In this document: one piece after another, positions 1-64,000 of the stretch
How the letters are laid out: each line of letters opens with the position of its first letter
Position numbering within the stretch: position 1 is the stretch's first letter
NCBI GenBank assembly: GCA_965603825.1
Contig: CBFDEM010000011.1
Coordinates: 682,001 to 746,000 of the forward strand
Length of the DNA: 64,000 bases
Source of the DNA: Blepharisma stoltei ATCC 30299
Lineage: Eukaryota; Protista; Ciliophora
Direction: 5' to 3'
Program-made: the position numbers and the translations under genes
The notes under the pieces: model-generated
Told to the model about the DNA's origin: nothing
What the model saw: only the letters and a program-made list of their open reading frames with translations
Databases searched by the model: none

Positions 1-848
1 AAGTAAATACAGCACAAGAATTGAATTTCAACATAGAAATAAGCAATGCGCTTAGATGCGCAAACATATTTAAAGGAGACCCTTATATTAAAGTACCAAA
101 AATGTATACTGATTTCAGCACAGATAAAGTTGTTACTATGGAATTTATTGATGGTGTATTAGTTACCAATATTTCTGGGATCCAGAAAATGGGCTTGGAT
201 TTTAAAGATATAGCTCATACATTATCAAGGGCTTTTAATGAAATGATTTTTGTACATGGATTTGTGCATTGCGACCCACATCCAGGAAATATTCTAATTC
301 GGCCATCTAAGGTGCGAGGAAAGGCTGAAGTTGTGCTGCTCGACCATGGGCTATACAAAGAATTGCCTATAAATGTAAAAAACAGCTATTCGGGTATGTG
401 GAAAAGTATCATTCTTAAAGATGAAGATGGGATGAAAAAGCATGCAGCAGAACTCGGAGTCACCTCTATGTACCCTTTACTAGCAGGAATGATGGTGGGA
501 AGACCATGGGAAGAAATCATGAGCAATGCTGAAGGATTTGAAAAGTTTAGGAATGCCCGTGCCTATGCCTCAGACAAAGAAGCATTGAGAAGCCATGCAC
601 TGAGGTGAAACAGAGAAATTAATCAAATTTTAGGGCTGATTAATAGAGATTTGGTACTATTGTTTAAGACTTTTGAGTGACTTAGAGCTATTGATGCTGA
701 GCTTGGAGCTCCAATTAACACTATTCAGATTATTGCAGACTATTGTACAAGAAATAATACCAGCTTGTGGGCGAGATGGTGGATTCAGTTCAAAATGTGG
801 ATTTTCGTAAGGGTTATGATTTGGATGGGATGGGTAGGGCTTCTGTAA
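1..848 (+). CDS. ABC1/UbiB (ADCK1/5-like) atypical kinase, 5'-partial
   Basis: Motifs VVTMEFIDG, FVHCDPHPGN and LLDHGL. The frame continues through two TGA (Trp) codons (606, 678) to TAA at 846-848. Confidence 0.9.
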
Positions 849-934
849 TACACAATAATCGGGAAAATATTTAGTAATTAAATGGGTTTATTAATTAAGC
901 AATAATATTCTTATAGAAAACTTCCTCGTTTATA

Positions 935-2341
935 TTAAAAATAATAATATAATTTGTCCCCAATATTCCCAAAACGCTTTGGGTATGATATTTTTACCTC
1001 TTTATCCGAATTATCAATACAAATTCTTGTTACAAAATTCAGCCTTTCTTTGGCCTCAACTCTAATTTGGGTTGTAAAAACATTGTAAATAATAGTACAT
1101 GAAAAAATTTCTAGTGAAAATGCAATGTAAATAAGAGCCAAAGTAGCATGTGGGTTGTCACTTAAATTGCCAACGGTGTATGAAATATATAGCAGTAAAA
1201 CTAATATTCCTAGTAGTGCTGATAATGATGATAAAATAATGATTTTCCTGAACACTATGCCATCTTCTTCTGTAAGATTAAGAATATAATGGCTTACTTC
1301 TCCATGTTTGGTGTGAAGCCTATAATTATAGTCTTCATGCTTAGTTGTGTCTCTTATGAATATTTCAGAAGTCACAGAAGTGTTTTCACTTTCAAAGGTA
1401 TTTCAAGTGCAATCTTGTTTTTGCCAATTATGGAAGTCTGCCACATTATTTGATCCATCTACCAGGCCTATTTCTTCATTCCGCTTATTTGCAGAATCAT
1501 CAAAAAATAGAGCTAGTGATGATCTTCTAAAAGGGCTTGGGGATGATGGCACATCTTCTCTCTTTTCTTGCAAAAAGATATTCTGTGTTTCTGACAAAGC
1601 GATGCTGTTTTGAAATCTTAATTCGATTTCTTCAGATTTGCCAGCGTTGCTATCTACATAGCAAAAGAGTAAAATGGTAAACATTATGAATCCCATTACA
1701 AGAATAACAATCCCTACGCCAACACAGCATGATCCGAGTATATAAACGGTTGAGTCTGAGTATCTTAGTCCTTTAAGAATGCTCATAATTGATACACAAG
1801 GGAAAGATAATATCATTATCCATAAGAGAAATCTGCGCAGAATCCTAAAAGGGTCAGTTTTCTTAGAAGCCATACCTTGATACAAGCCGCCTCATACAAG
1901 TAAAACGCATGTATAAACTCCATAAAGTATAGGATAAGTAATTTCCCCCAATAAACGGTCTCCTACTCTTGGCATTTTGTTTCGTAAACATAACGGATCA
2001 TAAGAGATCCATATTCCTCTTAAAAGTCCGATTAAGCTGATAAAAAATAAACTTAAATGCTTAGGGCTTCTTAAAAGCCTCACGAAGAGCCTGTTAATCC
2101 CCAAATGCTTGTCACTTTTTATAGCTTTATAAAGCTTGTATAAAGCAAGAACAAAAAGCAAAAAATATAAAATAGAAAACAAGACCACAAGTCCTTTTCA
2201 GGCTTTTTCACCTCATTCGTCAATACCACTACTAGTGCATGTCTTTCCAAACCAGCCTAAGTCACAGCTGCAATCTCCTGATATACAGTCTCCATGTTCA
2301 TTACAATCTGTATAAGAATCGCATTCTTTGGGTCTATTCAT
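935..2341 (-). CDS. EGF-like domain plus multi-pass (about 7 TM) membrane protein
   Basis: ATG 2341 gives MNRPKECDSYTDCNEHGDCISGDCSCDLGWFGKTC (EGF-like). Track ORFs 1892-2188, 1403-1885 and 935-1375 are one frame joined by TGA=Trp (468 aa). About 7 hydrophobic segments with a long loop before the last two. Confidence 0.8.
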
Positions 2342-2584
2342 AAATTATGGATTTATTTCTAAAGTTTTTAAATAATTGCAGAACTATCATTTAATTGCGT
2401 TCAAGTATGACTATTAACTTGTTAAAAAAATTTAATGAAAATAAGCTTGCATGCTTACTATTTATAAGGCTTAGCATTATGTGTAACGCTTGCCTATATA
2501 GCGAAATTAACTTGACATTTTTCTAAGGACAATTTATTTCTCATTTGGCTAAATTGCTCAAGAATAATATATTATCAGATAGTT

Positions 2585-3154
2585 TTATTCTAAATCAAAA
2601 TGTTTATGCTTATAATTGACTTGGTACGACATATAAGTACTCCAAAACATAGCAGTAATGCACCCAAAAGTCACTTGAAAATGCAATGGTAGAAACCCGA
2701 AGCTAATTATAGCAACGAAAGGCCAGACTTTTATGCCAGTAAGTCATACTTCCACAATACCATTCTTAATCTTTGTAATTCCTTGTGAAAAGCTACCACC
2801 CATTAGCAAAGTGACAAAGATAAAATAAGAACTCATTGCAATTCAGCTAAAAAAGAGTTGATCAACTAAAACCTTTTTAGCAACTGCTAATAAAGATCTT
2901 CCAGGAATTGCCTTGTAAAGGTAGCCAAGCCAATTGTGATATAGAGGTGCTGAAAAGAAAAATCCATATAGACCCATTTTGAAAGAGCGTTCGATTTGGT
3001 AATTTGCGGAAAATCCGAGGTGATGTGCGCGTTTTTCTATATACTGAGATAGAATATCTCCTAATATTGCTGTACAAAATGCAGTGCAGGATTTGGTAAT
3101 AAGAGGCTTTTGAATAAGTTTGTTCTCATATCAAAGAAATAGTTTTAAAGCCAT
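2585..3154 (-). CDS. Mpv17/PMP22 family membrane protein
   Basis: Manual translation with TGA=Trp: KPLITKSCTAF..GDILSQ..ERSFKMGLYG..KKVLVDQ..KVWP..WSTYMSY, the typical Mpv17/PMP22 pattern. 189 aa. Missed by the ORF track. Confidence 0.88.
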
Positions 3155-3530
3155 TTGGCTATTAAAATTGTTGAATAAAAGTATGTTCAATTGTGGATTA
3201 GATGAAAGATTTATTTAAATTTCATTATATGAATGGGCTATTTAGCATCATTTATATATAATCAATAATGCTAGTACCTTATTTTTTAAAATATTATGAC
3301 GATTATCTCTTGACGGAAGTAGAAAAATTAATTTAAAAAATATTTAATCTTAGATTCTTAGCTGTTTAATAGAGCTTTCACATATTTTAGAATTTTGATA
3401 TTTTATTAAACTGAAAAATCTTAAAAATTGCTTAATTTTTCATTTAATAACTCACTCAAATATATTTAATTAAAAGCTCTTGAAGTTATATTAAATTAGT
3501 TCTTATGTATCCGTTTTTACAAATATGCTT

Positions 3531-3827
3531 TTAAGATTTCCATTCATCTTCACTTCCTTCAAGTTTTTTAGGTTCCCTAATGCACAGACAATCCCATATA
3601 AACCTCACAACAAAAGCAAGTAAAAACCCAATAATCAAACCTCCAATTATCATCAAAAACAGCACGAAAAAATTTACCCTTGTCACAATTCCCAGATCTT
3701 CTTCACAGTAATGTCCAGCATAAGGTGATTTACAGAAACAAATTTGATTTTGGCAATATCCGCCATTTATACATGCTGGGCTACAAGAATTATCTCCTTC
3801 AACTGCACTTACATTATAGCTTGCCAT
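3531..3827 (-). CDS. small EGF-like domain plus single TM protein
   Basis: CSPACINGGYCQNQICFCKSPYAGHYC followed by a hydrophobic helix and a short tail. Confidence 0.75.
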   Translation of the reverse strand: MASYNVSAVEGDNSCSPACINGGYCQNQICFCKSPYAGHYCEEDLGIVTRVNFFVLFLMIIGGLIIGFLLAFVVRFIWDCLCIREPKKLEGSEDEWKS

Positions 3828-3907
3828 TTGAAAAGATTTATAATTAGATCCCTAATATGGAATTGGATAAAAAAGTCTTAGCAATTATAAATTATATCAT
3901 TTAAACT

Positions 3908-4189
3908 TTACATTTCATCTGACCTTAAATCAGCCTCTGAATTTCGAGAACAATATGCGGTTTTATTCCTCGTTCGGGAATGGAGTGACGATACTCTAGA
4001 ATTCTGACTCACATCTTCCGTAGAATGCCTCGCATCTTCTGGTGGACTTTCTTTTGTACTTGAATGTATAACCGTTGTATATATAACTCCACAATTTATA
4101 AACTCCTCTTGTGGACATACTTTGGCAAAGACATTAGCCTGTGATTTCCTCATAATTTTAGCTTTTCCAAGAGATGGACGGCAGCCCAT
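3908..4189 (-). CDS. small hypothetical protein with MGC N-terminus (possible dual acylation)
   Basis: ATG-TAA ORF, more GC-rich than its flanks, starts MGC. Confidence 0.5.
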   Translation of the reverse strand: MGCRPSLGKAKIMRKSQANVFAKVCPQEEFINCGVIYTTVIHSSTKESPPEDARHSTEDVSQNSRVSSLHSRTRNKTAYCSRNSEADLRSDEM

Positions 4190-4851
4190 AATCTGATTTA
4201 ATTAAATTCCATTTAATCGCCTATAGCTTTGAATTGAAAAAAACCGTAAAATCAAAATTTTTTATATATTAAATAATTTTCCTTATTTCAATGCCTTAAG
4301 TTGAGCTTATTAATTTTCATTGAAATAATTATTTTAGATAAATGGAAGGATTTTTTAAATAAGAAATTTGAATGATAATTTTAAGTAACAAGTTTGATCA
4401 GCATAATTATGAAACTTTAATGTTATTGAAGAAAAGCTAGCTTTTATGGACTGAAGAATGCTAATTATTATGCTTATTTATTGCCTGAAACGCAGGCATG
4501 CGTTAAATATTTATGAGGAATTGAAGTTTTTATCAATTAGTTAATTAAATCATGGAACTAAGGGTATGCTGGATTATAGTAGGAATGCTTCTATAAGTAT
4601 TATCTAGCCGCTTAGCTAAGGAATAGCTGATATAGAAACCTTATTATTAAGTCAATAATTTCGTATTAAATTTAGACTATATCATTATAAAATTCTATTC
4701 AAATAATCAACAAATATTTCTTTTTAAATAAAATTATCTTAAGTTTTTAATAGGTTTTATTTTCCCTTAATTTATATATTAGTCTAGGCTAATTAATAGC
4801 TATATAATATTTATGATTAGAGTTTTGCATTTTTGCTTGCATTATTTTTAA

Positions 4852-6150
4852 TTATAAGCCATCTTCTATTTTATCTAATGTATTGCATGTTTTTCCAAAT
4901 GGCCCTTCTTTTTTAAAATGATAGCTGTAGTGGCTTCCCTAAATATTAACTACTTTTAATACTTTCCCACATATAGAACAAAAACGAGTTTTGCATGGAC
5001 ATATTAAATAATTGCAGCCATTATTCTTATCAACTTCACTATGACAATTTGGGCAGGCCAAATATTTGCTCAAAAATTTTTCTTCATCTTCATTCTTAAG
5101 CTTAAAATCTTCACAAGTAATATTCTGATGTTTATTATTGCATTTTAAACAGTAAAGATTTAAGCATGACGGGCATCGTAATTCTTCCAATTCTTCAGGT
5201 ATTTCTATGTAAACTCCACAATAAATGCATTGCTTTAAGATCAAGCCTTTTTCTTGTGGCTTATAAGTTCTTATTACTAAATTTAAATACTTATCATAAT
5301 ATTCTTTTGATATTATAGATTTTACTTGCTCAATTGAAATTGTGTTAGGGCATCCGGGACAAACAAAATCATAGGCATTCACTTTTGAGTTGTCAATAAG
5401 TTTTTCAACATGCTTGAGTATGCATAAATGGCAATAGCGATGATTACAGACCAGAGTTATCCCACTATTAGCTGTAGCATTGCAAAGTCTGCAAGTGAAT
5501 TTTTGGACTTCTGGGTCTTGATTTTTAGTTCTATAAAATAAGTTGCTCTTTTTGCTCTGAATTAATATATTTGTCTCTATTACTTTGTTACATATTAAGC
5601 AATAAATATCTTTAGATGCATCCTTTCGTAATAATTGTTTGCTTACCATATTTTCATAGCAATCTGTACAATAGAAATGGCCACAGATAATTTTTATAAC
5701 GTTTTGGAAATACATAAAACATCTAGAGCATTTTCTATATATCTTTTTGGGATTTTTAGTAAGAGAATCGATCTCAGGCTGATGACTTCTGTAAATAAAA
5801 TAGTAAATATATAAGATCATAATAATAAGAATTGATATATTCAGTAAAATAATAGGCAGGTTTTCTAAGATCGAGCTTCTTCGATAAGAATATAGAATTG
5901 ATGATACTATTATTGAATAAAAAACACAAATCAGCTTCAAATTCATATAATTTTCCAATTCATTATAAAAAATCAAGATCACTGGAAGCAATAAAAATAT
6001 CCCTTCATAATGGCTATTAAACAATTCAACTGAACTTGCCGCGATAATAATCAAAATAAATCAGCAAATCAATAATTTCTTGTAAAAAGGCTTAAAATTT
6101 CAGCTTAAGAGTTTTATTAAATCATCTTGGCCTTGACTTCCATTATTCAT
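4852..6150 (-). CDS. RBR (RING-IBR-RING) E3 ubiquitin ligase with N-terminal TM segments and an extra RING
   Basis: ATG 6150, two TGA=Trp, RING (CSRC..CGHFYCTDC..CLIC), RING1 (CRLC..CNHRYCHLC..CPGC), IBR, RING2 (CPNC..GCNYLICPC..CSIC). A 15-nt intron at 4939-4953 extends the frame to TAA at 4852. Confidence 0.85.
4939..4953 (-). other. 15-nt spliceosomal intron
   Basis: GTAGTTAATATTTAG, phase 0, contains the in-frame TAG that ends the track ORF. Confidence 0.85.
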
Positions 6151-6207
6151 TTATTAAAGTTTATTTGAATTTAATGAAATCACATAAGCAATATTTTATT
6201 TAAAAGT

Positions 6208-9200
6208 ATGGACTTTAGAAGAAACTCATACTGGGCTGAGTCAATTTCTTCAATTATGAAAAAAACTGAAGTAAATCTCAATCGACTCCAGAAGCCTATA
6301 AATAACTACTTAGATCGCCCTTCAACTTCAGTGGTTTATCCCAGGAATACAGATATGGGCTATGACTATCAGCCACGAACCAAATCCGCCTATGATGCAG
6401 ATGATATTCAATCTTCCAACAAAATAGACTCTTCAGCTATCAAATCTTTAGTAGAAAGGTTGATATCTGACAAACTGAGGCACCAAAAGCAAGCAATTAA
6501 TATGTTAAGTGAAAGAGTTACGGCTTTAGAAAATCACTCTGAATCTTCACATGAAAAAGATTATTCACAAAGACCGACATCAGGAAGTGATAGTAAGTTT
6601 TTATCTGAGCTGAAAAGAGTTGAAAAAAATTACAAGAACTTCATTACAGCAGAAGATTTAAAGATTTCAGAAGAAACTATAAAAAATACTAATATAAAGC
6701 TATTCGGACAATTGGAAGCTGATATGAGAGATTTAAGGAACAAAAATGAATCTTCTATAGAAGAAATCTATAATACAATTGAAAATAAGCTTAAAGAAAT
6801 AATGAAAAAAAACGCAATTAATAGAGATTTAGATGATCTAAAAAGCGAAATTATCCAAGAATCAGAAAATAAAATAAAACGGAGCCAAGATAAAATTAAT
6901 GTTCAATTTGAAGATTTTTCCAGCTCGATTTTAAAAAAACAAAGGGATCTTGAAAAAAAAATTGAAGAATTATACTCAAATTTTGCAAGTTTCCAAGAAA
7001 ATCATGACTCTTACGTAAAAGAAATTTCAAAAAATATGAACAACAATAGAGAAAATATATTGGTGAGCTTTGAAAGTTTTCAAACTGATATAAAAGAAAA
7101 AAATGCAAACATATTTAGTAAAATTGATAAAGATATCGAAAATTTGAAGAAATATGCTGACAACTTGTCTGTAAAAAACAAAGAATCTTTATCAGAAATA
7201 AGTGAAGAAATTGAAAATGTCCGCCAGGCTATTTCAAAAGATATAAACAAAGTTAAAGTTGATTTAGAAAAATTTAAAACTTCGAGCAATGAAAATGTTG
7301 AAAATGAGGTAGAGCAAATCACCAGAAAAATTGAAGAGTATAGGCTCGCTATAAAATCTATAAATTCATCAAATTTAGTATCAAAGATTGAACTAAATGA
7401 TGCTATTTCGAATGTTACTGACAAGATAAACCAATTGAGGTCTGCTAATTCTCAAAAGCAGGATTCTAAGATGTTTGCTACAAAGCTAGAGTTAGAAGCA
7501 GCTATAAGTGAAATCAAAGAAAATGCTGCAAGAAGTCCACAGAAAAAAATCCAAAATCCTAATCAAGATTTTTCTAATTTTGTGACTAAAGAGGAGCTCG
7601 CAGAATCAATACAATTATTGGAATCGAAAAAAAATATAGAGCCTCTAATTGAAAATCCAAATTTTGTTACCAAAAATGAGCTTAATCAGGTTAAATTGGA
7701 CTTACAGAAAGAAATTAAGTCTCAAGACAACAAAAATTATATAACAAGAGAAGAGTTTGTAGAAATTGAAGAAGCCATTAAATCTCAAGAAATAGATTCT
7801 TCAAAGTATGCAACAAAAGAGGACCTATCAGAAATTCAAGAAGAATTGGATGAATTTGACATTACAAGACATGCGACCAAAGAAGAGCTTTATGAAATTA
7901 AGAAAAACATAATTCAATCGCAAAGTCAAAGCCTAGATAAAGTCAATAAGCAATACAATGAATTTTCTTCGTCTATGAAACAAGAGATTAGCAATCTTGA
8001 GAAAAAAATAAATGAAATGAAAGAAGGGATCGATTTAGATATGTATGATTCTCAAAAAGATATTGCATCAAAATTGCAAAAGAAAATTGATGAACTCCAG
8101 AATGAAGAACCTAAAAGCCAGGCCCATGATTTATCAAATTTTGCAACAAAAGACGAGCTTAATGCAGTAAACAATGACATTCAGGGGAAATTAGTAGATG
8201 GCTTAAAAGGAATTGATTCAAGGTTAGATAATTATGCAATAAAAAAAGAAATTGATGAGATCATTGCTGAGATTCAGCAGAAACAAGAGAACAATAAGCT
8301 TCCACCTTTAGATCTTTCTAATTATGTGACCAGAGAAGAGCTTCAGAAATCAATGTCAGAGCATGAGGAAAGGAAAATAGTAAAAGAAGAAGCACCAAGC
8401 CAACAATTTTATTTAGATTCTGATAAATATATCAGTAAAGAAGAATTTGAAGAAAAAATTGTTACTAATGATTCAAAAAATGCTCAAAAATATGCCACAA
8501 AAGAAGAATTACATCAAGCAAAGCTGGAACTTGAAAGGAGCATTAATACAGCAAATTTTGAACCAAGTCTGCCTCAAATGGATTTAGAAAACTATGCATC
8601 AAAAGAAGACATCAACGAAATTAAGGAAGAATTTGAAGAAAAGATAGCAGAAAATAGAAATCATTGTAATAAAATTGATCAAGCCTTATTAAATTATAAT
8701 ACAAAACAAGAAATAAATGCTATCAAATCTGAAATAGAAAATAAAATGCTCGAAATTTCAAACAGTGCTTATCTTAAAAAAAATGAGCAAGATATTGATA
8801 ACAAGAAATTTGAGGATTTTAAACAAGAAATAATAATAATTCTGGAAAAAGACCTGGAAAGCTTAAAACAAGAATTGCGCCAAGAAATTTCTGAACAAAT
8901 GAAAACAGTTGACATATCAGCTTTTGTGAAGCAAGAAGAATTAATTCTTTTTAAAGCTGAAATTGAAAAAGAGCATGCTATTGAACTTGACACTATTAAA
9001 ACCCAATCATATTTCAATAGTTTTGTAGCTAAAAAAGAGTTTGATGAAAAAAAATTCGAAATTATCAGCTCTATCCAAGAAAATCTACAAATATATGCTG
9101 AAAAAAAAGACATTGAAAATTTCCTCACAAAAGATAATATAAACATCATAATTGATGAAAAACTCAAAGAAATCTTAAATAAGCTGATAAACATTGAAGG

Positions 9201-10002
9201 GAGTGTTGAAGAGCAAGCTCAATTATTTGAAAACAGGATATCCAGACTAGAAAGTAATAAGGGAAATTATATAGCAGAAGAAGAATATTTTAAGCCTGTC
9301 AAGCAGCCTATACCAGTCCATCATGAGCCACCTAAAGAAAAAGAGCCTGTGGTAGTCTCACAATTAATTGAGTTTGAGACCCCATCACCAATCATAAACA
9401 TTGAAGCTGAAATTCCAGTCATAGACCAGCCAATTTTTAATGTAAAATTAGCAAGACCAAGCCAAGACGATATTTTAATAATAGGGTCTGAAGAAAAATT
9501 CACCCAATCACAACCTAAGATTTTCCAAAATAGATCTCCAAATGAAAAATCACAAAAAAGTGAAATCTATGTGATGAGCGAAGATGAAATTGACTTTAAT
9601 TTAAGCCCAGAAGGACTAGGAGGGACTGGGAACGTAAAACAATCAGAAGAGGACGAATCCTCTTACGATTCTTATCCTAGTGACTCCTCTAAAGAGTTTT
9701 ATCCCTCTAACAGATCAGGTGATGAGAAAATAAAAGACGAAGACTTCCCAGAGGTAGAAATTATTGATTTCAGCATGAATAAATTCTCTTCTATTGATGA
9801 TATTGATTTACCTGGCATTTCTAGTCCTACTGAAAATAAAAAAATTGAAACCACCCCAAATGATCCAAATTTATCGAACCGCTCAAACTTCTTAAATAAA
9901 TTTGCGGTGCTATTGAGCACTAAATTTATAGAGGGAGAAGTAGAAAAAACTTTTGAAATTGCAGAGTCTGTGGTTAGAAGAAATAAAGGGAAAAAAGTTT
10001 AA
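6208..10002 (+). CDS. large coiled-coil protein with repeated (F/Y)(A/V)TK.E(L/F) motifs and acidic C-terminal tail
   Basis: Uninterrupted 1264-aa ORF, heptad-rich, about 19 motif copies. Confidence 0.85.
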   Translation: MDFRRNSYWAESISSIMKKTEVNLNRLQKPINNYLDRPSTSVVYPRNTDMGYDYQPRTKSAYDADDIQSSNKIDSSAIKSLVERLISDKLRHQKQAINMLSERVTALENHSESSHEKDYSQRPTSGSDSKFLSELKRVEKNYKNFITAEDLKISEETIKNTNIKLFGQLEADMRDLRNKNESSIEEIYNTIENKLKEIMKKNAINRDLDDLKSEIIQESENKIKRSQDKINVQFEDFSSSILKKQRDLEKKIEELYSNFASFQENHDSYVKEISKNMNNNRENILVSFESFQTDIKEKNANIFSKIDKDIENLKKYADNLSVKNKESLSEISEEIENVRQAISKDINKVKVDLEKFKTSSNENVENEVEQITRKIEEYRLAIKSINSSNLVSKIELNDAISNVTDKINQLRSANSQKQDSKMFATKLELEAAISEIKENAARSPQKKIQNPNQDFSNFVTKEELAESIQLLESKKNIEPLIENPNFVTKNELNQVKLDLQKEIKSQDNKNYITREEFVEIEEAIKSQEIDSSKYATKEDLSEIQEELDEFDITRHATKEELYEIKKNIIQSQSQSLDKVNKQYNEFSSSMKQEISNLEKKINEMKEGIDLDMYDSQKDIASKLQKKIDELQNEEPKSQAHDLSNFATKDELNAVNNDIQGKLVDGLKGIDSRLDNYAIKKEIDEIIAEIQQKQENNKLPPLDLSNYVTREELQKSMSEHEERKIVKEEAPSQQFYLDSDKYISKEEFEEKIVTNDSKNAQKYATKEELHQAKLELERSINTANFEPSLPQMDLENYASKEDINEIKEEFEEKIAENRNHCNKIDQALLNYNTKQEINAIKSEIENKMLEISNSAYLKKNEQDIDNKKFEDFKQEIIIILEKDLESLKQELRQEISEQMKTVDISAFVKQEELILFKAEIEKEHAIELDTIKTQSYFNSFVAKKEFDEKKFEIISSIQENLQIYAEKKDIENFLTKDNINIIIDEKLKEILNKLINIEGSVEEQAQLFENRISRLESNKGNYIAEEEYFKPVKQPIPVHHEPPKEKEPVVVSQLIEFETPSPIINIEAEIPVIDQPIFNVKLARPSQDDILIIGSEEKFTQSQPKIFQNRSPNEKSQKSEIYVMSEDEIDFNLSPEGLGGTGNVKQSEEDESSYDSYPSDSSKEFYPSNRSGDEKIKDEDFPEVEIIDFSMNKFSSIDDIDLPGISSPTENKKIETTPNDPNLSNRSNFLNKFAVLLSTKFIEGEVEKTFEIAESVVRRNKGKKV

Positions 10003-10023
10003 GAAAATAAATGATTATTATTT

Positions 10024-13000
10024 TTAAGCGCCTGTTTTAGTTCTTTTAAGTGAAGAATTCGTAAGCCTTTTATTTTCCTGCCTCAATTTATTGATCCTGT
10101 TTTGGTCATTTCCTTTCAGATGATCAATCAACAAAATAATGTCATTTTTATTAAATTTATCAAGCTTTTTCGATCTGCTGATAAAGTCAAGAGCTTCATC
10201 TCTTTGCTTTTTAATTAATTCGCAATCTGACGCAATCATTTCCATTTTCTTATTCAGAAGTTCATTTTCTTTTTCCATTGTTTCAGTCTCACTCTTCGTG
10301 GCATTATTGACTACTTCTATTGACAATTGTAGCTTGCTGATAGTCATATTTAGTGCTTCTTTTTCCTGGTATCTGTTTCTTTCTCTTTCTTCAACTAAAT
10401 AAGCTAGTCTTTTAAGCTCATCTTTCACCTTGCTTAAATCAGGGTCAAATTCTACGTTGCTTGTAGTATTTTCATTTCTCCAGTTAGAATTAGCATTCTG
10501 CTGGGTCATAATTTCGCTAATTATCCTGCTTTTCTCTTCTAAAAGTGCTTCAAGCTTATGCAGTTTGTCTTGGAGTTCTGCTTTGGCTTGATCATCTTTT
10601 TTATTTGCAAGTGAGGTTAAGCGGTTAACTTCGACACTTAGCTGTCTTTTTTCATTTCTTAAGTAGTCAACGCGCTCTTTGGCAGCTTGTTGGAGGATTT
10701 TGATTTCTAGGTGGCATTGAGAAATTTCTTTTTCATGGATTTCTTTTTGCTTTTGGAGCGTTTGGGTGAGATTTGTGATTTGATCTTGCTGAGAGGCTAA
10801 GTGCTGACTCATGGCATCTTCTAGCTGCCGAAGAGTGTTAAGTTCGTTTGTTAGGGAAGATTTGGTGTTATCTAAATCTCTTCTAGATATTGATCTTTCC
10901 CGGTCTAGCTGGTCTTTAAGAGACTCTATTTCTTCTTTCATTATTTCTATACTTTCACTGTAGCTGCTTTCCAGAATTTTCTGTTTGTTTCCATTGAACT
11001 CCCATGATGATGATTTTGCTCCATCTGCATCTAATTGCTGCTGAAGCTTGATTATTAATTCTTGAAGCCTCTTTCTCTCAATGCTTACCAAACTAAACTC
11101 TTCTTCAATCCTTTTCGCTCTATATTCTTGTCCAACACTAATAGAATCAAACATCCCTCTAAGCCTCTTAATTTCAGCTGCCATTTCTGCCTTTTCTTTT
11201 TCTATTGCTTCTTTCATATTCTCTACCCACTCTTCTTTTTCATTAACCTCAGCCCTCAATAGCTCAAGCTCATTGTTTTCCAAAGTCTCCCCAATGCTTT
11301 TCAATTTTTTCATTGATATTGTTTGAGCATTTAGTGCTTTAAGCTGGTTTTCCATTGACTGCAATAATTTTTGTTGGGCAGCTTGGCGGGTTTCCCATGC
11401 TTTCAAAGCTTCCACATCTTTATTTGCTTTAATATTTTTCAATCTGTCAAGTCTTGAGTATGCTTGCTCCAGCTCATGACTTTTTTTGTCAAGCTGCAAG
11501 TGAGCTTTTTTCATTTCTGATGAATAAAAATCTTCAAGCTTGTTTCTGCTTTCTACTAGACTTTGGTTTTCACCATTTAGCCTGGCAATTTCTAGCTCAA
11601 GCTTTTTTATTTGGTCATTTTGGTCGAAGTCAGCATTTTGCTCCTTTCTAGCATCTATAGTTTCTTCTAGAGTTTTAATCGAAATAAGGTAGTTTACAAT
11701 ATTCTTTTTAGCATGATCTAGCTCTTCTTGAGAGCCCATTAGCTTTTCTTGAAGATCAGAGACTTGCTGCTCAAGTTTTTTATTTTTTAAATTCTCCAGC
11801 TCATTTCTTGTACTTTGTAGCTCAGCTGTAATTCCTGCAATTTCTGTCAAATATTTTTTCTCAGTCAAACTCGACTGTTCTTCAAGCTTCAAAAGCTCTG
11901 CTTTATAGTCTAATTCTGCCTTTAAAAATGCGTTTTGCTGCTTTACCACATCATCTAATAGTGCTTGTGCTGACGAAATAGCGCGGGTTATACTTCTGCG
12001 CTCTGATTGTTTGCTTGATATATACATTTCACGTAAGCTTTGGATTTGTTCATTTTTCCCCTGCAGCTGCTCATGCAAAGTTTTTACTTCAGATCTTAAT
12101 GCAGTATTAACCGACATGACTTCTCCTCCTTCAATGATTTTTTCTTGCTGCATAATGATGTCGTGGCATTTCTCAAGGTCGTGGGATCGTTCACTGACTT
12201 CAGAAATAAAAATATTTTCACGTGCCTCAAATTGGGTTTGCAAATTTTGGATGTCATTTCTAAGGGAGTCAAGCTGGGACTCCAAGATGCTTTCTCGCTT
12301 TTGGCTGATTTCGAGGATTCTTGTATTGGCAGAGCGCAGTCTTTCGACTTCTGATTCTGATTTGTTTTCTTTGAGGTCTGAGGTTGATGTTAAAAGTTTC
12401 AGCCTTTTTTCTAGGTTGTTTCTTTCTTGCTCTAGGGCTTCGATTTGTTTGGCATAAATTTGGAGTTCTGATTCGTTAGCTTTTTTAAGATCATTAAGTT
12501 GAGTTTCCATCATTTTTTCTTTTTCTTTCATAACTTCTTCAATTCTGCTTGTCCCTGACATATAGCTTTTCTTTTCTTTTAGCCAAATATCTTCTCCTTC
12601 ATTTTTCTGCTTGATAAGTCCTCTGATTCGGTCTTCATATTCACTTCTCATTTTTTCTGTTTCCTCTTTTCTTCTTTCTATTTCTTCATTGGCCTTTTCA
12701 AATCTTAGCATGAGCTCATCATAGCTTCTTTTTAAGTCAAAATCGGCCCTTCTGTTGTCTTTTTGAACGACTTGGGTTTTGGCAGTTAAAAAGCTTTTTT
12801 CTTCTTTAAACTTTTTTTCTTTTTCTTCATGCTTCATAGTCAAGTTTCTAATTTCTTGCCTAAGCTTTTCTATTTCTTCAGTCAGCTCTTGCTCTCTATC
12901 TTCACCTGCAGCCTCAAGCCTTTCTATTTCTTTCATTAATTGTATTCTAAGGTCTCCTTCTTTTTGGCTTCCCTTTGTGCTTCTTAAGCGATCACATTCA

Positions 13001-13320
13001 AGCTTTAATAGCTTTATTTCTTCTCTGTAATTATCAGCTTGTCTTTTATATCCTTGCTCTATAATTCTATGCTGGGACTCCAGCTCTCCTTTTTCCTTGA
13101 TCCAGTTCTGCTGGGTCGATAAAGTTAATTTTTGGTTTTTTTCAAGCATGTCGATAAGAAGCTGACGCTCTTCTTTCCAATCTTCAGGGTCTTGAAAAGC
13201 CTGTGAAGTCTGTTTTAAGTCTTGGGATGATTGAGTTTGGTGGAGGGAACTGCGCAGTGACGATAATTCAACAGGCAAAGTTATAGCACGATTAAACTGT
13301 TGTTGTTCAGGTTTGTCCAT
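10024..13320 (-). CDS. large coiled-coil protein of unknown function
   Basis: Uninterrupted 1098-aa E/K/L/Q-rich ORF. Confidence 0.85.
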   Translation of the reverse strand: MDKPEQQQFNRAITLPVELSSLRSSLHQTQSSQDLKQTSQAFQDPEDWKEERQLLIDMLEKNQKLTLSTQQNWIKEKGELESQHRIIEQGYKRQADNYREEIKLLKLECDRLRSTKGSQKEGDLRIQLMKEIERLEAAGEDREQELTEEIEKLRQEIRNLTMKHEEKEKKFKEEKSFLTAKTQVVQKDNRRADFDLKRSYDELMLRFEKANEEIERRKEETEKMRSEYEDRIRGLIKQKNEGEDIWLKEKKSYMSGTSRIEEVMKEKEKMMETQLNDLKKANESELQIYAKQIEALEQERNNLEKRLKLLTSTSDLKENKSESEVERLRSANTRILEISQKRESILESQLDSLRNDIQNLQTQFEARENIFISEVSERSHDLEKCHDIIMQQEKIIEGGEVMSVNTALRSEVKTLHEQLQGKNEQIQSLREMYISSKQSERRSITRAISSAQALLDDVVKQQNAFLKAELDYKAELLKLEEQSSLTEKKYLTEIAGITAELQSTRNELENLKNKKLEQQVSDLQEKLMGSQEELDHAKKNIVNYLISIKTLEETIDARKEQNADFDQNDQIKKLELEIARLNGENQSLVESRNKLEDFYSSEMKKAHLQLDKKSHELEQAYSRLDRLKNIKANKDVEALKAWETRQAAQQKLLQSMENQLKALNAQTISMKKLKSIGETLENNELELLRAEVNEKEEWVENMKEAIEKEKAEMAAEIKRLRGMFDSISVGQEYRAKRIEEEFSLVSIERKRLQELIIKLQQQLDADGAKSSSWEFNGNKQKILESSYSESIEIMKEEIESLKDQLDRERSISRRDLDNTKSSLTNELNTLRQLEDAMSQHLASQQDQITNLTQTLQKQKEIHEKEISQCHLEIKILQQAAKERVDYLRNEKRQLSVEVNRLTSLANKKDDQAKAELQDKLHKLEALLEEKSRIISEIMTQQNANSNWRNENTTSNVEFDPDLSKVKDELKRLAYLVEERERNRYQEKEALNMTISKLQLSIEVVNNATKSETETMEKENELLNKKMEMIASDCELIKKQRDEALDFISRSKKLDKFNKNDIILLIDHLKGNDQNRINKLRQENKRLTNSSLKRTKTGA

Positions 13321-13589
13321 GTTATAATTTTAAAATATTAGCTTTGATGGCATAAATTATAAGAGGTTAAAAAGAGGCTATGAATTTGGCTTGAAAATAT
13401 TTATTTCGAATATTAAGAAAAAGATATAGTCTTAGCCATTACATACAATTCAAAAATAAGATTATTTAAAAATAAATATTAAAGAATCAAAAGCGGTTAA
13501 TGTATCCACTAATAAGATTTTCTTATTAATTTAGACAGTTCAAGAGGCATTTACAAATAAAAGTTAGTTCAAATTGAATTAGTTTAAAA

Positions 13590-16500
13590 ATGGATCCTCG
13601 TCATAAGAAAAAGGAAACACCAAATGCACCGATTACTTCTGAGCTTGTACTCAGATTGTCAGGCCAAGCCAACTTTGAAAGCATATCAAAGCTCTCCTTT
13701 CGGTCCAAATCCAATGCAAAAATAAGGGTAATCCCTATATAGAGAATTGAAGGTTTAGATTTGTGTATAAATCTTCAAGAGCTCGATTTGAGTTATCAAT
13801 TTATTTCCAAAATTGAAAACCTTGATGCTTTAGTAAGGCTAAAAGACTTAAATTTAATGGAAAACAACATAAAGAAAATAGAAAATCTTCATACACTTCG
13901 AGATCTTCAAAGCTTGAATCTTAGCGGCAACCATATTACAGAAATTCCTAAATCAGCGATTGAGCCACTAAAGCAGCTTCGAATTCTCAAGCTGAATAAA
14001 AATAAAATTTCGAAAATTGAAGAATTCGCAAACTTAAATGCCCTTATCAGTTTAGAAGATTTATCTTTAAACGGAAATCCAGCTCTAAACCAGCCAGATT
14101 CTGATTTACATGTAATTTACTATTTGCCTAGCTTGGTAGCTTTAGATGGCAGCAAAATAACGAACGCTACTAAGCAGCAAGCCAGTCGAATGTTTTCAGG
14201 CCCTCCACCTGAGTCATGGGTAGTTAGAGAAAATAAAGTTACTTTTGTGAGAGAACTGAGTGAGGCTCAAGAAGAAAAAAGGGAACTTCAAGAAGAACTT
14301 AAAGGGGTTGAAAGACAAATTGATGGAATAAAAAATGAATTAGAAAATATAGAAGCGGAAATTGGGAAACTTAAGAGGGAATTGGAAAGCATTGAAAGCA
14401 CGCTGCAAGGGGATGCTAATGAAAAAATCAATGTTAAGAAAAGGGAAATGAAACTGCTGCTTAGCAAAGCAGAGAAGCTGAGGGATGAGTCTGAAAATTT
14501 GCAAATGAAAATTGGGAGTGCGAGGGATTTGTCGCAGCAGAAAGAAGAGCAGCTGATGGGGCTGAGAGATGAATTCGATTTTGATGAAAGTGAAAATTCT
14601 CTTGAGAATAATAGACAAAAGCTAGAAAGTGATATATCAGAGCTTGCAGAAATAATTGCAGAGATGGAATATCAATATGAAAATGTCATTCAAGACTTTA
14701 ATGACGCAAATAACCAAATAAGTGCTTTAGAAAGTGAAATAATTGACCTGAAAGAAAGCTCAGGCTATTCTGATTCAACGCCTAGATGAAAAGAAGAACC
14801 TGGAAGATATAGAAAAACCACAGGAGATCTTAAAAGGCCGAGATCTACCAATCCGGACAGAAACTCAAAGACTTTTTCTATCGATAAAGACACTGAAATC
14901 TCCCTATGCCAGAGAAAAGAAGAAATACTAAGCTTGATCCCTGAGCTGGAAATGAAAAAGCAAAGTCTGAAAAATGACTTATCAAAACTCACCAAAAAAA
15001 GAGTTGATTATATTAAAAATATAGAAGAAAAAGAATATTTAATAGAAGATAGGCAGAGAAAAATAGAAGAATGTGACCAACTTCTAACCAAATTCAGTAA
15101 ATCAAGCCCAAGTCCAATAAGATCTACAAACCACGCTAAAAAGATGTGGGAAAGCTTAAAAACACTATGAGGATTAGTAAGTGAAAACCCATGGGACGGA
15201 GAATCAGATGACATTCCTAAAGCCATTATCCGTTGGGCTGAGAACATGAAGGATCATTTATCAAGAAAACTTTCAGGAAATGAGCAATATGTAGAGCTTG
15301 CTGCCTCAAAAAGAATTGATGAAGCTACGATTCAACATTTGACCACAAAATACCAAGAACTTGTCGAAGAGCTAAGCAAAAGGCCAAATATTGAAAAATA
15401 TGAACAAGAAATTTCCAAACTCAGCGCTAAGCTTGACGCTTATAAAGAACAAGAAGAAATTTCAAAAAAAAATAAAATTAAACTAGAAAAAGAGCTTCAG
15501 GATACAAAAGAAAAGTTAACGCAATTAGAAGGCCAATGGTTGCTAAGTGAAAACAGGCTAAAAGAATTCTCAGAAAATGAAGATGTAAAAAATGCTCAGT
15601 CTAAAGTAGAAGAGCTCCTTGAAGAACAAAACCGATTAAAAGAAAAAATTAAACAGCTAGAAGCTGAATATGAGCTGAAAGAAGCCAGTGAAAAAGACAA
15701 GCTTTCCAAAATGAAAGGATATTGTGAGCACAAAGCAGGACAATATCAAAGCTTGATAGAAGACTGCGAAAGAAAAACCAAAGAGCTAGAAAATCTCCAA
15801 GAAAACATCAGAAATCAATCCTTACTAAAAGATGAATTAAATGAAAAAATTGAAATTATCAGAAAAAATAAATATGAGCTGGATTTAGAAGTCCATACTG
15901 CAAGAAGCGAAATAAGAGATCTCAAAACTGTTAGAACTGCTGAAGATGAAAGGGATAGAGCATTAATTGCAATAAGAAAAGTAGCTGATTCATTAGAAGT
16001 TGAATTTAATGCAAATTCTACACCAGATCTTTTTACAGTTGTTAGAGGCATTGAACAAGCTATAGCAGAACTTAATGAAAATATGGAAAAAGTGGAAAGG
16101 TTTAAGGTTAATAAAGAGAAATTCGTAGAAATGTATGAAAGCAACACAAAAGAGCTGCAAGAAGAGTGGGAATCACTCAAGCTAGCAAAAGATCAGATTG
16201 AAAAAGAAAAACTGCAAATTGATATGATAAGGTCTGAAAAACGTACCCTAGATGAGCAAGTTAGACAGCTAAATCAAGCCACTAACGAACTGCAAAAGCT
16301 TAAAGCTAGCTTAGAAAGAGACAACATCAAGCTAGAAGAGCACTCATTTTCACTCAAAGATTCAATCAAATCTTATGAAGACCTCCGAGAAAAAACTCTT
16401 CGGGATTACCAGCACATCCAATCCATCCACGACTCTGAAGCCAAAAAATATGAAGATTTAATGAGTGACATCCAAACTGCCAAAAATCACTATAAGCAGC

Positions 16501-18029
16501 TAAAATCAGACCGAATAGACTCTGAAGCTGAACTAAATAACATAAAATTCCAAGCTGCTAAGCTTGAAGATCGCACAAAAAATTTAGATCTAGAAATCAA
16601 AGAACAAGAAAAATTGCTTCTCAGGCTAAAAAACAAGCAAACTGATGAGCAGGTCGTAGTCTACAGAGAACTAGAAAATATCAAACAACTGATCGCTGAC
16701 AAACAAAAAGAAGTCCATAATTTGCAGTCTTTAATAAATGACTGTTCAGCACAGCTGGCAAGAAAAGAAGAAGATGCGTTATTTATAAAGAAAAAAAATG
16801 AAGCCGATTTACTAGAAAGAGAACTTATAGAATCTGCAATAAAAAATCGGCAGCAAGTAATGAAAGAAATTGAAGGCAAAATCGAGAACGCAGAAACTAC
16901 ATTTAGCAGAATCCAACAAGATGTGGACCTTCTAAGCCAAAATTTCGCCCAGAAAAACCGAAAAATGGCACAATTAGACTCAGATTTAGAACAAAAACAA
17001 AGCGAGTACGAAAGGCTGAAAAATAGACTGGAGACTTCTACACAAGAGCTCAAAGCGTTAGAAGAAATCATAAGGAACAATAAATTAGAGCTCAGATCTA
17101 TTGATGAAACTATCGTCAATAAAAACTATGAAGCTGACACTGTCCTGCACCAGCTGAACCAGAAAAAACAAGAGCTTAATAACACTGAACGAGTGCTAAT
17201 AGAAAAGCAAAACTTGCTTGTAAATGAAGAACAGAGACTTGATGACAGCAAAGACCAAAGACAAACTGAAGAAGAAACTGTCAATGTTCTTAAACAGCAA
17301 GCGCAATCTCTCAGCACCAGAGTAGCCAAACTAACAGAAACCCTTGAAAGGGTTGAAGCTCACAAGCACCAAGTTTTAAACGAAATTGAAATAATTAACC
17401 AAAAAATGAACAAAGAAGAAGCAAAACACAAAAGTGAGCTCGAGCAGCTGCGAAATGCCATAGGTAATGGAGAACAAACACTGAGGCAGCTTATGGAATC
17501 AGTACAGAGGTGTAGAAATAAACTGGCTCACGATAAAGAAGAAGTCCTGCAAATCACGAGCGAAATTGAAAATTTGCATAAGGTAAAAGAAGAAGAGGAA
17601 TCTAAAGGAAAAAATCTGAAAAAAGAGATAGCAAGTTTGCAAAACCAAATTGATAAATTAAAACAAGAAGAAGACACTGCAATGGTTTTACTTGCGCTGA
17701 GTGGACATAGGATTGATGAGAGTGTGAGGCAGAGGATTCATAAACTTTGTCAGTCTGCCCTGGAGCTTGAAAGCGTGAAAGCTCAGCTGGCAGAAATCCA
17801 ACAAAAAGAGTACAGATATAAAAAATCGACCCCAGCGCTGGAAGAGCTAGAAAATACTGCACTTTATAGCCAAAAACAGTCTGAAATTAGACCAATCCAA
17901 ATTTTAGAAGAAACTGCAGGTGGTGAGTATGAAACAGAAGAGGTCAGGAAAATTCTGCATAACCTTGAAGTTACGAGAGAAAGGCTCAGGTCTCTGACCC
18001 CAGCTAACGAGCAATCATATGAACAATAA
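13590..18029 (+). CDS. SDS22-type LRR plus long coiled-coil protein (centriolin/CEP110-like architecture)
   Basis: ATG 13590, intron 13728-13742, LRRs (LQELDLSYQFISKIENL, LKDLNLMENNIKKIENL, LDG cap). Track ORFs 13761, 14934 and 15246 share a frame joined by TGA=Trp. TAA at 18029. Confidence 0.8.
13728..13742 (+). other. 15-nt spliceosomal intron
   Basis: GTAATCCCTATATAG, phase 0. Removal gives KIR-RIEGLDLC in LRR register. Confidence 0.85.
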
Positions 18030-18050
18030 TCTAAACTATTTAATCTAGCT

Positions 18051-19856
18051 TTATCTAACTCCTATCCAATATGTTTTCCCATTCGGATTGTGCAGGCCTG
18101 AAGACTTGTACAGCATACCATCTTTCCACATATTAATAACCCACTCATACCACACTTTTCCGCTCCCACAGCATCTCCATACTGAAATTTCAATTTCTGA
18201 CCCACCAGGACAAAAAATCGGCTCTTTTATTGGAAAATACATAGGAAACCAAGAGCACATATCCTTAGAATGTGTTTCTGGGACTGTGGAGAGTGTTATG
18301 TCTTTATATAATTTTGACTCAAAATAGCCTCCAAAGCCATGGATTGTTAGAGGGGTTGCAACTGGAAATTTAAAAGAAGAAAATCTTGAATAGTTTGAGC
18401 TAGGGGAAGGATAGTTGAATTGAAAACATTTTTGTGTTGTCCATGGGGAGTAAAAATTGTGCAGCATAGAAACATAAGGAGTTTCTGGGACTTTTTCAAC
18501 TGTGATTGCGTTGGTTCAGTTTTTCTGTGAGGATACTGGGGATAAATAGGAAATTGATTCACAAGGTATGCTGATTCCGCCTTCTTTGACTAAGTGTTTT
18601 GCGCATTCTAAGCATTCAGGCTCAAGCTCATTATCTCCGAAGCTTCCAAGCAGTTCGCTAACTAAAATATCAGCTTTTTCTTCTGGTTTTCATTCCCTCA
18701 TATCACTTTCAATTACTTCAATGTTTTCTCCAGCCCAATCAGTGCCTATGTAATTCTTACTTAACAAGTTATAAAGTGTCACAATCGCATTAGGATTTTT
18801 ATCAAGGGCATAAACCTTTATATTTCTTTGAGCTTTTCTTCCTGCTCTTAAAGCAGCAGATGCTATTGGACCTCTGCCAGCTCCAACCACCATAATAATT
18901 CTGTAATTTTCATTATCTTTTAACGCTGAATAAATAGCGTTTTCATATAGAAGGTATTTAACAGTGTCTTTTTCAAAAATATCATAAGTCATGGATTCTA
19001 AATTATGCATCAAAGGCTGCAAAGGGATTTGCAAATTGTCCCAATAGTCTATAGAAAAGGACTGAATTTTATTGAGCTATATAAAAAATACGCGTGGCTG
19101 GTTTTTGAATAAATAGCAAATATACCCTCTTATTTGTTCTGCATCTCTAGCTGAGCCTATTAGCACTGATGCTTTTAGTTTAAATAATTTTTGTATAAAA
19201 ACCTGATGCTCTTTTGGCAAAACTGGAAACCCCTGTTTATTTTTTAGAAAAATGTGTCTGGGGATGTGAACATTCATGATAGGTTCTCCGAATCATCGGT
19301 CTAATATTTTCTCTTCAGGCAGCTCTTTAGTTATTACTAAAGACACTCCAAGCGCAGTCGAGGGTCCTACCATGCATCTCAGCGCATTCCAAATTTCCCA
19401 TTTATCAGCTGGAATTTCCACGTGGACTTTTTGATAATAAAATCCTTTTTCCAAATACTGGTTCAAAATTCTCGCAAAATTCGTGCAATGCAGCTGAGGA
19501 GTTGGCAGTACAATAGCGTTGACTCCTAAATGGACTGCCCAGTCAATCTGTCTTCCCATCTCTTTTTCCCATTTTTCTCTTAATTTCGGGCAGCTTGAGT
19601 CAGGGTTTATATTTGGGTTGCATTTCCCTTGTATACAGTTATTCCATTGGTCACTGGGAAGGCAAAAGTCAGATCTTGTAAATGCATTATTTCTTTTAAT
19701 ATCAGGATGTTGGCTATATCTTGGGTGTGATAAAGGGACTCTGAGGAAATCAAAGCTTTCATTTACAGCTTTTTGCAGCTCTTGTTGGATATTAGCTGGG
19801 TAGTTTGTTTCTTTTCCTACATAAAGCTGCCATGGAAACTCTGGACAGGGAAACAT
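18051..19856 (-). CDS. PRMT5: protein arginine N-methyltransferase 5
   Basis: [53 protein letters not shown]. Joined by TGA=Trp and an intron at 19077-19091. Confidence 0.95.
19077..19091 (-). other. 15-nt spliceosomal intron
   Basis: GTATTTTTTATATAG with in-frame TAG inside PRMT5. Confidence 0.9.
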
Positions 19857-19884
19857 TTTTATGTGAATTATTAGAGGAATTTTC

Positions 19885-21567
19885 TTAATTAAACTCTATA
19901 TGCCGCGAGTCGATTAAACCAGAAGGCAAGAGGTTAATGGCTGCTAAAATGAAACCGTAGTAGATAGGAGATGGGGTGAATGGGGAGGTCTTGAATTCGG
20001 GGTGGTATTGGGTCCCGAGGAAGAATGGGTGGGTTTGCTGAGAAAGCTCAACTACTTCCATTCTGGTATTGGTAGGGTCTTTGCCTGAGAAAATTAGCCC
20101 GGCTTCTTCAAATCTAGTGATATATTGAGGGTTTACTTCAAATCTGTGACGATGCCTTTCCCATACTACAGATGACCCATTATAAAGCCTGTATGCTAAC
20201 GAATCTTGAGTCAAACTTGTAGGCTTTGAGCCTAGTCGCATGGTATGTCCTTTGTTTTCTTTATCAAAATCAGGCATGTCAATTATAACTGGATTCTCTG
20301 TATGCTCATCAACTTCAGTTGAATTAGCACTCAGCCCTAGCACATTTCGTGCATATTCTATAACAGCCATCTGCATTCCTAAGCAAATCCCTAGCATAGG
20401 TTTTTTATTTTCTCTTGCATACTTAACCGTCAATATTTTCCCTTCTGCACCTCTTCCTCCAAATCCTCCGGCCACCAAAACTCCTTGACTTTGATAAACT
20501 TTTTCCCAGTCAGGATGTTCAGGATTTTCTAAATTTTCAGATTCTACCCAAGTAAGGTTCAATTTTCGCTTGCAGGCCATCGCAGCATGGAAAAGAGCTT
20601 TAACAAGCGACATATAGGCGTCTTGGCTTTCTGTGTATTTCCCGACTATTACAATTGTCACTGTTGTGTTGTCTTCTTTGAGTCTCTCCCATAAGCTTAC
20701 ATAACTAATGTATCTTGAAAGGTTTGGAACGCGCCATTCTATATTTAGCTTGTCACAAATTTGTTTAGAAATCCCTTGGCTTTCAAGCTGGACTGGGACC
20801 TTATAGACTGTATTCACATCTTCGCAGCAGAAAACACGATCTGGTCTTGCATTAGTAAATAAAGCGATTTTTTCTTTTGTGGCCATATCTAGCGGGACTT
20901 CGCTTCTGCAGACTATCATATCAGCAATTAGGCCAAGTGATCTTAATTCTTTATTTCCATGCTGCGTCGGTTTTGTTTTCAATTCTCCTGATCCTCGAAG
21001 ATAAGGAACGAAGCTTGTGAAAATCAAGCAAACGTTCTCAAGTCCTACCTTCAAAATAAGCTGTCTTAGAGCTTCAAAATAAGTCGCGCCTTCAATGTCT
21101 CCGACAGTCCCTCCCACTTCTACCAAGCAGATATCAGGCTTTGACTCCTCATTTGTGTCTCTGTCAAAAATAGGCTGCTGGGAAACCCTGAAAATCCAGT
21201 TCTGAATTTCGTCTGTTACGTGAGGCACAACCTGAACAGTTTTCCCGAGATAATCGCCACGCCTTTCTTTTTCTATTATATTTTTGTATATTTTTCCAGT
21301 GGTAATGTTGTGGTCCCAGGTGAGGGTCAGGTTCAAAAACCTCTCGTAATTTCCTAAGTCCAAGTCCACTTCTCCACCATCGTCTAGCACAAATACCTCG
21401 CCGTGCTCATATGGGCTCATTGTTCCTGCATCAATATTTAGATATGGATCAATCTTAATTGCAGTAAGCTTATAGCCGCAGGCTTTTAATATTACTCCAA
21501 TACTACTTACGATGGTGCCTTTGCCAATGCCACTAACAGTTCCACCACAAATTACGAGGTATTTCAT
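19885..21567 (-). CDS. CTPS: CTP synthase
   Basis: GGTVSGIGKG, KIDPYLNIDAGTMSPYEHGEVFV, KTKPTQ, GICLGMQ, RHRHRFEVN, QYHPE. Confidence 0.98.
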   Translation of the reverse strand: MKYLVICGGTVSGIGKGTIVSSIGVILKACGYKLTAIKIDPYLNIDAGTMSPYEHGEVFVLDDGGEVDLDLGNYERFLNLTLTWDHNITTGKIYKNIIEKERRGDYLGKTVQVVPHVTDEIQNWIFRVSQQPIFDRDTNEESKPDICLVEVGGTVGDIEGATYFEALRQLILKVGLENVCLIFTSFVPYLRGSGELKTKPTQHGNKELRSLGLIADMIVCRSEVPLDMATKEKIALFTNARPDRVFCCEDVNTVYKVPVQLESQGISKQICDKLNIEWRVPNLSRYISYVSLWERLKEDNTTVTIVIVGKYTESQDAYMSLVKALFHAAMACKRKLNLTWVESENLENPEHPDWEKVYQSQGVLVAGGFGGRGAEGKILTVKYARENKKPMLGICLGMQMAVIEYARNVLGLSANSTEVDEHTENPVIIDMPDFDKENKGHTMRLGSKPTSLTQDSLAYRLYNGSSVVWERHRHRFEVNPQYITRFEEAGLIFSGKDPTNTRMEVVELSQQTHPFFLGTQYHPEFKTSPFTPSPIYYGFILAAINLLPSGLIDSRHIEFN

Positions 21568-21622
21568 ATTTTATAATAAATATTAATTTTTTTTGTGAAT
21601 TTTAATAAAGTTTCATTATTAG

Positions 21623-23875
21623 TTATTTCCACAAAATCCCCTTCACATCATCCAAAGTGTACTTTCCCAGGCAGGTTGGACATTTTCTCTTCTTATTGGC
21701 GATATTGTCCTCAAGGCACTTCCTGCAAAATGTATGAAAACATTTCGTGATCAGTGCATCTTTGGGTCTCGCGCAACAAATGCTACACCTCACCATATTC
21801 TAAATATTTCTTACTCTATACTTCGTCAGCTCATTATTGATAATGTCATTCGCAGACGTAAATTTCTCATACTCCTTTGCCTTGCACCATTTTTCCTCAT
21901 AGATTTTCATCTGTTTGACAGCTTGCTGATACATAAGCTGAAACTGTATTGCATCAGTCGCACTTTTAATGCTGAGTTTTTCTGTCTTCAATAACTTATC
22001 ATGCCATTCTTTTTTCGCTATCATTAGCTCTTCATTTTTCCTCAAAACTTCTTCATTCTGGTTGTAATAGTGCCTCAGTCGGTCTTCAAAAGTTTTAAGC
22101 TTGCTTTCCAAAGATGAGGTAAAATCGCTTTGGAATTTAAGCTTGTTTTCTGCTTCTTTGACTACGTCTTTAAGCTTGGCAATAGTTTCGTCTTTGTTTG
22201 TGATTATTGCTTCGTAGGCTAGTTTTTCTTTTTCGCGCAAGGTTTTCCAGTTGCTTTCTTTGACTCTTTCGTTCATGAGCTGGATGTGATTTTTTTCTTT
22301 TTCATCAAGAAGGTTTACAAGAACTTTATTTTTCTTCATGGTTTCTTCGTAGGCATTGCCTGTCACTTCGATTTCGTTTATGAGATTTTCGTTGTTTTTT
22401 CTTTCATTTTTGACCTCTTGCTTTAAGTGCTTTACCTGTCCTTCAAGTTTTGCGATTATGTGGTCTTTGGCTTTTGCGTGCTGCTTTAGCTCCAAAATTT
22501 GGTTTCTTTGTTCTTTAAGCCTGACATCAAGCTCAATTTCGTTTTCCCCTGCGACGTTTTCATCTGGAACTGTCTTCATATTGCTGATTTCAATTTCTTT
22601 TAAGTGAAGATTGTCCTTCAGCTCATAAATCACCTTTAAGTCTTCCATACTTTTATTTTCCAGCTCCAGCTTGTCTTTTTTTAAGTCCGCAATCTTCTTT
22701 TTCAAATTCAGCTTCTGCTGTTCTAGCTCTTCAATATGCTTCTGGAAATGCTCTGTGTCCCTCTGTGTGTTTTTATCCCTTTTTAGCGCTTCATACTCAA
22801 ATCTAGCCTCATCTCTTTCTTTTGCGATATTAATGTTTTTGCTTTTTAAGGCTCCTATCTCTTCATAGAGAGCTAGAATTTTTTTTTCCTCTTCAGCGAT
22901 AACTCCTGCGATTTCCCTTTCTTTGGCTTCATTGAACTCGTCATTGATTTTCTGAAGCTCTTCATTTTTCTTCTTAATGGTATCGTGGTTTTTTATCATG
23001 GTCTTCGCCTGGGCTATCAAGCTTCTAAAAGCCTTGGTCCTTACAAACCGCTCCTCAGAGACCTCTAGCTCTATTTGCATTTTCTGGGCTCTTTGTATCT
23101 GCTCTTCAAGATTTGTTTTTAGGTGGTCTCTTTCGTCTTGAAGTTTGCCGAGGGAATTTTTGAGTTCTTTTATATCTTGAGAGTCCTCCTCAGTGGTTGC
23201 TGCCTCTGATTTGCGGGCGCCACATCGGCAGGGGCACTTACATTTTAGCGCAATTTCCACCGCACTTAATTTAGTAGTCAAAGACTGATTGGTAGACTTG
23301 AGATCATCAGCGATAGCTTCAGTGCGGGTCTGTTCTTGGACTGTCCTTGACAATGTGTCTTTTAGACGCTGAATTTCTCGCTGATATTCACTGATGTCGG
23401 AACAAGCCTATATAAAACTCACTTTTACGTACGAATCAGTCAATTCACTGTTTTTCTTGCCAATTTCGTCTTGAGGGATTCCACTTTTCAGCTTGGAAAT
23501 GACGCCTAGGAGCTGCCGAAACCCACCTCTAGTGAGTTCAGACATCTGACTAAGCCCTTCTTCGTCTTGAATTAAGAAGGAAAATGGGCTGCTGCCATCA
23601 ACTAACTCGATATTACACTTTTCATAGGAATAAGCTTGACATAGTGCGTTTATATCTCTAACCAGTTTTTTCCAAGAGCTATTGTGCTTTGAGATATAGT
23701 CATTCAGCTTGTTATTCTCGCTACTCAATCTTGCGTTTTCTTGAGAAAGTCTAGCCAGCTCAGCAGATTCAGCTAATTTAGTATTCTGAGAAAGATTTTT
23801 TAAAGATATATTTGAAGACTCGATTGGATCTTTACTTTCTATCTTTTGCCTCTTTGTAGGCTCTCCAGTAGACAT
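21623..23875 (-). CDS. BRE1: BRE1-like E3 ubiquitin ligase (coiled coil plus C-terminal RING-HC)
   Basis: LINEIEVTGNAYEE..N..L..KE..LMNERVK segment typical of Bre1/RNF20. After intron 21800-21814 the RING reads CSIC..CFHTFCRKC..RKCPTC. Second intron at 23408-23422. Confidence 0.85.
21800..21814 (-). other. 15-nt spliceosomal intron
   Basis: GTAAGAAATATTTAG. Removal links the coiled coil to the RING. Confidence 0.9.
23408..23422 (-). other. 15-nt spliceosomal intron
   Basis: GTGAGTTTTATATAG, joins two in-frame ORFs. Confidence 0.85.
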
Positions 23876-23902
23876 ATTTAATTTTATTTAATTTCGAAGG
23901 GC

Positions 23903-26722
23903 TTATTTAATATGTTGGGTAATTCCACCAACTCGTTCTCCTAAGCACTTTGCCATGCCATCAGTCTTAGCTCTTATCCTAATATTTCCTGCAATTCCAT
24001 TTTCTTTTCTTTCTATTGACACATTCATAAGAGCGTCCTCAGCAAATCTAGACTGTCCATACAAGTTGCAGACCAAGAAGTGCTCACTGCAAAGCATCAC
24101 ACTTTCAGGTGTCAAAATGGCCATATTAGACATTTTTGATAGTTTTTGAACATACTCAAGAAGGTTAGTTTTAGGGCTATTTACGGACACAGGACTTTCC
24201 CATTTAAAATCTTGCCATAGCTGTCTGAAATGAGACTCACTGCAGATGGCTGGGTGTATATACTCGATTGCATCAATTGTGATTTCATTTAAGGTGATTA
24301 AGTTTAGGTTTCCTCCTTTCGGAGAGTCATAAGTTAAGTTCCCAAAAATGACTCCAGCCTCAGAGCTGCTAACTTTTACGCTTGCTTTAATCTGTGCTGA
24401 TTTTCCAGGGGCTAAATTGATAGGTAAAGGCTTTTCTACCATTTTTAAGTCCCCTTGAGAAGCAAGCTCTAATGTCAAATTTTGAAGAGTTTCACTGGAT
24501 TTGTTAAAAACTGAGAACTCTAGTACAATGTCATATAAATGCATCCTCATCATACATTCCACGTAGACTGGATCACCAAGGCCAGTCAGTTGTCGGACCC
24601 TGCTGACTCTTTTGCCATAGTCTTCATCAGTGTCTTGGAATATGGCTTTAAAGGCGTCTTCTTCAATGAAGTCCATATCACTAATCCCATCTCTTCCTCT
24701 AAGCTGCTTAATGGTAAGCAAATCGTCAGGCTGGGTAATAAACTTTTCGTCTTCTAGCTGCTCTTCTATTTGTTTAGCAATTGTTTGGCAATGGCTGTAA
24801 AGCTCTTTTCCTCCTTGAAGCCAGCCAGGGTATATTAGGCCTGTGAGTGTTTGGAAGCATTGTAAAATTCTTTCAAAGTTGTCAGGGTCAATGGAAAATG
24901 GGACTTCACTGTATTCTTTTTCAGCTTTGTTTTTCAATGGGTAAGTTCGGAGCTGTACCAGCCCACAAAGGATTAATAGGATGTCTTGCTTGTAGTTTTC
25001 TCGGTTTTTCTCTTCAACTTTATATAATAATTTTGTAAGAGCAATAGCTATTGCGGTAACTAAATAAAAATCGACTTCTTCTACCTCAGTCAACAGTTTC
25101 CTAAGCCCACTTACACTTTTTGGCCTTGAGAAGTCAAAAGTTGATATAATCTGTGTGCCATAAGTCCCATCTGGCAAAATCACTGTACGATGAATTTGTT
25201 CTTGCTCATCTTTTACAGCTTCTGTATGGGCAATTCTTTCTCTTTTATTGATAAATGGACCTTCACCAATTGTGTTGAGAATCAAAACTATTGTTTTAGC
25301 TGGGTCTTTTGTGTACTCTGATAGCATCCACAATGCACTTCTATACACCTGCGCAGAAGAAATTTCAGCAAAAATATGATGGAGCTTATCAATAATATTG
25401 CTTTGTAAAGACTGATAGCTAGACATCAGCTGCTGGACAAAGCTCGCCACTTCTGCAGAGGTTGAAGCTTGAAGCAAACAACAGTCCATTAAAACTTCAA
25501 CAAGTCCTAATTGCCCAGTGATATCAGGGAAACTGACTGCGCACTTGTGAAGGGCTATAATTAAAAGCTCTTGGTATGGGAATTCTTCTTTTTGCCCTTG
25601 CACATTTAGAAGCTCTTTTTTGAGAATCCTTACAATTTCTTCCACATTTCGCGAAGATAAAAGTTCCAGCACAAGATCTAAGCACTTTTTCCTGATATCG
25701 TTAGAAGGGCTTGACAAGGATCTTAACAAATCTACAGCTTGCTCTTGCAAAAGTTTTGGAAACTGTGGTCTTATATCGGCTAGTTTTTCTAGAACTAACA
25801 ATTTTACATTATTATCTGCACTAGGGTCATTAAGAAGCTTGATAAACGTAGAAATTGCTGTTTTGACTGCATTAGGGGATTTTGTCAATTGAATAATGGT
25901 AGACGCACACTCAAAAAGCACGCTTTGAGACTTGCTGGTATTTGCTAGTTGGAATATTGATTTCATATGTCTTCCTTTTTCCTGTGGATTTGCCTTGCAG
26001 ACTCTTTTAAGTTCATCAAGCACCACAAGCTGCAAAATATCAGCGCTTGGCCCAAATGATGAGCTATTATCTTCTTCATCAGCCAACACTGAGCTTAAGT
26101 ATTTCATAGCTACTTCTGGCTGAGCTTCGAACAAAAAGAGCAATGCATTCCTACGTGTACTTAAATCGGTCTCGCTCTTCAAAAGTTCATCTACTTTTTC
26201 AACAGCGTCTGGTAGCAAGCTGTCGCCAAATGACATATAAATACTGTAAACACACATAACGGCGTTTCTCCTCACATATGGGTGGCGATGATTCAGATTG
26301 TCGACCACAGGCTGAAGCAAGCTGTCCATCATTTCTCTATACTTCATCTTAGCAACTAAACGAAGAGTTTTGGCCCTCACAAATTCATTAGGACTAAGTA
26401 GGTCGTTCCTTAAAGCATTGCAGAGCATGACCATTTCATCTTTGATGGTCCCGTCTGGATTGGTTTTTTCGATGGCTTCCCAGTAAAGTAGAAGTAATTT
26501 TTTCATTTCTTTGGACTCCACCCTCATTGCGTGCTGGACTATTGTCATTATCATTCTGGGGTAGTGATCATCTTGAAGTATCATTAATATCAAGGTTTTC
26601 ATCGCGTCAATTTTTTCTTCTTCTGTGCCTTTTTCTAAAATCTTGGCAATTTCTTGGTTGGATGGAGGGGATAGCACTTCGTAATCAATTATTAGATAGC
26701 AAGGCTTGGTCTGCTCTGGCAT
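23903..26722 (-). CDS. COPB1: coatomer subunit beta
   Basis: KKLLLLYWE, LCNALRNDL.SPNEFVR, HPYVRRNA, VILPDGTYGTQ, QLTGLGDPVYVE, FAEDALMNVSIE. Confidence 0.97.
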   Translation of the reverse strand: MPEQTKPCYLIIDYEVLSPPSNQEIAKILEKGTEEEKIDAMKTLILMILQDDHYPRMIMTIVQHAMRVESKEMKKLLLLYWEAIEKTNPDGTIKDEMVMLCNALRNDLLSPNEFVRAKTLRLVAKMKYREMMDSLLQPVVDNLNHRHPYVRRNAVMCVYSIYMSFGDSLLPDAVEKVDELLKSETDLSTRRNALLFLFEAQPEVAMKYLSSVLADEEDNSSSFGPSADILQLVVLDELKRVCKANPQEKGRHMKSIFQLANTSKSQSVLFECASTIIQLTKSPNAVKTAISTFIKLLNDPSADNNVKLLVLEKLADIRPQFPKLLQEQAVDLLRSLSSPSNDIRKKCLDLVLELLSSRNVEEIVRILKKELLNVQGQKEEFPYQELLIIALHKCAVSFPDITGQLGLVEVLMDCCLLQASTSAEVASFVQQLMSSYQSLQSNIIDKLHHIFAEISSAQVYRSALWMLSEYTKDPAKTIVLILNTIGEGPFINKRERIAHTEAVKDEQEQIHRTVILPDGTYGTQIISTFDFSRPKSVSGLRKLLTEVEEVDFYLVTAIAIALTKLLYKVEEKNRENYKQDILLILCGLVQLRTYPLKNKAEKEYSEVPFSIDPDNFERILQCFQTLTGLIYPGWLQGGKELYSHCQTIAKQIEEQLEDEKFITQPDDLLTIKQLRGRDGISDMDFIEEDAFKAIFQDTDEDYGKRVSRVRQLTGLGDPVYVECMMRMHLYDIVLEFSVFNKSSETLQNLTLELASQGDLKMVEKPLPINLAPGKSAQIKASVKVSSSEAGVIFGNLTYDSPKGGNLNLITLNEITIDAIEYIHPAICSESHFRQLWQDFKWESPVSVNSPKTNLLEYVQKLSKMSNMAILTPESVMLCSEHFLVCNLYGQSRFAEDALMNVSIERKENGIAGNIRIRAKTDGMAKCLGERVGGITQHIK

Positions 26723-26816
26723 CTAATATTATTATTAGGAAATGGTGCTATCTTAGGCTTATTCCATGTTATCCTATTTATTTACACGTTTCTTAAACCT
26801 CTATTTATTTCATCAG

Positions 26817-27578
26817 TTAATTGATCCCATAGCCATCATCCACGCTGAGCTCATCCCTCGTACTTGTGTCATCATTTTCAAGTAATTCCATAGAAATAGC
26901 TGATGATTTTTTAACTTCAGCTATTTGGTTCTTGGTGTTCTTCAAAAAGCTATCTGTAATTCAAAACATTAAAGAGTTCAATATAAAAGGAATCACAATC
27001 ATTACCATCATTAGCTCTAAGTTTGGATAATCCGATATAGGGCTTAATAGCAAATCTCCAATAAATTCCAAGGCTTCATGGAATAGAAGCACAGTTCCGA
27101 TTAAAACGCCTTTAGTTATAATAGTAATCCCCAGTCAGAGCCAAACCTGGTAAGCCCATAGTCCCCATCTAGGAGGAGTTCCATAGAATCCAGAGGTAAA
27201 AGAAAATGTTTCGGATTTAGAAAATAACCCCTCAATTAAGTTTAGGAGAAGATAACATATTGCCATCCCCAATAATGTGTCAATCGCGAAATTCAGAAAA
27301 TACCACGTGCATTGGTTGGATTCAGGGTTATTGTGTTCGATCATATATGCCACTGCTAAATTCAGCATGTGAAGTAGCCCTGCGCTGAGGCCTTGCTTTG
27401 AAGTGTCCATGAACCAAATTTTTCAGCTTCGGCAGGGCTTTTCGGTGTACTTTTTTACTGTGTAAAAATTACTTATCAGGGAGGAAAAAGATAGAAATCC
27501 TAGGATTCCTTGAATAAACCATCCGAAATCTCCAAAAAGCTTGCATTCCCCAGAACCCCTGCTGAATAAAGATCCCAT
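26817..27578 (-). CDS. STIMATE/TMEM110-family membrane protein
   Basis: CKLFGDFGWFIQGILG, EKPCRSWKIWFMDTSKQ, CTWYFLNFAIDTLLG, GFYGTPP..W, LELMMVMIVIPF..WITDSFLK. Three TGA=Trp and a probable intron at 27458-27472. Confidence 0.85.
27458..27472 (-). other. probable 15-nt spliceosomal intron (no in-frame stop)
   Basis: GTAATTTTTACACAG matches the intron consensus. Phase 1 and stop-free, so inferred from consensus and homology only. Confidence 0.65.
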
Positions 27579-28133
27579 TTCTATCTAATAAGTTAAACTT
27601 CAAATAAATTGTTTTAAATTCAGGACAATTATTTTAATTTATTGGATAAAAATTATATAAAGATTGCTTTATTTCTACAACTATATTTGGATTTAGATGA
27701 TATATGAAAAAGAATAGTTTAATAATAAAAATATATTAAAACTGCTCTTAATGCCATAAAAGTCATTTTATAGTGAAATAGAAACATTTTATCTTAGATA
27801 TACGAATCGTATTGAGTGCTGAGTTTTAGAAATCATACATTTGAGATTTTTAAACCAATTCTAATTTTCATTTGTAAAATTTATTATATAATCTACTTAA
27901 TAGGTATATATTGATAGTTTTGTCATCTATAAATGAAGCTCTTGTTTAAAATATAAAATTATTTTATTTTTCTTCTTTTGTAGTCTTATAATATTTTTGC
28001 TATAATTAAAAACATTACAATTGCTTATGATTAGGTTTGAATTGCCTTAATTTGGCATTAAATTTTATATATTTATTGAAAATTCGCCATATTATAGGCG
28101 ATGAGGAGATAAAATCTTAAATTTATATAAAAA

Positions 28134-29021
28134 ACGAAATATTTTTCTTTTTTTACACTTTCTGTTTTAGCCTAATCAGGCCCTGCTGTTCAGCCTAAAG
28201 ATTCTGATTTTGTTGCCCCACAAGCAATGACTGACGAAATCAACAGTACCTAAGACTCATGGATTGCTTCTGCTGAGTGCGTTGACCAAATGACAATAGC
28301 TGAAGCCAGACGTAAATTTTCCTTACAACCCAAATCTAGAGAATTTCCAGAATATGATTGGGGTGCGTTCTTAAACTATCTCTTAGTTTCAGCATCGTTT
28401 GATTCAAGAATCCAATGGCCTGAATGTATTCATCCTATTCAAAATGATGATGGATGCTATGGTGGCTGGGCATATGCAGCTATCGAGATCTTTTAGACAG
28501 ACTTTGTATCGCTTCAAATAAAAACATTAATGTTGTGCTGTCTCCTAGGGTATCTAATAGCTTGTGATATCCAATACGATAACGGATGTAGCGGAGGATA
28601 TGACTTAAGCAATATTGAAGTCCTTTAGCATCTTGCATTCCTTTCCATGGATAGTATAGATAGTCCATGCCTTACTAAATGCAACTCAAGAGCATCACTT
28701 CAATTTTATAAAGCTGCGTCTGTTAACACCTATAGCGGTGTATCGTCTATCTAAGCTGCAACCTTGGTAAATGGCCCAGTTGAGACTACTATTTACGAAG
28801 ATTTCTTGACATATAGCGGAGGTATTTACAAGCACACTAAAGGAAATCTTGTAGGAACTTTCAATGTAAAGCTTATAGGATGGGGAAATCAAAGCTGAAC
28901 GAACTATTGGATTGCTGCCAACTGCTGGGGAACTCTTTGGGGTATGAAAGGATATTTCTGAATTGTGTTTGGAGAGTGTGGAATTGATACTCAAGCTGTA
29001 ACTGGATCGCCTAATGTTTAA
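28134..29021 (+). pseudogene. cathepsin B-like unit 1, decayed pseudogene of the inactive clade
   Basis: ATG>ACG, in-frame TAA at 28173 and 28251, several indels. Active-site segment NDDGCYGGW. Confidence 0.9.
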
Positions 29022-29782
29022 TGATAATAGTTTTTATTTATTATATTTTTAAAATCAATATCCGCCCCTTGGAATTGCGTGCTTTCCGATTAATTTTTTT
29101 TTTAATATTTCTATTGCATTGAATTAGAACACTCAATTGATTTGTCTTTATTATAAGGATATAAAGTAATATTTTGGTGGGGAGATCTTCTTTGATTTAA
29201 TAGAGAGTTATTTTTGTGCACTATGATACCGCTCCAAAGGATAAATCCTTCAATAACTGGCAACTTATATTCAGCACACTTTATAAATAAGCATCACGAA
29301 AAAACTCATAATTTGCGAATAAAAGATAAGATACTAGATATATAAATAAATATCTAAAATTATGCGGCTCCTTATTGCATAGAGCTTATATAAACTTCAA
29401 TATAATAAATTAAAATATAAAAAAGGTAAAAAAGGTAAAATTGGAGAGGCATTGACAAGCCCGGTTCCTATTTGAAATTGACATGACTGCTATTTTAGGC
29501 TCACTTAATGTTCCCTGTGAAGACAACGAATTATCATCAATTTAATAAGCTCATTAAAACTAATAAGAAATAAGAACTGAAATCCTTTTTATTTCTTTTC
29601 CACTCAGCCTCAATAAATAATTTGCAAGTTGATTATAGTAACTTTAAATTGGTGCTATTTAACTTGAAAATATAATTATTTCTTTAGTCGTCGCCATTTT
29701 GGTGATAATATAAAAACAAATTCTCCACATTATTGTCGATATTAAAATACAATATTCATGGTGAAATAATTAGAAAAAGAAA

Positions 29783-30703
29783 ATGAGATATCTTTTGTTT
29801 CTATCAATCTTTGTCTTAGGACCTGCTGTCAAGCTTACAGATCCAGATCTGATTGCTATGCAAGAAATGGTTGACGAAATTAATAGAGTTCAAGACTCAT
29901 GAACTGCTTCTACTGACTGGCTCAGCCAAGTAACAATTGCTAAAGCTAAAAGTAAGCTGCTGCTCTCAGAGCCAAAGCCAAGAATATTCCCAGAAAAAGA
30001 CTGGGGTACGCTATTAGATTACCTCTCAATCCCAGCATCTTTCGACTCAAGACAAAAATGGCCAAACTGCATTCATACAGTTCAGAACGATGAAGGATGT
30101 GATGGAGGTTGGGCATATTCAGCTACTGGTGTTCTTGCAGATCGATTTTGCATAGCTACTAATGGCACAGTTAATGTTGTGCTATCTCCGGGATTTCTCC
30201 TAGTTTGCATCATAGATCCCATAATAATGAACTGTAATGGAGGAACTGATGATGCAGCTTGGCAATTTTTGTCAAAAAGTGGAACAGTTACAGAAGAATG
30301 CGTTCCTTATCATATATGAAGTGCAGACGATCCATGCCCTAATCATTGCAATGATCACTCAAAATTTGTATATTACAAAGCTAGCAATGTGAAGAAATAC
30401 TCTAATCCAAGCTCTATGCAAGCTGCAATCTTAGCGGGAGGACCTATTGAAACTCATCTGAAACTTTATGAAGATTTACTGACTTATAAAGGAGGCATTT
30501 ATATACATACAACAGGGAAGCATATAGGTCATACCTCTGTTAAAGTGGTTGGATGGGGCAATCAGGGTGGAACGAACTATTGAATTGCACAAAACGTTTG
30601 GGGAACTCTTTGGGGCCTGAAAGGATATTTTTGGATAGCTTTTGGTCAGTGCGAAGTTGATACAAACGCTATAGCTGGAGATCCTAAAATTAAAAATAAC
30701 TAG
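29783..30703 (+). CDS. cathepsin B-like unit 2, intact non-peptidase homolog
   Basis: 306-aa ORF with TGA=Trp. NDEGCDGGW (Q>D, C>G) and GHTSVK (H>T). Signal peptide is 3 residues shorter than in units 3 and 4. Confidence 0.88.
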
Positions 30704-31296
30704 CTTTCTTCATAAATACTTGATCCTTTAAATCTTCAATTTCGGTTATTTTGAGCTAATTTTAAGTATGTGTGGCACACTCTGCTGATTCATTGATTGC
30801 TAGCCATAACGAAAAGAGTTCATGAGTTTGTTGAGCTCTTGATAATTTTTTTAAAAAATAGCTTATTCAAGTTAAGTTTGAAAAATCAGCTTTCCGGAAA
30901 CTTATGCTATTCCTAAAGTTTGTTTTGATTAAATGTAAAACTTTGAGCTATATGATCATTGCTCAAATAAATTCTTTTAGAAAATTAATCTAAATATTCT
31001 TATTTTAGGCTCACTTAATGTTCCCTGTGAAAATAACGAATTATCATCAATTCCATAAGCTCATTAAGACTAATAAGAATTAAGAACTTAATAGATCGTT
31101 TTTATTTCTTTTTCACTCAGCTTTGAAAATAAGCTCTAGAATTATCTCTTTGCTACTATAACTTTAAATAGGCTCTATTTACTTAAAATATAATTATTTC
31201 TTTACTCGTCATTTTGGTAATAATATAAAATAAATTCTCCACATTATTGTTGATATTAAAATACAATATTCGTGGTGAAATAATTAGAGCAATAAA

Positions 31297-32223
31297 ATGA
31301 AATATCTTTTGTTTCTATCAATCTTTGCCTTAGCTCTTTCAGGGCCTGCTGTCAAGCCTACAGATCCAGAACTAATTGCTATGCAAGAAATGGTTGACGA
31401 AATTAATAGAGTTCAAGACTCATGAACTGCTTCTACTGACTGGCTCAGCCAAGTAACAATTGCTAAAGCTAAAAGTAAGCTGCTGACCTCAGAGCCAAAG
31501 CCAAGAATGTTCCCAGAAAAAGACTGGGGTACGCTATTAGATTACCTCTCAATCCCAGCATCTTTCGACTCAAGACAACAGTGGCCAAACTGCATTCATC
31601 CAGTTCAGAACGATGAAGGATGTGATGGTGGTTGGGCATATTCAGCTACTGGTGTTCTTGCAGATCGATTTTGCATCGCTACTAATGGCACAGTTAATGT
31701 TGTGCTGTCTCCGGGATTTCTCCTAGTTTGCATCATAGATCCAGTAGTAATGAACTGTAATGGAGGAACTGCTGATGCAGCATGGCAATTTTTGGTAGAA
31801 AGTGGAACCGTTACAGAAAAATGCGTTCCTTATCATATATGAAGTGCAGAAGATCCATGCCCTAATCATTGCAATAATCTGTCAAAATTTGTATATTACA
31901 AAGCTGCGTATATGCAGACATACGCTGGACCGAGCTCTATGCAAGCTGCAATCTTAGCAGGAGGACCTATTGAAACTACTCTGAAAGTTTATGAAGATTT
32001 ATTGACTTATAAAGGAGGCATTTATAAGCATGTAACGGGGAAGTATATAGGTATGAGCTCTGTTAAAGTGATTGGATGGGGTAATCAGAATGGAACGAAC
32101 TATTGAATTGCACAAAACGTTTTGGGAACTCTTTGGGGCCAGAAAGGATATCTTTGGATAGCTTTTGGTCAGTGTCAAGTTGATACAGAAGCTGTAGCTG
32201 GAGCTCCTTATCCGATTATCTAA
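31297..32223 (+). CDS. cathepsin B-like unit 3, intact non-peptidase homolog
   Basis: 308-aa ORF with TGA=Trp. NDEGCDGGW, GMSSVK, QNVL. Confidence 0.88.
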
Positions 32224-33067
32224 TAACTTTCTTCATAAATACTTACATCCTTTAAATTTCAATTTCAGTTATTTTGAGCTAATTTAAAAAGTATGTGTGG
32301 CAAAGTCTGCTGATTCATTGATTGCTAGCCATAACGAAGAGTCCTAAAGTTTTTAAGTTCTTGATAATTTTTTTAAAAAATAGTTTATTCAGTTTAACTT
32401 TGAAAAAGCAACTTTTGCTAGAACTTATGCTATTCCTAAAGTTTGTTCTGATTATTGCAAAACTTTGAGCTTTATGATCATTGTTCAAATATCTTCTTTT
32501 AAAAAATTAATCTAAATATTCTTATTTATAGCTATTCATTTATGCTTCGTGCTATAGATTTAATTATTAAATAATAAAAAGCTCATTGGTATATATTGCA
32601 ATTATGTCATTACTCTATTTAATATAATTTGTTTTAGTTCGTATTATTTTTCGATGAAGTGTTTGAATTTTTTTTCACCCTAAAAACATTTTTTGCTTCT
32701 TCTTACATTTCTGACTGAAGAAAAATAGGTGGGAAAACTTCATCGAAGTTTTTTCCGCTTTCCCCCTATTTTAGGCTCACTTAATGTTACTTATTATGAT
32801 ATAGAATAATCATCAATTCCATAAGTTTATTAAACTAATCAGGAATAAGAACTTATTAGATCGTTTTTATTTCTTTTCCACTCAGCCTTTAAAAATAACT
32901 CTAGAACTATCTTTTTGCTACTCAATAACTTTAAATAGGCTCTATTTACTTAAAGTATAGTTATTTCTTTACTCGTCATCATTTTGGTGATAATATAAAA
33001 ACAATTTCTCCACATTATTGTTGATATGAAATTACAATATTCATGGTGAAATAATTAGAACAAGAAA

Positions 33068-33994
33068 ATGAGACATCTTTTGTTCTTATCAATCTTTGTC
33101 TTAGCTCTTTCAGGACCTGCTGTCAAGCCTACAGATCCAGATCTGATTGCTATGCAAGAAATGGTTGACGAAATTAATAGAGTTCAAGACTCATGAACTG
33201 CTTCTACTGACTGGCTCAGCCAAGTGACAATTGCTAAAGCTAAAAGTAAGCTGCTGACCTCAGAACCAAAGCCAAGAATGTTCCCAAAAAAAGACTGGGG
33301 TGCGCTATTAGATTACCTCTCAATCCCAGCATCTTTCGACTCAAGACAGCAGTGGCCAAAGTGCATTCATCCAGTTCAGAACGATGAAGGATGTGATGGT
33401 GGTTGGGCATATTCAGCTACTGGTGTTCTTGCAGATCGATTTTGCATTACTACTAATGGCACAATTGATGTTGTGCTGTCTCCGGGATTTCTCCTTGTTT
33501 GCATACTAGATCCCGTAGAAATGAACTGTAATGGAGGAACTGCTGATGCAGCTTGGCAATTTTTGGTAGAAAGTGGAACCGTTACAGAAAAATGCGTTCC
33601 TTATCATATATGAAGTCTAGACGATCCATGCCCTAATTATTGCAATGATCACTCAAGATTTGTATATTACAAAGCTGCGTATATGCAGACATACGCTGGA
33701 CCGAGCTCTATGCAAGCTGCAATCTTAGCAGGAGGACCTATTGAAACTACTCTGAAAGTTTATGAAGATTTACTGACTTATAAAGGAGGCATTTATAAAC
33801 ATACATTGGGGAAGTATATAGGTATGAGCTCTGTTAAAGTGATTGGATGGGGTAATCAGAATGGAACGAACTATTGAATTGCACAAAACGTTTGGGGAAC
33901 TCTTTGGGGGCAGAAAGGATACCTTTGGATAGCTTTCGGTCAAGTCGAAGTTGATAAAGAAGCTGTAGCTGGAGCTGCTAATCCGAAAATCTAA
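33068..33994 (+). CDS. cathepsin B-like unit 4, intact non-peptidase homolog
   Basis: 308-aa ORF with TGA=Trp. NDEGCDGGW, GMSSVK. Confidence 0.88.
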
Positions 33995-34653
33995 TAACTT
34001 TCTTCATAAATACTTATATCCTTTAAATTTCAATTTCAGTTATTTTGAGCTAATTTAAAAAGTATGTGTGGCAAAGTCTGCTGATTCATTGATTGCTAGC
34101 CATAACGAAGAGTCCTAAAGTTTTTAAGCTCTTGATAATTTTTTTAAAAAATAGTTTATTCAGTTTAACTTTGAAAAAGCAACTTTTGCTAGAACTTATG
34201 CTATTCCTAAAGTGTGTTTTGATTTTGATGTAAAGCTTTGAGCTATATGATTATTGCTCAAATAAGTACGTTAAGACAATTAATCTAAATATTATTTATA
34301 GCCTTATTCTTTTGATAGCTCATTTGCTTGCCTATTTAAATTATCAGAAAGAAGATCCTTAAAAGCATCCAAAAATTTTATAGGGAAATAACTTTGAGAA
34401 TATTTAATTTTTAAACATTAAAATTCGTGAGAAATTTTTTATATTTAATAAAATTAATGAATAACTTTAACAATAGCAATAGTTAAGCCATTTAATTCAG
34501 AATAAATCAAATATTAGTAATCCCTATATTGTAATTACTCAAATAGACGTATTTAGCCCTCATTTATCTCGCCATTCTTTGGTTTAATAAAATTCTCAAT
34601 ATTATTGTTGATGCGGAAATAAAATTTATGTGGTGAAATAATTATAATGCTAA

Positions 34654-35575
34654 ATGAGATATAGGGGAAACCCCTATATCTTTTATTTGTTTCAATTTAT
34701 GCTTTTGCCTTTTCAGGATCTATTCTGCTTGAGATTCTGACATTGTTGCTCCACGAGAAATCGATGACGAAATTAATAGAATTCAAGACTCATGGGCTGT
34801 TTCTTCTGACTGGATTGGCCAAACGAAAGTTGCTGAAGCTAAGCAGAGAGTAGCCCAATGCCAGAGTCTCTAAAATTTCCAAAAAAAGATTGAGGTGCAC
34901 TATTAGATAACCTCTCAAATTCAACATATTTCGAGCATGACCAAATTGCATTTATCCAATTCAAAATGATAATATGTGTTATGCTGACTGGCTTGCGGCT
35001 GCTGATTCTCTTTCAGACAAACTTTGCATTGCTTCAAATAATACTGTTAATGTTGTACTATGGCTAGTAGAACTTGCAAATTTCAATTTCATAACCATAA
35101 ACCCTACATGCAATGGAGGAACACTCGAAATAGCTTGGAGATTTTAACAGAAATACGTAATAACTACAGCTAGCTGCCTCCCTCTTAGTTTGCTTGATAA
35201 ACAATATCCATGCCCTGAAAAATATACCTCATCATCAGAACAATTGAAATCATATAAAGCCGAAAATATTAAAACATACAATGGTTCATTATCTATTAAA
35301 GCTGAAATTTTAAAACGATGGCTTGTTGAGACTATAATGAAAGTTTATCAAGATTTTTTGACTTATAAAGGAGGTATTTATAAGTACACGACGAGGAATC
35401 TTGCAGGATACTTCTGTTAAAGTTATTGGATGGAGTACTCAGAATGGAACAAACTATTGAACTGTGGCTTATGCTTGGGGAACTAATTGAGCTCTGCAAG
35501 GATATTTCGGATTGCTTTTGATAAGTGCGAATTTGGCTTGCAGGCAATAACTGGAGGTTCTGTTTACTCTCATAA
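34654..35575 (+). pseudogene. cathepsin B-like unit 5, decayed pseudogene
   Basis: 17-nt palindromic insertion just after the ATG and multiple small deletions relative to units 6-8. Active-site segment NDNMCYADW. Confidence 0.9.
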
Positions 35576-35879
35576 ATAAATTGATTAATTTTACTATTCA
35601 TCAATTTGTCCATAAATTGGATAATAATGATGAATTTAAATACACTGCTTCATATAATAATTACGGCTAAACAAAATCAAAAGTAATCCGCTTCCTTATT
35701 TTTAAATAGAAAAATATATAAACCCTTAATCTAACCCTAAACTTGCTGTAAAATTTATTTATAATTGTTTATCGTTTTAAAAGAAGATTATAATGAGCCT
35801 AGTCAGAAATTCCGATATTGCAATGATTCGACAAACACATCGAACCCTTTTAGCTCATCATAGTTTTGCTTAATATAAT

Positions 35880-35938
35880 TCACCATATTATTGCTGATAT
35901 GGTGATGAAATGTACAAGGTGAAATAATTATAATAAAA
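35880..35938 (+). promoter_or_regulatory. conserved cathepsin upstream element (TCACCATAT-N8-ATATGGTGA palindrome plus GGTGAAATAA box)
   Basis: Also at 37846-37871 and 39741-39766. Degenerate versions and the GGTGAAATAA box precede most other units. Confidence 0.55.
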
Positions 35939-36855
35939 ATGAGATATCTTTTATTTGCTTCAATTTGTGCTCTAGCCTTTTCAGGACCTATTCTGTTTCA
36001 AGATTCAGACCTTGTTGCCCCACAAGAAATGATTGACGAAATTAATAGAAGTCAAGACTCATGGACTGCTTCTTCTGACTGGGTTGGCAATATGACAGTT
36101 GCTGAAGCCAAGCAGAGAGCAGCTCAAAGGCCAGGGTCTCAAAAATTTTTAAAAAAAAATCGAGGTGCACTATTAGATAGCATCTCAATTCCAGCATCTT
36201 TTGATGCAAGGCAACAATGGCCAAATTGCATTCATCCAATTCAAAATGATGACAATTGTCATGCTGGCTGGGCGTTTGCAGCTGCTGATACTCTTTCAGA
36301 CAGATTTTGCATTGCTTCAAACGGTACCGTAAATGTTGTGCTATCGGCAGCAGAAATTGTACTTTGCCTATTAGAAAAGCCTTCATGCACTTTAGGAACA
36401 ACTGATTTAGCTTGGAATTTTATAAAAGATATGGAACAATGTCAGAAAGATGCATGCCACAAAGCTTGATAGCTACAAGTAAAATATGCCCTACTGTATG
36501 CCACCCCATTGACATTATTATCTATTATAAAGTCAAAAAAATTTACACATTCCAAGGCCAACCAGAAATTCAAGTTGGAATTTTAAAAGGAGGGCCTGTT
36601 GAAGTTAATATGGAAGTTTATCAAGATTTTTTGACTTATAAAGGAGGTATTTATAAGCACACGACGGGGAATCTTGTAGGATACACTTCTGTTAAAGTGA
36701 TTGGATGGGGTAATCAGAACGGAACAAACTACTGAATAGCAGCAAACGCTTGGGGAACTAGTTGGGGTCTGCAAGGATATTTTTGGATTGCTTTCGGTCA
36801 GTGCAATTTTGACGTTGAAGCTATAGCTGGAAAACCTGATTATGAACCTGAATAA
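35939..36855 (+). pseudogene. cathepsin B-like unit 6, non-peptidase homolog with a single frameshift (possible assembly error)
   Basis: NDDNCHAGW, GYTSVK. One base is missing in the A-run near 36424-36429 relative to unit 8. Otherwise open. Confidence 0.7.
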
Positions 36856-37904
36856 TAAGAAGCAAGCTATAAATCCAAAAATAATAATCTTAAAAGAATA
36901 TAAAGCATCTTGCTTTAAATAATAATTCTATAATAAAGGATAAAAATGCGCTATTATCGAGCTTCTTCTCTCGTAGCTAACGAAAGTAAATTTTGCTACT
37001 TGTGAAGTGAGCTATGAAGAGCCTAATTGATTAACACTGATAAGTAGCTTACTTTCATATAAATGCAGATTATTTATCTCTAATCGCTTTCTTTGCTATT
37101 TATTATAAGATTATTTTTAATTCTTTTTTCTACTTTTTCAGGTTTATGCAAGAAATTATCAGTCTTCTTCTAATATTGGAATAATTCTACTTTAAGAACT
37201 AAAAAGAAGTTATGGAATATACTTTATCTACAGAAGAACTTTTCTAATTGTATCTTGTTTCAAAACTTATGAAAAGAAAGGAAGATTTAAAAAAATGTGA
37301 TTTCGTTAGAGCTTGCTATGCAGACGCTAATTTATTAAATACATATAATTTTAAAAATTGAGTTAATAAAATACTTACTTAAGTATGCTTTCTTTATTTA
37401 CTCTACCATTTTAGTGAAAAATTATTGCAATTGATAAATTGTGCTGAAACTAAATAATTTCTTCCTCTTCTAGTTGCTTTTATAAAAACGTCAAAGTTCC
37501 TTGCTGGTAGTAATTTCTTAAAATGGACTCCAATTTATATATTTAAATAAAACACTATTTACTCAATGAAAATTCACCATTTTGTAGGCGAGATAAAAAT
37601 AAAACAATCGTGGTGAAATAATATAAATTAAACTATAACTTTAAGAGTATTCTAGGCTATATTTTAGAAAAAACCGAGGTGCCCTCAGGCCCTTAATCTA
37701 ACCCTAAACTTGCTGTAAATTTTATTTATAATTGTTTAATGTTTTAAAAGAATATTATAATGAGCCTAGTCAGAAATCCGATATTGCAATGACTCGACAA
37801 GCACATCGAGCCCTTTTAGCTCATCATAGTTTTGTTTAATATAATTCACCATATTATTGTTGATATGGTGATGAAATGTACAAGGTGAAATAATTATAAT
37901 AAAA

Positions 37905-38819
37905 ATGAGATATCTTTTATTTGCTTCAATTTGTGCTTTAGCCTTTTCAGGACCTATTCTGTTTCAAGATTCAGACCTTGTTGCCCCACAAGAAATGATT
38001 GACGAAATTAATAGAGTTCAAGACTCATGGACTGCTTCTTCTGACTGGGTTGGCAATATGACAGTTGCTGAAGCCAAGCAGAGAGTAGCTCCAACAATAG
38101 GGTCTCAAAAATTTTCAAACAACGATTGAGGTGAACTATTAAATTACCTCTCATTTCCAGCAACTTTCGATTCGAGGCAACAATGGCCAAATTGCATTCA
38201 TCCAATTCAAAATGATAGCGATTGCCATGCTGGCTGGGCGTTTGCAGCTGCTGATTCTCTTTCAGACAGATTTTGCATTGCTTCAAACGGTACCGTAAAT
38301 AATGAGCTATCGGCAGCATTTATTGTACTTTGCAGTCTAGCTTCTCCTTCATGCATTGAAGGAACAACTGATTCAGCTTGGAACTTTTTAAAGCAATTTG
38401 GAATACCTAAAGCAAGTTGCACTCCTCTCAGCTTGATAGGCAGTAGTCAATGCCCTAGTTTGTGCCACCCCCTTGCTCCATTTACCTTATTTAAAGTCAA
38501 AAAAATTTACACATTCCAAGGCCAACCAGAAATTCAAGCTGGAATTTTAACAGGAGGGCCAGTTGAAGTTAATATGGAAGTTTATCAAGATTTTTTGACT
38601 TATAAAGGAGGTGTTTATAAGCATACGACGGGGAAACTTATAGGATACACTTCTGTTAAAGTGATTGGATGGGGTAATCAGAACGGAACAAACTACTGAA
38701 TAGCAGCAAACGCTTGGGGAACTAGTTGGGGTCTGCAAGGATATTTTTGGATTGCTTTCGGCCAGTGCAAATTTGACGTAGAAGCTATTGCTGGAAACCC
38801 CGATTATAAAGCTCAATAA
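37905..38819 (+). CDS. cathepsin B-like unit 7, intact non-peptidase homolog
   Basis: 304-aa ORF with TGA=Trp. NDSDCHAGW, GYTSVK, ANAW. Confidence 0.88.
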
Positions 38820-39799
38820 TAAGAAGTAAGCTATAAATCCAAAAATAATAATCTTAAAATTTAAAGAATATAAAGCATTTTGCTTTAAAATAATAATTCT
38901 ATAATAAAGGATAAATATTCGGTATTATCGAGCTTCTGCTCTCGTAGCTAATGAAAGAATATTTTGCTACTTGTGAAGTGAGCTATGAAGAGCTTAATTG
39001 ATTTATACTGATAAGTAGCTTACTTTCATATAAGTGTAGATTATTTATCTCTAATGCACTTTCTTTGCTATTTATTATAAAATTATTTTCAATTCTTTTT
39101 TTCAATCTTAGTTATATATAAATATTTGTAATAACTGATAAAATGGGTTTAAGTTTATCAAAATAAGATAAATGAATAATATGAATGTTTAAAGCTTACT
39201 TTTCAGGTTTACTAAAAGAGATGATTAACCTTCTTCTAATATTTTTGAAGCTCTTGTTTCAAAATTTAAAAAATGTGATCCCATTAGGGCTTGCTAAGTA
39301 TGCTTTCTTTATTTATTCTTCCTCTTCTACTTGCTTTTATAAAACGTCAAAGTTCCTTGCTAGTAGTAATTTCTTAAAATGGACTCGAATTTATACATTT
39401 ACACAAAACACTATTTACTAAATGAATATTCACCATTTTATAGGCGATATAAAATAAAACAATCGTGATGAAATAATAGGTTATTTGTGTAAATATTATA
39501 ATGCTTAGATTTTTAAGTACTACTGTAACTGTTACTTTAGAGTATTCTGAACTATATTTTCGAAAAAACCAAGGTGCCCTCAGGCCCTTAATCTAACCCT
39601 AAACTTGCTGTAAAATTTATTTATAATTGTTTATCGTTTTAAAAGAATATTATAATGAGCCTAGTCAGAAATCCGATATTGTAATGACTCGACAAGCACA
39701 TCGAACCCTTTTAGCTCATCATAGTTTTGCTCAATATAATTCACCATATTATTGTTGATATGGTGATGAAATGTACAAGGTGAAATAATTATAATAAAA

Positions 39800-40717
39800 A
39801 TGAGATATCTTTTATTTGTTTCAATTTGTGCTTTAGCCTTTTCAGGACCTATTCTGTTTCAAGATTCAGACCTTGTTGCCCCACAAGAAATGATTGACGA
39901 AATTAATAGAGTTCAAGACTCATGGACTGCTTCTTCTGACTGGGTTGGCAATATGACAGTTGCTGAAGCCAAGCAGAGAGTAGCTCCAACAATAGGGTCT
40001 CAAAAATTTTTAAAAAAAAATTGAGGTGCACTATTAGATAACCTCTCAGTTCCAGCATCTTTTGACGCAAGGCAACAATGGCCAAATTGCATTCATCCAA
40101 TTCAAAATGATGGCAATTGTCATGCTGGCTGGGCGTTTGCAGCTGCTGATACTCTTTCAGACAGATTTTGCATTGCTTCAAACGGTACCGTAAATGTTGT
40201 GCTATCGGCAGCAGAAATTGTACTTTGCAGTCTAGAAAAACCTTCATGCATTGGAGGAACAACTGATGTAGCTTGGACTTTTATACAGCAATATGGAACA
40301 AATTCAGAAAGATGCACGCCACAAAGCTTGATAGCTACAAGTAAAGTATGCCCTACTGTATGCCACCCCATTGACATTATTATCTATTATAAAGTCAAAA
40401 AAATTTACACATTCCAAGGCCAACCAGAAATTCAAGCTGGAATTTTATCAGGAGGGCCTGTTGAAGTTAATATGGAAGTTTATCAAGATTTTTTGACTTA
40501 TAAAGGAGGTGTTTATAAGCACACGACGGGGAATCTTGTAGGATACACTTCTGTTAAAGTGATTGGATGGGGTAATCAGAACGGAACAAACTACTGAATA
40601 GCAGCAAACGCTTGGGGAACTAGTTGGGGTCTGCAAGGATATTTTTGGATTGCTTTCGGTCAGTGCAATTTTGACGTAGAAGCTATAGCTGGAAAACCTG
40701 ATTATAAAGCTCAATAA
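39800..40717 (+). CDS. cathepsin B-like unit 8, intact non-peptidase homolog
   Basis: 305-aa ORF with TGA=Trp. NDGNCHAGW, GYTSVK. Confidence 0.88.
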
Positions 40718-41569
40718 TAAGAAGTAAGCTATAAATCCAAAAATAATAATCTTAAAATTTAAAGAATACAAAGCATTTTGCTTTAAATAATAATTCTATA
40801 ATAAAGCTTCTTCTCTCGTAGCTAACGAAAGTAAATTTTGTTACTTGTAAAGTGCGCTATGAAGAGCCTAATTGATTTGCACTGATAAGTAGCATACTTT
40901 CATCAAAATGCAGATTATTTATCTCTAATGCACTTTCTTTGCTATTTATTATAAGATTATTTTCAATTCTTTTTTTCAATCTTAATAATATATAAATATT
41001 TCAATTTCTGATAAAATGGGTTTAAGTTTATCAAAAAATAAAAGAATAATAAGAATGCTTGAAGCTTACTTTTTCATGTTTTATAAAAGAGATTATTAGC
41101 CTTCTTCTAATATTAGAATAATTTCTACTTTAAGAAAGTTATAGCATATACTTCATCTGCAGAAGAACTTTCCTAATTATATCGCAGTCTTCATTTTTGG
41201 AGTAATTGTTTCCAAGCTTCTGAAAAGCAAGGAAGATTTAAAAAATGTAATTCAGTTAGAGCTTGCTATGTAAACGCTAATTTATTAAACACATATGATT
41301 TTAAAAATTGGCTTAATAAAATACTTACTTAAGTATGCTTTCTTTATTTATTCTACCATTTTAGTTAAAAATTATAAAAATTGATAAATTGTGCTTAAAC
41401 TAAATAATTTCTTCCTCTTCTAGTTGCTTTTATAAAACGTCAAAATCCCTGCTGTTAGTAATTTTTAAAATGGACTCCAATTTATATATTTATACAAAAC
41501 ACTATTTACTAAATGAAAACTCACCATTTTGTAGGCGAGATAAAAATAAAACAATCGTGGTGAAGTAAA

Positions 41570-42514
41570 ATGAAATATCTTTTGTTTGTATCTCTTTTTG
41601 TGTTAACCCTTTCAGGGCCTGCTGTTGAGCCTAAAGACTCAGATCTTGTTGCCCCACAGGAAATGATTGATGAAATCAACCGAGTCCAAGACTTATGAAT
41701 TGCGTCATCTGAGTGGGTTGGAAATATGACATTTGCTCAAGCCAAACTTTACGCATCTTCAAAATTGGAAGCTAAAAAATTTCCAGAAAAAGACTGGGGT
41801 GCACTTTTAGACTACCTCTCAATTCCGGCATCTTTCGATTCAAGAACGCAATGGCCTTACTGCACAAAACCCTTATGGTACGGTGATGATTGTAATGCCG
41901 GCTGAGCATTTGCAGCAGCCGAAACTATGACAGACAGGTTTTGCATTGCAACAAAAGGAGCATTCAATATCACATTTTCCCCTCTTTATCTAATAATTTG
42001 TGATGTTACCTTGCCCGAACTAGGGTGCTTGGGAGGAACCGCTGAAAATTGCTGGGATTATATGAGGACTACAGGGATCACTTCAATAAAATGCTTTCCT
42101 TATAATCCTGGTGACTGGAATCAATACTGCCCTTATGATGAATGCCGTTGGGGAACAGAGATTACTCTTTACAAGACTTTGTCTGTGAATACTTTCACTA
42201 GCCCATCATCTATTCAAGCAGAAATATTGCAAAATGGCCCAATTGAAGCTACAATGACTGTTTATGCAGATTTCCAAGCATATAAAGGAGGTATTTATAA
42301 GCATACCACAGGGGGTCTTGTAGGGTACACCAGCGTGAAAATTATTGGGTGGGGAAACCAAAGCGGAACGAATTATTGGATTGCAGGCACATCTTGGGGA
42401 TCTACTTGGGGTATGAAAGGATACTTTAATATTGCTTTTGGACAATGCGGCATCGATCGCGCTGGTGTAGCTGGCCCTCCTGATCTTTCAAATATTCCAA
42501 CCATTAAAATTTAA
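41570..42514 (+). CDS. cathepsin B-like unit 9, intact non-peptidase homolog (all catalytic residues lost)
   Basis: 314-aa ORF. YGDDCNAGW (W encoded by TGA), GYTSVK, AGTSW (N>T). Confidence 0.88.
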
Positions 42515-43809
42515 TGATCTAAGCATTCATTTATAAAAATATACATTTTAATACTTTAAGCAGTTCACAAAGAAAAAATTCTTTTCATTTAATAAAATAT
42601 TGCTAATTTAAAATTTAAAGATTAAAAATGAATTAATCATTTTTAATTTTATTATTCCAGGCTTTAAAATTTTCTTCAAAAAGTTTAAATAAAAGAAATA
42701 AAAAACTCTCTATAATCAATTATTCTTAATCTTACCAATAATTTTATATATACTGAAAGCTTTAATATTATTACTTATTTAGCTTTTAATATTTTTTTAA
42801 TTAATGTCTTGAACATTTGTAATATTGTATAACATTTTATAGTAAACATATTTAATTAAGTTTATTTTATTGTTTATATGGCCTATTTAATTTTTTATTA
42901 ACTTTCTTCTATTTAATTTTATTCGATGTTTGATTTCCCAGTCTCATCGATATATTATCAATATGATGAAAAATTAATTTTCAAAAAATCCCCTAAAAGC
43001 AAATGATTTTTACTCATAAATCAGAGCTAATGCATGTGGCTAAAATTTTTAATAAATTGCCCCGAGAAAATGTATTACTATTATAAAACGCAAAGCAAAT
43101 GGCATAGAGTTAATATTCCTTGGATTCAACCGACTATATTATAGCAAAATCTTAATGATTATTTCATTCTTTATTCATCTCTGAATTTAAATAAATTAGA
43201 AATTCAGCTTACTACTTCAACTTCTCCCATTTCTCTAATAATACTCTGTTTGTATACATTCTGTTTTTTAGTTTCTTTCTTTTCAAACATCAGTTTATTA
43301 AGCCCTTTGCACCGCTTGCTATTTTCCCTTCATTCACTCCAAGGAGAATAAAAAAATTTCTTATTCAGAGAGAGTTTAATTTTTTGATGAAAATTTTTTG
43401 GTGGTTCTGAAACTTTTCAATTTGAAGTAACCTGAAAAAGACTAAGATAACAATTAATCTATCTAATCCAATATTTTTGAAGCTCTTGCTTCAAAATTTA
43501 AAAAATGTGATGCCATTAGAGCTTGCTCTGTAAACTCTAGCTACAAATGATTTTAAAAATTGACTTAATAAATACTTACTTAAATATGCTTTCTTTATTT
43601 ATTCTACCATTTTTAGATAAAAATTATAAAAATTATTTACAACTAAATAATCTCTTCTAGCTGCTTTTATAAAAACGTCAATGTTCCATTCTGGTAGTAA
43701 TTTCTTAAAATGAACTCCAATTTATATATTTATACAAAACACTATTTACTAAATGAAAACTCACCATTTTGTAGGCGAGATAAAAATAAAACAATCGTGG
43801 TGAAATAAA

Positions 43810-44754
43810 ATGAAATATCTTTTGTTTGTATCTCTTTATGTTTTAGCCCTTTCAGGGCCTGCTGTTGAGCCTAAAGACTCAGATCTTGTTGCTCCACAGG
43901 AAATGATTGATGAAATCAACCGAGTCCAAGACTTATGAATTGCGTCATCTGAGTGGGTTGGAAATATGACATTTGCTCAAGCCAAACTTTACGCATCTTC
44001 AAAATTGGAAGCTAAAAAATTTCCAGAAAAAGACTGGGGTGCACTTTTAGACTACCTCTCAATTCCAGCATCTTTCGATTCAAGAACGCAATGGCCAAAC
44101 TGCACAAAACCCTTATGGGACGGTCAAAATTGTAATGGCGGCTGGGCATTTGCTGCAGCCGAAACTATGACAGACAGGTTTTGCATTGCAACAAAAGGAG
44201 CATTCAATATCACATTTTCCCCTCTTTATCTAATAATTTGTGATGACACCATGTCCGAAAAAATGTGCTATGGAGGAAGCGCTGAAAGTTGTTGGGATTA
44301 TATGAGGACAACAGGAATTACTTCAATAGAATGCTTTCCTTATCATCCTGGTGACTGAGATCAATGGTGCCCTGATGATACATGCCGTTGGGGAACAAAG
44401 ATTACTCTATACAAGACTAAATCTGTGAAAACTTTCACTAGCCCATCGTCTATTCAAGCAGAAATATTGCAAAATGGCCCAATTGAAGCTACAATGACTG
44501 TTTATGCAGATTTCCAAGCATATAAAGGAGGTATTTATAAGCATACCACAGGGAAACTTGTAGGGTACACCAGCGTGAAAATTATTGGGTGGGGAAACCA
44601 AAGCGGAACGAATTATTGGATTGCAGGCAACTCTTGGGGATCTACTTGGGGTATGCAAGGATACTTTAATATTGCTTTTGGACAGTGCGGCATCGATAGT
44701 GCTGGTGTAGCTGGCCCTCCTGATCTTTCAAATATTCCAGCCAGTAAAATTTAA
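43810..44754 (+). CDS. cathepsin B-like unit 10, intact non-peptidase homolog
   Basis: 314-aa ORF with TGA=Trp. DGQNCNGGW, GYTSVK, AGNSW. Confidence 0.88.
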
Positions 44755-45938
44755 TAATCTAAGCACGCATCTATAAAAATACACATTCTAATACTATAAG
44801 CAGTTCACAAAGAAAAAATTCTTTTCATTTAATAAAATATTGCTAATTTAATATTAAAAGACTAAAAAATGAATTAACCATTTTTAATTTTATTATTCCA
44901 GGCTTTAAAATTTTCTTCAAAAAGTTTAAATAAAAGAGATAAAAAGCTCTCTATAATCAATTATTCTTAATCTTGCCAATAGCTTTATATATGCTGAAAG
45001 CTTTAATATTATTACTTATTTAGATTTTAATATTTTTTCAACTAATGTCTTGAACATTTGTAATATTGTATAACATTTTATAGTAAACATATTTAATTAA
45101 GTTTATTTTATTGTTTATATGGCCTATTTAATTTTTTATTAACTTTCTTCTATTTAATTTTATTCGATGTTTGATTTCCCAGTCTCATCGATATATTATC
45201 AATATTGCTCAATGCAAGCTTTAATGCCTATGGCTAAAAATTTTGGTAAATTGCCCCGAGAAAATGCATTACTATTATAAAACGCAAAGCTAATGGCATA
45301 GAGCTAATATTCCTTGAACTCAACCGACTATATTATAGCACAATCTTAATGATTATTTCATTCTTTATTTCATATCTTAATTTTAAATAAATTATAAACT
45401 GAGTTTGCTACTTCAACTTCTCCCATTTCTCTAATAATACTCTTCTTGCGTACATTCTATTTTTTAGTTTCTTTATTTTCAAATATCAATTATTAAGCCC
45501 TTTGCACCGTTTGCTATTTTCCGTTCAGAGACTCCAAGGAGAATAAAAATAATTTCTTTATTCAGAGAGAGTTAATGTTTTGATGAAAATTTTTTTGTGG
45601 TTACCTGAAGAAGACTTTATTTCTTTCTATAATTTTTACTTTTTTATTGGGTTAAATTCCAAAATTATCACAATGCATTTTGTCTTAGCACATGCTTTTT
45701 AATTTCTTCTTCCATTTTTAGACAAAAATATAATGATTATTGTAGCTAATAAATCATCTAAAAATAAGTGAGTATATCTCTGATACTTATAGTTCAAATA
45801 AGATATCAAAATAGGTTATTGTTCGTAATTACAAAAATAATTCTGATTATCTATACTCACTTCAAAATAATTTCTTCAATAAAAATTCGCCATATTACAG
45901 GCGATATGGAGATAAAATCCTTGAGGCGAAATAATAAA

Positions 45939-46862
45939 ATGAAATATCTTTCATTTATATCACTCTTTGCCCTAGTTCTATCAGGGCCTACAGTTCAGCT
46001 TAAAGACTCAGATCTTGCTATCCCACAAGAAATGATTGATGAAATCAACAGAGTCCAAGACTCCTGGATTGCATCTTCTAAGTGGGTTGGTAACATGACA
46101 ATTGCTGAAGCCAAGCATAAAGCATCCACAATATCTAAACCTCGACCATTTCCAGCAAAAGAAATTGGTGCATTATCAGACTACCTTTCAATTCCAGCCT
46201 CCTTCGATGCAAGAACAAAATGGCCAAACTGCATTCACCCAATCCGTAACGATGATTTATGCGATGCTGGCTGGGCGTTTGGAGCTACTGAAACTCTGTC
46301 TGACAGATTTTGCATTGCTTCAAATGGCAAAATTAACATTGTTTTGTCACCACTATATCTGATAGTATGTGATATTTCATATGACGATAGATGCAGCTTC
46401 GGTAGTCCTGATTCTGTTTGGAATTTCATGAAAAATTATGGAGTACCTACAGAATCATGCCTTCCTTATAATGTATTAGATACAGATGAAATGTGCCCTA
46501 ATTCTTGCTGGTTAGGAAACGATTTCCAATTCTATAAGGCTGCGACTGTGAACTCATTCAATGGTACAGCAGCGATCCAGGCTGAAATATTAGCAAATGG
46601 GCCAGTTGAAGTTATTTTTACCATGTATCAAGATTTGTTGTCCTATAAGGGAGGCATTTATAAGCATACAACAGGTGATTCTTTAGGAACTACCTGTGTG
46701 AAGGTAGTCGGGTGGGGAAATCAAAGTGGAACTAATTACTGGATTGCTGCTAACTCTTGGGGAACTCGTTGGGGTTTACAAGGATACTTTTGGATTGCTT
46801 TTGGGGAGGGCGGGATTGGTAAACAAGCTGTAGCTGGGACTCCATATATTAAAGGCCTATAG
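45939..46862 (+). CDS. cathepsin B-like unit 11, intact non-peptidase homolog
   Basis: True start is MKYLSF at 45939 (signal peptide), not 45768. NDDLCDAGW, GTTCVK, ANSW. Confidence 0.9.
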   Translation: MKYLSFISLFALVLSGPTVQLKDSDLAIPQEMIDEINRVQDSWIASSKWVGNMTIAEAKHKASTISKPRPFPAKEIGALSDYLSIPASFDARTKWPNCIHPIRNDDLCDAGWAFGATETLSDRFCIASNGKINIVLSPLYLIVCDISYDDRCSFGSPDSVWNFMKNYGVPTESCLPYNVLDTDEMCPNSCWLGNDFQFYKAATVNSFNGTAAIQAEILANGPVEVIFTMYQDLLSYKGGIYKHTTGDSLGTTCVKVVGWGNQSGTNYWIAANSWGTRWGLQGYFWIAFGEGGIGKQAVAGTPYIKGL

Positions 46863-47685
46863 CATTCATTAATCTAATACGCCTCATTTAAAATACTTTG
46901 TGTTTTAAAATTTTTATATAAAATTGCATATTCAGATACCCTAAGCCAAACAAAAGTGTAGATGCAAATCAATTTGCCCGAAAAAAAACTTTTCTAATAT
47001 TTACAAAAATATCATAGAAGTGAATCAAAAGTGGTAAGATGAATTTTCAAATCTATAACATGATAATTTATCATAAATCTAATAAATTTTTAATCTAAAG
47101 ATTTTTATTTTATGTTTTACTGTTTGGTTTTGAAATATCGCAGGGCAATAACCGCAGCTACTGATTAAGTAGATTAAAAAGCATGCATTATATCTAATAC
47201 CCTTGAAATCATTAAAGAAGCTTAAATATCTTTCAAAATCCTTTTAGTTGATTCAAGTTAAACTAATTTCCGCTATTTTAATTATTGTATTACGAAAATT
47301 CATTGCTCCAGCAATATTAAGTATATTTATAAATCAATTGTTTGAGAAGATATAGCATAGGCATCCTTAATACTCTCTATATGAGCTAACCTGCACTTTT
47401 ATCTGTAGATATTACACTAGAAAATCAATTGCTATGAAAGTTTAAAAGTAAGCAAAAAATGCACTAATTTATCTGTCTGCTTATCAATTTAATCTCATTT
47501 AAATATTGACAGAATGGCACTGTGTGCAGAGATGGCTCCTATGCAACGATTATATATATTTTTGCTATCTAATATTTCTTTCATTCTTTTCTCTAGTCTC
47601 TTTTATCATCAAAACTCTATTACGTCATTTGAACATCCATATTTTCGCTGATCTGGGGAAGAAATTCTAGTGGTGTCCTTATAAA

Positions 47686-48585
47686 ATGAAATATTTTGCT
47701 TTTGCAGCTCTCATTGTTTTAGCCTTGTCAGGACCTGCAATTGAACTTAAAGACTCAGACCTTGTATGTCCTCAAGAAATGATTGACGAAATCAACAGCA
47801 TCCAAGATTCATGGACTGCATCTTCTGAATGGGTTGGCCAAATGACCGTTGCCGAAGCCAAGCTTAAAGCTTCTTCAATCTCAAGACCTAGAGAATTCCC
47901 AGAAAAAGATTGGGGTGCACTAATAAACTACTTCTCGGCTCCAGCTTCATTCGATTCAAGACAACAGTGGCCTGGATGCGTTCATCCAATCCTTAACCAA
48001 GAGCAGTGCGGATCCTGCTGGGCATTTGGAGCAAGTGAAGCTCTCTCAGATAGACTTTGCATTGCTACTAACGGAACAGTCAATGTCACTTTGTCCCCAC
48101 AATATCTTGTATCTTGCGATTCTCAAAACTACGGATGCAACGGTGGTTACGCAGACCTTGCCTGGAGATTCATGAAAGATACCGGAGTTCCAACATACTC
48201 ATGTGTTCCTTATATTGCAGCAGACGGAACTTGCCCTACCAAATGCGCTGATGGATCTGCCCTTCAATTCTACAAGGCTACATCTGTAAACACATACAGT
48301 GGCCCATCATCTATCCAAGCTGCAATTTTGGCAGGAGGCCCAGTTGAAGTTACCTTCCAAGTTTACAAAGACTTCATGTCATACTCTGGTGGTATCTACA
48401 AGCACACCAAGGGAGAATTTGTCGGAAACCACTGCGTCAAAATCATCGGATGGGGAAACCAAAGTGGAACCAACTACTGGATTGTTGCTAACTCTTGGGG
48501 AACTTCTTGGGGTCTTCAAGGATTCTTCTGGATTGCCTTCGGACAATGCGGAATTGATAGTCAAGGTGTAGCTGGAAGCGCTTAA
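47686..48585 (+). CDS. CTSB: cathepsin B-like cysteine protease, unit 12 (catalytically complete)
   Basis: Signal peptide, QEQCGSCWAF, GNHCVK, ANSW. No occluding loop. Confidence 0.93.
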   Translation: MKYFAFAALIVLALSGPAIELKDSDLVCPQEMIDEINSIQDSWTASSEWVGQMTVAEAKLKASSISRPREFPEKDWGALINYFSAPASFDSRQQWPGCVHPILNQEQCGSCWAFGASEALSDRLCIATNGTVNVTLSPQYLVSCDSQNYGCNGGYADLAWRFMKDTGVPTYSCVPYIAADGTCPTKCADGSALQFYKATSVNTYSGPSSIQAAILAGGPVEVTFQVYKDFMSYSGGIYKHTKGEFVGNHCVKIIGWGNQSGTNYWIVANSWGTSWGLQGFFWIAFGQCGIDSQGVAGSA

Positions 48586-48866
48586 GTTTAAAGCTAAATA
48601 ACATTTAAGATTGAAATAATCTTTTCGTCTCTTACTAAATTAAGCATTTAAGATGCTTTTTAAACGTAATAGGCAATTAACTATTCACTGGTTATAAATA
48701 AGGCTAGAATATAGTATATGCTACCGATTTTATTAACTTAAAAGAGCCTCGTTATATCTCAATATTTTTTATTTGAAACCTTAATTTTAATCTGCAGACA
48801 ATGCCCACCTTTCAAAAATAATTTAGGTTTTTGATATCTGGGGAAAAATTAATTGGTGAAATAAAA

Positions 48867-49793
48867 ATGAAATATCTTGTCATTGCTTCACTTATTGCTC
48901 TTGCAATCTCAGGACCCACAGTCACGTTTAAAAACGCATCCCCAGCTTTAAAAGACTCAGATCTTGTTGCACCGCAAGAAATGATTGATCTTATTAATCA
49001 AAGCCAAGACTCTTGGACTGCATCAGCCGATTGGGTCGGCCAAATGACTATTGGAGATGCCAAAAGCTATGCATCTGCTAGTGGAGAGCCAAGAAGTTTC
49101 CCAGAAAAAGACTGGGGTGCACTTTTAGACAGCGTCACACCTCCATCTTCTTTTGATTCAAGACAGCAATGGCCAAACTGTATTCATCCAATTCTTAACC
49201 AAGAACAATGCGGATCATGCTGGGCATTTGGCGCTACAGAAGCTCTTTCAGACAGACTTTGTATAGCTTCAAAAGGCTCAATCAATGTTGTTCTGTCTCC
49301 TCAGTACCTTCTTGAATGTGATAAAGAAAACTTCGCTTGCAATGGAGGAATTGCAGATTTGGCTTGGCTCTGGATGAAGGACCATGGTGTTCCTACCTAC
49401 TCTTGCGTTCCTTACTTAGGACAAGACTCAACCTGCCCAACTGCTTGCTCTAATGGATCCCAATTGCAAGTTTATAAGGCTTCATCTGTAAACACATACA
49501 GTGGACCATCATCAATGCAAGCTGCTATTCTTGCTGGAGGCCCAATTGAAGTCACTTTCCAAGTTTATCAAGATTTCATGACTTACTCTGGAGGAATTTA
49601 CAAGCACACTACTGGAAACTTTTTAGGAAACCACTGCGTTAAGGTTGTTGGCTGGGGGACACAGAATGGAACCAACTACTGGGTTGTGGCTAACTCTTGG
49701 GGAACTTCCTGGGGTATTCAAGGATTCTTCAATATTGCCTTCGGACAATGCGGAATTGATAGTCAAGCTGTGGCAGGAACTCCTCTAGTTTAG
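48867..49793 (+). CDS. CTSB: cathepsin B-like cysteine protease, unit 13 (catalytically complete)
   Basis: Start MKYLVI at 48867. QEQCGSCWAF, GNHCVK, ANSW. Confidence 0.93.
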   Translation: MKYLVIASLIALAISGPTVTFKNASPALKDSDLVAPQEMIDLINQSQDSWTASADWVGQMTIGDAKSYASASGEPRSFPEKDWGALLDSVTPPSSFDSRQQWPNCIHPILNQEQCGSCWAFGATEALSDRLCIASKGSINVVLSPQYLLECDKENFACNGGIADLAWLWMKDHGVPTYSCVPYLGQDSTCPTACSNGSQLQVYKASSVNTYSGPSSMQAAILAGGPIEVTFQVYQDFMTYSGGIYKHTTGNFLGNHCVKVVGWGTQNGTNYWVVANSWGTSWGIQGFFNIAFGQCGIDSQAVAGTPLV

Positions 49794-50000
49794 ATATTTA
49801 ATATCAATTTGCCTTTAATATGTCTTTTTGTTCTCTGTTATTAAATTTGATAACAGTATTCAAATTTAGCACTTAATAATAAGGGTATTGGCAATTTTCT
49901 ATTTAATATAGATGCAAAAATTTAACAGATAAAATAAATTGTCTTTCTACCTGCATTAATCCGATTAATTAAGAAGATAAGTTATGGGGAAACAATAAAT

Positions 50001-50906
50001 ATGAAAAACATCATTTTGCTAGGCTTTGTCTTAGCTGCATTTGCAAGTCCAGCTTTTAGACTTAGAGATTCTGACCTTGTGATGACACAAGAGCAAATAG
50101 ACCGCATCAATCAAAGCCAAGATTTATGGACAGCCTCCTCTGATTGGGTTGGTGCCATGACAATTGGAGAAGCCAGACAATACGCCTCAGCCGAAATTAT
50201 CTACAACCACTTCCCAGAAAAACATTGGGGAAAGCTCTTAGACCACTTGCAAGTCCCATCTGCTTTTGACGCTAGACAAAAATGGCCTTCTTGCATTCAT
50301 CCAATCCTTAATCAAGGAGATTGCGGCTCTTGTTGGGCTTTTGGAGCAAGTGAAGCTCTTTCAGACAGACTCTGCATTTTTTCAAACAGCACAATAAATG
50401 TTGTCCTTTCCCCTCAATATCTGGTTAATTGTGACAGTGTAAGCTATGGCTGTGGCGGTGGATATGCCGTTTATGCTTGGGATTTCATGCAATCTAATGG
50501 CATCCCAACCCAAACTTGTACCCCATATGCTGCTGTAAATCAAGTTTGCGTTAATAAATGCTCCAATGGATCTACTATGAGATATTATAAGGCTGCATCT
50601 GTGAGTACTTTCAGCTCACCCGCATCAATTCAGGCAGAGGTTCTGCAAAATGGCCCAATAGAAGTTTCTTTCCAGGTTTACCAAGATTTCTATGCATATA
50701 CAAGTGGTGTTTATAAGCACACCAATGGACAATTTGTTGGCAATCACTCAGTCAAAATTATTGGATGGGGAGTTCAAGGTCAAACTAATTATTGGATTGT
50801 TGCTAACTCTTGGGGTGCTACCTGGGGTATGAATGGATTCTTCTGGATTGCTTTTGGAGAGTGTGGAATCGATAGTAATGGTGTTGCTGGACTTCCTGCA
50901 GTCTAA
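50001..50906 (+). CDS. CTSB: cathepsin B-like cysteine protease, unit 14 (catalytically complete)
   Basis: QGDCGSCWAF, GNHSVK, ANSW. Confidence 0.93.
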   Translation: MKNIILLGFVLAAFASPAFRLRDSDLVMTQEQIDRINQSQDLWTASSDWVGAMTIGEARQYASAEIIYNHFPEKHWGKLLDHLQVPSAFDARQKWPSCIHPILNQGDCGSCWAFGASEALSDRLCIFSNSTINVVLSPQYLVNCDSVSYGCGGGYAVYAWDFMQSNGIPTQTCTPYAAVNQVCVNKCSNGSTMRYYKAASVSTFSSPASIQAEVLQNGPIEVSFQVYQDFYAYTSGVYKHTNGQFVGNHSVKIIGWGVQGQTNYWIVANSWGATWGMNGFFWIAFGECGIDSNGVAGLPAV

Positions 50907-51087
50907 ATAATCAAGAAATTATTATTATAAAAGACTTATTTATAAAATATTGGAACTAAAAATAGGATATTTAAGCGAGAGTTATGATAGATTTTCTAAT
51001 AATTTAATAGGCATGCATAAATAAAAAAAATTATGATTTTTACACATATGATTAGCCCCTATAAGAAGATTATCAAATTCTAAATTT

Positions 51088-51274
51088 ATGGCACAAAAAG
51101 AACCCCCACCGTTTATTTGCTTGATATCAGAAAGCGAAAGTGGGACTGATAAATCAAAAAGCCAAAGCTCATCATTAAGATCTAAACAAAAGTAAAGTGC
51201 TACATCAACTTCTAAGAAAAACAAAAAATCAGAATCAAAACCCAAGAAAAGCAAAAGTTCTAAATCAGTCTCTA
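51088..51274 (+). pseudogene. truncated 5' duplicate of the zinc-finger gene at 54430
   Basis: Near-identical to 54430-54616, with a premature TAA at 51193. Confidence 0.88.
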
Positions 51275-51647
51275 GGACAAGACTCAACCTGCCCAACTGC
51301 TTGCTCTAATGGATCCCAATTGCAAGTTTATAAGGCTTCATCTGTAAACACATACAGTGGACCATCATCAATGCAAGCTGCTATTCTTGCTGGAGGCCCA
51401 ATTGAAGTCACTTTCCAAGTTTATCAAGATTTCATGACTTACTCTGGAGGAATTTACAAGCACACTACTGGAAACTTTTTAGGAAACCACTGCGTTAAGG
51501 TTGTTGGCTGGGGGACACAGAATGGAACCAACTACTGGGTTGTGGCTAACTCTTGGAAACTTCCTTGGTATTCAAGGATTCTTCAATATTGCCTTCGGAC
51601 AATGCGGAATTGATAGTCAAGCTGTGGCAGGAATTCCTCTAGTTTAG
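51273..51647 (+). pseudogene. cathepsin B-like unit 15: 3' half duplicate of unit 13 fused to the zinc-finger fragment
   Basis: Near-identical to 49417-49793, with two 1-nt deletions near 51555-51570. Confidence 0.9.
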
Positions 51648-51873
51648 ATATTTAATATCAATTTGCCTTTAATATGTCTTTTGTGCTATGTTATTAAATT
51701 TGATAACTGTCTTCAAATTTAATACCTAATAATAAGGGCATTGGCAATTTTCCATTTAATATAGATTATATTCTATGCAAAATTTAATAGATAAAATAAA
51801 CTGACTTTCTACCTGCATTAATACATAACATTATGAAATTAATTAAGAAGATAAGTTATGGGGAAACAATAAT

Positions 51874-52777
51874 ATGAAAAGCATCATTTTCTTAGGCTTC
51901 GTCTTAGCTGCATTTGCAAGTCCAGCTTTTAGACTTAGAGATTCTGACCTTGTGATGACACAAGAGCAAATAGACCACATAACCAAAGCCAAGATTAATG
52001 GACTGCCTCCTCTGATTGGGTTGGTTCCATGACAATTGGAGAAGCCAGAAAATACGCCTCAACCAAAATCATCTACAACGACTTCCCAGAAAAAATTGGG
52101 GAAAGCTCTTAGACCACTTGCAAATCCCATCTGCTTTTGACGCTAGACAAAAATGGCCTTCTTACATTCATCCAATCCTTAATCAAGGAAATTGCAGCTC
52201 TGATTGGGCTTTTGGAGTCAGTGAAGTTCTTTCAGACAGATTCTGTATTTTTTCAAATAGCACAATAAATGTTGTCCTTTCCCCTCAATATCAGATGAAT
52301 TGTGACCATAATAGTTATGGCTGCTTGAATGGAAGTCCCTATTTAGCTTGGAAATACATGAGAGATTATGGCATCCCATCCCTAGCTTGTACCCCATATG
52401 CTGGTGTACAACAAGGTTGCGTTAAAGTATGCTCCGATGGATCTCCTATGAGATATTATAAGGCTGCATCTTTTTATACTCTCAGTAAACCTGCATCAAT
52501 TCAGGCAGAGGTTCTGCAAAATGGCCCAATAGAAGTTTCTTTCCAGGTTTACCAAGATTTTTATGCATATAAGAGTGGTGTTTATAAGCACACCACTGGA
52601 AAATTGGTTAGTCGTCACTCAGCCAAAATTATTGGATGGGGAGCTCAAGGGGAAACTAATTATTGGATTGTTGCTAACTCTTGGGGTGATACTTGGGGTA
52701 TGAATGGATACTTCTGGATTGCTTTTGGAGATTATGGAATTAATAATACTGGTGTTGCTGGACTTCCTGCAGTCTAA
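51874..52777 (+). pseudogene. cathepsin B-like unit 16, unit-14 paralog with Cys>Asp and frameshifts in the prodomain
   Basis: QGNCSSDW, SRHSAK. 1-nt deletions near 51980 and 52095. Confidence 0.8.
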
Positions 52778-52958
52778 ATAATCAAGAAATTATTATTATA
52801 AAAGACTTATTTATAAAATATTGGAACTAAAAATAGGATATTTAAGCGAGAGTTATGATAGATTTTCTAATAATTTAATAGGCATGCATAAATAAAAAAA
52901 ATTATGATTTTTACACATATGATTAGCCCCTATAAGAAGATTATCAAATTCTAAATTT

Positions 52959-53145
52959 ATGGCACAAAAAGAACCCCCACCGTTATTTGTTTGATATCAG
53001 AAAGCGAAAGTGGGACTGATAAATCAAAAAGCCAAAGCTCATTATCAAGATCTAAATAAAAGATAAATGCCACATCAGCTCCTAAGAAAAACAAAAAATC
53101 AGAATCAAAACCCAAGAAAAGCAAAAGTTCTAAATCAGTCTCTAA
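52959..53145 (+). pseudogene. second truncated 5' duplicate of the zinc-finger gene
   Basis: Similar to 54430-54617, with a 1-nt deletion in the C-run and CAA>TAA. Confidence 0.85.
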
Positions 53146-53344
53146 AGAATTATGCAAATTTCGAATGAGATGAAGATGTGATGTTGACAATAATGGATTT
53201 ATCTAAGGGTATAGACAATTTACCATTTAATATAGATTATATTCTATGCAAAATTTAATAGATAAAATAAACTGGCTTTCTACCTGAATTAATGCATAGC
53301 ATTATGAGATTGATTAAGAAGATAAGTTATGGGGAAACAATAAT

Positions 53345-54248
53345 ATGAAAAACATCATTTTCTTAGGCTTCGTCTTAGCTGCATTTGCAAGTCCAGCTTT
53401 TAGACTTAGAGATGCTGACCTTGTGATGACACAAGAGCAAATAGACCGCATCAATCAAAGCCAAGATTTATGGACAGCCTCCTCTGATTGGGTTGGTTCC
53501 ATGACAATTGGAGAAGCCAGAAAATACGCCTCAACCAAAATCATCTACAACGACTTCCCAGAAAAAATTGGGAAAGCTCTTAGACCACTTGCAAATCCCA
53601 TCTGCTTTTGACGCTAGACAAAAATGGCCTTCTTGCATTCATCCAATCCTTAATCAAGGAAATTGCAGCTCTGCTTGGGCTTTTGGAGTCAGTGAAGTTC
53701 TTTCAGACAGACTCTGTATTTTTTCAAATAGCACAATAAATGTTGTCCTTTCCCCTCAATATCTGGTTAATTGTGACATTGCAAGCTTTGGCTGTGGCGG
53801 TGGATATGCCAGTTATGCTTGGAGATTCATGAAAGATCATGGCATCCCAACCCAAACTTGTACCCCATATGCTGGTGTAAATCAAGTTTGCGTTAAAGAA
53901 TGCTCCGATGGATCTACTATGAGATATTATAAGGCTGCATCTGTGAGTACTTTCAGCTCACCCGCATCAATTCAGGCAGAGGTTCTGCAAAATGGCCCAA
54001 TAGAAGTTTCTTTCCAGGTTTACCAAGATTTTTATGCATATAAGAGTGGTGTTTATAAGCACACCACTGGAAAATTGGTTAGTCGTCACTCAGCCAAAAT
54101 TATTGGATGGGGAGCTCAAGGGGAAACTAATTATTGGATTGTTGCTAACTCTTGGGGTGATACTTGGGGTATGAATGGATACTTCTGGATTGCTTTTGGA
54201 GATTGTGGTATCGATAGTTATGGTGTTGCTGGATTTCCTGCAGTCTAA
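53345..54248 (+). pseudogene. cathepsin B-like unit 17, unit-14 paralog with Cys>Ala and a homopolymer frameshift
   Basis: QGNCSSAW, SRHSAK. 2 nt short at GAAAAAATTGGGAAAG (about 53561-53576). The mature domain is open. Confidence 0.72.
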
Positions 54249-54429
54249 ATAATCAAGAAATTATTATTATAAAAGACTTATTTATAAAATATTGGAACTA
54301 AAAATAGGATATTTAAGCGAGAGTTATGATAGATTTTCTAATAATTTAATAGGCATGCATAAATAAAAAAAATTATGATTTTTACACATATGATTAGCCC
54401 CTATAAGAAGATTATCAAATTCTAAATTT

Positions 54430-55203
54430 ATGGCACAAAAAGAACCCCCACCGTTTATTTGCTTGATATCAGAAAGCGAAAGTGGGACTGATAAATCAAA
54501 AAGCCAAAGCTCATCATTAAGATCTAAACAAAAGAAAAGTGCCGCATCAACTCCTAAGAAAAACAAAAAATCAGAATCAAAACCCAAGAAAAACAAAAGT
54601 TCTAAATCAGTCTCTAAGGAAAGCAAATATTGAGACGAATTGAAATCTCTGGAGGAAAATAATGAATCCAACGAGGAGGAAGAAGATCAGTCTGATGTAT
54701 CTAGCTATGTGTCTGAAGAGTTTGATTTTAGCGAATTAGAATATTTATCAGATAGAGAAGAAGAAAATCCTCCTAAGAAGAGGAAAAAAAATAAAAATAA
54801 AGAAAGAGTCTCTTCTTCCAGCCCTTCACCTGAAAGAGATGAAGGCTATTTGCTAAGAAAAAAATATAGAGATGTAGGGCAATTTCAATGTAAAGTGTGC
54901 GATCAAATTGTACCGAGTCTTAGAGCGTATAAGAGTCATAAAAGCATACGAAAAAGTAAATGCCATAAATGCAAAGAAATTTTTTTGTGCAACCAACAAA
55001 TGAACTGGCACACAGTGGACTGCAAGAAAAATCCGAACAGAAAATGGCAAAATTGTGGTAAGAGACAGTATCCACGATATTTGAAAGGAATAGAAGCAGT
55101 TATAAGGAGAGCTGAAAAATATCCTCCTGTAGAAACAGCACTCACTGATTATGAGCCATATCAGATTGGATTTAGAAAATCGTATCGATTTTTGGATAAC
55201 TAA
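54430..55203 (+). CDS. C2H2-type zinc finger protein with basic/acidic N-terminal region
   Basis: Two track ORFs joined by TGA=Trp at 54631. CKVC-x12-H and CHKC-x12-H-x3-C. NLS-like PPKKRKK. Confidence 0.8.
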
Positions 55204-55260
55204 AATTATTATCATTAGAAGTATATTTAAATATAGTGAATTTCTATTAATAAATTCTAT

Positions 55261-57738
55261 TTACTGCTCAGCGGATTGCTTCATATTTCTCAGGTCTTCA
55301 TCTTCTTCCCATAATTTTGAAATTTTAAAATCTCCACTTTTAGATGATTCTCTTAGCTTCTCTCTTGCTATTCTATTTAAAACTCTATTTTTTTCTGAGT
55401 TTTCTAGTTCAGATTTGATTGAATTAATTCTGCTTAAATCTAAGTTGCATCCATATATATCAATTTGCTTTTCTTCTGTTATCATAACTTTATCTAACTT
55501 TCTAAGCTTGGTTTTCGTTATTTTTGAGCAAATTTTATACATATCTTCACTTATTAGAATCGGAGCATCATTCATATTTGACAAATCAGCTAATTTAATT
55601 GCAAAATCTAAATTTGGAGATAAGTAAATAGGATCGATTTTCAAATCGCTCCCAATTGTCCCTTCCAATCCTCATCCTTGATGCAGACCAATTCCTATCT
55701 TATTACAGCTCTCAGAAATTATTTCCTTACTATACCCATTGTTCAAATTTATTCGATTTTTCATCAATTCTGCCAATACTTTTGCAAAGCAAACAATTGC
55801 CATATCTGCAATTTCCTTTACATAAAAATTATCATTCAATCCTACCTTTGCATTGCTAAAAACGTCTAAATCAATACACTCATCAGGGAATTTCCATACT
55901 ATTACCAATTTTTCCCCATATATTTTACTTGCAAATCCTGAATATTTACTAGCTACATGATGAGCTATGTGAGAAATTTTATTTATAAGCTGAACCGTGT
56001 CTTCTTTTAAATCATAAGAAATTTCTTGCAGACTTTTTATGCTCAAAACTCCAAAAATACAGAAGCACCGTCTTCCTGGTATTAATGGATTAATTTCACC
56101 TCCATTGCTCCTCATGTTACAAGCAATTATCTCGGCACCGATTTCTCCGAATCCCGCAGATAAAAGTGCGCCGATTTTTGAGATAGCATTTTCCAGAAGT
56201 TTTATTTCTTCAGCAACATTTTGCTTCTTTTTGTTTTTGTGGGATAGCAAGTCTCTTTGATATGACTCATATTCTTCATATTGCACAGCCAGTATGGGAT
56301 CTTTTGACATTTTTTGGATTCTATCAGTCATTTTTTCTAGCGGCTTAAGTAATATGTCCTTGGTCCCTTTTGTAAGTAGCACAGAAGCAATTCCAATCAT
56401 AAAGCAAATAAAAGCAGTTCTAACCATGCTCATTCAGGCTTCCATCTTGCTTGTGCTTTTCATATTGAAAACTGCGACCATCCAATAATAATAGTCTGGG
56501 TCCATTTTATCAACAGTGAAAATAAGAACTTCACATAGCCTTAGCTCATCTAAATTAACACCTCCTTTTCAAAGCTTTTTGTTTTTGGCTTGGAGATAAA
56601 TCAAGGGGTCATCCAAGTCTCTGTATGCATCTACATATGAATTTCAAGCTATATCAAATTCTTGGTGCTCATGAATTACATCATAAATGCATTGCAGCCC
56701 AAACTCCAAAAACTTATAGTCATTGAGGTAAAGTGACGGGTAAAACATAGGAAAAACAAACACAGCGCCTATAACAAGCATAATTACTCTGTTCATGATG
56801 ACATCAGTTAGCCTGTTTCCAAGTTTTGCTTCAGGGTCTGGCTTCGGGTCATTATTTTCGTTCTTTTTTCTTGCTTCATTATTTATAACAACCATATTAG
56901 GAGGGATATCGAAATTCAAGCCAGTAGATTGAGGATCAATGGGGTGTCCGTCAGACGACATTGATCTCATAGAAAATAAGCTTGAAGAGTGCGAAACTTG
57001 GTCTTCCCAGTTATCAAAATCAATATCTCTGTTCTGAGATCTTTCATCTAGAACCTCTACAAAAATTGGTGCATCATCTCCTCTAAATCGGATTTCAATT
57101 CTTTGATCTCCTTTTTTTTCATTTTTTTGTAAGTCTCGCTCAACTGCTAATTTGTAAATTTTCACAATCCTCACTAGTCTTACCACTCTGAATATTCTCA
57201 TGAACCTTATGTTCCTCGGACCAGTAATTTCTTCCAATTCGTTCAGAGAAATATGGCTTTTCTGGACGTCTTCAGAGTCTTGGCTATGATTTTCACCAGT
57301 CGCGAAATCTCATATCCAGCCCACGTCAAGTATAAGGGTAAACGTTGCCAAGATATCAAGCCAGAAGAAAAAACTATTGAGATATTTATCTTTTGATAGG
57401 GAAGACAATAATATTTCTACAGCAAAGAATATAAAACAGACTAATGCTATTGCAAAAAAATAGTCATCGGCTGATTTTTCTGTAGCTAAAAGCCGGATAT
57501 CTTCGCCAAATAAAGCAAAGATTGTTAAAAGCATTAGAAAGGCTTGGACAACCCAATTCTTTAGTATTGCTGACGAAAACTTGGAAAGCTTGGACTTCAC
57601 TTTTACGCCGTCGTTGCCTCAGTATAAAGGGATATTTTTAATACAGTCATATCCTTTAAAATAATTTTGTGCAGAATCTAGCTCGTCTAGATCCCCAGGG
57701 ATTCTATTCAATTGAATGTCTAAGGTGGGGTTTGCCAT
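55261..57738 (-). CDS. alveolate-type ion-channel-domain adenylyl cyclase-like protein (degenerate catalytic motifs)
   Basis: One 825-aa frame with TGA=Trp. TM region (LTIFALFGEDIR, FFFWLDILA), S4-like RNIRFMRIFRVVRLVRIVK, PLEKM..ENAISKIGALL..GFGEIGAEII, GLHQGWGLEGTIGS..KID..YLSPN. Confidence 0.85.
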
Positions 57739-58859
57739 AATTTTATCTAATTCAAAATTTCAATATTATGAACTTACACGAAAGCATTCAGGACAAAACT
57801 ATCCTTTATCTTTAATTTTTATTTAATTTATATGTAGAATATGAGACCAACATGCTTCAAGACTGTTGATAATCATCTGAGGATTTACGACATATTAATA
57901 TAATTGAAACCGAATAATTTTATTGCATTTTATCGATATTGTGTTTTTGTAAATTATTTTAATGCTTAATGATTTTTATAAATTCACTGTTTTATAATTT
58001 TATTGACATTTCTTATCTTTATTAAAGAGAGGAAAAAATATAAAAAAGCCCTAAGAATTAGATAGAAATACTTCGATAATATTATTTCATTAAGCGTAGA
58101 TATCAAATTAATTTTATTTTTTATTTAGTTAATAATATCTATGAAATAACCTAAATATCTATATATTATTTTAGAGAAATCTATTTAACTGAATAATGAT
58201 CTTATGCTAACCAAAAATCTTTGATAGCATTAATTATTATTCGATTCAGGTTGTAATTTAAATAATTAGTATGTAACTAAATTTACTACATATTTAATTA
58301 TTTATTTGTTTGAGATGTTTTTAACTTTGAAAATTTTTATTTTAAGAATAAGAGTTTAATTATTTCAATTCAATTGTAAAGATATGAAAAATTCAGTAAT
58401 AATCAATCTTTACCAAATTATAACAGCTCTGTTTTATGAATGAAAACGCTAAAGAATAAGAAGCTATATTTTAAGAGAATTCATATTTAAATCATATTAA
58501 TATGCTGAGCTAATAAAGTTAAAATTTTAAAGATAGATATAAAGACTTGACTGTCAAATAGAGAGCTCATCAGTATCATTACTAACGTTAACGCAACTAA
58601 TCATATCTTTATAAAAATCTTCAAGCCGAATTTCTTATAAATAATTTTTAAATTAAATAATGGAAAAAGTTGTAAACATTTCATTAAATTTTTTTATTTC
58701 AAATCCAACATATATCGCCATTAATCTGCCTATAAAAAAACTATAAAAGAATTAATTATTTTCAACAATTTAATAATTCATTTTCTTTTACAAACAGACT
58801 GCAACAATCCTCGAAGATTCAATATTAATCCAACTTTTAAATAATATAAATTTATTCAA

Positions 58860-60323
58860 ATGGCCAGCCCGAGACCAGCAACCCAACGTCGCAAAGAAGA
58901 AGGAGAAAAAATATCCTCAGTCACCCGTGACCGAGCACAGCTCGCCAAAGCCTACATCGAAGGGAGATTTTCTAAGCTTAAAGAAGAAGAGGAAGGACGT
59001 CGAGAAGAGTGACAAGAACTTAACAAAATTATGGAAGAGCTCTGCTTGTCCTCAACAGAACGGCATATGATTAAGCAGGAAATCCTTCACAAAGAAGCTG
59101 AGCTACTCCGCGAAAAACGCCAAAAAATAACTGTTTACGATTTCGAACCCATCTCAATCATAGGAAAGGGCGCATTTGGAGAAGTCAGAGTGGCGAGGAA
59201 GAAAGGAACCGGCGAAGTCTTCGCTCTCAAGAAAATGGACAAGTCAGAAATGATCTGTAAAAATCAAATTCAGCATATAAAAGCTGAACGAGATGTCCTT
59301 GCACATTCAGAAAATCCATGGATCGTCGACTTGAAATATTCTTTTCAAGACGAAAAATATTTGTATTTGGCAATGGAATATTTAGGAGGAGGAGACTTTA
59401 TGAATTTATTGATAAAGAAAAACATCTTGACTGAAGCAGAAAGCAGATTTTATATTGCAGAAATCATACTTGCTGTAGACTCAGTGCATAAGATGAACTA
59501 TATACATAGAGACTTAAAGCCTGATAATATACTTATTGATAATAGAGGACATATAAAATTGTCAGATTTCGGCCTTTCAAAGCATGCAGAAATATTTCCT
59601 TCGCAAAGTAGAGAAGTGTTGAGAAAATTAGAAGAGGAAAGGCTTAAACAATATGTGGATCGAAGGAGTGAGTTCCATAGAAATAGAAAACTAGCATTTT
59701 CTACAGTAGGAACTCCTGATTACATAGCTCCAGAAGTGTTTTCTCGACAAGGGTATACAGAAACGGTAGACTGGTGGTCAGTTGGTGTCATTTTATTTGA
59801 AATGCTTGTTGGCTACCCTCCATTTTACGCTGACAAGCCCAAAGAAGTCTGTCAAAAAATCATTAACTGGCAGAACTATTTCACAATCCCTAGAGAAGCC
59901 CGACTGAGCCATGCCGCAATTGATTTGATAAGAAAATTAATCTGCGAGCCCAATACAAGACTTGGAATCCGAGGAGTCGCAGAAATAAAAGCCCATCCTT
60001 TCTTCGCAGGAGTTGACTGGAACAATATAAGAGCTCAAGATGCTCCTTATGTCCCAGAACTCCGAGGCGACACTGATATTTCGAATTTCGAACAATTTGA
60101 AGAAACTGAGCCTTTTTACCCTCCTATAAGTAACAAAAAAAGACCTCAGAAAAAAGACGTAAACTTTGTCGGCTATACTTTTAAAAAAGACGTAGAAAAA
60201 CAGCGGACTGGATTGACGAGTGCGATCGAGGAGCTCGAAGCTATAAGGAACTCGACTGCCAGGGAAAACCAACCAATTAATTATATACCGTCGTCTGAGG
60301 AGTTATATAATGGAGAGCTGTAA
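58860..60323 (+). CDS. NDR/STK38-family AGC kinase
   Basis: ATG 58860, TGA=Trp at 59010. Mob-binding N-terminal region, IGKGAFGEV, HRDLKPDN, LAFSTVGTPDYIAPE, hydrophobic motif FVGYTF. Confidence 0.93.
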
Positions 60324-60346
60324 GTAATAGTTTCTTTAATGTTTTA

Positions 60347-61561
60347 TTAGTCATAATAATTGTGTGGGGTTAATGGCCCTTTTTCTATTTGCACTTTGAC
60401 GGTTTTATGTTTATCCAACTTTGCTTTGAAAATATGGCCTGTGTAGGGCGCTCTGCCTCTTCTGATAAGGGCCATTCCCACACCTTTATTCAAAAATGGG
60501 CTGTATGCCCCTGAAGTGACGACGCCATATGTTTCACCTTCTTCACCTCCAAAAAGTTTTGCCCCTCTTCTTGCTGAAGGCCCATCTTTTTCTACAGAAA
60601 ACCCAACTCTTAGCCGAAGGCCTTCAAATTTCTGGCGTTCGAGCTGACCTCTTTGAGCCATGACAGCTTCATGCCCTAATCATCCTCCTGCTGATAGTTT
60701 AGACATAGGAATTCTATCTACTAGATCTGCTTCTATAGGGGTCAGATTTTCATCCATATCATTGCAATAATTAGATTTCCCAGCTTCTAGTCTTAACGAA
60801 TCTCTTGCATCCAATCCACAGAATAGAAACCTGTCTTTTAGACCACCTTCCACTATCGTTTCTAACCATTTCAAAGCGATTTCTGAGCTCATAGAAATAT
60901 CAAAGCCATCTTCTCCTGTGTGCCCAGACCTCATCACTGTTACAGGCTCATCGTCAACGTAATCTAATTTAGCTTCTCGGACCTGCATATATCTAGTTGT
61001 TGAGAGGCTGCAAGATACCTGTCCTTGGATAATTCCAGATGCTGATGGTCCATTTAATGATAAAAGGCATTGATCTCTTAATTCTTCTACTATCACATCT
61101 CTTCCTTTACTTCTTCACTCCTGCATATGATTAAAAAGATAGTCAAAGTCTTTTTCCCTGCATCCTGCGTTCACGACAAGTCCTATATATCCTTCGAATT
61201 TCTGAATAGTTATTTCATCTTTAATTCCGCCATTTGGCATCATCAATAACGACTGCAAACAAGATCTCACAGGGATTTTGTTTAGGTCAGAGACTGTAAG
61301 GTAGTTAATAAACTCAATCCTCTGTTTCCCATGAATTTTAAACTGGCCCATATGGCTAATATCAAATAAACCTGCCTTTTTTTTGATAATCATATGTTCA
61401 CCCATATAGGTATCTTTGTTGCGACCATAATAAGCTGGCATTTCGTAGCCTTCATAAACACCCATTTTGGCCTCATGCACATCTTTGAAATAATCATATA
61501 AAGAGGTTCTCTAGATGATTATTACTTTGAGCGCAGCAGTGGAAAATCTTCTTGCCAACAT
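60347..61561 (-). CDS. AMT: glycine cleavage T protein (aminomethyltransferase)-like, mitochondrial
   Basis: Presequence MLARRFST, intron 61511-61525, GLFDISHMG, VVNAGC, TGEDGF, GLDARDSLRLEAG, VTSG.YSP. TGA=Trp joins the track ORFs. Confidence 0.85.
61511..61525 (-). other. 15-nt spliceosomal intron
   Basis: GTAATAATCATCTAG. Removal gives LK-RTSLYD, the conserved GcvT start. Confidence 0.88.
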
Positions 61562-61610
61562 TAAAATATGGCATTTTAGTTATAAATACAGTAACTATTA
61601 AAAATCATCA

Positions 61611-63113
61611 TTAATCTGAATAGAGTTCTTGAGAGCTTAACATGAGCTTTTTTGGGTAACTTCCTTGTGATGGAGAATTCTCCTGCCTTGAGCTAGAGTG
61701 CGTTTTTTTAATGGCCTCAAGTTCATTCAAAGCACTAATCAATATAGCTGCTCGGTCTTCATCTTCTTTCTTATAAGTATAATTGATAAAGTTGCTGTCT
61801 TTTTTCCCTTTTTTCTTCCTTGACTCTTGTGGCGGATAAAACGGCTCAACTTCATCAAAATTATCGAAATTTGATGAGTCATAATCATTTCTTAGCTAAA
61901 TATAAAATACCTCAGGGATTCATGGTGCCCTTGTGCTTCTCATATTTTCCCAGTCTATTCCATTAAAGAAAGGATGTGCTTTGATTTCTTCAACTCCATG
62001 AGATCCAAGCCTATCTCCAGCATCACATACAAGCTTTCTTATCAAATCACAAGTGGAGTGTCTCAAGTTCGCTTCTCTTGGTATTGACAAAATGTTTCTC
62101 CAATGCAAGATTTTTTGACAAGTTATAGATGGCTCGTCTGAAAAGAAAGGAGGATACCCCACGACCATTTCAAATAAAATAACACCAACGCTTCACCAAT
62201 CAACTGTTTCAGTATACCCTCCTCTTCCAAACACTTCTGGAGCTATATAGTCAGGAGTGCCTACAGTTGAGTAAGCCAGGGCTCGGTTTCTCTTATAGTC
62301 TGTTCGCCTTTCCATATACTGCTTTGCTTTAGCTTCGTCTTCTAGCTTGTTTAAATTTGAATACAAATTATCCGTCTGGATATCACTTAATTTACAAAGC
62401 CCAAAGTCAGATAGTTTTATATGGCCGTCTCTACCAATCAAGACATTATCTGGTTTGATATCTCTATGTATATAGTTTAGTTTGTGCACAGACTCTACAG
62501 CTAAAACCATCTCAGCAATATAAAATTTGGCCTCATCTTGAGGAAGGATATCTCTTTTAATCAAAACAGTCATCAAATCACCCCCTTGCAGGTATTCCAT
62601 TGCTAAATACAAGTATTTTTCATCTTGAAAAGAGTATTTCAGCTCAACAATCCATGGATTATTAGCTTTGGCTAATACATTTCTTTCAGCCCTCACATGC
62701 TGGATTTGGTTTTTTCGGATCATTTCAGTTTTGTTCATTTTCTTCAAAGCGAGGATTTCTCCTGAAGATTTGTGACGGACAACTCTAACTTCTCCAAAGG
62801 CGCCGCGGCCTATGATTGTGATCGGTTCAAAATCAAAAATGCTTGTACGTGCCCGCAAGCTCCGAAGTCGCTCAGCTTCTTTGTGCATGATTTCTTCTCT
62901 AACCATTCTCTGCTCGGTTTCAGAAAGATTAAGCTCAACCATTCTTTTGTTTATTTCGTCCCAATATTCGCGATTTTCAGTATCTTCACGCTTTTTCTTG
63001 GAGTATTTTTCAGCGATGAAAGCTTTGGCGGCTTCGGCTTTTTCTCTTGCTGCTGCAGATATTTGAGGCTCTTCTCTTGTTTCAGCCCTTTTGGGCGTTC
63101 TTGGTTGGTCCAT
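61611..63113 (-). CDS. NDR/STK38-family AGC kinase, second paralog
   Basis: IGRGAFGEV, HRDIKPDN, LAYSTVGTPDYIAPE, DW-W(TGA)-SVG, intron 61896-61910, FINYTY, TAA at 61611. Confidence 0.93.
61896..61910 (-). other. 15-nt spliceosomal intron
   Basis: GTATTTTATATTTAG. Removal gives IPE-LRND, matching VPELRGD of the intronless paralog. Confidence 0.92.
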
Positions 63114-63334
63114 TTATATAAGAAAACTTAAGGAGACGACTATTTTGTTGTCTGATGAATTTTTGGTAAGAAAAATTTAAATTGATCAATGTAAAATTAT
63201 TTGTAAAAAATAGCTATAACCATTTTAACTGCTTCGGGAAAAGGACCTTTACTTAAAATATACAGACATTCTTGATTTATATAGTCTATATGAAGATTTA
63301 TATTATAATAATTCGCGTTTAGGAGTAGTTAATA

Positions 63335-63682
63335 TTATTTTTGTCCTTTATTGCTTTCTTCTGGCTCAATTTTCAATTCAGGGATCTTGAATCTCCAAGT
63401 TCCTTTCTTCAATGGCGACGCTATCTTCTCTTCTTTTACACCTTTCTTCCCCTTTCAAGTCAGAATTCCCCAAGCTTTTCCATGGCTCGGATCTTTCAAA
63501 TCCATCTTAGTAATTGTGTAATATGAGTTCGGAGGCCATGTAGACCTCCAAAAATGAAAGCCTACCCCTTTGCATCTATACTGACCAGCTAGTTCATAAA
63601 GATCCTTGTAATTTTTGGCTGGGTTTAAAACTTCTTCTTTTGTAAAGACTTTTATACCTCTAAAAATTTTTGATGCGAGCAT
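63335..63682 (-). CDS. MRPS34: mitochondrial ribosomal protein mS34-like
   Basis: LYEL..KGVG..R.TW..SYYTITK..HGKAWGILTW(TGA)KG motif. TAA at 63335. Confidence 0.75.
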
Positions 63683-63750
63683 AAAAATTATGATTATTGC
63701 ATAATAATTATAAGGGCCCTGACGAGAGCGAAGTTTACAAATTATATAGA

Positions 63751-63999
63751 TTAGTGTTCTCCTCTTTGGATAAATCTCAAATCGTCAGCTAGCTCTCGTT
63801 GGTAGTTCGGATATCTCCAAGGTCTAAGTTCATAATGTCAAGCAGCTCTTGGGGTTTGTAAGTGGCTCATTAGTTTAGGCAATGGGGTTGGGGTTCCCAA
63901 AGCTACAGCTGAGCACATGCCAACTACAACAGCCCATTCAGGAGTGACAGGGGCGATTCCTAATTTGTTTAGTTCTTCTCAAGTCTTGATAAAAGTCTT
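63751..63999 (-). CDS. 3' end of a hypothetical protein (runs off the window)
   Basis: Open frame with TGA=Trp, KTFIKTWEELNKLG...RFIQRREH*, coding-like GC content. Confidence 0.6.
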
Positions 64000-64000
64000 C

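Follow-up and report, generated by a model that had tools for sequence, protein, structure and literature searches.

Within the Blepharisma stoltei window (the whole stretch of 64,000 nucleotides analysed), a tandem array of cathepsin-B-like genes contains eleven members, u1 to u11, in which the active site is disarmed, and continues up to 54248 with three active genes (a12-a14) and three broken copies (u15-u17). The array very probably encodes functional, non-catalytic binders: its intact products are conserved and apparently transcribed, they diversify in the vicinity of the former active site, and they therefore probably bind rather than cut.

Organization of the array

The units are listed below. 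Boundaries were read with UGA translated as tryptophan, and in broken copies an X was placed at every break.

u1, 28134..29021, + strand: broken member of the disarmed clade, lacking an ATG, with stops and frameshifts; Gly25, Phe159
u2, 29783..30703, + strand: intact pseudoprotease, 306 aa, subfamily u2-u4; Asp19, Gly25 (codon at 30107), Thr159
u3, 31297..32223, + strand: intact pseudoprotease, 308 aa; Gly25, Ser159
u4, 33068..33994, + strand: intact pseudoprotease, 308 aa; Gly25, Ser159
u5, 34653..35580 (end approximate), + strand: decayed copy carrying numerous indels besides several stops or frameshifts
u6, 35939..36855, + strand: young copy of u8 (95% DNA identity) with a single 1-nt deletion near 36425
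u7, 37905..38819, + strand: intact pseudoprotease, 304 aa, subfamily u6-u8
u8, 39800..40717, + strand: intact pseudoprotease, 305 aa
u9, 41570..42514, + strand: intact pseudoprotease, 314 aa, subfamily u9-u10; Gly19, Gly25, Thr159, Thr replacing Asn175
u10, 43810..44754, + strand: intact pseudoprotease, 314 aa; Gly19
u11, 45939..46862, + strand: intact pseudoprotease, 307 aa; predicted procathepsin B fold
a12, 47686..48585, + strand: cathepsin-B-like, Gln, Cys, His and Asn all present; sister of the disarmed clade
a13, 48867..49793, + strand: cathepsin-B-like, catalytic residues all present
a14, 50001..50906, + strand: cathepsin-B-like, catalytic residues all present
u15, 51273..51647, + strand: 3' piece of a13, 98.7% identical; lacks one nucleotide at each of two sites
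u16, 51874..52777, + strand: frameshifted duplicate of a14; separate change of Cys25 to Asp, His retained
u17, 53345..54248, + strand: frameshifted duplicate of a14; Cys25 changed to Ala, His retained

As stated in the preliminary description, eight of the eleven units (2, 3, 4, 7, 8, 9, 10 and 11) are full-length. With UGA read as Trp their ORFs, of 304-314 aa, run from ATG to TAA or TAG, and seven of the eight use UGA codons; genetic code tables 1 and 6, which leave the ORFs broken, were discarded. Tiny introns were also rejected as the cause of the frameshifts, since the lesions of u6 and u15-u17 are deletions relative to intact paralogues, not insertions. A 17-nt palindromic insertion lies directly after the ATG of u5, and in the phylogenetic tree u1 clusters with an intact copy at C11:576894.

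Active site and predicted protein

The papain nucleophile had been described as missing from units 1-11, and this holds throughout: the eleven strings quoted for the active-site region (DDGCYGGW, DEGCDGGW three times, DNMCYADW, DDNCHAGW, DSDCHAGW, DGNCHAGW, GDDCNAGW, GQNCNGGW and DDLCDAGW) were all found, and Gln19, Cys25 and His159 (papain numbering) are absent from every unit. The replacements also agree with those first noted (T, S or F for the catalytic His, D or G for the oxyanion Gln), position 159 being Thr in most units, Ser in u3 and u4 and Phe solely in broken u1, and position 19 being Asp or Gly. All eight intact units have Gly at position 25; in these and in the orthologue Bj11 the residue is held by GGT, GGC and GGA codons. 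Asn175 is retained in the intact units, except for u9 (Thr). None of the eight has the Cys25/His159 dyad and Gln19 of an active C1A peptidase, and all show the attributes of non-peptidase homologues, i.e. a retained fold, replaced catalytic residues, an open reading frame and purifying selection.

The Peptidase_C1 domain (PF00112) is matched with E-values of 1e-48 by u11 and 4e-43 by u7. Structure prediction, which had been suggested as a check, gave for u11 an AlphaFold model (pLDDT 93) with a procathepsin B fold, whose best Foldseek matches are procathepsins B (TM 0.84-0.86, E 3e-30); PDB entries 2b1m and 2b1n (SPE31) are also among the matches. Identity of the intact units to a12 and a13 is 50-61%. 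Cathepsin B proper carries a full occluding loop with the His110-His111 pair; in the alignment, the loop of the array proteins is a short stub devoid of the His-His pair, which sets them apart from cathepsin B proper. The structural cysteines, reported earlier as kept, are for the most part present but not all of them (8-10 Cys; the active neighbours have 10-12).

The intact units begin with a hydrophobic stretch, and the active neighbours have the same N-terminal signal; this shared stretch is the one feature which suggests that the proteins, initially labelled as secreted, may be so. The array proteins contain 1-4 N-glycan sequons. Membrane anchoring was considered and rejected: there is no C-terminal hydrophobic tail, and the lone internal hydrophobic stretch, seen in u2-u4, sits within the folded domain. 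Upstream of the array genes, a TGGYGA motif is found as in active cathepsin-B-like genes; it is short, and common to both by descent.

Origin and distribution

The phylogeny that had been called for was built, and it bears out a single ancestral inactivation followed by amplification: u1-u11 form one clade (support 100/99 with the catalytic columns removed), sister to a12 (support 97/92). Five subfamilies, about 50-60% identical and with open frames, were found in place of the "at least four" of the preliminary description. Conversion tracts are visible within the array. Orthologues of two subfamilies are present in B. japonicum, and a third has a probable one; those of u7 (P0002, in B. japonicum), u10 (P0012, from MMETSP) and u11 (P0006/L051, 75% identity) were recognized, and the orthologues in other Blepharisma data sets have open frames.

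Among the best 120 matches of two protein searches, no member of the clade was found outside Blepharisma; three Stentor matches are active and placed elsewhere in the tree. Metagenomes contain further disarmed cathepsin-B-like proteins, which lie on separate branches, and the two examined are single genes; a scan of metagenome DNA returned no close member of the clade. Disarmed C1A genes are common in the B. stoltei genome, where about 100 C1A matches occur: they account for 13 of 40 domains in a biased sample. That the disarmed genes of contigs 43 and 14 share their origin with the array is not favoured, yet the AU test does not reject it (p=0.068).

Selection and transcription

The dN/dS analysis proposed at the outset was performed on the intact genes, and neutrality was rejected (omega 0.35; 2dL 216 against omega 1). 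As expected for a functional family, omega is well below 1 in the core (0.29), and also in the propeptide (0.27, compared with 0.26 in the active genes); core pN/pS of the orthologue pair u11/Bj11 is 0.29. With an overall omega of 0.35, the disarmed genes exceed the active paralogues (0.19), and three of the eleven units are broken; selection is thus looser on them, and turnover does take place.

Amino-acid change is concentrated at the rim of the old active-site cleft. Omega reaches 0.66 in the cleft and 1.33 in the loop, as compared with 0.25 and 0.44 in the active paralogues, for a partition defined after viewing the alignment and for loops that are the fastest-changing parts of active cathepsins too. 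In three young pairs, the middle segment shows pN 0.208 versus pS 0.108 (p=0.005), a ratio that gene conversion and multi-base changes may inflate. M2a was preferred to M1a at p=0.02, with only one codon above 0.95 posterior under M2a. Diversification of the rim fits a binding role.

Transcription of the array genes is suggested by contigs from four runs of one study, which are presumed to be RNA. These contigs cover u4, u5 and u7 without mismatch, as well as much of u8-u11, and leave the spacers empty; they contain 0.34-0.36 of the words of 37800-47000, a region about half of which is coding. The sequence proper to u6 was not found in them. Since broken u5 is also covered, transcription by itself proves little.

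Gamone 1

Gamone 1 (blepharmone) is the mating pheromone that cells of mating type I secrete and that brings about pairing. The 305-aa length of u8 led us to consider the array as the gamone 1 locus; this was rejected, as the primer site and a 305-aa ORF lie on contig 28, where gamone 1 is single-copy. Sequence homology between gamone 1 and the array was not detected, or only weakly, by BLAST, HMM against shuffles, Pfam and hhalign (profile-profile probability 49%). The marks of the gamone 1 family, i.e. 67-100% identity among known sequences, amplification by Gm primers and no UGA codons (PMC10892320), do not apply to the array, which has no similarity to it and uses UGA in seven of eight intact units.

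The AlphaFold model of gamone 1 (pLDDT 81.7) has C1A proteins as its top Foldseek matches throughout, aligns to cathepsin B with Z 15.3 over 218 residues and lacks the catalytic residues; ESM features gave 0.93 to C1 clusters. Model-based search and language-model features, which constitute the whole link to C1, suggest that gamone 1 is built on a papain fold without Cys/His. Gamone 1 and the array proteins would then share this fold, beside a length of about 305 aa, a signal peptide and N-glycan sites; they differ in that gamone 1 is single-copy, has no detectable sequence similarity to the array and no match to a cathepsin-B-type propeptide. Its origin would be separate from, and older than, that of the array. 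A literature search, with the 2001 gamone paper (PMC64701) outside its reach, found no paper stating a papain fold for gamone 1. The model would offer a structural handle on the gamone 1 receptor, and likewise on those regions of the pheromone that PMC10892320 mapped as species-specific; regions 132-151 and 287-298 vary between species.

Discussion

The array arose by duplication of a local cathepsin-B-like gene of the a12/a13 lineage, one duplicate of which lost Gln19, Cys25 and His159 once, before the split of B. stoltei and B. japonicum. Tandem multiplication followed, probably by unequal crossing-over, to which duplicated blocks of 1.4-2.2 kb point, together with patchy gene conversion. 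The eight intact genes are predicted to produce folded, glycosylatable pre-pro-proteins of the secretory pathway, unable to cleave peptides. With Gly at 25 and Thr or Ser at 159, the former groove would stay open, and it would often be acidic, with Asp19 and with Asp, Asn or His at position 23. The flanking loops (58-68 and the occluding-loop stub) have diverged among paralogues. Non-catalytic binding, with a preference differing from one paralogue to the other, is the most likely task, and the likeliest place is that of the active siblings, the lysosome/food vacuole or its discharge. The proteins may hold prey-derived molecules or, alternatively, soak up prey protease inhibitors so that active cathepsins keep working. 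A digestive or prey-facing setting is plausible, at slightly below an even chance.

It is very unlikely that we are looking at plain decay, in which an unstable array amplified a dead copy and the intact ORFs are either young or homogenised by conversion. The broken state of u1, u5, u6 and u15-u17, the visible conversion tracts and the apparent transcription of broken u5 are in its favour; the divergence of five subfamilies with open frames, omega far below 1, the open-frame orthologues and the retention of Gly25 across synonymous change go against it, and on these sequence comparisons decay of the intact genes appears largely refuted. A changed enzyme, whose remodelled site (Asp19, Asp/Asn/His23, Thr159) performs other chemistry, seems even harder to credit and is highly improbable. 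Silicatein, in which Ser replaces the catalytic Cys, does such chemistry, and Asp19, Gly25 and Thr159 recur among subfamilies and species; Gly25, however, provides no nucleophile, His is absent, and the replacements vary by subfamily (Gly19 in u9/u10, Ser159 in u3/u4) in a way that a shared catalytic mechanism would not tolerate.

Internal roles are unlikely, though better grounded: the proteins could act on the cell's own cathepsins, as donors or traps of propeptides, as competitors for endogenous cystatins or as escorts of zymogens, or could serve in the matrix of extrusive granules or of the cyst wall. Propeptide constraint equal to that of the active genes, the adjoining active paralogues with common upstream motifs, and the many genomic C1A matches available for regulation agree with this; the excess of amino-acid change at the rim in young copies suits external, changing partners better than self. 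It is similarly doubtful that they are released signals in the manner of gamone 1, i.e. disarmed papain-fold glycoproteins in the medium, sensed by cell-surface receptors, with the paralogue repertoire serving as cues for kin, density, encystment or later mating steps. The model of gamone 1 from the same cell, a papain fold lacking catalytic residues, speaks for this, as do the similar size (305 aa), the signal peptide and the 1-4 sequons; further pair-formation factors were inferred by Kobayashi et al. (PMC10892320). The array, however, is neither gamone 1 nor near it by BLAST or HMM, the gamone family has distant relatives of its own (21-33% identity), and the array retains a conserved cathepsin-B propeptide beside active cathepsins. 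There is a modest chance, which we would not put high, that papain-fold proteases were repeatedly turned into extracellular recognition proteins in Blepharisma, gamone 1 being old and far-diverged and the array a more recent set, now diversifying, whose members are released as signals or act as recognition factors, e.g. for pair formation or kin recognition; if true, this would be a path from digestive enzyme to pheromone inside one genome.

As for binders elsewhere, SPE31 and soybean P34 belong to the papain family, have Gly in place of the catalytic Cys and possess a cleft that binds ligands; unlike the array, they are plant seed proteins of the cathepsin-L-like branch, in few copies and of independent origin. 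Testin, TIN-ag, Plasmodium SERA5 and silicatein are C1A homologues without the catalytic Cys and with other roles; they have Ser at position 25 and several retain His, whereas the array has Gly and has lost His. Protist cathepsin-B-like C1A peptidases with a short or no occluding loop, as well as a12-a14, share fold, propeptide and most disulfides with the array, but in the latter Gln19, Cys25 and His159 are gone and the rim loops are longer and hypervariable. Judged by analogy, the closest known case is the SMIPP-C family of Sarcoptes scabiei, gut-localised binders that are expressed and bind calcium and polymerising fibrin (PMC5956821, PMC7815109). Each is a monophyletic multicopy family of C1A homologues whose catalytic site is mutated and whose amplification preceded a lineage split (for SMIPP-Cs: PMC5956821, PMC7815109). 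SMIPP-Cs go back to a parasite's Der p 1-like proteases and act on a host, whereas the array stems from a free-living ciliate's short cathepsin-B-like gene; in a tree built without SMIPP-C sequences, its clade nests among Blepharisma cathepsin-B-like genes, and so outside the mite Der p 1/Sar s 1 clade.

Literature searches found nothing on the Blepharisma array. To our knowledge, it is mainly parasites and seeds that have yielded expanded families of disarmed papain-type proteins, in host-directed or defence roles. The array is such a family in a protist that is free-living; its active parent gene adjoins it, orthologues occur in a sister species and selection centres on the rim of the old active site, and it would thus be a clean case for studying the transition from enzyme to binder.

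Organization of the array

A tblastn search with the active gene a13 located 17 cathepsin-B-like units in the window, all on the forward strand between 28134 and 54248; the long ORFs of the window are open only if UGA is read as Trp. The active-site strings attributed to units 1-11 in the preliminary description were recovered exactly as listed, and the eight units regarded there as full-length (u2-u4, u7-u11) are complete ORFs of 304-314 aa. All eight carry an N-terminal hydrophobic stretch resembling that of the active neighbours. In papain numbering, each has Gly at position 25; position 19 is Asp or Gly, position 159 is Thr or Ser, and only u9 has lost Asn175. Units u1 and u5 are decayed, and u6 differs from u8 by 5% divergence plus one deleted base. 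The right side of the array holds three genes, a12-a14, whose Gln/Cys/His/Asn set is complete, as well as an a13 fragment and two frameshifted a14 duplicates, in which Cys25 was lost separately (Asp, Ala) and His retained.

The flanks are occupied by housekeeping-type genes (coatomer beta, CTP synthase, kinases). Unequal crossing-over accompanied by gene conversion is suggested by duplicated blocks of 1.4-2.2 kb that take in spacers, and by the patchy identity between pairs. At 49417-54621, segmental duplications of 1.4-1.9 kb (92-94% identity) include a14 copies together with a 5' portion of the neighbouring gene at 54367-55200. Assembly errors could account for several single-base deletions in this stretch. 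Directly behind the u5 ATG, a 17-nt insertion creates a perfect palindrome with 10-bp arms and TA at its ends (34657-34681).

Origin and relatives

Trees were built from 89 sequences and, more carefully, from 38 sequences with the catalytic columns removed; u5 was excluded as too broken. In both, the remaining units of u1-u11 join a further intact copy at C11:576894 and three proteins drawn from further data sets in one clade (100/99 with these columns removed), which upholds the single ancestral inactivation proposed earlier; a12 is the sister (97/92), followed by a13 (96/93). Diverged subfamilies are present as claimed, their number being five in the tree rather than "at least four": u1 with the C11:576894 copy, u2-u4, u6-u8, u9-u10, and u11. 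P0002 from B. japonicum falls with u6-u8, P0006 (JGI contig, 964 bases) with u11 and P0012 (MMETSP) with u9-u10, the latter two proteins being taken as Blepharisma from their tree position. Since these relatives group with separate subfamilies, catalytic loss and the main duplications are older than the split from B. japonicum. Among the best 120 protein-search matches, no clade member was found outside Blepharisma; Stentor matches are active and lie elsewhere in the tree.

In the B. stoltei somatic genome (41.46 Mb, 64 contigs), a second site of the clade lies about 130 kb from the array (G000:C11:576894-579781, L038).

Members of the disarmed clade at the second site
L038:4895-5809: intact gene (P0007), from C11:576894, Asp at 25, Val at 159
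L038 about 6900-7800: broken copy resembling u1

Dyad loss is recurrent within the genome: Cys/His is absent in 13 of 40 C1A domains, a biased sample of retrieved loci only, including cathepsin-L-like and double-domain genes.

Other disarmed C1A genes of B. stoltei
L033:4464-5366 (C43) and L037 (C14:524907-525785): single intact cathepsin-B-like genes, Ser25, Ala or Leu at 159
L087 (G000:C20:912000-921500): tandem double-domain cathepsin-Z-like genes, Cys/His pair missing in six of the seven domains read

The C43 and C14 genes show a branch omega of about 0.13 and probably represent losses separate from that of the array (AU p=0.068 for one common inactivation). In cathepsin-L-like genes of L018, L020, L027 and L041, Cys25 is replaced by Gly, Asp or Ser. 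Ciliate-like metagenome contigs also encode disarmed cathepsin-B-like proteins (P0199, P0201, P0202, P0208, P0214, P0215, P0243, P0244; L084, L085), on branches separate from the array clade; the two checked are single genes.

Selection

Under a GY94 codon model written for the UGA = Trp code, omega was 0.35 inside the disarmed clade versus 0.19 in active paralogues. For the clade, omega=1 was rejected (2dL 216), and M1a assigned omega 0.13 to 57% of sites. Regional values were 0.27 for the propeptide, 0.29 for the core (named beforehand as a check for function if well below 1), 0.66 for cleft-lining positions and 1.33 for the occluding-loop stub (p=0.045 against 1), versus 0.26, 0.12, 0.25 and 0.44 in active genes. 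Gly25 is encoded by GGT, GGC and GGA, yet retained. The clade and regional omegas below 1, the M1a result and this retention through different codons firmly establish that the scaffold is under purifying selection.

In the young pairs u3/u4, u7/u8 and u9/u10, replacement changes are enriched at the rim (cleft-lining positions and loops around the old active site) compared with all other positions (Fisher p=0.006). In their middle segment, chosen to keep converted ends out of the comparison, rim pN is 0.208 versus a local pS of 0.108 (p=0.005); of the replacement changes that separate u9 from u10 there, 21 fall on the rim and 4 outside it. M2a was preferred over M1a (p=0.02), one site having a posterior >0.95. 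The rim is probably under diversifying selection, with moderate support: its limits were set by someone already viewing the alignment, active genes also evolve quickly in these loops, and the tree is distorted by conversion.

Transcription and upstream motifs

Expression was assessed from four runs that belong to a single 2022 study and are presumed to be RNA. They contain 0.34-0.36 of the words of 37800-47000, about half of which is coding. Over 33000-38900, contigs from these runs match u4 and most of u7 with no mismatch and also lie on the broken u5; spacers are empty and u6-specific sequence is absent. This is the pattern of transcripts, the runs being presumed RNA; contig depth is unsuited to ranking genes.

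In the 100 nt ahead of units 1-13, a TGGYGA/TCRCCA motif, often an inverted pair, was noted along with a related TGGGGAAA motif. Such motifs occur upstream of 17/36 C1A genes versus 5/37 others and are a possible shared promoter element, common descent confounding the comparison. UGA-Trp codons are missing from active cathepsins and u11 (TGG 11/11), while u2-u10 have 2-3 each, possibly a sign that expression is lower or codon bias relaxed.

Predicted fold and gamone 1

For u11, AlphaFold gave a model (120-sequence alignment, mostly active enzymes; pLDDT 93, pTM 0.90) that best matches procathepsins B (Foldseek E 3e-30, TM 0.84-0.86, about 290 residues with propeptide). The structure prediction proposed for the cleft thus delivers a sequence fitting the procathepsin B fold, not a detailed cleft shape. 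By sequence, the array is a C1A non-peptidase homologue family, neither an active C1A nor cathepsin B proper. In its probable mode of action it resembles P34 and SPE31, both Gly25 proteins, SPE31 being also among the structure matches. It likewise resembles the SMIPP-C family of scabies mites (PMC5956821, PMC7815109). No paper on this array was found in the literature.

The 305-aa length of u8 had suggested the locus of gamone 1, the Blepharisma mating pheromone; this was rejected, as gamone 1 sits on contig 28, where the published primer (PMC10892320) matches exactly.

Gamone 1 gene
L031:564-1478, minus strand (G000:C28:483989-484903): primer match beside a single-copy 305-aa ORF, 96% identity to pre-progamone 1

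No sequence similarity was found between gamone 1 and the array. A profile search gave 18 distant gamone 1 relatives in metagenome and run assemblies, and the AlphaFold model built with them (pLDDT 81.7) has only C1A structures among its best 50 Foldseek matches (best E 3.6e-7); against cathepsin B, Z is 15.3 and rmsd 3.5 over 218 residues. Language-model features likewise point to C1A for gamone 1. In the motif alignment Ser precedes the conserved Trp, and the second site lacks His. The model matches a papain/C1A fold without catalytic residues. Proteases go unmentioned in the 2024 paper on gamone (PMC10892320), and no paper stating this fold was found, the 2001 gamone paper lying outside the search.

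Possible function

Fold, catalytic loss by sequence, single origin and constraint are established for the array, and transcription is probable. Its products would enter the secretory pathway in a glycosylated, zymogen-like form, with the old groove open and often acidic, and rim loops may give each paralogue its own binding preference. Plain decay is very improbable, and that the proteins carry out new chemistry is a slighter prospect still. Internal regulators or structural cargo are unlikely, and so, to the same degree, are released signals. A signal peptide alone cannot tell lysosome from medium. Because of this ambiguity, and because propeptide and upstream motif of the active siblings are retained, a digestive or prey-facing role, as binding protein or decoy, is tentatively ranked first, at somewhat under even chances. 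The fold of gamone 1 gives no ground for regarding the array as a pheromone family, and both were presumably disarmed separately; at model level, gamone 1 shows that one disarmed papain fold already serves Blepharisma as a signal.

Follow-up and report, generated by a model that had tools for sequence, protein, structure and literature searches.

What has driven apart the loops of a tandem array of catalytically dead procathepsin-B-like genes in the macronuclear genome of the ciliate Blepharisma stoltei? The original prediction attributed the differences to diversifying selection on a binding surface that lines the former substrate cleft; if true, a protease scaffold would have been turned into a family of variable-loop binders in a free-living protist. 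Two cautions apply from the outset: in tandem genes, gene conversion can leave near-identical flanks next to a core that diverges, and standard site models overstate positive selection where background rates differ along a gene. We analyzed the array within a window of 64,000 nucleotides, reading TGA as tryptophan, as in the published B. stoltei genome (PMC9942806), the supplement of which mentions neither cathepsin nor papain. TGA occupies conserved tryptophan positions here, and reading it as such yields a single open reading frame (ORF) in most units. The units, in window coordinates, are as follows (loop 2 being the loop between a conserved cysteine and the GG motif).

Unit 1, 28100 to 29020 (approximate bounds), + strand: broken copy with in-frame TAA/TAG stops, outside the stretch to which the original prediction referred.
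Unit 2, 29783 to 30703, + strand: intact dead procathepsin-B-like gene, 306 amino acids (aa), three TGA (Trp) codons; loop 2 at 30206 to 30244.
Unit 3, 31297 to 32223, + strand: intact dead gene, 308 aa; loop 2 at 31729 to 31767.
Unit 4, 33068 to 33994, + strand: intact dead gene, 308 aa; loop 2 at 33500 to 33538.
Unit 5, 34650 to 35550 (approximate bounds), + strand: broken by several TAA stops in the reading frame and by changes of frame.
Unit 6, 35939 to 36855, + strand: split into two ORFs by a frameshift near 36400 to 36470; loop 2 (CLLEKPSCTLG) at 36365 to 36397.
Unit 7, 37905 to 38819, + strand: intact dead gene, 304 aa; loop 2 at 38331 to 38363.
Unit 8, 39800 to 40717, + strand: intact dead gene, 305 aa, two TGA codons; loop 2 at 40226 to 40258.
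Unit 9, 41570 to 42514, + strand: intact dead gene, 314 aa; variable segments at 41876 to 41905, 41999 to 42037 (loop 2), and 42092 to 42145; covered by RNA-type contigs.
Unit 10, 43810 to 44754, + strand: intact dead gene, 314 aa; variable segments at 44116 to 44145, 44239 to 44277 (loop 2), and 44332 to 44385; transcribed.
Unit 11, 45939 to 46862, + strand: intact dead gene, 307 aa, no TGA; loop 2 at 46368 to 46403; mRNA contig at 45851 to 46895.
Unit 12, 47686 to 48585, + strand: first copy with catalytic residues (CGSCWAF, His, Asn), used as the loop reference; loop 2 at 48115 to 48147.

The family assignment is clear. Array proteins match the Peptidase_C1 profile PF00112 with E values of 1e-49 to 1e-63 (1e-49 for unit 11; 2e-38 for part of unit 9), their best matches among solved structures are procathepsin B, and an AlphaFold2 model of unit 10 (mean pLDDT, 94) has the procathepsin B fold, with TM-scores of 0.81 to 0.88 to procathepsin B zymogens. 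In units 2 to 11, catalytic Cys25 is replaced by Gly, His159 by Thr or Ser, and oxyanion Gln19 by Asp, Gly, or Ile (papain numbering), so that none of them has the Cys25/His159 dyad plus Gln19 of an active enzyme; Asn175 is retained in all of them save unit 9, which has Thr. The dead clade is monophyletic (bootstrap, 100), with active unit 12 as its sister, and the catalytic residues were lost once, in a single ancestor of that clade, a further copy of which lies ~105 kb upstream of the array. The intact dead units retain the conserved cysteines, the signal peptide, and the propeptide. The occluding loop (~20 residues, with His110-His111) is absent from active and dead Blepharisma copies alike, which sets both apart from cathepsin B proper: in unit 12, 27 residues (169 to 195) occupy the place of 57 in procathepsin B (chain positions 152 to 208), a region that HMMER leaves unaligned.

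The clustering of differences in loops is a real pattern in this pseudo-protease family. With TGA translated as Trp, the array contains all 10 of the loop 2 strings originally quoted (units 2, 3, 4, and 6 to 12) and the three pairs of segments by which units 9 and 10 had been said to differ, and the structural placement of these segments was borne out: segment 1 corresponds to Gln19 through Cys25 in papain numbering, segment 2 to the loop preceding Gly73-Gly74 of cathepsin B, and segment 3, between the equivalents of Cys100 and Cys132, to the occluding-loop position in cathepsin B, the loop itself being missing here. By a post hoc count, 14 of the 30 amino acid differences between units 9 and 10 fall within these segments, which together comprise 25 residues. 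Differences are clustered in the dead pairs 9/10, 7/8, and 2/3 (dispersion index, 1.8 to 2.65; permutation p <= 3e-4), with weaker or no clustering in the active pairs (dispersion index, 1.15 and 0.87). Not every dead cluster varies in the same places: units 2, 3, and 4 are identical in segment 1 and nearly identical in segment 3, and pairs 7/8 and 2/3 show additional hot stretches at the end of the propeptide, in codon columns 203 to 219, and in the C-terminal tail.

At the DNA level, units 9 and 10 had been described as almost identical in both prodomain and 3' spacers. This holds for the 5' coding part (0 to 4% differences) but not for the spacers, which, at 4 to 13% where alignable, are similar only; the coding difference amounts to 11 to 17% in mid-CDS windows and to 1 to 5% in the 3' coding part. 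Per 100 nucleotides, mid-CDS divergence in pairs 7/8 and 9/10 is 17 to 24%, about twice that of the adjacent spacers. A Sawyer-type test on runs of identity in the prodomain gave p values of 0.003, <1e-4, and 0.019, and such long identical tracts suggest that gene conversion sharpened the contrast between prodomain and loops. Patch conversion of loop 2 DNA from another macronuclear copy was rejected, since the DNA of units 9 and 10 matches only each other (85%) and a donor search found no locus elsewhere in the genome from which the divergent DNA could have come.

Selection was assessed with our own GY94/F3x4 implementation of codon models, with TGA as a sense codon; the dual-rate fits rescaled a fixed set of branch lengths for the deep tree and left branch lengths free for recent contrasts. 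For the dead clade, standard site models (M1a/M2a, M7/M8, and M8a/M8) yield a class with omega of 3 to 5 (p, 2e-5 to 3e-7), comprising 4 to 6% of codons across the whole gene and 15 to 19% within codon columns 105 to 215, the middle third of the gene, to which the signal is confined. It holds when recent within-cluster divergence alone is used (p = 0.005), and the sites assigned to this class lie, among other places, in the loop before the GG wall, in the occluding-loop stump, and right beside the former His. In the active clade, M1a/M2a gives no signal of omega above 1 and M7/M8 a borderline one (p, 0.036), with absurd M8 estimates (omega, 129 to 143; p = 0.04 to 0.18) that look like saturation rather than signal. 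The proposed comparison of M8 with M7 is significant for the dead clade as it stands but not once background-rate classes are added: when the background rate is allowed to vary among sites, the omega > 1 signal is gone (p, 0.40, 0.70, and 1.0), while rate heterogeneity is itself significant (p = 2e-5) and fits better than a class with omega > 1 (lnL, -5341.3 versus -5345.4).

The original prediction had itself held that a dN/dS in these loops no higher than that in other surface loops would speak against it, and this is essentially what we found, with DSSP coil ("other coil") rather than exposure serving as a proxy for the other surface loops. Omega for cleft loops versus other coil is 0.66 versus 0.97 or 1.40 versus 1.08 in recent contrasts and 0.49 versus 0.44 in the deep tree (p, 0.21 to 0.72); for dN/dS in the three segments versus other coil segments, p is 0.21 to 0.96. 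Dead-clade values for helix/strand, other coil, cleft loops, and propeptide are 0.30, 0.44, 0.49, and 0.41, that for cleft loops being significantly below 1 (p = 0.0014), and the corresponding active-clade values are 0.11, 0.23, 0.23, and 0.24. Recent contrasts give pN/pS values of 0.9, 1.06, and 0.73 for the three segments and of 1.0 for other coil; the segments reach just 0.7 to 1.1, as synonymous change is elevated there to the same extent as replacement change. The pS is 0.17 for both loop 2 and loop 3, 0.08 for segment 1, and ~0.09 for the rest of the mature part, versus 0.028 for the prodomain.

Could the pattern be trivial? Loop length varies among subfamilies, which makes deep alignment columns in loop 2 uncertain, and tandem arrays are hard to assemble, but an artefact of misalignment or of misassembled repeats has next to no probability in our view: within clusters, alignments are gapless except for single in-frame indels in units 2 and 7, the pattern persists there, and units 9 to 11 are matched exactly by contigs, of both DNA and RNA, that derive independently from public runs. 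Neither do we give much credit to the idea that the dead units are functionless, decaying relics with drifting loops, which we regard as very unlikely. While 3 of the 11 dead copies in the array (units 1, 5, and 6) are broken, young dead pairs have gene-wide dN/dS of 0.45 to 0.91, and ~42% of codons fall into the omega = 1 class, the other eight copies are long intact ORFs with cysteines, signal peptide, and propeptide in place, and clade-wide omega is 0.38, with 54 to 58% of codons at 0.14. RNA-type contigs, moreover, sit only on the coding parts of units 9, 10, and 11, and the unit 11 mRNA contig terminates in nontemplated poly(A). A second Blepharisma species has orthologues of three dead subfamilies (bootstrap, 100 each), and orthologous transcripts exist there; two of these three orthologues are known as protein only, and in a metagenome scan for further orthologue DNA the closest identity was 49%. 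Between unit 11 and its orthologue, omega is 0.23 (dS, 0.59; dN, 0.135), and loop 2 is identical despite four synonymous changes.

The same loop 2 conservation counts against genuine diversifying selection, under which the array would be a secreted binding repertoire with loops driven apart after duplication and shielded from conversion. Several observations are what this reading would lead one to expect: the midgene omega of 3 to 5 in standard site models, also seen when recent contrasts are used by themselves, absent from the active clade, and with inferred sites in the named loops and beside the former His; repeated changes, in three of four independent contrasts, at a small set of codons (columns 157, 158, 182, 199, and 205); the mid-CDS excess over spacers and the want of a donor; flanks that appear converted around loops that stay diverged and that are stapled by invariant cysteines; and a hint of replacement enrichment between strains, with four of the eight listed replacement codons in another strain's unit 10 allele lying in or beside the named loops. 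Binding of cystatin by a Cys29-to-Gly cathepsin B paralogue of Trichobilharzia (PMC7054455) likewise lends it plausibility. Against it stand, besides the broken copies, the loss of the likelihood ratio signal with among-site rate classes and a loop omega neither above that of other coil nor above 1. Moreover, loops are equally variable in one of two pairs of active paralogues: in the pair from contigs C46 and C58, no class varies more than the cleft loops (0.31, versus 0.15 for coil and 0.08 for helix/strand), and in units 12 and 13 these loops resemble coil (0.28 versus 0.27). Since selection against homogenization of the loops would also lift synonymous divergence, the rate-heterogeneity result is compatible with selection; the original attribution is partly supported, in that diversifying selection may have acted on the former cleft, but adaptive hypervariability is not demonstrated, and we consider this explanation rather doubtful. 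We are similarly hesitant about the notion, for which the odds seem unfavorable, that the dead cathepsins are working secreted variable-loop binders, such as decoys for cysteine protease inhibitors of prey or competitors, or recognition proteins.

The reading that we consider probable, with some reserve, is a birth-and-death array of pseudo-proteases whose loops tolerate mutation and evolve about neutrally in young duplicates, gene conversion having sharpened the contrast. In such an array, the products of which are probably secreted or vacuolar, judging by their signal peptide, units 1 to 11 and the upstream copy descend from one ancestral copy that had exchanged its catalytic Cys for Gly and had also lost the His and the oxyanion Gln; they have kept the signal peptide, propeptide, four disulfide pairs, and fold. 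They are still expressed and are under net purifying selection that is about two- to threefold relaxed relative to their active neighbors. Young duplicates differ mainly in disulfide-anchored L-domain loops, among them the S3/S2 wall loop and the occluding-loop stump. In any papain-family protein, these are the parts that tolerate mutation and determine specificity, and in the young duplicates their omega is near 1; conversion would homogenize the 5' part of cluster members and leave older divergence in the middle part. We speculate that the dead products are noncatalytic binding proteins, e.g., binders of inhibitors or peptides, that may be processed in trans by the active neighbors. The active paralogues (units 12 to 14 and the copies on contigs C46 and C58) share fold, propeptide, disulfides, and the short occluding-loop stump with the dead units but keep Cys, His, and Asn and have a two- to threefold-lower omega in every structural class.

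Most known pseudo-enzymes that use a protease fold as a binding scaffold come from parasites and animals. TINAG and TINAGL1 are secreted animal pseudoproteases with a noncatalytic binding role that, like the dead units, have a cathepsin B fold without a nucleophile, but they carry extra N-terminal domains and are single-copy, conserved, and distantly related. Similarly, scabies mite SMIPP-C and SMIPP-S are expanded, expressed protease homologues without catalytic residues; they differ in belonging to other subfamilies (cysteine proteases resembling group 1 allergens, and serine proteases) and in coming from a parasite, with whose host they interact. An expressed, tandemly expanded, and partly constrained dead family in a free-living heterotrich ciliate broadens this picture, and the array offers a simple system for asking what the ligand of a dead cathepsin cleft is. 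The closest parallel is found in Trichobilharzia regenti, where the catalytically inactive cathepsin B1 paralogues TrCB1.5 and TrCB1.6 are cathepsin-B-type zymogens with the catalytic Cys changed to Gly, well expressed, encoded alongside active paralogues, and proposed to have a noncatalytic binding role (PMC7054455), as are the dead units here. The dead units share with TrCB1.6 the change equivalent to Cys29-to-Gly in an otherwise intact, expressed zymogen. However, the fluke has few such paralogues, which retain the occluding loop, whereas the free-living ciliate has an 11-copy tandem clade of proteins without occluding loop, His, or oxyanion Gln.

Finally, we considered whether a member of the family could be Blepharisma gamone 1 (blepharmone), which in B. 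stoltei has a 305-aa ORF with no UGA codon and a UAA stop (PMC10892320). By these indirect criteria it is unlikely, as no family member in the genome combines the three features, and none of the database hits of the family bears the gamone name. TGA-free family copies are 299, 300, 301, 307, or 308 aa long, and the sole 305-aa copy, unit 8, is the one that carries two TGA codons.

Read with the bacterial code, the array region yields short ORFs only. With TGA taken as Trp, as the genome paper reports for UGA in B. stoltei (PMC9942806), it becomes a row of single-exon genes of 299 to 314 codons on the plus strand, whose models needed no splicing and in which TGA sits exactly where other copies carry TGG, at conserved Trp positions. 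All array units were assigned to Peptidase_C1; units 2, 3, 4, 7, 8, 9, 10, and 11 are intact, TAA or TAG stops interrupt units 1 and 5, and unit 6 carries a frameshift.

The nearest relatives with solved structures are procathepsins B, and an AlphaFold2 model of unit 10 (mean pLDDT, 94) matches procathepsin B zymogens with TM-scores of 0.81 to 0.88; in dead and active copies alike, a short stump replaces the cathepsin B occluding loop. The downstream units 12 to 14 keep the CGSCWAF motif and the catalytic His. In units 2 to 11, Gly stands in place of the nucleophile Cys, Thr or Ser in place of the His, and Asp, Gly, or Ile in place of the oxyanion Gln. The equivalent of Asn175, the third catalytic residue, is Thr in unit 9 alone (AGTSWG, in the region of window positions 42350 to 42352) and is retained in unit 10. 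In the 41.5-Mb genome searched (64 contigs), units 2 to 11 and one copy ~105 kb upstream formed a clade (bootstrap, 100) with active unit 12 as its sister, a topology that points to a single loss of the catalytic residues, followed by expansion. Separate losses of the Cys, independent of the array clade, were found in units 15 and 16 and on contigs C43 and C14, and pseudoprotease formation is thus recurrent in this genome. The loci outside the main dead array are as follows (G000, B. stoltei genome; C11, contig holding the window, at 682001-746000).

G000:C11:576894-577796 and 578917-579772, second small dead-clade cluster, ~105 kb upstream, one intact copy and one broken
Window 51983-52774 and 53445-54245, independently dead cathepsin-B-like copies
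G000:C43:4467-5351 and G000:C14:524919-525746, independently dead cathepsin-B-like copies

The intact upstream copy carries the loop CDIEYDNRCSGG, which resembles that of unit 11, and the motifs at the independently dead copies read CSSDWAF, CSSAWAF, CLASWAF, and CSSSWAF.

At least several of the array genes are alive. In two RNA-type runs, contigs mapped exclusively to coding sequence of units 9, 10, and 11, and none to spacers, and a 1,054-nt contig covering unit 11 ended, 33 nt past the stop, in an A run absent from the genome.

Window 45851-46895, unit 11 mRNA, 3' end 33 nt after the TAG stop, nontemplated poly(A)

Its start seems to lie within ~90 nt upstream of the ATG, and the untranslated regions would therefore be very short. 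Transcriptome-derived orthologues from another Blepharisma exist for the unit 6 to 8, unit 9/10, and unit 11 subfamilies, each with a bootstrap value of 100.

The original prediction described hypervariable loops around the former active site, and as an observation this stands: all quoted loop strings were found in place, and amino acid differences are clustered beyond chance in dead pairs (dispersion P of at most 3 × 10^-4), with far weaker clustering in active pairs. Between units 9 and 10, DNA differences per 100 nt number 0 to 4 in the 5' coding part, 11 to 17 in the middle windows, 1 to 5 in the 3' part, and 4 to 13 in alignable spacers. Among the clustered units 2, 3, and 4, segment 1 does not vary and segment 3 hardly does, and hot stretches occur beyond the named segments (the propeptide end of units 7 and 8, codon columns 203 to 219 of the family alignment, and the C-terminal tail). 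On the basis of a HMMER alignment to procathepsin B and the family alignment, segment 1 is the Gln19-Cys25 stretch; segment 2 (loop 2) lies between the Cys62 and Cys71 equivalents, immediately before Gly73-Gly74, a position that forms the S3/S2 wall in the established subsite scheme of the papain family; and segment 3 falls where the occluding loop is expected, between the equivalents of Cys100 and Cys132. Since the flanking cysteines are invariant, the variable loops are strung between conserved disulfide anchors.

Part of the sharp contrast is supplied by a homogenized flank. At family-variable sites, prodomain identity runs are longer than chance in units 9/10 (P = 0.003), 7/8 (P < 10^-4), and 2/3 (P = 0.019), a pattern characteristic of gene conversion. 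Prodomain synonymous divergence in cluster members is about one-third to one-fourth of the value for the remaining mature part, and together these features suggest gene conversion tracts ending before the variable middle part.

Window 41570-41850, 37905-38140, and 29880-29990, prodomain identity-run regions

The further claim, that the cleft surface is under diversifying selection, found initial support in codon models (our own implementation, with TGA as a sense codon) fitted to nine intact dead-clade genes, namely, eight array units and the upstream copy. Gene-wide dN/dS is 0.45 to 0.91 in young dead pairs versus 0.17 to 0.22 in active pairs.

Site-model tests on the nine dead-clade genes
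M1a versus M2a, 2ΔlnL = 21.7, P = 2 × 10^-5
M7 versus M8, 2ΔlnL = 29.9, P = 3 × 10^-7
M8a versus M8, 2ΔlnL = 26.3, P = 3 × 10^-7

All three tests place 4 to 6% of codons at an omega of 3.5 to 4.9, with sites at columns 157 to 158 (loop 2), 182 to 199 (segment 3 with its margin), 205, and 212, and also at column 261, which adjoins the former His. When the gene was cut into three parts with a separate tree for each, the signal was limited to columns 105 to 215 (P = 10^-6 to 6 × 10^-4), and the dead-clade propeptide and C-terminal partitions gave no omega > 1 signal. Recent within-cluster divergence alone still favored the omega > 1 model (P = 0.005), and the active clade gave no comparable result.

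This idea does not survive controls. Once codons may fall into two or three background-rate classes, the omega > 1 signal is gone in the recent contrasts (P = 0.40 and 1.0), the middle partition (P = 0.70), and the whole gene (P = 1.0); among-codon rate variation is itself significant (P = 2 × 10^-5) and gives a better fit than does a class with omega > 1. Synonymous differences are also elevated in loops 2 and 3, where pS in recent contrasts is 0.17, versus ~0.09 for the remaining mature part and 0.028 for the prodomain, and pN/pS across four independent recent contrasts is 0.9, 1.06, and 0.73 for segments 1, 2, and 3. Nor does segment dN/dS exceed that of other loops, as the original prediction would require: maximum-likelihood omega for segments versus other coil is 0.66 versus 0.97 (recent contrasts, free synonymous rates), 1.40 versus 1.08 (recent contrasts, equal synonymous rates), and 0.49 versus 0.44 (deep tree), never different (P = 0.21 to 0.72), and segment omega is below 1 over the whole dead clade (P = 0.0014). 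From the active to the dead clade, every structural class is relaxed ~2- to 3-fold, the cleft loops not being singled out, and in an active pair of paralogues on contigs C46 and C58, cleft loops likewise form the most variable class at the protein level (0.31, versus 0.15 for coil and 0.08 for helix/strand). Between unit 11 and its orthologue in a second Blepharisma (dS, 0.59; dN, 0.135; omega, 0.23), protein differences are not enriched in cleft loops, and the loop 2 protein sequence is identical despite four synonymous changes.

Selection on the cleft loops is nevertheless still alive as a reading. Mid-gene divergence in units 7/8 and 9/10 is ~2-fold that of the nearest spacers, the same codon positions have changed repeatedly, and the divergent loop DNA has no donor locus elsewhere in the genome. 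Moreover, if selection opposed the conversion of diverged loops, linked synonymous divergence would rise as a consequence, so that the rate-class control leaves room for such selection. In DNA-run contigs, apparently from another strain (~4 to 5% divergent), unit 10 shows at least 9 synonymous and at least 8 replacement codon changes, counts indicating overall constraint, and 4 of the 8 replacements listed fall in or beside the named loops.

The array comprises a dead, structurally intact zymogen family that is expressed and under relaxed purifying selection, diverging mainly in tolerant, disulfide-framed loops, with a homogenized 5' end. Its products would enter the secretory or phagosomal route, might be trimmed by their active neighbors, and may function as binders instead of proteases. 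Among documented cases, the closest parallel is the Trichobilharzia Cys29-to-Gly cathepsin B1 paralogue, a cystatin-binding protein whose processing occurs in trans (PMC7054455). Kinship with the mating pheromone gamone 1 is unlikely, the published criteria for that gene being found in no copy.

Finally, contigs from one divergent DNA run (X12) connect the spacer that follows unit 9 with the one that follows unit 10, skipping 2,189 nt (window 43429/45619), and the same run carries the reverse joint (window 45573/43392); the unit 9/10 copy number may differ in the other strain, or similar spacers may have misled contig placement.
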